A DNA stretch of 64,000 nucleotides. It comes from Basidiobolus meristosporus CBS 931.73 (Eukaryota; Fungi; Basidiobolomycota). The notes beneath the pieces were generated by a model that was given only the letters and a program-made list of their open reading frames with translations, was not told where the DNA came from and ran no database searches. Of this stretch, positions 1 through 64,000 are shown in pieces; position 1 is the stretch's first letter, and every line of letters starts with the position of its first letter. The stretch covers positions 91,647 to 155,646 of the forward strand of contig MCFE01000143.1 of assembly GCA_002104905.1 (NCBI GenBank). Reading direction: 5' to 3'. The translations under genes and the position numbers were made by a program.

Positions 1-3000
1 TACTACCTTCAATGGGCACACTGTCCACAGGGCCTTTTTTGGATGTAGCCCTGCTTGTTACACTGAATGTCAAAGCAAGCTGTTGTCCAACCATTCTTCT
101 GTTGCCATCAGCGGTTGGGTTTGGTTGGGAACCAGACAACTTTGCTTTAATTTTTGCCAGCATATATATGGAAGTGAGTCAAACCTAAGGGGAAATAATG
201 TTACATATATGTGTGTATGTGGTACCACAACTTTATTTGTAATGCTTTTTATGGCAGGTCATCATTGAATCTTGCATTCATGTAGGTGCAATGTCTTATA
301 TACAAGACATGCGCATTGACCAAAAAGTGATATAATAGCATTGGGTCGTTGAAGGTCAAACTGTTTGCCCCATAGATAAGACTACTTTGACTCAATGCTG
401 TAAGAGAAGAGAAAATAGGCCATGTGGCTATTGTGGCAAGCCTCGAAGCATGCAGACAGCATAGGAAGTATTACAAGGATCACAGCCAGTATTTTGCCAC
501 CCAAGTCATAGTTGACTGTTCATTGATCAATATTGTACCAACATTATCTTGCCAGCCAGTGGATACTTCTATGTTGGCACCTGGTTGTCTTTGTCACCTT
601 GCACAAACTGAGTCAGGTGCATTTGTGATGACTTTACGCTCACCTCAGCCTTCTGAATATGGCACGCAAAGTGATAGCTCTGACAAAGAAGGTTCACTGA
701 TGGATTTGTTGTGTTGTATTATGACTAGTTTGGGGCTTGTTCTACAATGTAGAGGCTAACCAACAATATACCACAACTTTCAGTATGCTAATACTGAAAT
801 AGTTTATTGGGAGTTTGATATACCAATAGAAGTTATAACTTCCACTAATATCCTCAGTCTTAGGCTCAAAATATACCATAGGCAGAGTTTCTCACTTCTA
901 CAGCAGTGTTCTGACCTTCTGTTGACTAATGGGCATATTTGCTTTTAAAATAACTTTTCCTTATTTGGAAGTCATGTTCCTTTCTGAGAAAATTTTTCCA
1001 AATATAGAAATACTGAGCTCCCCTTTAACCTAAAGGGGTGTGTTGTAGAAGTCTCTAAAGGGGTCTTTAGACCTGAAGGGGTGTCTAAAGGGGTGTTCTT
1101 AGAGTAAAGGGGCTTCTGGTAGTGGTCTCTAAAGTGGACTTTACACTAAAGGGGCTTCTTAAAAGGGACTTTTCTGACAGAAAAGAGGTAGTTTTTGTAG
1201 AACTTAGATTGGATTCTTGTGAGCTTTGCGGTCTCTTTACTGATGTAGTATTGATCAATGTCAGAATACTCAACAGTGCAAGTGATGCAGGGGAAGTCTT
1301 ATAACCTTTAAACATGTAATTGTAGTGTGAAGATTCTGGAAAGAGAGGCTCTCCTTTATTTTTCAGCTGGGGAAGTCATATATATGAGATTTCTGAAGGA
1401 TCAAAGTTTTTGGGCAATTGCACAAGCAATGCACATGATACAAAGCTAAAACATTGCAGTGGTGCAGATTGGACATAGGCGCAGCACCTGTGAAAATTTC
1501 ATGTATCCCATAACAACAGTACCATGTATGAGTCCGGTCAAATCCCTATATGCAATGAGACAACAACTGTTGAAACAAATGCCAAGGATAGTTTATGGAG
1601 CCAAGTGAGCCCAGTAATCCATCTACTGGTGAATGATGTAATGTTGTGGCTAGAGAAGTGGCGTGTTTCCACTAATAGCAGTAATGGGGGCTTTGAGGAT
1701 TTATTACTACTTCTTGCCAAAATTATTCCAAGATGCAACTTACCATGTATATGGTATAAGTGGACAACCGTCATGTGGCTGGCAACATATGACCCAGAGA
1801 CTGTCCTGATTCCAGCATGCGTTAACAGTTGAATGGCATTCATATCCAAAAATGCTACCATTGAAACATGTCCAAATTGTCAGGAATCCACCACCATTGC
1901 AGGAAAACATTGCTCACACTCTGGATATATTCCAGTCATACCCCATCTGAGGAAGCTAATGCAGTCCAACAAATATAGCAAAGCTATATAGTACCACACT
2001 CAGTATCAATTAAGCGCAAACATATCCAATATATTTCATGGCAAACATTAGAAACAGCTCAGAAGCAAGGGTACTTTGAAGGTATGTATGACCATGCCTT
2101 TGCTTTAGCACTTGATGGATTCTCATAATACAAGTACTCTACTAGCAAATCCTGCTGGCCAGTGATTCTCATCAATCTGAGTCTGCTACCCATCCTATGG
2201 TATCAGAGCAATAATCTGATTGTAGTCTTACTGGTATCTGGGCCTAAATCACCACCCAACCTGGATAGCTACCTGTATCCATTGCTGGATGAATTTTGTA
2301 TGCTTTCCAGCAGGGTAATAGTGAATGGCTGTCATGTAAAAGCACATATTATTATCTGCATTGGAGATACCCCAGCCATCAGCAAGATAGCAGGTTATTC
2401 CGGGCACAATGAATGGTATTGCAGTCAAATGCATGAGATCCAGGGGATTTATTCCATAACTCACACACATTATCATGACCCAAACACCAGCACTAAGTAC
2501 ATCTTCTTTCCACAGAGCAAATGCAAAGAAGTCAGTGTGCAATTGCAGCAAAGTTGGCAGGCTGTACACTGTTGGACAGAAAATGGAATTAACTGGAAAC
2601 CAGAGATACTTAAGATAGAGGGTATCTGTTGGAGCAAAAGCTTTCCACTAGGAGCAATGCATTTGCTTTTCAGCAATATCCGTATACTGAAGAGCAAGTT
2701 TTGCATGAGGCATCTCAAGCTAAACAAGCCCTTCAGATACTGGAGAAATTTGAACAGATTGGCAAGATATTGCAGAGTAACCACTACCCTAAGTACTTCT
2801 CATGGGCTCCAATCAATATTCATACACATATGCAACAATACAAATGCAAAGACTGGATGAACTGGATATGTATTTATTCAAGTGGTGTTTAGAAGCCATT
2901 CCTATCAAGAGTACATTGGAAGCATTGGGAGTCATATGTGATCATTGTAAGAATATTTATCCAGAAGCAGATCACCAATGCCAACTTGACGCATATATAG

Positions 3001-4317
3001 CTGTGGTGCAAGGAGTTTGTGATAGGACTTGAGCAGATATACTACAAACTTAAAGCTGAATATGTAGATCTCTGCCGCTACTGTATTCATTCTCTACTCC
3101 ATCTTGCCCAGTTTGTGGAGAATATTGGACCTTGCTTCACCTTTTGGATTTTCCTATGGAGTGGATGTGTAGGAGATAGGAAGACAAGTCAAGTTGCAGG
3201 TACTATCATATCTCAATCTCATCAAGAATACTACCTTCAAGTCTGTCATGGATGTGATGAGTTGGTACATGCAGGACAGCCCGGAAGAGTTGAAAATACT
3301 GAGGACAAATGTGCACATGGAGTCACCTATGCCTATGGCATTAAGAAGCTAAGTAGCCCAAATGTGTGGGTAATCAGTTAAGTAATGCAAAGTTGGGTTA
3401 GATGCAACAAGCAACTAATTTTTATCAGGAAAACTCTACCAAGGTATGCATGATTTCTCATGGTCATAAGCCAACTTCCACACCATTCAATACAGTATTC
3501 ACACAAACAAAAGCCAGAGCACACCTATAAGGGGGACTAGAATCCAGCAGGGAGAAGCAATATATTGGCTATATACCAAGAAGTTCTTCTCAGATATTCA
3601 GGAGGTATTCATGGCAGGAGTGGTGACAACCAAGCATATGTTTGCAAGATGTATATGTTACCAGCAGTACAAGGTATATGGCAACTTTGCAAGTATCACA
3701 CTAAAAAGCCATAAAGTTGAGGTTATAGAAGTATGTCAATTGCGGCAGGTGTGCATGTCTATAGAGGTTAGTAAACAGGAGGCCATAGTTTTTTTTTTGA
3801 TTTGAACTATATGTGGAATACCCAAGGTAGTAGTTGGTAAGTAAATAAAGAGGGGTGATTCCACAGTGGAATATATCAATTGCACAAGGGGAGGTAGAGA
3901 AAGGAAATACCACTTGGTAATTGGTATGGTAGCTTTGTACAGAACCAGTGGTAGACCATCATACTGCTGATATAATGCCATCAGAGTTTCACAGTGAGGC
4001 CATCAAAATACCGTCAAGTTTCTTGCCATATAAGGCAATTGGATGTCCTGGCCAATTGGACCTATTTAAAATAGTTATAGAGTGCTAAAAGACCACAACA
4101 GTACCATGCAAATATTGTCACAGCACCAATTAAATATTGTCAAGTTCTATCCCTTTATTGGTTTGTAAAATCAGCAAAGCACAGTTGTGATCCTGTCATA
4201 AGATTGTTAGGAGGGTCACTAATTCCAAGCTGCTGATATTATGATGGTCTCCAAATGGGATCCTGATGGCTGATCCAGATTGGATCCACTTGTGGGCCCA
4301 AATTATTTTTCATAAGA
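1..4317 (+). mobile_element. Degenerate CACTA/EnSpm-type (Tnp2/Transposase_21) DNA transposon, copy 1; runs off the left edge
   Basis: Broken ORFs at 1524-3381 carry Tnp2-type segments (YDPETVLIPACVNS, ILINLSLLPILWYQ..LVSGPKSPPNLDSYLYPLLDEF, IGDTPAISK, SFPLGAMHLLF) with many stops and frameshifts. Positions 60-700 align with the reverse complement of about 9650-10290 (copy 2). Confidence 0.85.
705..1490. other. About 0.8 kb foreign insertion splitting transposase copy 1; contains AAGGG(G)-rich low-complexity repeats at about 1030-1170
   Basis: The copy-1 sequence breaks after CACTGATGGAT (~700) and resumes near ACAACAGTACC (~1512), whereas copies 2 and 3 are contiguous there. Origin unidentified; boundaries approximate. 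Confidence 0.5.
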
Positions 4318-7300
4318 TTTCTTGAATTCCATGAAATTGCTCCTTTATAGTAAAGAAAAGTGTATCTTGTAGTGGGTCTTCTGTCTTCCAAATTTTGTCC
4401 CCAATCAGCATTAGAGTATCCCACAAAATCCTGTTCTGAGTCCTTTTAAGTGTATCTTAAGCAGATATCAGCAGTTCCTTTTAGGTGTCTAAAAATCCAC
4501 ATAACTGCTGCAATATGATCAGACCATAGTTCTGATTATGCTGGCTGACAGCTTCCACTGAATGTGAGATATCAGGATATGTTCCAAGCATGATGTACAT
4601 CCAACAGCAGGCCATAGATTGATGAGGAATGTCAGGGCTTTCAAATGGCAACTGGCTCTCTGAATTTGGTTGAGTTGTGACAAAGCTTAGGCTTGTCTCC
4701 ATTGAGGTAGCTGCTGGTTTACAGTCTTTCATTTGGCACTTCTTTAGTATATCTTGAATATACTTGGATGGGCTTAGGGTAGTATTCTGGGTACTTATGT
4801 CTATGGAGAACTTAGTCCCTAAGGAGTAACTGAGTTTTCCTAGATTGGATATCTAGAACTCTTTAGATAGGCTGGATTTAGTCTCCTCCAATGTTACTAG
4901 GTTATTGGCAGCTTTAATAAGATCATCCATATATAGAGCTAATAGAACTGGATTTGCTCTATCTGACTTATAGTATATACTATAGTTAGCATTACTCCTT
5001 TTGAAACTCAGAGATTGCAAATAAGAATCTATCTTGCAATTACAGGCTCTTGGTGATTTTTTGATACTATAGAGTAGTTTTTAAAGCTTGCAGACTAAAT
5101 GAGGGTTATCTTGGCTAACAAACCCATTGGGCGGGTTCATATACACTTCCTTATCAGGTTCTCCATTCAAAAATGCAGTTTTACATCCTATTGATGTACT
5201 AAAAACTTATATTTGGCTGCAATAGCCAATATTAATCTGATGGAATTAAACTTGGCTAGCAGTGCAAAGGTCTCAGTATAATCAAGTCCATTTGTTTGAG
5301 AGTATCCATTGGCCACAAGTCTTGCATTTTATCTTTCAATTGAACCATCAGACTTGTATTTTGTCTCAAAGACCAATCTGCATCCAATTGATTTTTTGCT
5401 GACTGGTAACTTGACCAGGTTCCAAGTTTGATATTCCATTGGGGCCTGATATTCCTCAGCCATTGCAGATCTCCAAAACTTAGTCTGATGGCTATTTAGG
5501 GCCTCTTTTGCAGTCTGGGGCTCATCAATATGGACTGAATAGGCATAGGCTAAGTTTGTACCCTCACTAATATAGTAATTTGGGCTATTTCTTGTTCAAT
5601 TGGATCTCCAGGCATTTGATACTGGAATGCTCACTTCTGGGATATTCCTGGGCACTGACTCTGGCTGACCACAGCTGTAGAGTCCTTTAGAGGGAAAAAC
5701 CTTTCATTGTTTTGCTCCAATTCAATCCTGACTATTGGTTGACTTGTGATCAAATATTTGTCATCATCTAATATCATTTTTTGTGAAAATTTTGAATTTT
5801 CATAAAACAACACATCCCTGGACTTGATTGGCTTCTTTGCTTTGGTTTTGCAGAGTTTGTATGCCTTACTCTCATTGCAGTAGCCCAAAAATATGCATTT
5901 TACATTTTTTGGCTAAAATTTTGACTGATTTGCAGGCAGTTTCTTGGCATGTGCTGTACACCAAAATATTCAATGTTTCTGCTCTTGTCCTGTATCCATA
6001 CTATGCTGCAAATGGAGTAGAATCACAAATCATTCTGCTATAACTCCATTTTCAAGGTATACAGCAGTGGCAATGGATTCTACCCAAAAGTCATAGGATA
6101 ATTCTTGAACATGGATCATAGATGTTGCCATTTACTGATTTTGGCTTCCAGATATGATGGAATATAAGTCATCTTCTATAGATTTTGATCTCTGATACCC
6201 AACGCAATATGAGCACTATTTTAATCAGTGACCCTGCATCCTGAATTGTCAAAGCAGAAGCTGAATCCTTCTGCTGTGGCCTAGCTTACAGATAGTAGGT
6301 TCTTGGCTATTTCTGGTACTTGGAGTACTTCTTTAAAAGTCAGTATATGGCTTCCTTTGCTGCTTCTGAGGTTTACTTGTAAAGTTCCTTCTCCCTCTGC
6401 GTCAAGTGTTCTATTGTCATCCATGAAAACCTTCTTGATTGGAATTTCTTGATATTGGGTAAAAAGTTCTTTTTGGTGTGCAAAGTGTAGAGATGCTCCA
6501 TAATCAATATAGCACATCTGAGAATCCTTGTTTGTGGTCATATCTAGTGCAGATATGAATAGACTATGTTCAGTTGTTGCAGTATTTCCATATTCAGGCT
6601 TCTTTTGCTGATTATCTCTCTTTTTGATACACCAGTCTGATGTGTGTCCTTTCCTTTTGCAGTAGTTGCAAAACAGGTTGCTGTTGCCTTTGTGGGGTCT
6701 TGGGTACCTTCTTTGTTGGTTATTACTGCTTAATAAAGCATTTTCATCTTCCTTCCTATTGGCACTAAATTTTCTTAATTCTTCATCAAGGAGCCTTCCA
6801 TACACATAATTTAAGGTCAAATCTTCAGTTCTGGACTCTAGGGCTGCTACAAGGCCTTGCAGCTTGTCTGTCAGCCTTTTTGGAATGGTGACTATCACAT
6901 CCTCATCAGTAGCTGGTATGCCCACAAATTCTATTTCATACACCAGCAGGTAATTCTGCTAATTAGAATTTTCATTTCTTCTCCTGGCAGCATCTTTGTA
7001 GTAAGAATTTTTGTCCAAGGTACATCTTCTAAGCAGCTGAACATGACTGGTAGGTTTCAACTAATGCCTTCCTGGTGTTCTTTGCCATTTTTGCTCTTGA
7101 GCATTGAATTAGCAATTTGTTTTTAACATTAAGGCAAATGCAGATAAAGGCACTTTGTTCTCTCCTCTGATACCTTAAGGCTTCCTCTTCCACATTTCTA
7201 GGACGGCATTCTTCTCCCATGACAGTATCCAAAAGGACTCTTTCTTGTAGCAGCATCTTCATCTTCACCTTCCACACTTGGTAGTTAGATCCATCCAACT

Positions 7301-7724
7301 TTTCAGCAGAGGGAAAAGTTCCAGTAACAGCAGTGGTAGACATTGTGGAGAGTGACAGCTTGGGGCTAATAACCTGTTGTAAGAGTCTTGGACATATTGG
7401 AAGTGAGTTGGGAGAACAAATAGATTATGTAGTATCACTTGGTTATTTATTGAATGTCAAAGTAGTATTTATACTTTTACATGATCTTGGCATAACAAAC
7501 ATGTAGAATAGGTTAAGAAAGGTCCCAAGAACATGTGTGCAAAGTTTGGGGCTGTTTGAACAGCATTGAGAATTGTCATGTTCTGGGTACCTGGTATTTT
7601 AATGAAAATATTCTAAGTAAATCCCAACAAGGAATTTGGTCAGTAGTCTCTAGACTTTGAAGGTAATGCTCTAAGTGACTAAGTTAGGTAAATATTTAGG
7701 TGTAATTTCAAATTATTCACAACA
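4318..7724 (-). mobile_element. Degenerate Ty1/copia LTR retrotransposon, 3'-truncated inside RNase H, integrase core deleted
   Basis: Gag with an intact knuckle CNYCKRKGHTSDWC, protease-like CYIDYGAS, and RT/RNase H remnants (YSNADWGQNLEDRR, KGAISWNSR). The sequence jumps from the pre-integrase region to MARSMIH-like sequence near 6130-6150. 5' LTR at 7375-7724. Confidence 0.92.
7375..7724 (-). repeat. Copia LTR (350 bp, one terminal unit)
   Basis: TGTTG...CAACA ends; homologous to the LTRs at 18547, 23952 and 24654; adjacent degenerate PBS (GGTTATTAGCCCC on the minus strand). Confidence 0.9.
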
Positions 7725-10160
7725 CTATCACCTCAACTTTACAGCTTTTTAGTGTGATACTTGCAAAGTTGCCATATACCTTGTACTGCTGGTAACATAT
7801 ACATCTTGCAAATATAAGCTTGGTTGTTGCTACTTCCACCATCAATACATCCTGTATATCTGCATCAAACTCCTTAATATTTAACCATGTATTCCTTCTC
7901 CATGCTGAAATCTAGTCCCCCTTATACATGTGCTCTGGCTCTTGTTTGTATGAATTCTTGATTGAGTGGTGTAGAAGTTGGCCTGTGACCATGAGACATC
8001 TGGCATACCTGAGTTGAGTTTTCCTAATAAAAACTAGTTGCTTGTTGCACGCAATCTAGTTTTGCATTACTTAACTGATTACCCACCCATTGGGCTGCTT
8101 AGCTTCTTAATGCAACAAGCTTAGGTGTCTCCATGTGCACATCTATCCTCAGTATTCTACAACTCTTTCTGGCTGTTCTCCATGTGAGCACTCATCATAT
8201 CCTTGACAGACTTGAAAGTACTATCTTGATGAGATTAGGATAGGGTAGTACCTGTGAATTGACTTGTCTTCCTATCTCCCCACACATTCACTCCATAAGA
8301 GACTCCCAAAAGGTGAAGCAAGGCCCAATATTTGCAATAAACCAAGCAAGATGGAGTAGAGAATGGATATAGTAGTGGCAGAGATCTACACATTCAGCGT
8401 TATGTTTGTAGTGTAGCTGCTCAAATCCCATCACAAGCTTCAGACTGATGAAAAATAAGTGCATTGCTCCCAGTGTAAAGCTTTTGCTCCAACAGATACC
8501 CTCTATCTTAAGTATCTCTGGTTTCTAATTGATTCCATATTCTGGCCAATGGCATATAGCTTGCCAACTTTGCTGCAATTGCATGCTGACTTCTATACAT
8601 TCTCTCTGTGGGAAGATGATGTTCTTAGTGTTAGTGTTTAGGTAATAATAATGTGTGTGAGTTATGCAGTAAGTCCCCTGGATCTCACACATTTGATAGC
8701 AATACCATCCATTGTGCACAGAAAAACTGCTATCTTGCTGATAGCATGGGTATCTCCAATGTAGATAGCAATATGTAACTTTACATGACAGCCACTTACT
8801 GCTATCCTGCTGGAAAGCATACAAAATTCATCCAGCAATGGATACAGGTAAATATCCAGGTTGGACGGTGATTTAGGCCCAGATACCAGTAAGACTACCA
8901 ACAGATTTTTGCTCTGATACTGTAAGATGGGTGGCAGATTCAGATTGATGAGAATCATAGGCCAGCAGGATTTGCTGGTAAAGCACTTGTTTTATGAGAA
9001 TCCATTAAATGCAAAAGCAAAGATATAGTCTTTGATACCTTCAAAGTAGCCCTTGCTTCTTAGCTGTTTGTGATGTTTGCCATCAGATATATTGGATATT
9101 TTTGTGCATGACTGATACTGAGTGCAGTACTCTGTAGCTTTGCAATATTTGCTGGACTGCATGAGCTTCCTTAGATACAATTTTACCAGAATATATCTGG
9201 AGTGTGAAAAATGTTATCCCTCAACAGTGCTGGATGCCTGACAATTTGGTCACATTGCAATGGTAGTATTTTTGGATGTGAATGTCATGTAACTGTTAAC
9301 ACATACTGGAATCAAAACAGTGTCTGGGTCATATGATGCCAGCTGCATGATGGCTGTCCACTTGTACCATGTACATGGTAAGTTGCATCCTGGAATGATT
9401 TTGGCAAGAAGTAGTAATGAATCCTTAAAGCCCCCATTGTTGATATTTGTGGAAACATGCCACTTCTCTAGTCACAACATTATATCATTCATCAGCAGAT
9501 GGATTGCTGTGCTCACTTGGCTCCATCAAGTATCCTTGGGATTTATTTCAACAGGTATTGTCTCATTACACATTGGGATTTGGCCAGGCTCATGTGTGGT
9601 ACTGTTGTCAGGGGAGATAGGGTCACAATCAATCAGTGAACCTTCTTTATCAGAGCTATCACTCTGCAAGCCATATTCCAAAGGCTGAGGTGAGCCTAAA
9701 GGTGTCACAAACTCATCTGACTTGGTTTGCGCAAGGTGACAAAGACAGCCAGGTGCCTATATAGAAGTATCAACTGGCTGGCACAATAATGTTGGTACAG
9801 TAGTGACTGATGTATAGTCAAATATGACTTGTGTGGCAAAACACTAGCTATGAGCCTTGTAATACTTTCTATACTGTCTGCATGCTTTATGGCTGAGAGG
9901 CTTGCTACAATAGCCACATGGTCCTTTTTCTCTTCCCTTACAGCATTGAGTCAAAGTAGTCTTGTCCATGAGGCAAACAGCTTGACCTTCAACAATGCAG
10001 TGCTATTATATCACTTTTTGCTCAATATTCATGTGCATTCAAGACAACCTTGTATTTGGGGCATTGCACCTACATGAATGTAAGATTCAATGATGACCTG
10101 CCATTGTAATCATTATAAATAAAGTTATGGCACCATATATGCATGTATATGTAACACTAG
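7725..10160 (-). mobile_element. Degenerate Tnp2/CACTA-type transposase, copy 2 (3' part cut by the copia insertion)
   Basis: ORF pieces ILINLNLPPILQYQSKNLLVVLLVSGPKSPSNLDIYLYPLLDEF, SKGYFEGIKDYIFAFAFNGFS and PGQIPMCNET; colinear with copies 1 and 3. Confidence 0.85.
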
Positions 10161-10189
10161 TTCCCCTTTGGCTTGACTCACTTCCATAT

Positions 10190-13100
10190 ATATGCTGCCA
10201 AAAAGTAAAGCAAAGCTGTCAGGTTCCCAGCCAAACCCCACTGCTGATGGCAGCAGAAGAACAGTTGGGCAACTGCTTGCTTTGACATTCAATGGAACAA
10301 GCATGGCTACATCCAACAAAGGCCATGTTAACTGTGGGCCCACTGCATGTAATAATGTGGACTCCTCAGGCTCTCAGTCAAGTAGGCAATTGAGAACCTC
10401 TGCAGAGCCACAAGCTAACTGTTATGCTCAGGCAGATGTGAATGTAGCAAATGCAGTACCCTCAGTTGAAGACCAGCAAGTAGCTGTCATAACATCACCA
10501 TCACCCATATCAGCAAGTATGTTGTCTGCTCATACCAAAGCATAAATGAAGCAATTAGGTGCAGTGGCTGATAAGATAGATGCATTGGCCTGAAGACATC
10601 AGGAAATAGTCCAGAAACAGGATAAGTGGATAACATGTGTAGACCAATCAGTATCCCAGGTAGAGAAAGCAGTATCTTTGCTGCAAAGAAGGAACTCAAG
10701 TAGCTTGATGTCACAGCCAAGAATTGAGCCATTTCCTGATGTAACAGCAGAGGAAGACTGCACAGTCTTTGAAGCACAACAATAGTACCCAAAGATAAAG
10801 CCTGCAGAAAAACCTATTACAGTATGGGAGGGAGACAATGTGATGCTTATAACAAAGCCTAAAAATCAAAAGACATTGAAGATCTGTGAAGACATTGAGT
10901 GCAATAATAAAGAGTGGGCCAATATTCAAGAGGCTGTCAGAAGTCTAGCTCACCATCACCTTTAGGCTGGCATACCATGGGCCATCAGGAACTCAAAGCC
11001 AAGTAGAATGCTCTTGACTTGTTCCATGAGCATCATCCTGGATGCAAACAGGCAAACAGATATTGGGCTAGCATTGGTATGCTAAGAAAGTGTCTTGAGA
11101 GTAGCAGAAACTATTAAAGGCAGAAGAACAAGGGTGCCATGGCTAATAACCAGTGGCTTCCTCAGGAGCCCATCCCAAGCAGAGCCAAAAGCCCCCAACA
11201 AGCATCAAGGAGATGTCAGGTAGCTGGAAGAGTGCCAATAGGGGACAAGCAGGCAGTCATGGATGCACTAGCACAACATTTGTCAAGGAAAAGGTGTAGT
11301 ACCACTCAAGAAGCACTCAGTCAAAGTAGAAATGGAGGACTTGAAGGTGATAAACACCAGCGGCTTCTACAGGAGCCTGTTGCAACTACAGTTGAGTCCT
11401 CAAAACAAGCAGAAAAGAAATATCAGGTTGCCAGAAGAGTGGTGGCAAGGAACAAGCGGGCTAAAAGAGATGCATCAGAGCAGAACCTATCAAGGAGAAA
11501 ATGTAGCTCATTACAAGAAGCACTCAGACAAAGTAGTAGTGAAAGACTGGCATTGATAAAGGAAAAGGTAAAGGAAAAAATTTCTACCCAAGCCTGAGAC
11601 AGGTAGGCATGCAAAAAAACTGCAGTTCTTGCTAATCAATGCTGCAAGCCTGGCACAGAATGAATACCATCATAGCCAAGAAGAATCAGCAACAAGAAAA
11701 CAGATGTTCTCACAAGAGTTGGAAGCGCAGTCAGTTGAGTTACACTCCAGCTAGGTGGATGAGTATGCAGAAAATGGCAATTTGTCTACCACAGCCTCTG
11801 CATCCTCCACTGCTGACAGAGTGGAGATCCCACTGACAGACATTCTACAATGTCAAGAACTCAAAAGACTATTGCAATGCCTTCAGTGGAATTTTGCAAC
11901 ATTAATAGGCATACCAGGAGGTAGCAGCACTTCTTCAAAAGCAGTGTGCTAAAAAACCCCTTGAATATTGCAAGTATTTATTGCAAAGACTGGCAGATGA
12001 GGTGCTAGACCTTGCAGTGCTGGCTGAAGACCAGGATGTGTAGGAACTAGTGAATCAACATTGGCATAAAACTGTTGGGTTCCCACCAAAGTTGTGGAAC
12101 CAGAGCATTACAGCAGAGGTACTTATTGAGTAGAGGATTTTGATGGAGTTACTTGTTGAGCGTGGGGTTGGGCTTAATGTTAGTGGAGGGTATAAGGACT
12201 TGTATAGGTCAATACAATGGTGTCCTGATAGGATCACAATCTCTTAGTCACCGGACTTTAAATTTGTGATAGCCTTTTGACAGGATCATTACAATAACTT
12301 TTTGTAGGGTTCCACATGCAATTTGCACAGTATGGGCCAGACATGTCCATTTGTGCCTCAACTTTGGAAACCCAAGAGATATTGAATGAGTTTTTGCCTC
12401 AGCTAAGTAATGTAATAAGTGATATACTAGTAGAGCTACATGGTTTCCAAGAGCAATACACACAGGACTCATCAAGGCAACAGTGCCAAAGTATTAGACA
12501 GAGGGTGAGTGGGTACCTTGAGTAATCAGAAGGTGACTTCAACAGGAAGAATACATACCAGAAGCAACTGTGTCAAGAGTGCACCAGCATGCCTTGCTGG
12601 ATTCCTTACCATCCCCTGCAGCATTGGCATGTTGATGCTTGTCAGTCCAATCCACACTAACACCCCTCACAAGAGTGCCCCACATTGAGTCAAAATGCAT
12701 CAGATCAACATTCATTCTTCAGGGCAAAACTACCAGAACCCACTAAACTGCTCATTTAGGCACAAGTCCATTGGAGAGGGCCAAGATGAGTCAACCTGTA
12801 ACATCACATTGAGCTCAGCCATGGGCTGTGCCAACACATCAAGTTGTGCCTGAGCATGCTGGCACATCTGAACATCAGCAAGTTACTTCTGGTGAACTGA
12901 CTGACAATGACCCACATGAAGTGCCTCCACCACCAGAGTCTTTGGCAAGTAAAAGAATGCATCAGCATGTGGCACCTCAGGCTGGTTCTGCTATATTGTC
13001 TGGGGCAATTTAGTGCAGCCAAGCTCCAGTATTGTGCTCATTAACTAGGAGGCAAAATACTGACTACAAGTACACAAGTAGCCAAGATGATTGTGCACAA

Positions 13101-13260
13101 GGAGGTAGTTCAGGTGTTCAATGTGAATCACTACCAAATTTTTCAGTAGTAATGCCTGTAAGAAAAAATCTAGGAGAAGATGATACAACCACAGTGAATT
13201 GTTGACATTTGTCACAATCCAAATCATGCATTTTTTTTGCAATCTAAATTGAGCCATTGC
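10190..13260 (+). pseudogene. Decayed accessory ORF of the same DNA transposon, head-to-head with the transposase; function unknown
   Basis: Chain of broken plus-strand ORFs (10192, 11139, 11755, 12316, 12828). Its 5' part recurs upstream of copy 1 (1-200, opposite strand), and 11950-12215 recurs at 25221-25490. No domain recognised; the 3' limit is uncertain. Confidence 0.45.
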
Positions 13261-13939
13261 AAATCTGTGATCATTAAGTTTTTGTCATAAGTAATATCAA
13301 GGTTGTCTTGCATTTGAGACTGTGCCCCTTTATAAACACCCTGCATATTTACACATCATTTGTAACACCAGTGCAGCTATTTAATCTGATTTACATCAAC
13401 ACAACTAGTTGCATGCTTGCTATGACACCAAGTCCAATTACTGAGATCAGGAACTTACTTGCTCAATGGGCAAAATGAAATATTTGATGATAAATCAGGT
13501 AGCTTGTGTGTTGGTCAATGAGCCAATTGGGGGCCAAGAGCTTTAGGATACTTTTAGACCAATCAACCATTGTCATACTATCTAATTGGAGTGATGGCAA
13601 CCATAATGGTGAGTATCTGTGTAGTTTATAGTGTGATACACATTTATTTCCATCCACATTAAAGAAACATATCCAAGTACTGGACTTTACCTACCACAAT
13701 AACAGTATGTGATTGCCCATGTGATGCAAACATCACAAGTTGGGGTAATTGTCTGTGCTAACCACATTGTGTCAGATTATGCCATAGTGTGCAAGATTGT
13801 CCCACATAGTGCAAAATTGACCAAGAGCAATCCTGCCTACTGGTTGCTACACTACCATGCCTGATTGTTCTTTGCAACCACAGATTGCACCACATGCCCT
13901 GGAGCAGTACAATGGAACAAGTCTCTTGAGTGTTAGCAA

Positions 13940-14061
13940 TGTTTTCCTCCTGAGGAGGTGGATTCCTGACAAGTTGAACACCTTGCAATGATCACATTTT
14001 CTGATTTGAATATCATGCAGGTCTTAATACATGCTGACATTAGAACAGTCTCTGGGTCATA
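13940..14061 (-). mobile_element. Short internal transposase fragment (YDPETVLMSAC-like)
   Basis: Matches the YDPETVL..AC coding segment of copies 1-3; abuts the end of copy 3. Confidence 0.55.
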
Positions 14062-17000
14062 CTCTATGAAGAATAATCTGGTCCTGCAATAGATTCAATT
14101 TAGATCAGCCATCAAGATCCCATCAGGTGACTGTTTCGATACCAGCAGCTTGGAATTAATGATCATCTACACAATCTTATGATGGAACCACAATGGTGTT
14201 TGGCTAATTTCACCACCAAATAAAGTTAAAAAGCATAACAGTTTTTGAGTGGTTTTTTGTCAAGCATTGTTGCAGTATTGGTGTGCTCTATAACTGTACA
14301 AGTGGATCTAACCAGCCAGTGCATTCAGTTGCCTTATATGGCAAAAAACTTGACAGTGTTTTGACAGCCTCATTGCAAGCCTCTGATGGCATTATTATGG
14401 TAGTATGGTGGCCTAAAGCTAGCTCTGTAAAATGCTACAGTACCAATTTACTAAATGATATTTCCTTTTTCTACCTCACCTTGCACAGTTCATATATTCC
14501 ACTCTAAAATCATCCCTCTTTATTTGCTTACCCATTACTACTTTGGGTGTTCCACATATAGTTCAAATCAAAAAACACTATGGCCACCTGCTTACCAACC
14601 TCTACAAGCATGCGCACCTGCTGCAATTGACATACTTCTATCACCTCAACTATACAGCTTTTTGATGTGATACTTGCAAAGTTGCCATATACCTTATATC
14701 ACTGGTAACATATATATCTTGCAAAAATATGCTTGGCTACCACCACTTCTGCCATGAATACCTTCAGGAATATTTGCAAAGAACTTTTTGGTATTTAGTC
14801 AGTATATTCCTTGTCCCTCCTGGATTCTAGCACCCCTTATAGTTGTGCTCTGGCTCTTGTTTGTGCCAATTCTGTATTGATTAGTATAGAAATTAGCTTG
14901 TGGTCAAGCAAAATCCAGCATTCCCTGGTAGAGTTCTTGTAGTTAAAAATCAAGTGCTTATTGCACCAAACCCAACTTTGCATTACTTAACAGATTACCC
15001 ATGCATTGGGGCTGCTTAATGCTATAGACATAGTTGTCTCCATGTGTACATCTTTATCAGTATTTTCCAACTCTTCTTGGCTGACCTCCATATGCCAACT
15101 CATCCCTTCCATGACAGACTTGAGGTAGCATTCTTAATGAGATTGGGATATGGTAGTACCAGCAACTTGACTAGTCTTCCTATCTTTCTACACATCTGCT
15201 CCATAGGAAACTCCCAAAAGGTGAGGCAAGGTCCCATATTTGCAATAAACAAAGCCAGATGAAGTAGAGAATGGATACAGTAATGACAGAGATCTACACA
15301 CTTGGCTTTATGTTTGTAGTATAGCTGCTCAAATTCCATCACAAGCTTCTTGCCCAAAAGCTCTAGGGGCATCAAATCAGCATTGGTGATCCACATCTGA
15401 ATATATAGTCCTTCAATGTCCACTTATAACTCCCAATGCTTCAATGTACTCCTGGTAAAAATGACTTCAGAAGGCCACCTGAATAAGCACATATCTAGTT
15501 CATCCAGTCCTTGCATTTGTATTGTTGCATATATATATCAATATTGATTGGTGCTTGTGATCAGTACCTGGGTAGCAGATACTCTGTAATATCTTGCCAA
15601 TTCTTCAAATTTCTCCAGTATCACAAAGGGCTCATTTAGCTTGAATTACCTCATACAACTTGGTCACCAGTATGGGGATATTGTTGAGCCACAAATTCAT
15701 TGCTCCCAGGGAAAAGGTTCTGCTCCAACAGATACCCTCTTTCATAAGTGTCTCTGGTTTCTGATTAATTCCATATGCTGGCTAATGGCTTATAGCTTGC
15801 CAACTTTGCTGCAATTGCAGGTTGACTTCTGTACATTTTCTTTGTGCAAAGATGATGTTCTTAGTGTTGGTGTTTGGGTAATAAATATGTGTGTGAGTAT
15901 GGGGTAAGTCCCCTGGATCTCACACATTCAACAGCAATACCATTTATGGTGCCCAAAAAGCCATCTATTTTGCTAATGGGTGGGGTATTGTTAGTGCAGA
16001 TAATAATATGCACTTTGAAATGATGGCCGTTTACTGTTATCCTGCTGGAAAGTATGCAGAATTCATCCAGCAATGGATACAGGTAGCTATCCAGGTTGGA
16101 CAGTGATTAAGCCCCATATACCAGTGGGACTACCATCAGATTTCTGCATTGATATTGTAAGATAGGTGGCAGATTCAAGTTGTTGAGAAATCAGTGGCCA
16201 TCAGGATTTGCTGGTAGTGTACTGGTTTAATGAGAATCCATCAAGTGTCATGGAAAAGACACGGTCATATGTACCTTTAAGTAGCCCTTGCTTCTTATCT
16301 GTTTATTATGTTTGCCATTGAATATATTGGATATGTTTGCTCTTGAATGCTACTGTACTTATAGCTTCACAATATTTTTTGGACTTCATGAGCTTCATTA
16401 GTCATGGTATTACTAGAATATATCCAGAGTGCAAACAATGTTTTCCCCCAATGGTTGTGGATTCCTGACAAGTTGAACACCTTGCAATGGTAGCATTATC
16501 TGATGTGAATGCCATGCAGCTGTTAACACATGCTGGCATCAGGACAGTCTCTGGGTCATATGTTGCCTGCTGCATGATGGTTGTCCACTTGTACCATGTG
16601 CATGGCAAGTTGCATCCCTGGATGATTCTGGTAAGAAGTAGTAGTAAATCCACAAAGCCCCCATTACTGATATTAGTGGAGAAGTGCCACTTCTTTAGCC
16701 ACAACATCACATCATTCACCACTAGATGGATTACTGGGCTCACTTGACTTCACATAGTATTCTTGGCATTCTTTTGCCATGGGTGGTGCTGCATTACATG
16801 ATGCAATTTAGCCAGGCTCATGCAGGGTACTGTAATTAGAAAAGATAGGCTCACAATCCATCAGTGAGCTAGCTTCTTCAGAGCTATTACTCTGCATGCC
16901 ATATTCAGAATGCTGGGGTGAGACCAAAAGCATCACAAATTCTCCTGACTCAGTTTATGTAAGGTGACAAGTACAGCCAGGTGCTGTTATAGAAGTATCA

Positions 17001-17285
17001 AGTGGCCAGCAAGATATTGCAGATACAGTAGTAACAGCTGAATGGTAAAATATGACTTGTGTGGCAAAACACTGGCCTTGATCCTTGTAATACCTCCTAA
17101 GCTGTATGTGTGCTTCATGGCTGAAAGGCTTGTTACAATAACCACATGGTCTTTTTTCTCTTCTCTTATGGTGTTGAATCAAAATAGTCTTGTCCATGGG
17201 GCAAACAGTTTGGCACTTAACAATGTAAAGCTGGTTTATCATTTTTTTGTCAATACTAATGTGAATTTAAGACAGTCTGTTATTT
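14062..17285 (-). mobile_element. Degenerate Tnp2/CACTA-type transposase, copy 3, with 3' flank
   Basis: ORF pieces RPCGYCNKPF, YDPETVLMPACVNSCMAF, LDEFCILSSR and HSLLHLALFIANMGPCLTFWEFPME. The 3' flank mirrors 3960-4313. Confidence 0.85.
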
Positions 17286-17289
17286 GAGA

Positions 17290-18546
17290 CTTTGAACATT
17301 GCTGTTGCCTTTGTTTGGTCTTGGGTACCTCCTTTGTTGGTTATCATTGCTTATTAAAGCACTGTCTTCTTTCTTCTTATGGCACTTGATTTTCTTAATT
17401 CTTTGTCCAGCAGCCTTCCATATACGTAATTTAAGGTCCAATCTTCAGTTCTGGACTCTAGGGCTGATACATGACCCTGAAACTTGTCTTTCAGGCTAAT
17501 CAGGATGATTACTATCATATCTTCATCAGTAGTTGGTACGCCCACAGATTCTATTCATCTACCAGCAGGGTAATTCTATTAATTAGATTTTTTATTTCTT
17601 CTCCTGGCAGCATCTTTGCAGTAAAGAATTTTTGTCTAAGATACATTTTGTTAGCAGCTGAACATGACTGATAGGTGTCTTCTAATGCCTTCCAGGCATT
17701 CCTTGCCATCTTTGCTCTTGAGCATGTCATGATCACATGACAACCATGAACACCCATGACAAGTTTCAGCTTCCTAGCTCAATTTCTAAGAGATTCCTTC
17801 TGGAACCTTCTACCACCTTCCAGAAAGTTCCTGACCATTCCAAACCCTTGTTACACAATGGAACATTCCATGGAAGCTTCCCACTGTATTTTTCATATTC
17901 CAGTACCATATATGGAGATACCATGTCACATGACTTAGGCACATGATCAGGTGACTCAATCCATTTCCCCATCCTGACTCAGTGCCTTGCCTTCTATATT
18001 ATTATCCCCAGCACATTGCTGTGCCTCACCCCACAACCCCATTAGTATTAGCCAATATCTCTTGGCATTGGAATAACCAAAAAGTAAATATAGTCCTATC
18101 CCCCCTTAAGTATTCCTCAGTTTGATAAACACAGGTCTTGAATAAACAGCCTTGCCTTAGAAATCCACCTTGCCTTGGAAATCTGCCTTGCCTTGGCAAT
18201 CCACACCTAAGTCCTTTCCTGGTCCTGCCTTGCCTAGCTCTACTCTCCTGCCTTGTGTCTATTCATAACAGAGCATGGGATTAGCAATTTGTCTTTAACA
18301 TTGAGGCAAATAGAGTTAAAGGCACTTTGTTCTTTGTTCTGGTACTTTAAGGCTTCCTCTCCCATGCTTTTAGGAGGGCATTCTTCTCCCATGACAATAT
18401 CCCAAAGGCCTCATTCTTGTGGCAGCATCTTCATCTTCACCTTCCACACTTGGTAGTCAGATCCATCCAACGTTTCAGCAGAGGGGAAAATTCCAGTAAT
18501 AACAGTAGTAGACATTGCAGAGAGTAGCAGCTTGGAGCTCATATCT
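17290..18546 (-). mobile_element. Copia gag remnant downstream of the shared LTR, interrupted by a solo LTR
   Basis: LDGSDYQVWKVKMKM, KNAWKALEDTYQSCSAANKMYLRQKFF and DLTLNYVYGRLL-like segments; degenerate PBS next to 18547. Confidence 0.85.
17725..18270. mobile_element. Solo LTR (546 bp) of a different family, nested in copia gag
   Basis: Ends TGTCATGA...TCATAACA with an exact 5-bp TSD GAGCA (17720-17724 and 18271-18275); the gag sequence continues on both sides. Confidence 0.88.
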
Positions 18547-19155
18547 TGTTGTAATAGTCTTGGAGATATTGGAAGTGATTGGGAGGACAAGTAGATTATG
18601 TGGTTTTCACTTAATGATTTATTGAATGTAAAAGTAGTATTTATACTTTTACATGATATTGGCATTACAAACATGTAGAATAGGTTAAGGAAGGTCCCAA
18701 GAACATGTGTGCAAAGTTTGGGGCTGTTTGGACAACTTTGAGAATTTTCATGTTGTGGGTACCTGGTATTTTGGTGAAAATATTCTAAGTAAATCCCAAC
18801 AAGGAATTTGGTCAGTATTCTCTAGGATCTGAAGGTAATGATCTAAGTGACTAAGTTGGGTGAGTATTTAGGTGGAATTACAAATTTTTACAACAGTATT
18901 TAGGTGAAAATATTCTAAGTAAATCCCAACAAGGAATTTGGTCAGTATTCTCTAGGATCTGAAGGTAATGATCTAAGTGACTAAGTTGGGTGAATATTTA
19001 GGTGGAATTACAAATTTTTACAACAGTATTTTGGTGAAAATATTCTAAGTAAATCCCAACAAGGAATTTGGTCAGTATTCTTTAGGATCTGAGGGTAATG
19101 ATCTAAGTGACTAAGTTAGGTGAATATTTAGGTGGAATTGCAAATTTTTACAACA
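18547..19155 (-). repeat. Copia LTR (609 bp) with three tandem 130-bp terminal units (18766-18895, 18896-19025, 19026-19155)
   Basis: TGTTG...CAACA ends; 130-bp period read directly; each unit ends in TTTTACAACA. Confidence 0.93.
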
Positions 19156-19166
19156 CTCCCACTCAG
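19156..19166 (-). promoter_or_regulatory. Polypurine tract of the copia element
   Basis: The minus strand reads CTGAGTGGGAG immediately before the TGTTG start of the 3' LTR, right after the pol stop. Confidence 0.75.
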
Positions 19167-21350
19167 CTAAATGTTCATACTGACTAGTCCTAATTTTGAC
19201 CTAAGATATTCAAACTTGTCTCTGGCTAATGGTTTGGTTAATATGTCTGCAATCATTTCATCTGTGGGACAGTAAACTAAGCTAACTAAGTTATTCTCTA
19301 TAGTTTCACATATGAAATGATGTCTAATATCCATGTGCTTGGTTCTAGCATGAAAAGTTGGATTTCTACCTAATTGTATACATCCTTGATTATCTTGAAA
19401 TAAAGTAATAGGCGTTTTTTGACATAGGCCTAAATCTGTAAAAAGCTTTCTTAGCCACATTGCTTCTTTTGTAGCTTCACAGGCTGCCATATACTCTGCC
19501 TCTGTGGTAGAAAGTGCTATGGTTGGTTGCTTTCTTGAATTCCATGAAATTGCTCCTTTACAGTAAAGAAAGGTGTATCCAGTGGTGGATCTTCTGTCTT
19601 CCAAATTTTGTCCCCAATCAGCATCAGAGTATCCCACAAGATCCTGTTCTGAATCCTTATAAATGTATCTTAAGCAGATATCAGCAGTTCCTTTTAGGTA
19701 TCTAAAAATCCGCTTAACTGCTGCAATATGATCAGATCCATAGTTCTGATTATGTTGGCTGACTACTCCCACTGAATATGAGATATCTGGACGTGTTCCA
19801 AGCATGATATACATCAGACTGCTGATCATAGATTGATAAGGAAAGTCAGGGCTTGAAGATGGCACCAAGCTCTCTTGATTTGGTTGAGTTTTGACCAAGT
19901 TAAGGTTTGTCTCCATTGGGGTAGCTGCCGGTTTACAGTCTTCCATTTGGTACTTCTTTAGTATATCTTGAATATACTTTGATTGGCTTAGGGTAATAGT
20001 CTGGGTACTTCTGTCTATGGAGAACTTAATCCCTAAGTAGTAACTAAGTTCTCCTAAATCAGACATCTTGAACTCCTTAGATAGGCTGGATTTAGTCTCT
20101 TCCAATGTTTCTAGGTTATTGGTGGCTATAATAAGATCATCCACATATAGAGCTAATAGAACTGGATTTGCTCTATCTGGCTTATAGTATATACTATAGT
20201 CAGCATTACTTCTTTTGAAACTCAAGGATTCCAAATAAGAATCTATCTTGCAATTCCAGGCGCTTGGTGATTGTTTGAGATCATATAGTGACTTTTTAAG
20301 CTTGCAGACCAAATGGGGGTTATCTTGGTCAACAAACCCATCAGGCTGGTCCATATACATGTCCTCATCAAGTTCTCCATTCAAAAATGCAGTTTTTACA
20401 TCCATTTGATGAATAAAAAACTTATATTTGGCTGCAATAGCCAATATTAATCTGATGGAATTAAACTTGGCTACTGGTGCAAAGGTCTCAGTATAGTCAA
20501 GTCCTTTTGTTTGAGAGTATCCTTTGGCTACAAGTCTTGCTTTGTATCTTTCAATTGTACCATCAGCCTTGTATTTTGTCTTGAAGACCCATCTGCATCC
20601 AATTGATTTTTGGTTGATTGATAATTTGACTAAGTCCCAAGTTTGAATTTCCATCAGGGCCTGATATTCCTCAGTCATTGTAGGTCTCCAAAACTTTGTC
20701 TGAGGGCTATTTAGGGCCTCTTTTACAGTCTGGGGTTCATCAACATGGACTGAATAGGCATAGGCTAAGTTTGTACCCTCATTGATATAGTAATTTGGAC
20801 TATTTCTTGTCTGATTGGATCTCAGGGCATTTGATACTGGAATGATCACTTCTGGGATATTCCTGGGAACTGATTCTGGCTGAACCATGGTTGTAGAGTC
20901 CTCTGGAGTGAAAAAATTTTCATTGTTTTGCTCTGATTCAACCCTGATAATTGGTGGACTTGAGATCAGATTTTTGTCATCATCTGATGTCATTTTTTGT
21001 GAAAATTTTGAATTTTCATCAAACAACACATCCCTGGACTTGATCAGCTTCTTTGCTTTGGTATTGTAGAGTCTGTATGCCTTACTCTCATTGCAGTAGC
21101 CCAAAAATATGCATTTTACACTTTTTGGCTCAAATTTTGACTGATTTCCAGCCAGTTTTTTGGCATATGCTGTACACCCAAATATTCTTAGATGTTCTGC
21201 ACTTGGTCTGTATCCATACCATGCTTCAAATGCAGTAGAATCATGAAGTAGTCTGTTATAACTCCTATTTTTAAGGTATACAGCAGTGGCAACTGATTCC
21301 ACCCAAAAATCATAGGATAATTTTTGATCATGGATCATAGATCTTGCCAT
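19167..21350 (-). CDS. Copia pol C-terminal part (integrase C-terminus, reverse transcriptase, RNase H), open for 727 aa
   Basis: LRIFGCTAY, KCIFLGY, WVFKTK...RYKARLVAKGY, HQMDVKTAFLNG, LYVDDL, YSDADW, LSTTEAEY, IADILTKPL. Confidence 0.95.
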   Translation of the reverse strand: MARSMIHDQKLSYDFWVESVATAVYLKNRSYNRLLHDSTAFEAWYGYRPSAEHLRIFGCTAYAKKLAGNQSKFEPKSVKCIFLGYCNESKAYRLYNTKAKKLIKSRDVLFDENSKFSQKMTSDDDKNLISSPPIIRVESEQNNENFFTPEDSTTMVQPESVPRNIPEVIIPVSNALRSNQTRNSPNYYINEGTNLAYAYSVHVDEPQTVKEALNSPQTKFWRPTMTEEYQALMEIQTWDLVKLSINQKSIGCRWVFKTKYKADGTIERYKARLVAKGYSQTKGLDYTETFAPVAKFNSIRLILAIAAKYKFFIHQMDVKTAFLNGELDEDMYMDQPDGFVDQDNPHLVCKLKKSLYDLKQSPSAWNCKIDSYLESLSFKRSNADYSIYYKPDRANPVLLALYVDDLIIATNNLETLEETKSSLSKEFKMSDLGELSYYLGIKFSIDRSTQTITLSQSKYIQDILKKYQMEDCKPAATPMETNLNLVKTQPNQESLVPSSSPDFPYQSMISSLMYIMLGTRPDISYSVGVVSQHNQNYGSDHIAAVKRIFRYLKGTADICLRYIYKDSEQDLVGYSDADWGQNLEDRRSTTGYTFLYCKGAISWNSRKQPTIALSTTEAEYMAACEATKEAMWLRKLFTDLGLCQKTPITLFQDNQGCIQLGRNPTFHARTKHMDIRHHFICETIENNLVSLVYCPTDEMIADILTKPLARDKFEYLRSKLGLVSMNI

Positions 21351-21412
21351 ATCAATTATTGATCTGTTAGCTTGTTCTGCTACTCCATTTTGCTGTGGGG
21401 AGTATGGTACGG

Positions 21413-22216
21413 TGTGGTAGGGTAAACATACCTCCCACAGACAAGTTTATTCATATAGTCATTATGATATACTTATCCATATTTTATCTTATTAGTATTA
21501 TCCCATTCTTCTTTTGCCCATATTATCAGTTTTATCCCCATATGATGTTTACCCTGATTAGTTATTAGCATTAGTTATCCCAGATGTTATTCAGCTTTGT
21601 GATCAGTAGATGTATCTATATAAGGCAAGTACCCGCGTCAGTACCTGTGACACATGTCCTAGGTCTGTGTTACCATCCCTACCATTTCAATACCATATAT
21701 GGTATTTCTATGTTGCACAGGTTTCAGACTACTGATTCCTGATTGGTTGAGAGTGCTGTGCCTTTTAGAACCTTCCAGGACATTCTTGGCATATTTTTAG
21801 CTCATGGTGATGTCATCAAGAATTCCACTGATACCTAGAATCTTCTAGAACCGTGTCATTAGTAATCACTTGGCAATCAGAAAAAGTATTTAAGGGAAAA
21901 CAATCCCTCATCAATAAATCATCCCTTCTATCAGTAACACTTCTGCCTTATTGATTAGCAGTTGATCACTGCACCTGCCTTCAACAGTACATCTAAGACC
22001 TGCCATCAAGGAGCTTTTCAGGGTAGTGCACAAGACACACAGAGGCCTTTGGAGACACTTGGAGCACCTAGGAAGCTAAAGAAGCAGGAGCTTTTACCAT
22101 AGTGACATATTGACAAAGACACCAGCAGTTTAGACACAGAGGTTATTGCACCCATCAGACACCTCACACACCTTGAGTTGTGTAGCTTCTCCCAGGAGTA
22201 CCTCTACACCACCACA
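21413..22216. mobile_element. Solo LTR (804 bp) of another family, inserted in the copia integrase
   Basis: Ends TGTGGT...ACCACA with a 4-bp TSD ACGG/ATGG (one CpG-type transition); splits the integrase motif ETTVPYSPQQNGVAE. Confidence 0.88.
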
Positions 22217-22507
22217 ATGGTAGTCTCTTGCTTTATCCCACGAATGTTGCAGAAGTGGATGAAGAGTTTTGAGGTATATTCTCCACCATTGTCAGAGCGT
22301 ATTTTCTTGATTTTTTCACCAGTTTCTCTCTCAACCATGGCTTTAAACTCCCTGAGCTTAGACAGAGCTTCTTCCTTTCTCTCCATGAAGTAGACCCATG
22401 TGTATCTTGTATAATCATCAATAAAAGTGACTAAATACTTCATCCCGCCAAAGGATAAATTTTGCATAGGTCCACACAGATCTGAGTGAATTAGATCTAA
22501 TTTTTTC
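22217..22507 (-). pseudogene. Copia integrase core fragment
   Basis: LDLIHSDLCGPMQ...FIDDYTRYTWVYF...RSDNGGEY. Out of frame with gag-PR by one base in the A-run near 22512. Confidence 0.9.
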
Positions 22508-23797
22508 TTAGTTTTTGATTAACCCAGAGCTCTTGAACAATTGTCTGGCTTGTTTCCCATATATGCAGGCTTCACAGTGCTCCAAATCAGCTGGGGGATC
22601 AACTTTCACTCCAGAAATTAGCGGATCTTTGATCATTTTATGCAAATAATCAAAATTGATGTGTCCAAATCTCCTGTGCCAAAGCATTGGTGTTTCTTCA
22701 TTTAAGTTACTTATATTGGCCTCCAAATATGATGGAATGTAAGTCAACTTGTATAGATTCTGATCTCTGATGCCCAAAGCAATATGGGCACCATTTTGAT
22801 CAGTGATCCTGCATCCAGAGTTGTCAAAACCAAAACTGAGTCCTTCTGCTGTGGCCTTGCTTACAGAGAGTAGGTTCTTGGCTATTTCTGGTACATAGAG
22901 TACTTCTTTGAAGGTCAGTGTATGGCTTCCTTCACTGCTTCTTAGGTTTACTTGGATAGTTCCTTCTCCCAATGCATCAAGTGTTCTGTTGTCACCCATG
23001 AAAACCTTCTTAATTGGAATTTCTTGATATTGGGTAAAAAGTTCTTTTTGGTGTGTAAAGTGTTGAGAAGCTCCAGAGTCAATATACCACGTCTGAGAAT
23101 CCTTGTTTGTGGTCATATTTAGTGCAGATATGAATAGTCTATCTTCAGTTGTTGCAGCATTTCCATATTCAGGCTTCTTTTGCTGATAATCTCTGTTTTT
23201 GAGACACCGGTCTGATGTGTGTCCTTTCCTTTTGGAGTAGTTGCAAAATAGGTTGCTGTTGCCTTTGTAGGGTCTTGGGTACCTCCTTTGTTGGTTATCA
23301 TTGCTTATTAAAGCATTTTCTTCTTCCTTCTTATTGGCGCTTGATTTTCTTAATTCTTCATCCAGGAGCCTTCCATATACGTAATTTAAGGTCAAATCTT
23401 CAGTTCTGGACTCTAGGGCTGATACAAGGCCCTGAAACCTGTCTGTCAGGCTATTCAGGATGGTAACTATCATATCCTCATCAGTAGTTAGTACACCCAC
23501 AGATTCCATCTCATCTACCAGCAGGGTAATTCTGTTAATTAGATTTTTCATTTCTTCTCCTGGCAGCATCTTTGTAGTAAAGAATTTTTGTCTCAGATAC
23601 ATTTTCTTGGCAGCTGAACATGACTGGTAGGTGTCTTCTAATGCCTTCCAGGCATTCTTTGCCGTTTTTGTTCTTGAGCATTGAATTAGCAATTTGTCCT
23701 TGACATTAAGGCAAATGCAGTTAAAGGCACTTTGTTCTTTCTTCTGGTACTTTAAGGCTTCCTCTCCCACATTTTTAGGAGGGCATTCTTCTCCCAT
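22508..23797 (-). CDS. Copia gag-protease-pre-integrase region (N-terminus frameshifted; true start near 23946)
   Basis: Gag segments, damaged knuckle CNYSKRKGHTSDRC, protease WYIDSGASQH, LWHRRFGH...CEACIYGK. Confidence 0.92.
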   Translation of the reverse strand: MGEECPPKNVGEEALKYQKKEQSAFNCICLNVKDKLLIQCSRTKTAKNAWKALEDTYQSCSAAKKMYLRQKFFTTKMLPGEEMKNLINRITLLVDEMESVGVLTTDEDMIVTILNSLTDRFQGLVSALESRTEDLTLNYVYGRLLDEELRKSSANKKEEENALISNDNQQRRYPRPYKGNSNLFCNYSKRKGHTSDRCLKNRDYQQKKPEYGNAATTEDRLFISALNMTTNKDSQTWYIDSGASQHFTHQKELFTQYQEIPIKKVFMGDNRTLDALGEGTIQVNLRSSEGSHTLTFKEVLYVPEIAKNLLSVSKATAEGLSFGFDNSGCRITDQNGAHIALGIRDQNLYKLTYIPSYLEANISNLNEETPMLWHRRFGHINFDYLHKMIKDPLISGVKVDPPADLEHCEACIYGKQARQLFKSSGLIKN

Positions 23798-23939
23798 GAC
23801 AATATCTCAAAGGCCTCTTTCTTGTGGCAGCATCTTCATCTTCACCTTCCACACTTGGTGGCTAGATCCATCCAACTTTTCAGCAGAGGGAAAAATTCCA
23901 GTAATAACAGTAGTAGACCTTGCAGAGAGTGACAGCTCA

Positions 23940-23951
23940 GGGCCCATAACC
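23940..23951 (-). promoter_or_regulatory. Copia-type primer-binding site GGTTATGGGCCC
   Basis: Directly follows the CA end of the 5' LTR on the minus strand; same motif as the internal tRNA-iMet PBS of Drosophila copia. Confidence 0.85.
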
Positions 23952-24431
23952 TGTTGTAAGAGTCTTGGAGATATTGGAAGTGATTGGGAGGACAAGTAGA
24001 TTATGTGGTTTTCACTTAATGATTTATTGAATGTAAAAGTAGTATTTATACTTTTACATGATCTTGGCATTACAAACATGTAGAATAGGTTAAGGAAGGT
24101 CCCAAGAACATGTGTGCAAAGTTTGGGGCTGTTTGGACAACTTTGAGAATTTTCATGTTGTGGGTACCTGGTATTTTGGTGAAAATATTCTAAGTAAATC
24201 CCAACAAGGAATTTGGTCAGTATTCTCTAGGATCTGAAGGTAATGATCTAAGTGACTAAGTTGGGTGAATATTTAGGTGGAATTACAAATTTTTACAACA
24301 GTATTTTGGTGAAAATATTCTAAGTAAATCCCAACAAGGAATTTGGTCAGTATTCTCTAGGATCTGAAGGTAATGATCTAAGTGACTAAGTTGGGTGAAT
24401 ATTTAGGTGGAATTACAAATTTTTTACAACA
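23952..24431 (-). repeat. Copia 5' LTR (480 bp) with two terminal units (24171-24300, 24301-24431)
   Basis: TGTTGTAA...TTACAACA inverted ends; the two tandem units are read directly. Confidence 0.93.
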
Positions 24432-25220
24432 CTAATGACATCAATACTTCTTGATCAAAGGAATTAGTTACTGTGACAGCCTTTTGATATGACCATCACA
24501 GTTATTTTCACAGGGTAGAGCTGTTACAAGATCATTAAAACCCCATCATAAGGATATCAGAACACTGTTAGGTTTCAACCACAAATGACAATTGGACATA
24601 TTGGCCAGTTAGGCTCTGTCAAATAATTGTTGGTTGCATAGGACTCTTACAAATGTTGTAAGGGACTTGGAGATATTGGAAGTAATTTGGAGAACAAGTA
24701 GATTTTATGGTTTTCACTTAATGATTTATTGAATATAAAAGTAGTGTTTATACTTTTACATGGTCATGGCTTAGCAAGCATGTAGAATAGGCTTATTAAA
24801 GTCCCAGGAACATGTGGGCAAAGTTTGGGGCTACTTAGATAACGTTGAGAATTTCATGTTCTGGGTACCTGATGTTTTGGTGAAAATATTCTGAGTAAAT
24901 CCCAACAAGGAATTTGGTCAGTATTCTCAACAATTTGTAGGTAATGATCTAAGTGACTAAGTTAGGTGAATACTTAGGTGGAATTACAAATTTTTACAAC
25001 AACAAAGCCATTAGAGCTTTATCATAAGGTCATCAAAACACTATCAAGTTTATCAATATATCAAGGAGTCTAGACAGCAAAACACTATTATGACCCTGCC
25101 ACAACCTAATTAATGGGGTCAAGAATTCTAAGCTGCTGGTACTAAAATGGCATCATTGTGGGATCCTGCTAGCAGATCCATATGAGATCTATCTGCAGGA
25201 CCAAGTCATTTTTCATGAGG
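24432..25220 (+). mobile_element. Remnant of the 3' terminal region of the Tnp2-type transposon, containing a solo copia LTR
   Basis: 25020-25216 aligns with 3995-4313 and with the reverse complement of 14066-14370. Confidence 0.6.
24654..25001 (-). repeat. Solo copia LTR (348 bp, one terminal unit)
   Basis: TGTTG...CAACA with an exact 5-bp TSD ACAAA (24649-24653 and 25002-25006). Confidence 0.92.
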
Positions 25221-25490
25221 AAAACACACTTGAATATTGCAGGCACTTGTTACAAAGTCTGGCAGTTGAGGTGCTAGACCTTACATTGCCACCAGAAAAC
25301 CAGGACACATGGGAACCAGTGAACAAACAATAGTATAGAGCCTCAGGGTTCCTGCCAAAGACAAGGGCAGAGGATGTTGAGGCAGAGGCACTTATAGATT
25401 GGTAGATTTTAATGGAGTTACTAGTCAAATGTGAGGCTGGGTTAAATGTTAATGTTGGGTATAGGGACTTATATAGGTCAGTATACTTGA
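25221..25490 (+). repeat. Fragment of the transposon accessory ORF
   Basis: Aligns with 11950-12215 (TTGAATATTGCA...GAGGTGCTAGACC...GGACTT.TATAGGTCA). Confidence 0.65.
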
Positions 25491-26268
25491 TCAAATTTCT
25501 AAATAAGGCACCTAGAAGCTGCATGCAAAACTTAAAGTCTCATGAAGTTTTAAGTGTGCTTCACTTGTGCAGGCAAAAGAATCATCTACAACAAAGATGA
25601 GAGCATTTGAAAAGGCTATAGTCAGGTGAAAAGCTTAGTACAAAAAATCCGATAGTCACAGTTGAGTTATTATGCGCAGTGCTAACAATCTGACAGAAAT
25701 CATTTCCATGTAATATGCTGTCCCAATTATGAATTGATTATAATGCATGTTGCCCTAATCATTTATGATTTCTGTTGACTACAACTATCCAAATACAGTC
25801 GAATGCGGTTGACTGCAGCCAATTATTGCCAGAGGCCAGAATAGTGGCTGCTGATGTTTTAGTTAGATTGCTCTAGTGCTAGATTCCCATGATAGCTCAA
25901 ATCGAATAAAATATGAAGTAATCATGATTTGATTCAATACAATCCATTTAATGGAAACATCATCTATACGTCTCATGAATATCATATGCTTTATAGATAT
26001 CCCATTATATAATGGCATATGATATCAGAGAGTCATGTGACTGAAAATCAAGCGTAAATTAAAGCAGTCCCACTATGAATGATAAAATATCCATTCAACA
26101 AGGTCAGCATGACCGTTTCCCTTGATCATTTCTCTTGTGCATAAGACCCTATTGGACTTTTCTCAATATTGCTTACACTGAGCTTGAACTAATTCAAAGT
26201 ACGTATGTACCGAGGCACCCGATGTAAGCCTGGGTTTCTAACACGGTTTGCTCAAGTAGTATCTTGCT

Positions 26269-27544
26269 ATGGAAACCTACACTGTCTCAGTAAAAGATAC
26301 TTGGCACGAGCATGATGGCGTGACTTTCTACACAAAACTCTTTGAGGTAGAATACATTAACTTAATTTCAAGGCTTCTTCTCATTCATCCGACCACTGTA
26401 GGTAACTCCTAAACCAAGAGCCACGGTGACACTCATTCACGGATTGGGAGAGCACTGTGACCGTTATGAGGAGCTTGGAAAATACTTAGGAGAAAGAGGA
26501 ATTCAAGTGTTTACATACGACCAACGTGGTTTTGGGAAAACCGGGTACCGTAACCCTCCCTTGGGCCATAGCGGTGGTTTCGAAAAGGTGCTACAGGATG
26601 TCGATTACTTTGTAGAGCGGTCGAGCTTTTCGGATCTGTCGGTCCCTCATTTTCTGGTATTGGCGAGTTAGATATGTAAGCATCCGACCCGATTGTAATA
26701 TTAGATCGTTTTGTAGTTTGGTCACTCGATGGGTGGTATGATTGTTTTAAATTACGGTGCCGTGTATAGCACACGCGAAATAGCCGGAATCATCGCATCA
26801 GGTGCAGTAGGGCAATTGATTAGTAAGTGAATGTTGGCTATAGCTGATACTTTGGCTACGTAGCACCCTGTATTCAAGCTGGGAAAGGTTATATCGTTTC
26901 TGGCATCCAAGCTAAAGCTCTCGGGTTCTTGGGATCGATCCCGATTATCAACACGCTTCCGATTCAATCCAACATCAGTTAAGGCCTATACCCAGTGCGT
27001 CATCACGTCCACCAGTACTAACCCGTCCAGTAGAGGCTGAACATCTCAGTTTTAATGAAAAATCCAATCAAGAGTATATGGGCAGCATGTATAACTTTGG
27101 CTACGCATCACTCAGTTGCCGTAAGTGGCCCATCACCTCATTTTATCACCCGCCATGTTAACTCGCGCTTCAGTTTCGGATATCTTTTATTACGGGAAAC
27201 TACTTCTCACTGATCGTTACAAAAACTTTTTGACTCCAGTGCTGCTGACACATGGTGAACAAGACCAGATCACCAGGTAAACAGAGTGTCATACTTTTAT
27301 ATCTTGCGATATACTAATCAATGCAATAGCTGTGCGGCAACAACAGAGTTTCATGACCTTCTGGAAGCAGACAAAACTCTCAAGATCTGGCCAAACTCAG
27401 CTCACGAACGTACGTAAACCCAAATGCTATCAATCATTCAGCCATTAATATAAGTTTGCAGTGCACTTCGAGGACAACAAACAGGAAGTAATGGAGTACT
27501 ATTACCAATGGCTGGACAACAAAATTCACCGGGAAGAAAAGTAG
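26269..27544 (+). CDS. Alpha/beta-hydrolase, monoacylglycerol lipase/lysophospholipase-like (Hydrolase_4), 8 exons
   Basis: Manual splicing at seven short GT-AG introns gives METYTVS...LIHGLGEHCDRY...YDQRGFG...FGHSMGG...HGEQDQIT...SAHELHFE...HREEK*. Ser-Asp-His triad motifs are intact. Confidence 0.9.
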
Positions 27545-27872
27545 GCCAGAAGCTCGAATTCTTATGTTCTGCATAGCCTAATTTGCATCTATTTTCCAGC
27601 TGGCCCAGCTTGGCTAAAGCATCCAATATTGACTGAGGTGCTCTTCCAGGATTCACTAAGGGTATCTAACTATAACGGACTATTAAACCGCAAATTCTGT
27701 CAATACTACAAGCTGTCTACGCCTTTCAAGGTCCCGATATTGATAAACAATTGGGCATCAATGATTAAATATATACGTATCCCCACATGGTTTTCAATTT
27801 GAGTGAAACTGGTTGTAGAGATAAAAGAATCATTGCCATGACCTTTATTCAGTATTGCATGCATTTTCACAT

Positions 27873-28136
27873 TTACCAATTATCCTCGTCATGGTGGCCC
27901 GATTCATCGCCAGGACCATCCTCATCCTGGTCGTCTCCGTAGTCACAGAATGGACCAGTGGCATCCTTTTCCCGGCAAACTGTCTGCTCTCCGCACATAG
28001 TCTCCACCCATTCATCGTTGACGCAGCGGATAATAGCTCGGTCATCCTCTGTGGAGCATTTACTTTCAAGGTTGTTGCAAGCCAGAACAATCTGACTCAA
28101 AAGAGCAAGCACAAGAATGGTTGCGTGGAACTTCAT
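27873..28136 (-). CDS. Secreted 6-Cys CBM19-like protein, copy 1 (87 aa, acidic tail)
   Basis: Signal peptide; C-x6-C-x10-C-x9-C-x5-C-x9-C with CVNDEWV; tail DYGDDQDEDGPGDESGHHDEDNW. Confidence 0.88.
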   Translation of the reverse strand: MKFHATILVLALLSQIVLACNNLESKCSTEDDRAIIRCVNDEWVETMCGEQTVCREKDATGPFCDYGDDQDEDGPGDESGHHDEDNW

Positions 28137-28489
28137 TAGATTATTGCCAGTGATGAAGAGTGCGTGATCTATTTATGTACAGCTTTGGAATCTGAGGTCC
28201 TTTCAATTCAGGAGCAGTCGCATGCTAATACTGCACAGCTTGCGTTGCCTTTGCAGAGGAAACCCCTTGGTCCCCCGTACTAAATAGTCAAATCGTTCTG
28301 GATAATTCAATACCCTGGGACCTCATGGATGAAAACTATTTAAGCAAAAAGCCTAATATAGAGTAATCTGCTAGAGACTTGTGGAAGTATAGGGCGAGGT
28401 TGGCTTATAAAAGTGGGGCATCTTCTATCGATGACACTCAACAAGTGCCAATTCCTCCACAGTATCGTCTCCGTTGAAAGATTACACCA

Positions 28490-28765
28490 ATGAAACTCTA
28501 CGCCACGCTGATATTCTTCGCTATTTTGAGTCAGGTTGCGCATGCCTGTCAAAGTATGGAAAGTAAGTGCTCCACTGAGGATGATCGTACAATCGTTCGC
28601 TGCGTCAATGATGAATGGGTCGAAACCAAATGTGGAGAGGGAACAGTCTGCCAAGAAAAGCGTCATACTGGGCCGTTCTGCGATTATGAAGGACATGATG
28701 ACTGGGAGGAGGATAATGATGGAGAAGATCATGGTGATGGTGATGATGAAGAGAGCGAAGATTAA
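28490..28765 (+). CDS. Secreted 6-Cys CBM19-like protein, copy 2 (91 aa, acidic tail)
   Basis: Same signal peptide and Cys pattern; D/E-rich tail; divergent from copy 1. Confidence 0.88.
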   Translation: MKLYATLIFFAILSQVAHACQSMESKCSTEDDRTIVRCVNDEWVETKCGEGTVCQEKRHTGPFCDYEGHDDWEEDNDGEDHGDGDDEESED

Positions 28766-29536
28766 AAAGATGCAAGACGTTCGAGTTGTATTTGGCTTAC
28801 AATAAACAGAAGATATTCTCTTGAACAATGTTTCTTTTCGCCAGATTTAAAGGATCTCGTGCCGAAAATATCCATCTTTTGTCATCTAAATTGTGACTAC
28901 TGTGACAGGTAATATCCCGAGTACTTGGATATTTGAAGATTGTATGTTACCACACGAGTGGTACTGAAGATTGTATATTACCATGCGAGTGGAGGTGCTT
29001 TCATCTTGGCCCACCTCCATCTCCTAATCACCCTGCCATCATGTAATACTAAGCTTTGTACATAAACCTGTAAGTTCAGCTTCAAAGGTGATAGTAGATA
29101 GGATTACTGCACATATTGCACTTCTGCATGGAAATGCTCCATTACTCTACCCGTCGCAGTTTCTGCTACTCCACAATTCTGCAGCTGCACATTTACAATT
29201 ATAGAAATTAAGTTGGTAACTCGTTATCACACCATTTGCCGTCATTCCAAGCTTTTGCAGTGGTGTCTTACTCCTTAATACCTAAATTTATCTCTCCATT
29301 TCACTCCAGTGCTAGGGGGTCTGTGATACTTCTCCGGATGGATGTAGGGGATTTGCAATGGTAAGGACTTTTAGAAGCGTATTGGTCATTGATACGCAGT
29401 TATGGGGAAAGGAGCACTATATTTAGAAACTATTAGTAACCACATAGAGATACCATTTACTACTATAAATACCTTGAAAGCTACTTCCCAAATGACATAC
29501 TCACAGCCTATCCTCTACTTCAACTACGATCATACC

Positions 29537-29806
29537 ATGAGAATCTGCACTGCATTTGTTGTTCTTGCCTTTCTGAGCCAGGTAGTGATGGGATGCACCC
29601 AAAACGAAAGCAAATGTTCCTCAGAGGATGCCCAGACTATCGTCCGATGCGTCAACGATGGCTGGGTTGATACGAAGTGCGGACAAGGAACAGTCTGTCG
29701 TCAAGGTGACCACACTGGGCCATTTTGTGATCACGAGGATGTGGAAGACGATCAAGAGTGGGGCCAAGATGATGATGAGGAGGAGGAGGAGGAGGACAAT
29801 GAATGA
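29537..29806 (+). CDS. Secreted 6-Cys CBM19-like protein, copy 3 (89 aa, poly-D/E tail)
   Basis: Start at the internal Met (MRICTAF) by homology with the other copies; TATAAATA upstream. Confidence 0.88.
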   Translation: MRICTAFVVLAFLSQVVMGCTQNESKCSSEDAQTIVRCVNDGWVDTKCGQGTVCRQGDHTGPFCDHEDVEDDQEWGQDDDEEEEEEDNE

Positions 29807-30453
29807 TACATCGTATAGTAATAATGATATTATATGTCTACCACTATCCAAATATCCTCTAAATAATAAAGCTCATCAGTAAGTGCAATCAATGCTATGA
29901 ATCTGTGATAATATCATACTATTGGCCATTCTCCTGATACTTCTCGTTGTCACATTAACTATCAGTCCTTGTCATTGTCCCCATCACCGCTTGATCAGAA
30001 GGTCTAGAGCAATTGGTGCAGCATAGACTCTCATGATTCGATTGTTTTATTCGAGGTATTAAAAGCGTTCAACGGCACCCTCGCCTAACCCTTTGCTGAT
30101 TTATATTCACCAAGTAAAAGCTAAGTTATAGCGCCAACGAAATTTACTCTATTCAGATGAACAACCATAATCCCATCTACTTTCTAGTGAACTATCGTAG
30201 CTTGCAAGTAACTACAAAAAGCTGTGACCATCAAGTATAAATCGTATTGGCATTTGTCCAGATTCGAAAACGTGATCTAATATGGCTATCAAGAATAGCA
30301 CAAGACAGACAAAGGCAAGGTATTGAGACGACAGCTCTTGTGAAATATTACTTTATTATTTAGTACAGCTAGTGTCGGCAGATCTATAAGCTAAAGCAGA
30401 GTTCTTGATACTTCTCTGCAACAATACTAATTTCATATACAGCACAGTCCGGA

Positions 30454-30750
30454 CTAGTGACCATGGTGGCGGTCATCCCAGTGCTCGTCGTGGTCTCCAT
30501 CCCAGTGACCGTCATGATCCCCATCCCAATGATCATCGTGATCCCAGCCATCATGGTCACAGAATGGTCCGGTGTGATCCTCCTCATGACAGACTGTCTC
30601 CTTGCCACACTTCGTCTCCACCCAGTCGTCGTTGACACAGCGGATAATGGTGCGGTCATCCTCGGACGAGCACCGGCTTTCATCGTGGGTGCATCCAATC
30701 ACCACCTGGCTGAGAAAGGCCAAAGCAATCAGTGCAACGTAGACTCTCAT
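30454..30750 (-). CDS. Secreted 6-Cys CBM19-like protein, copy 4 (98 aa, His/Asp/Trp tail)
   Basis: MRVYVAL start by homology; HWDGDHD(G/E) repeats. Confidence 0.9.
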   Translation of the reverse strand: MRVYVALIALAFLSQVVIGCTHDESRCSSEDDRTIIRCVNDDWVETKCGKETVCHEEDHTGPFCDHDGWDHDDHWDGDHDGHWDGDHDEHWDDRHHGH

Positions 30751-30900
30751 GATTTGGCTGTTGTATTCGAAATATGGAAAGTAAGGCACTGATGGGTATC
30801 ATTCAACGGCATCCTTGACTGATTTATATTCACCAGCTCACGCGATATGAGCTTCCGTTAAATTGTAGTGCCAATAGAACTCACTGAATACAAATGAATC

Positions 30901-30925
30901 GCATCGATCATCCTTACCCTGCTTT
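30901..30925 (-). promoter_or_regulatory. Conserved upstream element of copies 4-10 (example instance; also at 31911, 32897, 33906, 34861, 36138, 37191)
   Basis: Plus-strand GCATCGATC.(T)CCTT..CCTGCTTT lies 146-151 bp from the ATG in all seven genes, including promoters that otherwise diverge. CCAAT at about 120 bp and AATATAAAT at about 75 bp upstream in most copies. Confidence 0.6.
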
Positions 30926-31439
30926 GATAGCCTAGACTCCTTAATTTTGCCAACTGACTGCTACTGCACACGCACTCGCCAATTTCCCCCGCCTGATGGA
31001 TGTCTTGGAGAGACTCGAGTGGATAAAAGAGACCCTATGTCATTCGGCCTTGACGCATATTCCAGAAGCATACTGCATTTAGGTGATGTTGTGAAGACTG
31101 GTGTCATGTGACATAAAAAGTGGCTATCCGACTCGGGATTTCCTGGATAGCATCAGTCTACATTCCATTGAAGTTTATTTGATAAATGCCATACCTTCAG
31201 CTAAATATTATTGTGAAATATGCTTAGCACTTGGTATAACAACACGGCGTCATCAAGTATGTATCACAACCACAATCCTCATGATTCAAACATGCGATTG
31301 GATGTTACAGGACAGACGAAGGTAAGGTGAATAAAGACAACAAATGATGTAGGAAGTGATTTATTATTAAGTGCAATCAGCGACAGCAGGTCTTTAAACC
31401 AGTACAAAGCTCTTTATATCGTTCACAAAGTAATCCTGA

Positions 31440-31760
31440 CTAGTGATCACGGTGGCGGTCATCCCAGTGCTCGTCGCGGTCTCCATCCCAGTGACCGTCG
31501 TGATCCCCATCCCAGTGACCGTCATGATCCCCATCCCAATGATCATCGTGATCCCAGCCATCATGGTCGCAGAATGGCCCGGTGTGATCCTCCTCACGAC
31601 AGACTGTCTCCTTGCCACACTTCGTCTCCACCCAGTCGTCGTTGACACAGCGGATAATGGTGCGGTCATCCTCGGACGAGCACCGGCTTTCATTGTGAGT
31701 GCATCCAATCACCACCTGGCTGAGAAACGCCAAAGCAATCAGTGCAACGTAGACTCTCAT
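31440..31760 (-). CDS. Secreted 6-Cys CBM19-like protein, copy 5 (106 aa)
   Basis: Signal peptide, 6 Cys, four HW-containing tail repeats. Confidence 0.9.
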   Translation of the reverse strand: MRVYVALIALAFLSQVVIGCTHNESRCSSEDDRTIIRCVNDDWVETKCGKETVCREEDHTGPFCDHDGWDHDDHWDGDHDGHWDGDHDGHWDGDRDEHWDDRHRDH

Positions 31761-32452
31761 GGTTTGGCTGTTGTATTTGAAGTATGGAGAGTAAGATACT
31801 GATGGGTATCATTCAACGGTATCCTTGACTGATTTATATTCACCAGCTCACGCGATATGGGCTTCCGTTAAATTGTAGTGCCAATAGAACTCACTGAATA
31901 CAAATGAATCGCATCGATCATCCTTACCCTGCTTTAGTAGCCTAAACCCTGTAATTTTACTGACTAGCAGCTGCTACTACTACATACAAACACACAAATC
32001 CCCCGCATGGTGAATATCTTTGAGTGGCTCGAACAGATGAAGGAGACCTCATGTGGATCGACAACAGTGCGTATACCAACCCCATACAGTATTTAAGTGA
32101 TCTGGTGAAGGATGGTGTCAAGTGGCATCAAGTTATCTTGCATACCCCCATTATACATTCTCTTGAACTATCTGCTGATTTTCAATGTCGTGAATGCCAT
32201 TTTAGCAGTTACTACAAAAAGCTGTGGTGATCAAGCACGTACTGTAGCGGCAATTTCGAATTTCGAATATATGATCCTATATTGTTGTCGAGAATAGCTC
32301 AAACCAGGCAACGACAAATTACTGAGATAAGAACTATTATACGATATTATTTTATTATTAGGCATTATCTGTGTCATCAGGTCTAGAAGCCGACATAAGG
32401 TTCTCAATGTTTTTCTTCGACAATACCACTATCATAGACAACGCAATCTTGA

Positions 32453-32749
32453 CTAGTGATCATGGTGGCCGTCATCCCAGTGCTGGTCATCGTCTCCATC
32501 CCAGTGCTCATCGTGGTCCCCTTCCCAATGGTCATCGTGATCCCAGCCATCATGGTCGCAGAATGGCCCGGTGTGATCCTCCTCACGACAGACTGTCTCC
32601 TTGCCACACCTCGTCTCCACCCAGTCGTCGTTGACACAGCGGATAATGGTGCGGTCGTCGTCGGACGAGCACCGGCTTTCATCGTGGGTGCATCCAATCA
32701 CCACCTGAATCAGAAGGGCCAAAGCAGCCAGCACAACATAGACTCTCAT
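32453..32749 (-). CDS. Secreted 6-Cys CBM19-like protein, copy 6 (98 aa)
   Basis: Signal peptide, 6 Cys, His/Asp/Trp tail. Confidence 0.9.
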   Translation of the reverse strand: MRVYVVLAALALLIQVVIGCTHDESRCSSDDDRTIIRCVNDDWVETRCGKETVCREEDHTGPFCDHDGWDHDDHWEGDHDEHWDGDDDQHWDDGHHDH

Positions 32750-33458
32750 GATTCGATCGTTGTTTTGGCAATAACAAAAAAGCGGTGCTGATGGGTTTCA
32801 TTCAACGAAATTTTGGCTCTTATATCTACGGACTCATGCAATGCTAGCTTCCGCAAAGTTGTAGTGCCAACAGAATTCACTTTATTTAAACGAATAGCAT
32901 CATGCTTCTTTTCCCTGCTTTGATAGTTTAGACTCCTTATTTTTACAAAATGCCTAGCACTATCACTACTACACACACGCACGCACGCCCATAAATCCCC
33001 CCTGCTAGTAGAACGTCTGGAAGTGTATCGAACGGATATAAAAGACGCTGTGTTGATCGACACTAATGCATACTAATTTCACACTGCATTCGAGTGATGT
33101 TGCGAAAGATGGTGACATGAGACATAAGAGAGTAGTCACCTGACACGCGTTGTCTTAGATAGCCTCATACTACTATTGATTTTAATATGGTATGTTACTT
33201 TACTTTCTATGCATTCTAGCACAGTAAGGGTAGCAGCTACTAAAAACATATGACCATCAAGTACATCGTAGTGGTGATTGTTCACATTCGAATACGTGAT
33301 CTGATATAGCCATCCAAAATGACAAAGGACAAGTATTACAAGATTGCATGAAATTATTTATTGTTAAGTACTATCAGTATAAGCAGGCCTATAAATCAAC
33401 GCAGAGTTCCGAATACCTTTCTACAACAATGCTGGCATTATATGATAGGCAGCTCTAG

Positions 33459-33755
33459 CTAGTGATCGTGATGGCGGTCATTCCGGTGCTCGTCGTGGTC
33501 TCCATCCCAGTGACCGTCATGATCCCCATCCCAATGATCATCGTGATCCCAGCCATCATGGTCACAGAATGGCCCGGTGTGATCCTCCTCACGACAGACT
33601 GTCTCCTTGCCACACTTCGTCTCCACCCAGTCGTCGTTGACACAGCGGATAATGGTGCGGTCATCCTCGGACGAGCACCGGCTTTCATTGTGGGTGCATC
33701 CGATCACCACCTGGCTGAGAAAGGCCAAAGCAATCAGTGCAACGTAGACTCTCAT
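33459..33755 (-). CDS. Secreted 6-Cys CBM19-like protein, copy 7 (98 aa)
   Basis: MRVYVAL start by homology; 6 Cys; His/Asp/Trp tail. Confidence 0.9.
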   Translation of the reverse strand: MRVYVALIALAFLSQVVIGCTHNESRCSSEDDRTIIRCVNDDWVETKCGKETVCREEDHTGPFCDHDGWDHDDHWDGDHDGHWDGDHDEHRNDRHHDH

Positions 33756-34413
33756 GGTTTGGCTGTTGTATTTGAAGTATGGAGAGTAAGGCACTGATGG
33801 GTATCATTCAACGGCATCCTTGACTGATTTATATTCACCAGCTCACGCGATATGGGCTTCCGTTAAATTGTAGTGCCAATAGAACTCACTGAATACAAAT
33901 GAATCGCATCGATCATCCTTACCCTGCTTTAGTAGCCTAGATTCCCTAATTCTATTCACCGGTTACTACTGCTACTACTACTACTACTACACACACATGC
34001 AAGCGGCTCGAATGGATGACGGAGAATATCCGTTTATCGGCACCAGTGCATGCAGCAACCTCATACTGCATTTGTGTGGCGTTTTGAAGGATGGTGTCAA
34101 GTAGCATCAGCAAATGATCCTGAATAACCCCACTCTACTTTCTATTGAACTATCGTTGATTGCAAATAACTACAAAAGGCTGTGACCATCAAGTATAAAT
34201 CGTATTGGCATTTGTCCGGATTCGAATACGTGATCTTATATGGCTATCAAGAATAGCACAAGACAGGCAAAGGCAAGGTATTGAGAGACGAGAGCTCTCG
34301 TGTAATATTGCTTTATTAATAAGCGCAACCAGTGGTAGCCTATCTATAAATAAACACAGAACCCTCGTTGTTTTTCTTCGATAATACTAATTTCACAGAC
34401 AACACAGCCTTGA

Positions 34414-34710
34414 CTAGTGATCATGGTGACGATCATCCCAATCCTGGTCGCGATCTCCATCCCAGTGCTCATCGTGGTCCCCTTCCCAATGATCATCATG
34501 ATCCCAGCCATCATGGTCGCAGAATGGCCCGGTGTGATCCTCCTCACGACAGACTGTCTCCTTGCCACACTTCGTCTCCACCCAGTCGTCGTTGACACAG
34601 CGGATAATGGTGCGGTCATCCTCGGACGAGCACCGGCTTTCATTGTGGGTGCATCCGATCACCACTTGGCTCAGAAGGGCTAGAACAATTAGTGCGGCGT
34701 AGACTTTCAT
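34414..34710 (-). CDS. Secreted 6-Cys CBM19-like protein, copy 8 (98 aa)
   Basis: Mature sequence identical to copy 9; signal peptide identical to copy 10. Confidence 0.9.
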   Translation of the reverse strand: MKVYAALIVLALLSQVVIGCTHNESRCSSEDDRTIIRCVNDDWVETKCGKETVCREEDHTGPFCDHDGWDHDDHWEGDHDEHWDGDRDQDWDDRHHDH

Positions 34711-35695
34711 GGCTTGCCAGTTGTATTCGGAGAAACGTAATCGCTAGTTCGATGTGTACCAGCTTACGTGACCATTGTCCGATTTATATTCGCTCGCCCT
34801 TGCAACGTGATATCCCGTGAGCCCATGATACCAATGGGACTTGCTGTAGTTAAATGGTTTGCATCGATCGCCTTTTCCCTGCTTTAGTAGTGTGGGTTAC
34901 CTTCGTTTTCTAACCCTAACTCCATCCTTCTGCACGTACCCACTACCCCTAAATGATACATATCTCTGAGAGACTTGAATGGCTGTCAGGGACTACATGT
35001 TGATCGCACTAGTACCTACGCTCCACCCCCACATCAAACTAGGGCTGGGCTACGAATGATGGTGCCATCTGGGATAACAGACTGGCTGCCTCAGTAACGT
35101 TCACGTGGATAGCTATGTGATATTTTCTATTTCATTACTGACTGGGCATCTCATTTGAAATGTTGCAAATGTTATAGTTGTGGCAGCTAAATCCTTCACA
35201 GGCATTAGTAAAGTTTGTTGCACCCTTAGACAAGATTCATTTAAACGGTGCTTACAGTACCAGAATGTTTGTGATAACACTAGTATAGACGTTATGTGTA
35301 GCACAGGTTTTTTTGCACTCATCTTCCCAATGCTTACTATGGTTTCAATCTTAATGGCAATGAAGTGCATTTAGGGTTCCTAACTTCAACATATATTAAT
35401 ACAGTATGTTATTTTACTTTATATACATTCTAGCTCAGTAAGAATAGCAGCTACAATAAACATATATGACTTTCAAGCACATCATAGTGGTGATTGTCCA
35501 AATTCGAATACGTGATCTAATATAGCTATCAAGAATAGCACAAGACAGATAAAGGCAAGGTATTGAGAGACGACAGCTTTTGTGCGATATTGCTTTATTG
35601 CTAAATGCAACCAGTGTCGGCGTATCTATAAAGCGATACAGAATTCTGGCTGTTTTTCTTCGATAATACTAATTTCACAGACAACACAGCCTTGA

Positions 35696-35992
35696 CTAGT
35701 GATCATGGTGACGATCATCCCAATCCTGGTCGCGATCTCCATCCCAGTGCTCATCGTGGTCCCCTTCCCAATGATCATCATGATCCCAGCCATCATGGTC
35801 GCAGAATGGCCCGGTGTGATCCTCCTCACGACAGACTGTCTCCTTGCCACACTTCGTCTCCACCCAGTCGTCGTTGACACAGCGGATAATGGTGCGGTCA
35901 TCCTCGGACGAGCACCGGCTTTCATTGTGGGTGCATCCGATCACCACTTGGCTCAGAAGGGATAGAACAATTAATGCAGCGAAGACTCTCAT
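35696..35992 (-). CDS. Secreted 6-Cys CBM19-like protein, copy 9 (98 aa)
   Basis: MRVFAAL start by homology; 6 Cys; His/Asp/Trp tail. Confidence 0.9.
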   Translation of the reverse strand: MRVFAALIVLSLLSQVVIGCTHNESRCSSEDDRTIIRCVNDDWVETKCGKETVCREEDHTGPFCDHDGWDHDDHWEGDHDEHWDGDRDQDWDDRHHDH

Positions 35993-36752
35993 GGTTTGCC
36001 AGTTATATTCGGAGAGATAAAAGTCTTGATGATTAGCATTCAACAACACCAATTCTCAATTTATATTTCTTCAGCTTCTCAGTATAGAAGCACAAGAGTT
36101 TTTTGCGCCAATGGCACTTTGCGCTTGTAAATGAACCGCATTGATCATCCTTTTCCTGCTTTAGTTATTTGGATATACCTCTTTTACTTCAGAGTTTCTA
36201 TCACACGTTTGAATCCTCCCCCCCCCCAAAAAAAATAACGGCGATTATTGTGCAGCTCTGTTGAATGTAAGGGGTATGATGATCAGTACTAGTATATATA
36301 CATCCCACTCTAAAAGTGCAACACTATAAATGAGGGTCATATATTATTCAACCTACCGTTCATTAAGTAGATGTTTTCATGAGCAATTTCACTTAACATT
36401 TTTATCAAACTGCAGCTAGGAAGGTATGTTCATGTTTGAGTCGTAATATCTAAACTCACAATAGTGTTATTGAAGCGAACCATCCCTATAGTCTGCATTT
36501 GATTCAGTCAAAATTTTGAGTGTCAATATGGCTGTAGCAAACGTATTTCGCTGACTATTTACGATATTCAAACATATCAATTTATCTTGTAGTATAAACA
36601 CTGCGAAAGATATTTATGTAGAGTATTGAGTAACAACGGTGCAACATGTACCATTTTATTGAATGCGATCAGTTTCAATAGATTTATGAATCTACATAAA
36701 GCAATTGATGATTCTCTTAAATAAAGGGTTGACCATATACAGTCGAGATTGA

Positions 36753-37040
36753 TTAGTGGTCATCCTCCCAGTGCTCGTTGTGGTCTCCATCCCAGTGCTC
36801 ATCATGATCCCCTTCCCAATGATCATCATGATCCCAGCCATCATGGTCGCAGAATGGCCCGGTGTGATCCTCCTCACGACAGACTGTCTCCTTGCCACAC
36901 TTCGTCTCCACCCAGTCGTCGTTGACACAGCGGATAATGGTGCGGTCATCCTCGGACGAGCACCGGCTTTCATTGTGGGTGCATCCGATCACCACTTGGC
37001 TCAGAAGGGCTAGAACAATTAGTGCGGCGTAGACTTTCAT
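36753..37040 (-). CDS. Secreted 6-Cys CBM19-like protein, copy 10 (95 aa)
   Basis: Signal peptide, 6 Cys, His/Asp/Trp tail. Confidence 0.9.
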   Translation of the reverse strand: MKVYAALIVLALLSQVVIGCTHNESRCSSEDDRTIIRCVNDDWVETKCGKETVCREEDHTGPFCDHDGWDHDDHWEGDHDEHWDGDHNEHWEDDH

Positions 37041-37734
37041 GGCTTGCCAGTTGTATTCGGAGAAACGTAATCGCTAGTTCGATGCGTACCAGCTTACGTG
37101 ACCATTGTCCGATTTATATTCGCTCGCCCTTGCAACGTGATATCCCGTGAGCCCATGATACCAATGGGACTTGCTGTAGTTAAATGGTTTGCATCGATCG
37201 CCTTTTCCCTGCTTTAGTAGTGTGGGTTACCTTCGTTTTCTGACCCTAACTCCATCCTTCTGCACGTACCCACCACCCCTAAATGATGCATATCTCTGAG
37301 AGACTTGAATGGCTGTCAGGGACTATATGTTGATCGCACTAGTACCTACGCTCCACCCCCACATCAAACTAGGGCTGGGCTACGAATGATGGTGCCATCT
37401 GGGATAACAGACTGGCTGCCTCAGTAACGTTCACGTGGATAGCTATGTGATATTTTCTATTTCATTACTAATTGAGCATCTCGTTTGACGTGATGCCAAT
37501 GTTGGACTCGCACTAGCTAAGTATAGAGTTTAAACTATAAACAGGTGTAATGTAAACACAAGCAAGTAAGCATAAAGAAACTTCATATCTAAGTATGTCT
37601 TTTACCATTTGATGTCCAAAACGAGCTTTAAGAAGTGCATGCATTTATATGAATAGTCGCAGCAGGCCTATGAATCTATAGAGCTCTTAATAGATTGTGA
37701 TAGTGAAGACTGCATCATACATAGTACAGCTTTA

Positions 37735-37890
37735 TTAGTGCCCATCTTCACAATGCTTGACATGGTCCCCGCCGTCAGCATGGCCCTCACACCGATGCCG
37801 GTGATGGTCATCTCAGTGGCCAATGGTGCGCTCATCCTCGGAAGAGTACTAGCTTTCAATTGCGCATCCAACCATCACTTGGCCCAGTAA
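37735..37890 (-). pseudogene. Decayed copy 11 of the secreted-protein family
   Basis: The minus strand reads LGQVMVGCAIES*YSSEDERTIGH*DDHHRHRCEGHADGGDHVKHCEDGH*: two stops, deletion of most of the Cys domain, no ATG. Confidence 0.7.
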
Positions 37891-38656
37891 ATTCTTATTA
37901 CTCTGGTATACTTCTATTTTCAACTACCAAAGTCCCATCTTTACCTCATTGTGGGCCTACCAGCTATCAGTCAATTATAAATAATCGTCCCTTAGGATTT
38001 GACTATGATCAACCTCTGAATCTCTTGAAACACACATTTAGATATAGGTGGCTCGTTTCTATTCTGTCGGCTCCTATAGCACCATGAAGTACAAAAAGGT
38101 TGAACCCTCGAAGGTGATGCAACATATTTTGGTTGGCTCAAGTCTATATATCCGCATTGTTGGAGCATCAAATTGACAAGCATTCATTCCGACTTCTTTA
38201 CATGGTAGCTGTATGCTACATTTCCGTGTGATTTCAATCCTCATGGTATGCAACATACCCTCCTGTAATCCACCTCACAGCACACCTCTAGATATGCATT
38301 ATTGCTCCTGAATTCCAATTTCTCGCAGCACAAATGGTTAGTAAATCACCACTGGCCCCTACCTGGGCAAATAAGCTTGTGCTCTTTACTTTCGTTGCTC
38401 ACGTTCTCAGGGGATATAGATCAATTCGGAAATTGGCTGGATATTCGATTTTGCCTTAACGTACTAGCGGCAATCACACTCAAACCACAGTATTGTGCAT
38501 AGCAATGGTTTCTTCTTGTAGGTGCATAGGCAAAGATGTACATAAGTCGGCCCACTCTCTCAAGAATTCATTAAACAATCGATTTTCACCTCGACATCAA
38601 TATTGCACCCCCAAAAATCAAGCTAGACGGCATCTCTAACATATTCACAAGTCCAA

Positions 38657-38995
38657 ATGAAAGTAATTATATCTCTATTCGCCCTTGCCCTTTTGAGTCA
38701 TGCTGTGATCGGATGTAGCACTAATGAAAGCAGATGCTCCTCTGATGATGACCGCACTATTGTTCGCTGCGTTAATGATGAATGGGTAGAGACCAAATGT
38801 GGTGTGGAGACCGTTTGTCGCGAAGAAGAACACACCGGGCCATTCTGTGACCACGAGGACTGGGATCATGATGACCATTGGGATGGCGACCATGACGATC
38901 ATTGGGATGGTGACCATGACGATCATTGGGACGCCCATGACGGTGACCACCATGACGACAGACATGGGGATGATGATCACGATGATGATTATTGA
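38657..38995 (+). CDS. Secreted 6-Cys CBM19-like protein, copy 12 (112 aa)
   Basis: Signal peptide, 6 Cys, HWDGDHDD repeats. Confidence 0.9.
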   Translation: MKVIISLFALALLSHAVIGCSTNESRCSSDDDRTIVRCVNDEWVETKCGVETVCREEEHTGPFCDHEDWDHDDHWDGDHDDHWDGDHDDHWDAHDGDHHDDRHGDDDHDDDY

Positions 38996-39557
38996 GGTGG
39001 TCAATGATTTTCCTATTATTGGCGACAATTGCATTCTCATGAACATATCAGAATAAAGTTAATCATTCCGTTCCTCATCCATTTGCATTGGGACTAGCTG
39101 TTTTTACGAATTTATGATAGTATATGTTTATCTTTATTTATGATGGTTTATCAACAATACGAGTAATTCAACTATATGGCCAGCAATAATTAGCAACTAA
39201 TACAAGTGTACATGAGGTATGTCTTCTATAGCCAGATTTTGCCATGCAATCAATCAAACATACAGCAGGATGTAATGAGGCGATATGATTTCATTGGTCA
39301 AATATCATCGGTGTATGGACTGGCTTTTTGGGAAATGCCATATGCACTCCTATCTCCCAAACTCATGTACTATGGCAGCAATGTGAATGTGCATGATACA
39401 TCTTGGGCAAGTCTCTCAGTATACTATTTAAGGCCGTTGCTTTACTTCTACTCACTCACACTCAATCTTCATATTAGCATCTACTGCGCACACACAAACA
39501 GCATACACATCAAGCAAACTAGATACATCCTACCTACAAGCACTCAGGAAAACCATC

Positions 39558-39926
39558 ATGAGATTCTATGCCACTTTACTTGCTCTTGCTCTCTTGAGCC
39601 AAGCTGCGATCGGCTGTACCCACAATGAAAGCAAGTGCTCCGAGAAAGACGATCGCACTATTGTCCGTTGTGTCAACGATGACTGGGTAGAGACCAAGTG
39701 CGGTGTTGAAACTGTTTGCCGCGAAGAAGAGCACACCGGGCCATTCTGTGACCACGAGGACTGGGATCATGATGACCATTGGGATGGTGACCATGATGAT
39801 CATTGGGATGGCGACCACGACGATCATTGGGATGGCGACCACGACGACCACCATGATGACCACCATGACGGCCATGAAGACTGGGATCATGACGACGGGC
39901 ACTGGGATGAGCATGGTGATCATTAA
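39558..39926 (+). CDS. Secreted 6-Cys CBM19-like protein, copy 13 (122 aa, longest tail)
   Basis: 58-aa tail made only of D26, H17, W6, G6, E3; three exact HWDGDHDD repeats. Confidence 0.9.
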   Translation: MRFYATLLALALLSQAAIGCTHNESKCSEKDDRTIVRCVNDDWVETKCGVETVCREEEHTGPFCDHEDWDHDDHWDGDHDDHWDGDHDDHWDGDHDDHHDDHHDGHEDWDHDDGHWDEHGDH

Positions 39927-40600
39927 GCTAGTCTAAGAGATCAGAGTATCAGTTGCATCGCTATGCCTCAAGTAACATTCATATCAATAAACAAGTTATA
40001 CCTGACAATCTCATCTATCTGGAAAACTGAGAAAGTACTCAGCGCTAGATTGCAATATGCTAGAAGAATACCATATAATCAATAACCTTGGCACGTTCAT
40101 TGGGGAACGTTCTTTACAAGATATGTTCGCTTATATTCCATCCGTGATACGAGACAAATAGGTGTCTCTATACTCCAATAGGATATCACGTTTGCACCAT
40201 CAGAATATTCTGGTATACTGATCTTGATATTACACAGCGTATCCCGTTCACTTCATTCCATTCGCTAACCAACTTCAATAAGATTTGCTTATTCCGAAGA
40301 GCGAATTTCACCCCATGATTCATAGAGAAGGTACCCTCATCGAATGTCTCAACAGCAAGTTGGCTAAGAGCATATGCATCAACTGGACCGTTCGTAACAA
40401 GGAATGTCACACGAGGCCCAGGAGTGATTGTACTGATATCCATGATAACAACACAAGTGTAAGCGAGATGACACGAGCCAACTGGCCAGGTTAGCTTGAA
40501 ATTGAGGGATTTTATTTGACATGAGGGGGTTAAACAGTGAAGGATTATGGGATATTTATAAAATTAATTTCACTATTGCCGATGTTCAAACTTGGGTGAT

Positions 40601-42247
40601 TTAATTGAATTCCTTCTTCTCTTCAGAAAGCTCTCGGAGTTTAGCCTCTCTGTCCTCCTTGTAAGTATACTTGGTGGACAAGAAGATGAATACGAGATTG
40701 GCAGCAAGGCCGATACCGCAGTAGAGGAAGTACTTGGGAGGACCCTGCATAGAAGTTCCCACCAAAGCTTCTTCAATGGCAGTGACAACCAAGTTACCGA
40801 GGGAGACGGTGAGGAGCCAGAAGGATGAAGAGGTTGACTTCATTTGGCGACCGACCTGGGTATATGTGAATTGGAGACCGGTGGGGGAGACCATGGTCTC
40901 ACCAAGGGAGAGAAGGGCCCATTGGGGCAATTGCCAGGCTCCGTGCAGACAGTTAGGGCAGCTGGTGACCTTGCCACTCTTATCATGAGTACCATCAAAT
41001 TTGGATTGCACAATGTATTGGAGACCACCGGACAAAGCAAAGGAGAGGATCACAAGGAAGAAGCCAACAGCCATACGACGGAGGAGGTAGAACCGGATAC
41101 CACGTCTCTCGAGGAATGGGTAGAGAACCTTGGCGCAGAGGGGAACGAAGATCAGAATGAAGATGGTGTTGAAGATCGATGACTGTTCAGTAGAGATCTC
41201 GAGGGAGCCCCAGTTCTTGTTCATCATCTCATACTGCTCTTGCCATTCAGTACTTTGCTGATCGTAGATCATCCACCAGAACATGATTGGAAGAATCATG
41301 CCGAACACTTGACCAAACATGCGGATTTCCTCGACGAACAATGGGCCAACCAAGTCCTCGGCGAAGTTCAACCAGTTGCCACGGCGTTGGCGCTCCTCAG
41401 GGGTGGCCGAGGAGTACTTCTTGATGGCGTATACGGTACCCTTAAGCGCCTTCCAGGGAAGGAACTCGCCAATGGCTGGGACAATACGATAATGCTTGAA
41501 GCCCAAGATGAAGATCACCAATGCACATCCGAAAAGGCCAGCTGGAAGAATGAATGCACCAAAGTAACACTGTGAACCGAAGCAAGTAGCCTTATCCTTG
41601 ATCATTGGAGTGATGTATTGCGAGAGCAATGAGCCACTGTTGATGGAAATGTAGAACATGGCGAAGAACCAATCAAGGGCTTTGGTTTGATGAGGGAGAT
41701 ATTGATCACCACCGTGAGAAGAGACACATGGCTTGATACCACCGGTGCCGAGAGCAATCAGGGTCAAGGGAAGCATAGCAGTCCACAAGGGATAAGCGCC
41801 ATAGTTGCTGATCAATCCGTTGATTGAGAAGACAGCCAAAAGGATGGTACCAAGGAAGTAGACCACCGACAGGTAGACAATGGTGTGGTACTTGGCTAGC
41901 CAGGAGTCAGAGATGGCCGCACCGAGGAGGGGGAAGAAGTAACACATCATGTTGAAGGCGTGTGAATTCACCTTAGCCTGGACCGCATTAAGGCCCACGG
42001 CAGTCTTGAAGTATTGTTGAAGAAGATTTTTGATACCATAGAAAGTGAACCGTTCGCAGAACTCGTTGGGGATAATGTACCAAACAGCCTTAGGGATCTT
42101 ATTTGGATTCTCCAAAAGTTGTTGGTCAAGCTTTGCATTTAGCTCGCGTTCCAAACGTAAGAGTTCTTCTTCACGTTCAGTGAGTCTGTCGGTAGTACCC
42201 AGCTCCATTTGTTGGAGATTGTGATTGTCCTTCTCGTTTGCAGTCAT
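40601..42247 (-). CDS. POT/PTR proton-coupled oligopeptide transporter (SLC15/PepT-like), copy A, 548 aa
   Basis: ExxER motif NEFCERFTFYG, PTR signature LGTGGIKPCVSSHGGDQ, DQQSTEW, GETMVSPTGLQFTYTQ; many hydrophobic helices; intronless. Confidence 0.95.
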   Translation of the reverse strand: MTANEKDNHNLQQMELGTTDRLTEREEELLRLERELNAKLDQQLLENPNKIPKAVWYIIPNEFCERFTFYGIKNLLQQYFKTAVGLNAVQAKVNSHAFNMMCYFFPLLGAAISDSWLAKYHTIVYLSVVYFLGTILLAVFSINGLISNYGAYPLWTAMLPLTLIALGTGGIKPCVSSHGGDQYLPHQTKALDWFFAMFYISINSGSLLSQYITPMIKDKATCFGSQCYFGAFILPAGLFGCALVIFILGFKHYRIVPAIGEFLPWKALKGTVYAIKKYSSATPEERQRRGNWLNFAEDLVGPLFVEEIRMFGQVFGMILPIMFWWMIYDQQSTEWQEQYEMMNKNWGSLEISTEQSSIFNTIFILIFVPLCAKVLYPFLERRGIRFYLLRRMAVGFFLVILSFALSGGLQYIVQSKFDGTHDKSGKVTSCPNCLHGAWQLPQWALLSLGETMVSPTGLQFTYTQVGRQMKSTSSSFWLLTVSLGNLVVTAIEEALVGTSMQGPPKYFLYCGIGLAANLVFIFLSTKYTYKEDREAKLRELSEEKKEFN

Positions 42248-45200
42248 GATGGAAGACGAATGTAGTGAGGAATACTGGAGCCCTCTGGCTTGGCTTTATA
42301 GATTCCCAAAAGGAACACTGCTTCATATGATGTCGGACAAGATTTAATGGTGGATATTGCCATCACAGGTAGATTGAAAGCCTTGAAATTCCGCGACATT
42401 TAGGTAATTGTTGGGGAGCATGGACCTGGAAACAAGAGAAAACCGGATCTAACTCGACTGATCAATTCAAAAAAGTCGAATTTTTGGTGTGGTCCAAGGT
42501 CGCGGATTTCTCGATTTGGCTGATTCCTTAATGTAAAATCCCAAGAGTTAGTCATGTGGGAATATTCTTAGTCCATCTTAGCCCACAGGGAAGCCAAATT
42601 TGGGATTCCGTGCATTCGCGCATCATGTGGTTTTATCGACCATCCACTAATTCGGTGGTCGCGAGGTTGAGATGCCACGTCCTATTTGCACACTAGATAG
42701 TCTCAGACTCTACATCCCATGCCCACACTCTGACAGCACGTAGCTATGGTCAAGATTATGTGTTGTATATTTGTTCAGCATTTCAGAGGATCCATGTACA
42801 GATACAAAAGTGTAGGCAGAGAATAGTGACATGTTAATGAAAGAAACCGGTACTCAGAACAGGTTTTGTTGGCCATATCAGCTGCTTATTCAATCCCAAG
42901 GTGGGAAAACGGGTCTTCTGCGCAGCTTCCATGGATTTCCCCTGCGACATCCAAATAATCAATCACATCATCACTTCAAGCAGTCTAGCAAAAATATCAA
43001 CCATAACGCCAACGGTGCGAGTTTTACTTGTCTGTGGTGGGCAACTGGTGGGTTGTTTTCATTCACTGATTATGAATCAAGAAGATCCCCCAAATAGCAC
43101 CCATGTCACCATTAAGCTTACTGAAGTAATCTCGTTTCAGAATTGCACCACCCATTAGATGGTTCATCTGAATCGTGAGAAATTGTCGAGGATGCCGGCC
43201 TAATGGGCGCTACAACGATGATTTTAAGGCGAATCAGCCAGGTAGCATGGTTATCTTTCTATTTGGATCAATTCTGTCTTTGCATGGGAATACTCCAATT
43301 TATACGATATATTATATGGTGTGACCAACTAATGGCAATGCCATGATTTATAGTATGGGAATGGAAAACTTTCGCTAAGCATCTTTAAAGCGACACGTTA
43401 GTGGGAGGGAATAGAATGCAGTGCGTGATACAATGAACTGTTCACTTTCAAAATCGACTAAACTCTAAAGCAATCCATTTACAGTGAATCGTTTCAATGG
43501 AATTAAGGTTAAGTGCGAAAAAAGGTTAATCCAGATAGATTGAGTGGCGGCGGCTTTGATCACAAAGGGAGCACAGGGAGCCAAGCGATGCCTCTGTTTG
43601 ATGTAGATTGCTGAAAATTACAAGCAGCATCCAGAACGGATTGCAAGAACGGATCGATTGCAAGCTGGCATAGAGAGGGAACTGCAAATTGCCAAGAAAG
43701 GCGACAAAATCTACCACTGTGAAGTCTTGGGCAGAGTCAATCCAGAAAATACGTGAGAGTTTCTCGGAAAATGTTTCATATATGGCCCACGCTTATTGCA
43801 AAAAAGGATACTCTCATGACTCTGCAAAGGATCCTAATAATTCAAATTAGTATCCCGATTGACCACAAAGCGTAATTCGATATAAGAACTGTCATACAGG
43901 GACAATTGAGATTGGTAGCACAGAATCCTGCGTTTCCGTCGCCATCAACAAATCCTGCTACAGCGTCGCGGTGCCGATGTGATACTAGAGCGAACACCTG
44001 ATTGACTGATAGAGTGACAAGGGTTAGAATCGATGTCCTCCTCTCCAATAGGGAGGTGAGGTAGAGGCTCCCCCGTTGCTGATATCAAGGTATCACAATC
44101 ATATCTTGTATCCAAAAAATGGGAAGGTTCACCGGGTTTCATCATTAAATCACCGAACTCCCCTAGTTGGGGATTTTGGAATGTTTAGATGGATAAACAG
44201 GATGTTAGAAAACAATTGAAACACCACGTTAATGTATAGCTATGTTACATGTAAGATACCGTAAGAAATTCCTCGGATTTGTGCGACCAAAATTTAGCTT
44301 AGGACAGGTTCAAAGGTAAGAAATCCGGTAAGAGCCCAAACTTTAATTATATCAAGCCTTATACTAACCAAAACTGAACAGAAACACTGCTATTGCTTGG
44401 CTATGCCAGCAGTATAAAACGGCGGACGCATATCTGCAATGAACTCGCATCCCCTTGTCGTCGACCAATTCAAACACCTATGTGTCAGGATAGAGAGATA
44501 ATGGTGCCGTTCTAGAAGACCAAGTGCGCAGCCTCCTTGGGACATAAGATGCTTGACATTCTTTACGAACCAAAAAAATCTGAAGGTCTTTTAGCCCCTT
44601 TCCCTGATTTTTTAAACGGTTTACTTACTTGAATTCCGTGGTGGTATTTTGAAACGACTGTCGAACCTGACGAGAGAATGGCTTGGCACGTTAGCATCCA
44701 TGGTATCTGGGCATTTATCGGGATCCATTCCTTTTTTTCCGTGCCACTTTACTCAAGTAGCAATCGTGCAGTTAGTTAACCTTCAGTAAGCTGTCACTCC
44801 ACCTTGGTTGCGACCTCCTTAACAGTCTAGTAATATGCGAGAGTAACGTGAAGGCCATTTCTTTACGAGATATTGGGATCGTTGTCAGCAACATCACACT
44901 TAACCCGGCATTGCTCGCTGCTATTGCTAACTCAAGCTGTGCGATTTAACCAATGCTAGTAATATCAAATCTATGAAAAGCTATTGCCAAACAACTCAGT
45001 ACATTAATCTACAGGTCGGCCCCGTTATCATTAGAAACAACAGCCGATTAATTGGATAGCCCGACTTTGTCCATAAATACTGTTATCTGATGGCAGATTA
45101 ATTGAATGGTCATTTGATACGTAGCTTGTTTTTAAGCTTTATGATAGTTGGATACAGATAAGGGACTCCATTATGTGCTCATATGATAGTAATGCAAGAT

Positions 45201-46382
45201 GACATTGCTTTGACCGGATTTGGAATGGTATATTCCGGTGTTGTACAGGTATACATTTATATAAGTATATGTATAGTGCCATGTATTGGGCTAGGGTGTA
45301 GAGAAAGAAATACACACTAACAAGCCTCTCTGCAAGGCCAACATTCTCGCGTTTCAACAAGGCCACAAGTTGCTGCATTAACTTCCAAACCACTCGTGCA
45401 GGCGACTTGACGAGATTCGTGCGAAAATCCTCATACCGCCTAATTCGTCATGATGGACGTTCCTTTGGAAGCCTCCATTCAGGATTTCGCAGAACAAATA
45501 GAGTTCTATAGTGAAATCACTTGTGATATTACTCTCACTGATTATCAGCTGATCAAAGAAAATCCAAACTCTAGGTTGGCGAAAGTTTGTACAAAATAGA
45601 CGCAGACCCAATGACTCAACCCAGATTCTTCGTGAGAGTTGTCTCATCAGAAAACCCAGATCGATTTTCTCATGGCTCCGTATTGGACTCAATTTACATC
45701 CGCGGCGTGACCAAAGTAGACGTGCTAGCAAACTCAAATTAGTCAAATTATGGAAGCACAGGATCCTGAAATCTCCCATCATCCACTCAGCACTCCCCGA
45801 GCAGTTCACAAAGTCTCACAATCCTGCACACTAAACTTGATATGTGCATTTGGTGTGATACTCGGCACATGATGGAGGTGATTTTCGGATAAGAACGAGA
45901 TATCAAAGATCTCTGTAGCAATAATGCTGGAGAAAGCTGCTGTCTCGAACGATGCGAGGAAATCAGATTGTGTGGATTCGGTAGTCATACAACGCTATCC
46001 TGTATCCAAATAATAGGAAAGTTCGTTTTTCTCCTAATTTCTCATCACCCAGGTTGTAGATTTTCGACTGCTATGGCGCCATTGGATCAACAAATTCCTT
46101 ATTGATTTGGTGCCATAGAACATTTGACGAGATACCAATTGAAACACTCGGTTTTTTGCGTATCTTACATAACAAAGAAGAGCTGCTGGATTCTTACGTT
46201 GTGTAGCGCTGGAGTTGGCTTTTCGATGGTTAGGCATAGGCTTACGAAAACCTGTTTGAGTCGAACCTTATTTTGAACGAACCTGTACTAGCCAAGCGTA
46301 CCATACGGCAGACTTTAGTCTCACTACCAGTATAAAAAGACAACCATGATTTTCAGATTAGATATCATCTACTTACCTTCTA

Positions 46383-48032
46383 ATGACAAACGAAAAGGAT
46401 ATTCACGAGCTTCAGCAGATGGAAATCGGTGCTGCTGGTGAAGACCAACTCACTGAACGTGAAAAGGAGCTACTCCGTCTGGAACGTGAGCTGAACGCCA
46501 AGCTTGACCAAGCACTCCTTGAGAACCCTGACAAAATCCCAAAGGCCGTTTGGTTCATCATTCCAAACGAGTTTGGTGAGCGCTTCACTTTCTATGGTAT
46601 CAAGAATCTTCTACAGCAGTACTTCAAAACCGCAGTCGGCCTCAATGCCATCGATGCTAAAGTACAAACCCATGCCTTCACAATGATGGCTTATTTCTTC
46701 CCTCTCCTTGGTGCTGCCGTCTCTGATTCATGGTTGGGCAAGTATCACACCATCGTTTACCTCTCCATTGTCTACCTCATCGGCACAGTTCTCCTGGCCG
46801 TTTTCTCCATTAACGGTTTGATTGCGCAATTTGGTGGCTATCCTGTCTGGACTGCCATGGTACCTTTGACCTTAATCGCCCTTGGTACTGGTGGAATCAA
46901 GCCATGTGTTTCATCCCATGGTGGTGACCAATATCTCCCTCATCAAACTAAAGGCTTAGATTGGTTCTTTGCTATGTTCTATATTGCTATCAACACCGGA
47001 GCCCTTCTTGCACAATACATCACCCCTGCCATTAAGGAAAAGGTTGTATGCTTTGGGAGCATGTGCTACTTCGGCGCATTTGTGATCCCAGCGATACTCT
47101 TTGGCTTTGCGCTTGGTGTGTTTATCTTTGGCTTCAGATATTACCGCGTTGTTCCAGCTCTCGGCGAATTCCTTCCCTGGAAGGCTGTTAAATGTACAAT
47201 TGTTGCAGCCAGACGCTATTCTTCTGCTACTCCTGAAGAGCGTGCTCGTCGTGGTAGCTGGCTCAATTTCGCTGAGGAATCCGTGGGTCCACTGTTTGTT
47301 GACGAAGTCCGTCTGTTTGGCAAAGTGTGCCTCATGATCATCCCGATTATCTTCTTCTGGATGATCTACGACCAACAAAGCACTGAATGGCAAGAGCAAT
47401 ATGAAAAGATGAACAAGAATTGGGGATCTCTGGAACTCACTACAGAACAGTCTGCTATCTTCAATACTATCTTCATCCTGATCTTTGTCCCTCTGTGTGC
47501 TAAAGTCATTTACCCATTCTTGGAGAGACGTGGTATCCGTTTCTACTTGCTCCGTCGTATGGCTGTTGGTTTCTTCCTTGTCATTGTCTCATTCGCCATT
47601 TCTGGAGGCCTCCAATACGTCGTTGAATCCAAATTCGACGGCACATATAACGACAAGCATACTAAGGTAGAAACCTGCCCTAACTGTGTCCATGGTGCAT
47701 GGCAACTACCTCAATGGGCTTTGCTCTCACTTGGAGAAGCCATGATATCTCCAACTGGATTGCAATTCACCTATACTCAAGTTGGCCGTCAAATGAAGTC
47801 CACTTCATCCTCATTCTGGTTGTTATGTGTTTCATTCGGTAACTTGGTGGTGACAGCTGTCGAGGAAGGATTGAAGGATACCTCGCTTCAAGGACCACCA
47901 AAATATTTCTTCTACTGTGCCATCGGAATTGTTGCCAACGGTGTCTTCTGCCTCCTCGCTAAAAATTATACCTACAAAGAAGATAGAGACGCACAATTGG
48001 CGAAAACCGACAAGAAACAAGAGGCCCAATAA
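46383..48032 (+). CDS. POT/PTR transporter, copy B, 549 aa (most divergent)
   Basis: NEFGERFTFYG, LGTGGIKPCVSSHGGDQ, GEAMISPTGLQF. Confidence 0.95.
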   Translation: MTNEKDIHELQQMEIGAAGEDQLTEREKELLRLERELNAKLDQALLENPDKIPKAVWFIIPNEFGERFTFYGIKNLLQQYFKTAVGLNAIDAKVQTHAFTMMAYFFPLLGAAVSDSWLGKYHTIVYLSIVYLIGTVLLAVFSINGLIAQFGGYPVWTAMVPLTLIALGTGGIKPCVSSHGGDQYLPHQTKGLDWFFAMFYIAINTGALLAQYITPAIKEKVVCFGSMCYFGAFVIPAILFGFALGVFIFGFRYYRVVPALGEFLPWKAVKCTIVAARRYSSATPEERARRGSWLNFAEESVGPLFVDEVRLFGKVCLMIIPIIFFWMIYDQQSTEWQEQYEKMNKNWGSLELTTEQSAIFNTIFILIFVPLCAKVIYPFLERRGIRFYLLRRMAVGFFLVIVSFAISGGLQYVVESKFDGTYNDKHTKVETCPNCVHGAWQLPQWALLSLGEAMISPTGLQFTYTQVGRQMKSTSSSFWLLCVSFGNLVVTAVEEGLKDTSLQGPPKYFFYCAIGIVANGVFCLLAKNYTYKEDRDAQLAKTDKKQEAQ

Positions 48033-49501
48033 TAGGATATATAAGTTTAATGCTACGAGATCTTCAGTATTTGAATTTTCCAGACCATACCCTACTGTTG
48101 ATATAACCCAACTTTCTGCTGCACAGCAATGTGAAATAAATCATTAATCAATGTCTGTCACCCAATACACATCGATAAAATATCTTCTGTGTTTGAATGT
48201 TACTTTCTGTGTTTCGATCATAAAGTTGTTGTTTAGTTGATAGATAGATTAATCAAAGGATTCACCGAAATCACGACTATTTTTGATATTCAGCCATCCC
48301 TACACATTTCACCTATTTAGAATCCTCATTGCGTGGTGGTCACTGCCCTTAATTCCAGGACTAATTGGATAGTCATCTGACCCGGACTCTAACCTTGAGC
48401 CTTTAAAGTGAAGTGTGGTGACTCCATGATATACTGAGAGGCACGTATGATGAGTTGATATTTGATCTGTCCAGTTTTGGAATGGAAGGACTATAAGGGA
48501 CGGTGAGCGTGATCTTGAATATCCAAGTAAAGTCTAATTTATCGGATGCTGTGCTGAAGTCCTACGCAACTGCAGAGTCCAACTGGCAGAACCAATCTTA
48601 TCATTCTGACTTATACTGGGAAGAGAGCTACAACTCTAACGACCCATTCACCACAAAACTCACCGCCAATTGGGCTTCAAAAAACCCCGACTTCATGCAT
48701 AAGCTACCCAAGTAGTCAAATATATAGGCCGCCTTTAAAGATCCGTGGGAGATTTAACAGAACTCGACAGTGAAGTGATTCAGTGATCGTAAGCCCAATT
48801 CGTCAATATCGAATTCTAGAAATTTGATGGGAATGTAGGTGTCACAAATTGACCACAATCATTAAAATACAACAATCGGCAAATCGCGTTTATCTCTGTG
48901 CTTTGATAAACATCTGGAGTAGACTCCTATCAGAATACCAGCAGCAGTATCAAACCGAGTATTGACAGATAACCACCACTCTGGATGCCTATTGTCTGCG
49001 AAGTGTCTTGAAGAGGCTAAGACATCGTAGTCAACGATTGGACTATACTGAATAGTTGATGATATATCTTCAGTCCCGCGACAAATGAAATCTCATAGCA
49101 TGTGATCACACTTCTGATGAATGTGCCTTACTTGAAGGTCGCCCGTGAAGCCATACAGACTATCTGAAACAGAACCGCGTTCCGTTTTTGATCCTTTCTG
49201 TACACCTTAGTGGTGCTCGTCTATTTGATTGGCAAGACTGCTGAACCATGAACCTTATTTCTGATGGGTTTCCATTTTTGGGGATATGAATTGAGTCTGC
49301 CTTCGAATAAAGTTTGTAGAGTACAAGGATCAGGCAGCTAACCCTGGCCTAGAAAGTAAATCCGATCTTTCGCACCGACTAAATTGTCCGCATGACCACG
49401 ATTTCTGATAGCTAGGTTGTTCGAGGGGACCGCTTGCCTTGAAAATATATAAGGGGTGCATCGTGCCTCGTGGAATACACATCACTACTCATATTCACAC
49501 C

Positions 49502-51151
49502 ATGGCCACCGATAAAGACATTCACGAGCTTCAGCAAATGGAAATCGGTGCTGCCGATGAAGATCAACTCACTAGTCGCGAAAAGGAACTTCTAAGATTG
49601 GAACGCGAGCTAAATGCCAAGCTTGACCAACAACTTTTGGAGAATCCAAATAAGATCCCTAAGGCTGTTTGGTACATTATCCCCAACGAGTTCTGCGAAC
49701 GGTTCACTTTCTATGGTATCAAAAATCTTCTTCAGCAATACTTCAAGACTGCCGTGGGTCTTAACCCGGTCCAGGCCAAGGTGAATTCACATGCCTTCAA
49801 CATGATGTGTTACTTCTTCCCCCTCCTCGGTGCGGCCATCTCTGACTCCTGGCTAGCCAAGTACCACACCATTGTCTACCTGTCGGTGGTATACCTGATT
49901 GGTACCATCCTATTGGCTGTCTTCTCAATCAACGGATTGATCAGCAACTACGGAGCCTATCCAGTATGGACTGCTATGCTTCCCTTGACCCTGATTGCTC
50001 TCGGCACCGGTGGTATCAAGCCATGTGTCTCTTCTCACGGTGGTGATCAATATCTCCCTCATCAAACCAAAGCCCTTGATTGGTTCTTCGCCATGTTCTA
50101 CATTTCCATCAACAGTGGCTCCTTGCTCTCGCAATACATCACTCCAATGCTCAAGGATAAGGTCAGCTGCTTCGGGTCACAGTGTTACTTTGCCTCATTT
50201 GCCCTTCCCGCTGCTCTGTTCGCAATTGCATTGGTGATCTTCGTCTTGGGCTTCAAGCATTACCGTGTTGTCCCAGCCATTGGCGAGTTCCTTCCCTGGA
50301 AGGCTATCAAGGGTACCGTATACGCCATCAAGAAGTACTCCTCGGCCACCCCTGAGGAGCGCCAACGCCGTGGCAACTGGTTGAACTTCGCCGAGGACTT
50401 GGTTGGCCCATTGTTCGTCGAGGAAATCCGCATGTTTGGTCAAGTGTTCGGCATGATTCTCCCAATCATGTTCTGGTGGATGATCTACGATCAGCAAAGT
50501 ACTGAATGGCAAGAGCAGTATGAGATGATGAACAAGAACTGGGGCTCCCTCGAGATCTCTACTGAACAGTCATCGATCTTCAACACCATCTTCATTCTGA
50601 TCTTCGTTCCCCTCTGCGCCAAGGTTCTCTACCCATTCCTCGAGAGACGTGGTATCCGGTTCTACCTCCTCCGTCGTATGGCTGTTGGCTTCTTCCTTGT
50701 GATCATCTCCTTTGCTTTGTCCGGTGGTCTCCAATACATTGTGCAGTCCAGATTCGATGGTGAGCGTAATGCAAGTGGCAAGGTCACCAGCTGCCCTAAC
50801 TGTCTGCATGGAGCCTGGCAATTGCCCCAATGGGCCCTTCTCTCCCTTGGTGAGACCATGGTCTCCCCCACCGGTCTCCAATTCACATATACCCAGGTCG
50901 GCCGCCAAATGAAGTCAACCTCTTCATCCTTCTGGCTCCTCACCGTCTCCCTTGGTAACTTGGTTGTCACTGCCATTGAAGAGGGTTTGGCCGGAACCTC
51001 CATCCAAGGTCCCCCCAAGTACTTCCTCTACTGCGGCATCGGTCTTGTCGCCAACATCGTATTCTGCTTCTTGGCCACAAAATACACATACAAGGAGGAC
51101 AAGGATGCCAAGCTACAGGAAGCGGCGCAGGAAAAGAAGGGAATGCATTAA
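49502..51151 (+). CDS. POT/PTR transporter, copy C, 549 aa
   Basis: ATG at 49502 (MATDKDIHELQQ) by homology, with TATATAA upstream; all POT motifs intact. Confidence 0.95.
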   Translation: MATDKDIHELQQMEIGAADEDQLTSREKELLRLERELNAKLDQQLLENPNKIPKAVWYIIPNEFCERFTFYGIKNLLQQYFKTAVGLNPVQAKVNSHAFNMMCYFFPLLGAAISDSWLAKYHTIVYLSVVYLIGTILLAVFSINGLISNYGAYPVWTAMLPLTLIALGTGGIKPCVSSHGGDQYLPHQTKALDWFFAMFYISINSGSLLSQYITPMLKDKVSCFGSQCYFASFALPAALFAIALVIFVLGFKHYRVVPAIGEFLPWKAIKGTVYAIKKYSSATPEERQRRGNWLNFAEDLVGPLFVEEIRMFGQVFGMILPIMFWWMIYDQQSTEWQEQYEMMNKNWGSLEISTEQSSIFNTIFILIFVPLCAKVLYPFLERRGIRFYLLRRMAVGFFLVIISFALSGGLQYIVQSRFDGERNASGKVTSCPNCLHGAWQLPQWALLSLGETMVSPTGLQFTYTQVGRQMKSTSSSFWLLTVSLGNLVVTAIEEGLAGTSIQGPPKYFLYCGIGLVANIVFCFLATKYTYKEDKDAKLQEAAQEKKGMH

Positions 51152-51196
51152 GCCCGTTCGTTTACCACTTGGCGCATCATCATCAATTGCATATTC

Positions 51197-51232
51197 ATAC
51201 ACACACACACACGCATATATATATATATATAT
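51197..51232. repeat. (CA)n-(TA)n microsatellite 3' of POT C (longer paralog at about 55228-55268)
   Basis: Read directly. Confidence 0.8.
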
Positions 51233-51859
51233 AGTTCAAATTTTGACAATCCCAAATTGAAATCAAACAGCAATTTGACACTCAACAACTGGATCGCAGA
51301 CTCGTACAGAGTGGTATAAATAAACGAACTTTTGCAAGAGTAAACATGAACAACTGAAGGAACTTGAGTGTGAATGCAACATGGGACTCGCATCGATGTA
51401 TTGTATGTTCGGGAAAAGATCAATGGTAATGAGGTAGTCGTAGTCAGAAAACTTAGTGCTCTTGGTTTACGAAAGCCAAGTGGAGCATCTTGCAGTAGTC
51501 ATTCTATTTATTGGTTGGTAGTATGGGAATAAATGATAGTAGTAACAAGGCCTGATGTTCTTAGTGGCAGTAATTCAAAGACTCAATTAAATCTATATGT
51601 GCATAAAGTAATGAAACAGGAGACCTGAGTTGGCCGGCACTCCAATGGAATATGAAGTTGGCTTCATTAGTGGCTGAGAGTGCAGTCATCAACTTCTTGG
51701 TGGATGGTGCCTCACCCTAAATGTAAATAGGTTGAATTTAGGATCGTGCCCGCAATGATCAGTATATCTGGTAGCGTCCTGATCAAGTATATTATCCGCC
51801 AGTAGGTTTGCATACCTAAAGTTGTGTCTTTGTCATTACCAATGCGAACCATGCATCGC

Positions 51860-52130
51860 TTCTCAACAGCAACCTCGACCCAAGGGCCACCAAAATATAT
51901 TTCGAAGTGTCCAATCGCATTGATCACCAATGATATCCTCTGCTTCCTCGCTAAACATGTCAGCTACAATAAAATTCGAGGTACACTATTGACGAGAACA
52001 AAAGAGGGATAGATGGAATATAAGTGTAATAGAAAATAGCTCTTTGGTATTTGAATTTACCAAACCGTAGCTTACTGTTAGTGTTCCCAAACTTTTCGTT
52101 ACTCGGCAATGCGAAATAAATCCATTAAGA
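51860..52130 (+). pseudogene. Decayed 3' end and terminator region of a B-type POT gene
   Basis: STQGPPKY...ILCFLAKHVSY matches the POT C-terminus; the downstream DNA aligns with 48030-48150 (GTATTTGAATTT.CCA.ACC, GCAATG.GAAATAAATC). Confidence 0.7.
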
Positions 52131-52301
52131 ATACCATAATCAACGCTCATTATGCACTCTTTTTTTTGTTTGCTTATTGCAGACTGTGTTTCGACGCATC
52201 GTGCGCCGACTATGATTCTTTTGGGATAATTGATTCACAATCGATCACTGAAGTCACAACTACGATTGATCGTGAGCAGGATCCATCATGGATTCTTACC
52301 A

Positions 52302-55300
52302 AAATCACGACTATTTTTGATATTCAGCCATCCCTACACATTTCACCTATTTAGAATATTCATTGCGTGGTGGTCACTGCCCTTAATTCCAGGACTAATT
52401 GGATAGTCATCTGACCCGGACTCTAACCTTGAGCCTTTAAAGTGAAGTGTGGTGACTCCATGATATACTGAGAGGCACGTATGATGAGTTGATATTTGAT
52501 CTGTCCAGTTTTGGAATGGAAGGACTATAAGGTACGGTGAGCGTGATCTTGAATATCCAAGTAAAGTCTAATTTATCGGATGCTGTGCTGAAGTCCTACG
52601 CAACTGCAGAGTCCAACTGGCAGAACCAATCTTATCATTCTGACTTATACTGGGAAGAGAGCTACAACTCTAACGACCCATTCACCACAAAACTCACCGC
52701 CAATTGGGCTTCAAAAAACCCCGACTTCATGCATAAGCTACCCAAGTAGTCAAATATATAGGCCGCCCTTAAAGATCCGTGGGAGATTTAACAGAACTCG
52801 ACAGTGAAGTGATTCAGTGATCGTAAGCCCAATTCGTCAATATCGAATTCTAAAAATTTGTTGGGAATAGGCCTTACAAAATTATGCGCATACCGTTTAT
52901 GGGGTTGGCTATCTCGCGTTTATCTCTGTGCTTTGATAAACATCTGGAGTAGACTCCTATCAGAATACCAGCAGCAGTATCAAACCGAGTATTGACAGAT
53001 AACCACCACTCTGGATGCCTATTGTCTACGAAGTGTCTTGAAATGGCCAAGGCATCGTGGTTGTCAATTAGGTTAAATTGCATACACTATGATGTACCTT
53101 CAGACCGTTGTCAGATGAAATCTCACAAACATGTGATCACTTCTGGTGAATGTACCTTACTTGAAGGCTGACTGTGAAGCCATGCTGACTATCTGAAACA
53201 GAACCGCGTTCCGTTTTTGATCCTTTCTGTACACCTTAGTGGTGCTTGTCTATTTGATTGGCAAGACTGCTGAACCATGAACCTTATTTCTGATGGGTTT
53301 CCATTTTTGGGGATATGAATTGAGTCTGCCTTCGAATAAAGTTTGTAGAGTACAAGGATCAGGCAGCTAACCCTGGCCTAGAAAGTAAATCCGATCTTTC
53401 GCACCGACTAAATTGTCCGCATGACCACGATTTCTGATAGCTAGGTTGTTCGAGGGGACCGCTTGCCTTGAAAATATATAAGGGGTGCATCGTGCCTCGT
53501 GGAATACACATCACTACTCATATTCACACCATGGCCACCGATAAAGACATTCACGAGCTTCAGCAAATGGAAATCGGTGCTGCCGATGAAGATCAACTCA
53601 CTAGTCGCGAAAAGGAACTTCTAAGATTGGAACGCGAGCTAAATGCCAAGCTTGACCAACAACTTTTGGAGAATCCAAATAAGATCCCTAAGGCTGTTTG
53701 GTACATTATCCCCAACGAGTTCTGCGAACGGTTCACTTTCTATGGTATCAAAAATCTTCTTCAGCAATACTTCAAGACTGCCGTGGGTCTTAACCCGGTC
53801 CAGGCCAAGGTGAATTCACATGCCTTCAACATGATGTGTTACTTCTTCCCCCTCCTCGGTGCGGCCATCTCTGACTCCTGGCTAGCCAAGTACCACACCA
53901 TTGTCTACCTGTCGGTGGTATACCTGATTGGTACCATCCTTTTGGCTGTCTTCTCAATCAACGGATTGATCAGCAACTACGGAGCCTATCCAGTATGGAC
54001 TGCTATGCTTCCCTTGACCCTGATTGCTCTCGGCACCGGTGGTATCAAGCCATGTGTCTCTTCTCACGGTGGTGATCAATATCTCCCTCATCAAACCAAA
54101 GCCCTTGATTGGTTCTTCGCCATGTTCTACATTTCCATCAACAGTGGCTCCTTGCTCTCGCAATACATCACTCCAATGCTCAAGGATAAGGTCAGCTGCT
54201 TCGGATCACAGTGTTACTTTGCCTCATTTGCCCTTCCCGCTGCTCTGTTCGCAATTGCATTGGTGATCTTCGTCTTGGGCTTTCAAGCATTACCGTGTTG
54301 TCCCAGCCATTGGCGAGTTCCTTCCCTGGAAGGCTATCAAGGGTACCGTATACGCCATTAAGAAGTACTCCTCGGCCACCCCTGAGGAGCGCCAACGCCG
54401 TGGCAACTGGTTGAACTTCGCCGAGGACTTGGTTGGCCCATTGTTCGTCGAGGAAATCCGCATGTTTGGTCAAGTGTTCGGCATGATTCTCCCAATCATG
54501 TTCTGGTGGATGATCTACGATCAGCAAAGTACTGAATGGCAAGAGCAGTATGAGATGATGAACAAGAACTGGGGCTCCCTCGAGATCTCTACTGAACAGT
54601 CATCGATCTTCAACACCATCTTCATTCTGATCTTCGTTCCCCTCTGCGCCAAGGTTCTCTACCCATTCCTCGAGAGACGTGGTATCCGGTTCTACCTCCT
54701 CCGTCGTATGGCTGTTGGCTTCTTCCTTGTGATCCTCTCCTTTGCTTTGTCTGGTGGTCTCCAATACATTGTGCAGTCCAGATTCGATGGTGAGCGTAAT
54801 GCAAGTGGCAAGGTCACCAGCTGCCCTAACTGTCTGCACGGAGCCTGGCAATTGCCCCAATGGGCCCTTCTCTCCCTTGGTGAGACCATGGTCTCCCCCA
54901 CCGGTCTCCAATTCACATATACCCAGGTCGGTCGCCAAATGAAGTCAACCTCTTCATCCTTCTGGCTCCTCACCGTCTCCCTTGGTAACTTGGTTGTCAC
55001 TGCCATTGAAGAGGGTTTGGCCGGAACCTCCATCCAAGGTCCCCCCAAGTACTTCCTCTACTGCGGTATCGGTCTTGTCGCCAACATCGTATTCTGCTTC
55101 TTGGCCACAAAATACACATACAAGGAGGACAAGGATGCCAAGCTACAGGAAGCGGCGCAGGAAAAGAAGGGAATGCATTAGGCCCGTTCGTTTACCACTT
55201 GGCGCAGCATCATCAATTGCATATTCATACACACACACACACACACATGCATATATATATATATATAGTTCAAATTTTGACAATCCCAAATTGAAATCAA

Positions 55301-55642
55301 ACAGCAATTTGACACTCAACAACTGGATCGCAGACTCGTACAGAGTGGTATAAATAAACGAACTTTTGCAAGAGTAAACATGAACAACTGAAGGAACTTG
55401 AGTGTGAATGCAACATGGGACTCGCATCGATGTATTGTATGTTCGGGAAAAGATCAATGGTAATGAGGTAGTCGTAGTCAGAAAACTTAGTGATCTTGGT
55501 TTACGAAAGCCAAGTGGAGCATCTTGCAGTAGTCATTCTATTTATTGGTTGGTAGTATGGGAATAAATGATAGTAGTAACAAGGCCTGATGTTCTTGGTG
55601 GCAGTAATTCAAAGACTCGATTCAGTCTATATGTACATAAAG
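52302..55642 (+). repeat. 3.3-kb segmental duplication, unit 2
   Basis: See unit 1; ends about 50 bp from the nitrite reductase stop codon. Confidence 0.92.
53531..55181 (+). pseudogene. POT/PTR transporter, copy D, with a +1 frameshift at 54281-54283 (may be a sequencing error)
   Basis: About 99% identical to copy C; GGC-TTT-CAAG versus GGC-TT-CAAG in C splits it into ORFs 53468-54361 and 54411-55181. Confidence 0.8.
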
Positions 55643-55690
55643 CCTTTAAAAGACAGTGGGATTGGTTGGGTTCTCCAATTGGACCCTATA

Positions 55691-58600
55691 TTACCAATCC
55701 ATGCTTCCATTAGTTGCCGAAAGAGCAGTCATTGATTTCGTGATCATATGCTTCTTGGTCGACAGGGCCTCATCCAAAATGTCAGCAGGTGGGAGTTGGA
55801 CATACACTTGATCGTGCTCAACCTTGACATGGAAGCACTCAATGTGGAATGCCTCGTCGTTGATGCAGGCACCGGACTTGAGGTTGAAGTTCTTCTTGTG
55901 GATAGGGCAGGAGATGTAAGACTCGGCTCCTGACTCACTCTCGTGGAATCCAAGAATACCGCCTGACAAGACAAGGTCACGCTTCACAGGGCACATATTC
56001 TGGGCCGCATACCACTTGTCGTCCGAGGTGTGGAACACAGCAATCTGCGAATCCCCAACAAGCATCACCTTGCCTTGGTCCAGAGGGAACTGATCCACAG
56101 ATCCAGCCTTGACCCACTCCATGGTACCAGTTTGTCTCTTCAAGCTGGGAAGGGCGGGAACGACCTTGGGCCAGTCGGCAGGTCTCTTAGCACCACGTTG
56201 CTCGATCATTTCGATGAGGGGTCCGCTGCTCTCCTTGGTGTTGACAAACTCTTCAAACTGCTTCTTGAGCTCAGGGTTCTTCACGACTGTGCGCCACTCA
56301 CACTGGTAGGTGCCAATCAAGTATTGCATCTGCTTGTCCAGATCCGCACAAATACCAAGGTGGTCATCCATGATAACCTTGCGGAGATACTTCACCCCTC
56401 CGGGCAGCTTCTCCATCCATCTGGCAGTACGCTGAAGCTTGTCGGCAGTCATGATGTAGTACATCAAGTAACGATCGATGTACTTGGTGGCCTCCTCCTC
56501 AGACACACTAGACACCAACAGGTCAGCATGTCTAGGCTTGGTGCCTCCGTTGCCACCGACGTACACATTGTATCCCTTCTCGGTGGCGATGAGGCCAAAG
56601 TCCTTGCCTTGAGCTTCAGCACACTCACGAATACAGCCGGACACTCCTCCCTTCAGCTTGTGAGGCGAGCGAATACCCTTGTATCTGTTCTCCAGTCGGA
56701 TGGCGAAGCCAACCGAATCTTGCTGTCCATAACGGCACCAGGTGCTACCGACACAAGACTTGACATTACGTAGAGATTTGCCATAAGCGTGGCCGCTCTC
56801 GAAACCAGCATCGACAAGTCTCTCCCAGATCTTGGGCAAGTCCTCCTTTCTGGCTCCGAACAAGTCGAAACGCTGAGCTCCGGTGATCTTGCTGTACAGG
56901 TTGTACTCCTTGGTGACATCTGCGATGGCCTGAAGACCCTCGGGGGTGATTTCTCCTCCGGCCATACGTGGGACAACAGAGTAGAGTCCACCACGCTGAA
57001 GATTGGCAAGATAGCGATCGTTGGTCTCTTGCAACGAGGCAAGACCTCCTGACAAGATATGCTCGTTCCACAAAGAGGTCATGATCGATGCGATCGCTGG
57101 CTTGCACACCTCACATCCGGCTGTGGCCGGGTCTACCGCAGAGTTGCGAGCTACCTCCTCGAACGTCTTGAGCTCCTTGACCTTGACAATAGTGTAGAGC
57201 TCGGCACGGCTGAACTTGAAGTGGGCACACAAGGAGTTGCTGACCGTCTTGCCCAATGACTTCATCTCCGACTCGAAGATCTCAGTCACTTGTGGGACAC
57301 ATCCACCACAGCCAGTACCGGCCTTGGTGAATGCCTTGACTTGGTTGACATTGGCACAGTTCTTCTCCTTGATAGCCTTGCGGATGTCGCCCTTGGTGAC
57401 GTTCAGGCAAGAACAGATTTGAGCATCATCTGGCAGAGCATCGGTTCCGGCCCCTGCCTCTTCCGACTGAGTTCCCAGAATGAGCTCAGATGGGTCGCAG
57501 TCAATGGCCTTGGATGAGCGGGTCATGGCAAGAACCTTGGTGTAGTCCTTGGTGTCACCCACCATCATACCACCCACAAGATGCTTTCCATCCTTGGTGA
57601 AGTTGTACTTTTTGTAGACACGGGAGAATGGGTCACGGTATACAAGTGGTTGATGGATAGTCTCGTCAGGGAAGGGGTTACCGAATGATGCCACATTCAC
57701 TCCCATCAGCTTGAGCTTGGTAGACATATCAGATCCCTTGAAGGTGACCTTCTTCTCCTCAGGCTCGTTGAGGTGAGTGGTGATGTTGCGGGCAACTGCC
57801 TCAGCAGTGTCGTAGCAAGGTGCCACCAAACCGTAGCACATTCCATTGAAGTTGGCGCACTCACCAATGGCATACACATTTGGTGCTGAGGTGCGGAGTT
57901 GGTTGTCAACGGCGATACCACCACGCTCACCAAGCTTGAGTGAGCCATCAGACTCACGGGCGAGCTGATCTCTGGGACGAATACCGATTGAGTAGATGAT
58001 CATATCGGTCTCGACCTCCTTTCCGGATGCGGTGGTGAATCCACTGATCTTCTTCTTGCTGGGCTCCAATTCATCAACAGCTTGAGCCAAGCTCATGGGA
58101 CAATCACCTAATATTGAATTAAGGCCCATTCTTTCAAGTTCGCCCACTAGTAACTTGGATGCTTCACAATCTAACTGACGGGTCATTAAATGATCAGCAC
58201 GCTCATAGACAGTGGAGATTAGTCCAAGATCCTTGGCTGCCTTGGCTGCCTCAAGTCCCAACAACCCTCCACCGACAATGGTGGCTCTCTTGACGTTGTC
58301 CCGGTTGGCCCAGGCAATGATCTGCTCCAGGTCCTCGAGTGTGCGGTACACGTAGATACCACCGACACTGCCCATGGGGGGAACACCTGGTGGCAATGCA
58401 GCCGACGATCCGGTAGCGAGGACACAGATGTCATAGTTGACCCATCCGTACTTCTCAGCACGGACTCGTTGGCCAACTGTGTCGATCTCCTGGACAAGAT
58501 CCCCGAGATGGACCTCAATGTTGTTCTCAGCATACCACTCGCGGGGCTTCATCAACTGCTTAGCAGGATCTCTGTGTGCGAAGTACTGAGTCAAGCCGAC

Positions 58601-58849
58601 ACGGTTGTAGGCAACTGTCAATCAGTCAATCAATCAACAAGGTTAGTTTCTTCCCGTGGTCAAGTCACTCGTCACACAAACATGGACTGTACCTTCAGGC
58701 TCTTCGCCAAAGACCTTGATGTTGTACATGTGCTTGGTGTCGTAGCTGAGCACCTTTTCGATGAAGGAAACGGCGACCATACCGAGGCCAACCACCACAA
58801 TGGTTTGTTGAGCATCGGTAGGTGTAATTATTTCAGTATTCGGAGCCAT
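55691..58849 (-). CDS. niiA: NAD(P)H-dependent assimilatory nitrite reductase (fused NirB-NirD type), copy 1; exons 58849-58693 and 58614-55691, 1026 aa
   Basis: FAD motif VVVGLGMV; spliced GEEPEVAYNRVGLT; NAD(P)H motif IVGGGLLGLEAA; BFD-like CSCLNV/GTGCGGC and CAHF/GCEVC; siroheme/4Fe-4S CVGSTWC and GCIREC; C-terminal NirD/Rieske-like domain. 78-bp GT-AG intron at 58615-58692. Confidence 0.97.
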
Positions 58850-59913
58850 GGAATATGTATTAGTCTATTGAGTAATGAAATGTCGAAAACTGGAATGTAT
58901 TGTTTGTTGGCCTGAGTTGCGGGATTGTCATCGTTATAAATACCTGTGAACCTCAGACATAAATAGTCCGTTCCGTCAAGCCTCTTACTTAACGGACCCT
59001 CATTCAGCGGTCCCCGTCCATTTCTCAATCATGGTAATACAGAAACCACTTCTGTCAACTCTGCATGTATGGATAATCGAGGACCTGTTGAAGTAAAGCA
59101 ACCTCCTGTAAATAACTTGCATGTCAGATATCTAACTAAACATAGAAATAGAACGTACCATTCAACATACATATATAGGAACTGGGAGAAAAGAGTCCAC
59201 AGTTCCGAAGGAACACCTTTATTTGATAATGTCATGCGATTATACCCAGCATTTGTTGGCTTTTTTAAGCAATCATCGGAATGGTTCATCATTTACCAGA
59301 ACGGATGTGTTCTAATTACAAATCATCCAATATGTTTGGAATTCGTCAGAGTTTAGGCCAGGTGCAAGCCATATTTTCCATCAAATTATACAAGGTGTGG
59401 ACCCGAATGCTTTCTAGCTTATCTGTGAAGCCTGAATTTGAATGCGATGCAAATCATAATCCAATACTATACACTGAAGCATTGCAATGAAACGTACTGG
59501 TTCTGATTCCTTAAAAGAATCATTGACCTTATGGTTTTATAACGGTTGTTGGAGAAAAATCTCCTCTCGACCAACGACCGGTTGAAGATAAGCGAGTTCT
59601 ACTTGCTATAGCCGGCTCATAACAAAACGGTAATGACCACGTTCGTATCGTCCGCACAAAAATGCATTATTCCCCTGCTTCACCTTGATCAGCACTCATC
59701 CATATATCAAGCAAAATAGTTAATAAAACACCCACAATACCACAAGAAAATGATCATTAAGTTAATATATATTAAATACAAGTTTTAATCATTTATGCCT
59801 TAAGATACAAATCAAAATCTGCGAACTAATGATAAACATTTCAATTTGAACAATATCTATTTATAATAATCGTCTATAGTATAGTAGCAAAATATCGGCG
59901 TCTGTATAGCAAT

Positions 59914-62900
59914 CTACCAATCCATCTTGTCGGACTCGGTAGCAGTCATCGATTTCTTGATCATATGCTTCTTGGTCGACAGGGCCTCATCCAAAATGTC
60001 AGCAGGTGGGAGTTGGACATACACTTGATCGTGCTCAACCTTGACATGGAAGCACTCAATGTGGAATGCCTCGTCGTTGATGCAGGCACCGGACTTGAGG
60101 TTGAAGTTCTTCTTGTGGATAGGGCAGGAGATGTAAGACTCGGCTCCTGACTCACTCTCGTGGAATCCAAGAATACCGCCCGACAAGACAAGGTCGCGCT
60201 TCACAGGGCACATATTCTGGGCCGCATACCACTTGTCGTCCGAGGTGTGGAACACAGCAATCTGCGAATCCCCAACAAGCATCACCTTGCCTTGGTCCAG
60301 AGGGAACTGATCCACAGATCCAGCCTTGACCCACTCCATGGTACCAGTTTGTCTCTTCAAGCTGGGAAGGGCGGGAACGACCTTGGGCCAGTCGGCAGGT
60401 CTCTTAGCACCACGTTGCTCGATCATTTCGATGAGGGGTCCGCTGCTCTCCTTGGTGTTGACAAACTCTTCAAACTGCTTCTTGAGCTCAGGGTTCTTCA
60501 CGACTGTGCGCCACTCACACTGGTAGGTGCCAATCAAGTATTGCATCTGCTTGTCCAGATCCGCACAAATACCAAGGTGGTCATCCATGATAACCTTGCG
60601 GAGATACTTCACCCCTCCGGGCAGCTTCTCCATCCATCTGGCAGTACGCTGAAGCTTGTCGGCAGTCATGATGTAGTACATCAAGTAACGATCGATGTAC
60701 TTGGTGGCCTCCTCCTCAGACACACTAGACACCAACAGGTCAGCATGTCTAGGCTTGGTGCCTCCGTTGCCACCGACATACACATTGTATCCCTTCTCGG
60801 TGGCGATGAGGCCAAAGTCCTTGCCTTGAGCTTCAGCACACTCACGAATACAGCCAGACACTCCTCCCTTCAGCTTGTGAGGCGAGCGAATACCCTTGTA
60901 CCTGTTCTCCAGTCGGATGGCGAAGCCAACCGAATCTTGCTGTCCATAACGGCACCAGGTGCTACCGACACAAGACTTGACATTACGTAGAGATTTGCCA
61001 TAAGCGTGGCCGCTCTCGAAACCAGCATCGACAAGTCTCTCCCAGATCTTGGGCAAGTCCTCCTTTCTGGCTCCGAACAAGTCGAAACGCTGAGCTCCGG
61101 TGATCTTGCTGTACAGGTTGTACTCCTTGGTGACATCTGCGATGGCCTGAAGACCCTCGGGGGTGATTTCTCCTCCGGCCATACGTGGGACAACAGAGTA
61201 GAGTCCACCACGCTGAAGATTGGCAAGATAGCGATCGTTGGTCTCTTGCAACGAGGCAAGACCTCCTGACAAGATATGCTCGTTCCACAAAGAGGTCATG
61301 ATCGATGCGATCGCTGGCTTGCACACCTCACATCCGGCTGTGGCCGGGTCTACCGCAGAGTTGCGAGCTACCTCCTCGAACGTCTTGAGCTCCTTGACCT
61401 TGACAATAGTGTAGAGCTCGGCACGGCTGAACTTGAAGTGGGCACACAAGGAGTTGCTGACCGTCTTGCCCAATGACTTCATCTCCGACTCGAAGATCTC
61501 AGTCACTTGTGGGACACATCCACCACAGCCAGTACCGGCCTTGGTGAATGCCTTGACTTGGTTGACATTGGCACAGTTCTTCTCCTTGATAGCCTTGCGG
61601 ATGTCGCCCTTGGTGACGTTCAGGCAAGAGCAGATTTGAGCATCATCTGGCAGAGCATCGGTTCCGGCCCCTGCCTCTTCCGACTGAGTTCCCAGAATGA
61701 GCTCAGATGGGTCGCAGTCAATGGCCTTGGATGAGCGGGTCATGGCAAGAACCTTGGTGTAGTCCTTGGTGTCACCCACCATCATACCACCCACAAGATG
61801 CTTTCCATCCTTGGTGAAGTTGTACTTCTTGTAGACCCCGGCGAAAGGATCGCGGTATACAAGAGGTTGGTGAGTAGCCTCATCAGGGAAGGGGTTACCG
61901 AATGATGCCACATTCACTCCCATCAGCTTGAGCTTGGTAGACATATCGGATCCCTTGAAGGTGACCTTCTTCTCCTCAGGCTCGTTGAGGTGAGTGGTGA
62001 TGTTGCGGGCAACTGCCTCGGCAGTGTCGTAGCAAGGTGCCACCAAACCGTAGCACATTCCATTGAAGTTGGCGCACTCACCAATGGCATACACATTTGG
62101 TGCTGAGGTGCGGAGCTGGTTGTCAACGGCGATACCACCACGCTCACCAAGCTTGAGTGAGCCATCAGACTCACGGGCGAGCTGATCTCTGGGACGAATA
62201 CCGATTGAGTAGATGATCATATCGGTCTCGACCTCCTTTCCGGATGCGGTGGTGAATCCACTGATCTTCTTCTTGCTGGGCTCCAACTCATCATCAACCT
62301 GGGCCAAACCCATGGGACAATCACCAACCACCGAGGTGAGTCCAAGTTTGGCAATCTCGGCCTCCAATAGTCTGGATGCCTCCCCATCCAATTGTCTCAT
62401 CATCAAACGATCAGCACGCTCATAGACAGTGGAGATTAGTCCAAGATCCTTGGCTGCCTTGGCTGCCTCAAGTCCCAACAACCCTCCACCGACAATGGTG
62501 GCTCTCTTGACGTTGTCCCGGTTGGCCCAGGCAATGATCTGCTCCAGGTCCTCGAGTGTGCGGTACACGTAGATACCACCGACACTGCCCATGGGGGGAA
62601 CACCTGGTGGCAATGCAGCCGACGATCCGGTAGCGAGGACACAGATGTCATAGTTGACCCATCCGTACTTCTCAGCACGGACTCGTTGGCCAACTGTGTC
62701 GATCTCCTGGACGAGATCCCCGAGGTGGACCTCAATGTTGTTCTCAGCATACCACTCGCGAGGCTTCATCAACTGCTTAGCAGGGTCTCTGTGTGCGAAG
62801 TACTGAGTCAAGCCGACACGGTTGTAGGCAACTGTCAATCAGTCAATCAATCAACAAGGTTAGTTTCTTCCCGTGGTCAAGTCACTCGTCACACAAACAT

Positions 62901-63066
62901 GGACTGTACCTTCAGGCTCTTCGCCAAAGACCTTGATGTTGTACATGTGCTTGGTGTCGTAGCTGAGCACCTTTTCGATGAAGGAAACGGCGACCATACC
63001 GAGGCCAACCACCACAATGGTTTGTTGAGCATCGGTAGGTGTAAGTAATTCCGTATTGGGAGCCAT
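59914..63066 (-). CDS. niiA: NAD(P)H-dependent assimilatory nitrite reductase, copy 2; exons 63066-62910 and 62831-59914, 1024 aa
   Basis: Same motifs; intron at 62832-62909 identical to that of copy 1; tandem offset 4217 bp. Confidence 0.97.
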
Positions 63067-64000
63067 GGTAAATTATAGTCTATGGAATATATAAAAATGT
63101 GAAGTGCGGATACGGAAGTGAACTTGCTCTTTTACTGGCGACGCACACCATATAAATACAAATCGAACGTAGGTTCGTATTGGCCAATTTTTCCTAATAC
63201 TTCCCTGTCCTATCTTTTCCAAGGATTTTGTATGTATTCGTAGTAACGCGGCAAGGGCAACCCCTTTTTTGTAAAGAGCCCAATTGTGGGTTTGCATACA
63301 CCTATAATGGTTACTCTCTTCTCGACTAATTGCACCTTCGCATCAGATTTCCAATGAAGCACCCGGAAATATTGTGGATAAAGTATTTTTGGAATCTATA
63401 CGATATGTCCACCTTCTCAATATACTTTTTTTGATGATTTTACCCAAATCTGTCACTAATCCTTGAAATGATCTTTGGAATCGAACTTGATCTTCCAAAA
63501 TCGGATTTGCCAATCAATGAAAGCCAGTCAGTGATGTGTTTTTGGTGTCCAACACAGGGCCTCGACTCCATCACAGTGCCTTTCCCCCTGATGGCGGACA
63601 TACACTTTATCACATATGTATTCAGTAAGCTTTATCACGAACACTCTTGCTCACTGCTTCTAGCCTGATACTGAGCTGTGTTACTGTGTTGGAGTACCTG
63701 TATTCTGGCATCTTTCACCTGCTCTTATCATTTATTTCTGACGCCACACTTGCCCGCCTCTCATATATTTATGGTTCAGGTCTGGAATATCTTGTGACTG
63801 TATATATGCCTAGAACTAGTCAATATTTGGAAACCAATCGTTAAATGTGATACCTATTACCATTCCTGTAGTATTATACTATATTGATCTGAACGTAATC
63901 ACATAGCAATCCATATTTTAACATGATTACAAATAGTTATTTTCAGTCAAGTTGATGAGCCACTCCTTATTGGCACGCTTTCGATGTTGAATGTGCTTTT

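Follow-up and report, generated by a model that had tools for sequence, protein, structure and literature searches.

A tandem array of putatively secreted CBM19-like proteins with predicted disordered acidic tails in Basidiobolus meristosporus

Results

Twelve intact genes and two remnants share 12 kb

The window, a 64,000-nucleotide stretch of the genome of Basidiobolus meristosporus CBS 931.73, was found to contain 12 intact intronless genes encoding proteins of 87 to 122 residues within 12 kb. The genes were identified from the list of open reading frames and by tblastn of one array member against the window, which returned all 12 intact reading frames with E-values of 1e-34 to 1e-82. These genes, and a decayed copy beside them, had been reported in a first-pass annotation, and both were recovered here. 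A signal-peptide remnant inside the same 12 kb, found by tblastn, is an addition to that list. The features are as follows (window coordinates).

27873..28136 (-), copy 1: 87 aa; six-Cys module preceded by a signal peptide and followed by an Asp/Glu/Gly tail with 2 His and 1 Trp
28490..28765 (+), copy 2: 91 aa; Asp/Glu tail; TATAAA at -84
29537..29806 (+), copy 3: 89 aa counted from the Met preceding the signal peptide; poly-Glu/Asp tail
29996..30034 (-), signal-peptide remnant: 13 codons with 69% identity to copy 5; tblastn E 4.2 alone
30454..30750 (-), copy 4: 98 aa; tail of His/Asp/Trp octapeptide repeats
31440..31760 (-), copy 5: 106 aa; tail with four octapeptide repeats; protein used for the AF2 model
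31833..31838 (-), TATAAA box of copy 5: 78 nt upstream of the ATG
32453..32749 (-), copy 6: 98 aa
33459..33755 (-), copy 7: 98 aa
34414..34710 (-), copy 8: 98 aa; repeat unit 97% identical to that of copy 10 over 742 bp
35696..35992 (-), copy 9: 98 aa; mature protein identical to copy 8
36753..37040 (-), copy 10: 95 aa
37738..37887 (-), decayed copy: interrupted by in-frame stops and shortened by internal deletions, retaining traces of the signal-peptide end, the module and the tail
38657..38995 (+), copy 11: 112 aa; public model P0002; extended His/Asp/Trp tail with Asp-rich end
39558..39926 (+), copy 12: 122 aa; public model P0001; its tail is the longest of the array, with 25 Asp, 17 His and 6 Trp in 57 aa

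The signal-peptide remnant was listed, despite its E-value, because of its position inside the array. The decayed copy matched at an E-value of 0.003 (37% identity over 67 columns, with two stops). For copy 3, the public gene model P0003 places the start at 29402, giving 134 aa and leaving the signal peptide buried internally; the TATAAA of this copy, at -73, falls within the annotated N-terminal extension. A TATAAA at -73 to -84 was present in eight of the 12 copies, against a background of 0.22 such hexamers per 200 nt on one strand. The upstream regions of the diverged copies yielded no metal-responsive promoter motif, an observation that we count against a role in metal handling.

The array is flanked by PTR2 transporters and a retroelement, and the locus holds no enzyme partner gene. 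Nine of the 12 proteins were absent from a public collection of 15 billion proteins, meaning that no gene call there has precisely these sequences. The sequencing runs that contained the locus were of genomic DNA.

All copies share one architecture

Alignment of the 12 copies revealed a signal peptide, a six-Cys module of 45 residues and an acidic tail in every protein. The N-termini begin with M-[KR] and continue through a hydrophobic stretch to L-S-Q-x-x-x-[GA]; this ending, as previously proposed, was found in most copies, with two deviating (LIQ and LSH). Judged from these sequences, the proteins are probably secreted via a cleavable signal peptide. The cysteine framework C-x6-C-x10-C-x9-C-x5-C-x9-C and the motif C-V-N-D-[DEG]-W-V, both described in the first-pass annotation, proved invariant, as did the cysteines, tryptophan and further module residues across the 12 copies. 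Equally in line with that description, the alignment contained neither a catalytic domain nor a GPI-type or otherwise hydrophobic C-terminus. The reported absence of dibasic sites applied to 11 copies; copy 2 possesses a K-R within the folded module. The module was itself acidic (calculated net charge -3 to -8) while chitin is neutral, and this is counted against the proposal of chitin docking set out below.

Module and tail are under purifying selection

Seven copies were recent duplicates, with dS of 0 to 0.12. Five old lineages retained intact reading frames with saturated dS and low dN; copy 1 is one such old paralogue, its synonymous sites being saturated relative to the other copies. Between old copies, similarity at the DNA level ended at the borders of the coding sequence. 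Purifying selection acts on module and tail alike. The tails of the old paralogues 11 and 12 differed at 0 of 72 nonsynonymous and 5 of 9 synonymous sites, and comparison of the tails of copies 5 and 12 gave a pN of 0.06 versus a pS of about 1.0. For the module between species, dN was about 0.12 with dS saturated.

The module is a divergent relative of CBM19

The module had earlier been termed CBM19-like, a designation that homology and fold upheld and the Pfam threshold did not. In HMMER comparison with PF03427, no window protein reached the CBM_19 gathering score of 20.1 bits; the best was copy 2 (14.5 bits, E 0.037), and just four of the 13 modules of the array gave any match at all. This shortfall is likewise counted against the proposal. 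Pfam CBM_14 produced zero matches on the window proteins. A profile of the family, however, retrieved P0005 at an E-value of 3.8e-12 among 1.84 billion proteins, and both P0005 and P0007 exceed the CBM_19 cut-off (42.4 and 36.9 bits, respectively). Alignment of the array module with the CBM19 repeats of these two proteins using hhalign returned a probability of 96.5% and an E-value of 7.8e-10. The true CBM19 repeats of P0005 follow C-x6-C-x7-C-x9-C-x5-C-x9-C with W-V in register with the array module; the six-Cys framework and a C-x-N-[DG]-x-W-V hairpin are shared with Pfam-passing repeats, whereas the loop between the second and third cysteines is three residues longer in the array module than in P0005.

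In the AF2 model of copy 5, residues 20 to 66 formed five strands with a pLDDT of about 90. The best Swiss-Prot matches to this model in Foldseek were the C-terminal CBM19 modules of the Rhizopus chitinases Chi1 and Chi2 (rmsd 1.6 A at 27-29% identity) and of yeast Cts1, and 11 of the top 25 AFDB cluster matches carry the CBM19 name. Matches in the PDB, at an overall Z of 3.4-5.6, were chitin binders, namely the CBM14 of CHIT1, Avr4 (6bn0 and 4z4a; Z 3.7-4.1), Der p 23 and tachycitin. The architecture, and the identity of the module as a divergent three-disulfide homologue of CBM19, are both assigned with high confidence.

The tails are acidic, repetitive and predicted to be disordered

The tail of the AF2 model had a pLDDT of 48-57 and no secondary structure, and is predicted to be intrinsically disordered. 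It is built of a 24-nt (octapeptide) repeat, of which copy 5 has 4.0 copies at 31460-31555. Nine copies possess Asp/His/Trp-rich tails, to which the earlier term 'imidazole-rich' can be applied; the three others (copies 1-3) are Asp/Glu-rich with hardly any His, and imidazole metal chelation cannot therefore be the function shared by the whole array. The calculated tail charge moved from about -11 to -28 at pH 7.5 to +8 to +16 at pH 3, the reversal of sign being a property of the nine His-rich tails. Tail Trp residues are also conserved; metal binding does not explain them, and we count this against the proposal.

The family is confined to Basidiobolus in the libraries searched

Basidiobolus ranarum was found to possess an array of its own with at least seven copies. 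The tails there are alike in composition (His 0.21-0.25, Asp+Glu 0.50-0.55, Trp 0.06-0.09) and different in sequence; two further B. ranarum proteins, P0009 and P0010, are single-module relatives with acidic tails. Across the libraries searched, only Basidiobolus showed the architecture; on that coverage the family is specific to this genus, and it is amplified in tandem. A full-text literature search yielded no description of it, as the first-pass annotation had supposed, and the fusion of a CBM19-type module to a disordered Asp/His/Trp-rich tail appears to be an undescribed design.

Discussion

We tentatively propose, at somewhat under even chances, that the array encodes secreted CBM19-type modules that sit on chitin and carry a metal-chelating, pH-switchable tail. 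Binding of chitin (or chitosan) by the module is probable. Its conserved C-x-N-[DG]-x-W-V hairpin would make the contact, either with the chitin of the fungus's own wall or with insect chitin in gut and faeces. The tail may then project as a multivalent carboxylate/imidazole chelator of divalent metal ions, with roughly one His2/Asp2-type site per octapeptide, and its net charge, strongly negative at neutral pH, would become positive at gastric pH. A physiological role in metal handling is possible but doubtful. Metal acquisition is a major investment of Basidiobolus, whose siderophore synthetases are expanded and whose siderophore activity has been measured (PMC7466969); this provides a context for the proposal.

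Avr4, a stand-alone CBM14 protein, shields fungal wall chitin from plant chitinases. The array proteins might similarly coat the fungus's own wall chitin against chitinases of insect-eating hosts (amphibian or reptile stomach and gut). The charged tail would then form a brush, whether steric or electrostatic, and any metal binding would be incidental. Like Avr4, they are small, putatively secreted and devoid of an enzyme domain; their single chitin-binding module belongs to the Avr4 fold superfamily and finds Avr4 among its PDB matches; a high copy number suits a stoichiometric coating protein, and Basidiobolus passes through vertebrate guts (PMC9391592, PMC7466969). However, Avr4 has no comparable tail, and the His/Asp/Trp repeat is conserved at the amino acid level beyond the needs of a generic brush. 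We consider such shielding unlikely.

Distinctly unlikely is a wall polyampholyte or cross-linker, in which the module would hold acetylated chitin and the polyanionic tail cationic chitosan or other wall polymers, with His protonation switching the binding and thereby adjusting how charged, hydrated or adhesive the wall is on the way from the stomach through the intestine to the faeces. The calculated charge reversal of the nine His-rich tails fits such a switch, and the Asp/Glu-only copies 1-3, together with B. ranarum P0009 and P0010, suggest that what these proteins have in common is acidity rather than His; Zoopagomycota walls are reportedly chitin-rich (PMC11170279). The basis of this explanation is nevertheless entirely compositional, and the conserved Trp spacing is left unexplained.

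The array proteins might instead bind foreign chitin, in the cuticle debris of insects or in rival fungi, as chitinase helpers, adhesins or tachycitin-like antimicrobials. Known antimicrobial chitin binders are cationic, whereas the array proteins are strongly anionic at neutral pH; the surroundings of the locus, PTR2 transporters and a retroelement with no enzyme partner, also count against this reading. Basidiobolus is listed among the fungi with most chitinases and with nutrition drawn from insects and fungi (PMC8042737), the fold is common to tachycitin and Der p 23, and the insect-gut Harpellales relatives P0008 and P0011 have the several modules and hydrophobic C-termini expected of surface proteins; even so, we regard a foreign target as very unlikely.

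Calcium-mineral nucleation, suggested in the first-pass annotation, found no specific support, since calcium-loop DxDxD motifs were not commoner than in shuffled tails (24 versus 18.4 +/- 4.2, with 234 of 2000 shuffles reaching 24). A calcium-binding or mineral-nucleating wall protein in the manner of crayfish CAP-1 or oyster Pif would accord with the very high Asp content, with a few DxDxDG strings (copies 1, 4, 5 and 7) and with Pif appearing among weak Foldseek matches (probability 0.54-0.57) via its chitin-binding module and acidic stretch. His and Trp are, however, atypical Ca ligands, and our literature search found no report of a biomineral in Basidiobolus; this role is highly improbable. 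Scarcely credible is that the array is non-functional or unexpressed repeat DNA whose reading frames persist by chance or recent duplication: nine proteins missing from the public collection and seven recent duplicates would agree with this, but the five old intact lineages, the confinement of similarity to coding sequence, the lack of nonsynonymous against five synonymous changes in the tail, the parallel array in B. ranarum and the truly decayed copy alongside all contradict it.

Comparison with known systems

Oyster Pif, crayfish CAP-1 and squid beak proteins also combine a chitin anchor with a charged low-complexity region. They differ in belonging to unrelated lineages with other compositions and in serving mineral or hardened tissue, none of which is known in Basidiobolus, where calcium motifs are not enriched.

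The zincophores Pra1 (Candida albicans) and Aspf2 capture Zn in the host setting through His-rich regions. As secreted fungal proteins they offer a functional analogy to the proposed metal-binding tail; no sequence similarity to the array proteins was detected, and they have an unrelated fold, lack a chitin-binding module and are encoded by single-copy genes paired with a transporter.

Avr4 of Cladosporium fulvum, tachycitin, Der p 23 and the peritrophins are likewise small secreted proteins with a single chitin-binding module and no enzyme domain. They share the fold superfamily of the array module but carry CBM14 rather than CBM19. Unlike the array proteins, such stand-alone CBM14 proteins have no low-complexity tail and form no tandem arrays of this kind, and they occur in plant pathogens or animals.

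The multi-CBM19 proteins of Harpellales (Zancudomyces, Furculomyces and Smittium; P0008, P0011 and P0016), named CBM19 domain-containing proteins in UniProt, matched the family profile at E-values of 6e-5 to 3e-4. Like the array proteins, they are non-enzymatic, of CBM19 type and from gut-associated early-diverging fungi, but each comprises four to six modules in 500-600 residues, has a hydrophobic C-terminus and lacks the Asp/His/Trp tail.

The best structural match is the CBM19 of fungal GH18 chitinases (Cts1 and R. oligosporus chitinases 1 and 2; PF03427), with an rmsd of 1.6-2.4 A over 48-50 residues at 27-29% identity. In contrast to those enzymes, the array proteins stand alone without a catalytic domain, and their module, unlike the chitinase CBM19, is acidic and leads into an Asp/His/Trp tail.

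Gene content and anatomy of the array

Inspection of the ORF list for 27000-41000 revealed twelve intact, uninterrupted ORFs of 87-122 aa on both strands between 27873 and 39926. A tblastn search of the whole window with one member recovered the array ORFs at E 1e-34 to 1e-82, together with a short remnant of a further signal peptide. The degenerate members are:

29996-30034, minus strand: signal-peptide remnant of 13 codons, found by tblastn of one member against the window
37738-37887, minus strand: decayed copy with in-frame stops and deletions

Alignment of the array proteins (A1) bears out the anatomy described in the first-pass annotation. The N-terminus opens with M-[KR] and continues as a hydrophobic stretch to L-S-Q-x-x-x-[GA]; a 45-residue block, C-x6-C-x10-C-x9-C-x5-C-x9-C with C-V-N-D-[DEG]-W-V inside it, is invariant and is followed by an acidic, low-complexity tail. 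A GPI-type hydrophobic C-terminal signal, also said to be missing, was found in no copy, all C-termini being rich in Asp, His and Glu, and a GPI-anchored wall protein is ruled out by this want of a hydrophobic stretch. The proposed lack of dibasic sites held for the tails, where no K-R or R-R lies between the repeats, but not for the proteins as a whole, since a sole K-R sits within the folded module of copy 2. With no dibasic sites flanking the repeats, a Kex2-processed repeat precursor (an ustiloxin/dikaritin-type RiPP or a pheromone precursor) is likewise ruled out. Ile/Met/Val-rich ORFs running over the tails on the opposite strand are artefacts, being the complement of GAT/CAT codons.

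Three of the twelve proteins are present in a collection of 15 billion proteins; exact-sequence look-up found the other nine (span 27873-37040) to be absent, and the public annotation evidently lacks gene calls for them. P0003, the public model of copy 3 (134 aa, 29402-29806, plus strand), starts 45 codons upstream of the Met preceding the signal peptide, which is thereby hidden. The true start of copy 3 is uncertain because a TATAAA box lies within the N-terminal extension of P0003 and another ATG, also in frame, precedes the signal peptide by 15 codons.

Relationship of the module to CBM19

No window protein reached the gathering cut-off of Pfam CBM_19 (20.1 bits). The best full-length scores were those of copy 2 (14.5 bits, E 0.037) and copy 11 (12.3 bits), five others being without a match; isolated modules gave sub-threshold CBM_19 matches in four of 13 cases, with a best E of 0.038. 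CBM_19 was the only Pfam family to recur among the array proteins and modules, and since all of its matches are sub-threshold we do not claim strict Pfam membership. A search of 1.84 billion proteins with the family profile retrieved P0005, a protein of four tandem modules, at E 3.8e-12 and P0007, from Mortierella, at E 1.4e-5. Both score above 20.1 bits against CBM_19 (42.4 and 36.9 bits, respectively), and P0005 also matches CBM_14 at 29 bits, besides CBM_19 (42 bits). Matches to the profile from Harpellales are named CBM19 domain-containing proteins in UniProt. The assignment to CBM19 in the first-pass annotation thus fell short at the Pfam threshold for PF03427 and stood as profile homology to proteins that pass it.

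Comparison by hhalign of the Basidiobolus module profile (A3) with repeats of the P0005/P0007 type (A4) gave 96.5% probability and E 7.8e-10. Cys2 to Cys6 and the N-[DG]-x-W-V hairpin correspond column for column, as does Cys1 in one alignment, whereas the array module carries a three-residue insertion between Cys2 and Cys3. Yeast CBM19 is stated to have eight cysteines (bioRxiv 10.1101/2024.02.02.578540), against six in the array module, a comparison drawn from that paper's statement and not from sequence.

An AlphaFold2 model built on a 29-row alignment placed residues 20-66 at a pLDDT of about 90, with five short strands. Foldseek against Swiss-Prot placed residues 361-408 of Rhizopus Chi1 and Chi2 and residues 507-554 of yeast Cts1 at ranks 1, 4 and 5. 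The two Rhizopus stretches, which are the C-terminal modules of chitinases 1 and 2, superpose at an rmsd of 1.6 Å with 27-29% identity, and many CBM14 modules rank after the best chitinase modules in the same list. Among the 25 highest-ranking AFDB clusters, 11 carry a CBM19 name. The Foldseek E-values are weak (0.002-0.15) because the domain has only 47 residues. With C-terminal chitinase modules of Rhizopus and yeast as its best matches, the CBM19-type fold expected at the outset was recovered.

Structural matches in the PDB comprised the CBM14 of CHIT1, Avr4, Der p 23, Blo t 12 and tachycitin at Z 3.4-5.6, modest values that are to be expected of a 47-residue domain. VIA-align gave CHIT1 a Z of 5.6, Der p 23 4.6, Avr4 4.1 and tachycitin 3.4; all are chitin binders, and by the tool's own guidance a Z below 8 is not decisive. 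Pfam CBM_14 matched no window protein even at E 10; CBM_14 and CBM_19 are families that we take to share a Pfam clan. PDB sequence searches with the full protein, the tail and the module profile found neither relatives nor a solved CBM19 structure, and in the ESM Atlas all scores for the whole protein were below 0.75, under the tool's lead level. Judged by profile and predicted fold, the array module is a divergent CBM19-type module. On the same grounds it would be expected to bind chitin, and the chitin-binder theme is consistent across the structural matches.

A repeat-built tail conserved between paralogues

In the AlphaFold2 model the tail has a pLDDT of 48-57 and no structure; no look-alike was found in the PDB, and ESM Atlas scores for tails were all below 0.75. 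Tandem Repeats Finder revealed a 24-nt repeat, present in 2.2-4.0 copies in each of copies 4-12, that encodes H-W-D-G-D-H-D-[DGE] and so places Trp at every eighth residue. The nine His-rich tails have residue fractions of 0.24-0.30 for His, 0.39-0.51 for Asp+Glu and 0.09-0.13 for Trp; the tails of copies 1-3 are rich in Asp/Glu and contain one or two His each. Lys and Arg are nearly missing from the tails. Tails of the related species B. ranarum differ in sequence and keep the composition, and an opening W-D-H-D segment is common to both species.

Over the first 27 tail codons, the old paralogues copies 11 and 12 differ at none of 72 nonsynonymous sites and at five of nine synonymous sites. 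Between the tails of copies 5 and 12, pN is 0.06 and pS about 1.0. By these codon comparisons, the tail sequence is not drifting and is clearly under selection.

Array evolution and a possible second haplotype

For the module, comparison of the two Basidiobolus species gave dN of about 0.12 with dS saturated. Copies 4-10 are recent duplicates (dS 0-0.12), and self-comparison showed that they share units of 450-2585 bp that are 74-97% identical, one of the duplications spanning a unit of two genes. Copies 1, 2, 3, 11 and 12 are old, and in the old copies DNA similarity stops at the borders of the CDS, which we read as a signature of selection on coding sequence. A tree of signal-peptide and module DNA, poorly resolved with eight of its 17 inner branches below 80% support, suggests a mostly species-specific expansion in which copies 1 and 2 lie near B. 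ranarum genes; its resolution is too poor for the ancestral or derived state of the His-poor tails to be decided.

A TATAAA box lies 73-84 nt upstream of the start codon in eight of the twelve copies, against a background of 0.22 per 200 nt, and several B. ranarum copies have TATAAA boxes at comparable places before the gene. When the upstream DNA of diverged copies from the two species was searched for shared motifs, only TATA boxes were recurrent, and no metal- or pH-response element was found.

The right end of the array recurs, in a different version, at 442-4731 of MCFE01001087.1, a contig of the same assembly (L002). It holds a copy-10-like gene, one identical to copy 11 and two copy-12-like genes (127 and 114 aa; 122 aa in the window), one more than in the window, with tails of 49, 62 and 33 residues, followed by the same PTR2 genes. 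Near-identical proteins there are named K493DRAFT_309321 and K493DRAFT_309322 (B. meristosporus CBS 931.73). The contig represents either another haplotype or a segmental duplication, and since gene number and octapeptide repeat number differ between it and the window, copy and repeat number vary within one genome.

Sequencing-run look-ups for the locus and for one gene returned no RNA run; the runs holding the locus are genomic, as their depth is even across intergenic DNA. Runs of the same species label from another sample contain module pieces at 90-95% identity. The case for functional genes is made by the inferred selection and the promoter-like signals.

Distribution

B. ranarum possesses an array of its own, in which at least seven paralogues lie on one strand of a 13-kb contig (L001). 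Two of its copies are irregular, possibly pseudogenes or mis-assemblies:

L001 8717-9208, plus strand: copy with a disrupted signal-peptide region
L001 about 3412-3780: copy visible only via an antisense ORF

In an exhaustive profile search of 1.84 billion representatives, only Basidiobolus proteins were found at E <1e-30, with a handful of early-diverging fungal proteins beyond. Word-indexed protein searches with both alignments returned only Basidiobolus proteins and added no taxa to those of the profile search. An ENA protein with a His/Asn-rich tail (P0012) was considered as an independent His-tailed relative and set aside: its E is 7.8e-4, it has no Trp and no Pfam match, and its N-terminus resembles a bacterial lipoprotein signal.

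Surroundings of the array

The flanks provide no pointer to array function, the region being merely rich in tandem duplicates. The features identified are:

2162-2860, plus strand: tnp2-family transposase fragment
6281-6943, minus strand: Pol fragment
19167-23797, minus strand: copia-type LTR retroelement (gag, pre-integrase domains, RVT_2), about 4 kb upstream of the array
26426-26671, plus strand: alpha/beta-hydrolase-like ORF fragment (monoglyceride-lipase-like motif by eye), close upstream of copy 1 and probably a single exon of a gene with introns
40601-42247, minus strand: PTR2/POT peptide transporter paralogue
46383-48032, plus strand: PTR2/POT peptide transporter paralogue
49439-51151, plus strand: PTR2/POT peptide transporter paralogue
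53468-55181, plus strand: PTR2/POT peptide transporter paralogue
55691-58621, minus strand: nitrite-reductase-like ORF, 976 aa (Pyr_redox_2, Fer2_BFD, NIR_SIR, Rieske_2)
59914-62838, minus strand: nitrite-reductase-like ORF, 974 aa (same domains), in tandem with the last

The four PTR2/POT paralogues form a row immediately downstream of the array, and this neighbourhood is kept on the second contig. Both nitrite-reductase-like ORFs have the full NAD(P)H nitrite reductase domain set with almost identical Pfam scores, and the pair may have arisen by recent duplication. The 2-kb blocks that contain them have a G+C of 0.535, against about 0.42 elsewhere in the window, a composition that raises the question of foreign origin.

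Proposed function

The best-supported reading, from sequence and modelling, is that of a predicted secreted, chitin-docking family displaying a disordered carboxylate/imidazole tail: the proteins would dock on chitin via the CBM19-type module, and the tail would be presented as a multivalent chain of carboxylates and imidazoles. From Asp/His coordination chemistry, the nine His-rich tails very likely bind Zn, Cu, Ni and similar ions in vitro. That metal handling is also their biological role is a tentative proposition. Three copies are without a His-rich tail, P0009 and P0010 from B. ranarum are acidic-tailed single-module relatives, and the conserved tail Trp is unexplained, all of which count against a purely metal-centred view. 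Homology to the zincophore Pra1/Aspf2 was not found, Pfam giving only weak CBM_19 matches and PDB sequence searches no relatives.

A more elaborate proposal, which we consider somewhat unlikely, is a chitin-anchored, pH-gated metallophore layer serving as a store or shield for a gut-passaging, early-diverging fungus. The CBM19-type modules would anchor the His/Asp/Trp octapeptides, acting as chelators, on the wall of hyphae or spores or on chitin from ingested insects. At neutral pH the tails would take up Zn, Cu or Ni, and at low pH the protonation of His and Asp would set the metal free; rapid turnover in the number of genes and of 24-nt repeats would tune the capacity.

Several alternatives to metal handling are retained. 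The proteins may form a shield that protects chitin from host chitinases in the manner of Avr4, itself among the modest structural matches. They may be a pH-switching wall polyampholyte or a chitosan binder: the calculated tail charge runs from -11 to -28 at pH 7.5 through -3 to -14 at pH 5.5 to +8 to +16 at pH 3. Binding of foreign chitin is also kept. Basidiobolus cycles through the guts of insect-eating amphibians and reptiles, and has expanded siderophore synthesis and a large chitinase repertoire, one of the largest in fungi (PMC9391592, PMC8042737, PMC7466969), a context that fits several of these readings. Weakest is calcium or mineral binding, including the Ca-mineral nucleation suggested in the first-pass annotation, which gained no specific calcium-loop signal: the nine His-rich tails contain DxDxD 24 times, where shuffled tails give 18.4 +/- 4.2 and 234 of 2000 shuffles reach 24, and full DxDxDG occurs 0-2 times per tail, so that an EF-hand-like or thrombospondin-type loop was dropped.

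The family has been amplified to at least twelve genes, most of them missing from public annotation, and differs in copy and repeat number between the two versions of the array. Should the tail bind metals, or respond to pH when on chitin, wall biology and metal handling would be joined in an opportunistic pathogen as it passes through the gut, and the tail would constitute a compact natural chitin-targeted chelating tag. Should it not, this would be one more lineage-specific small secreted protein family. Such expansions are common in fungi; the design of the array is unusual and, by its substitution pattern, clearly under selection.

Stand-alone chitin-binding modules are central to the hiding and remodelling of fungal walls, as in Avr4, the LysM effectors and the CBM18 expansion of the frog chytrid; to our knowledge, almost none has been characterised in Zoopagomycota. 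Full-text literature searches brought up neither an account of the family nor one of any CBM19 module bearing an Asp/His/Trp tail. The joining of a CBM19 anchor to a selected, repeat-built Asp/His/Trp tail is a design not described before, while CBM19 modules and stand-alone chitin-binding effectors are themselves well known.
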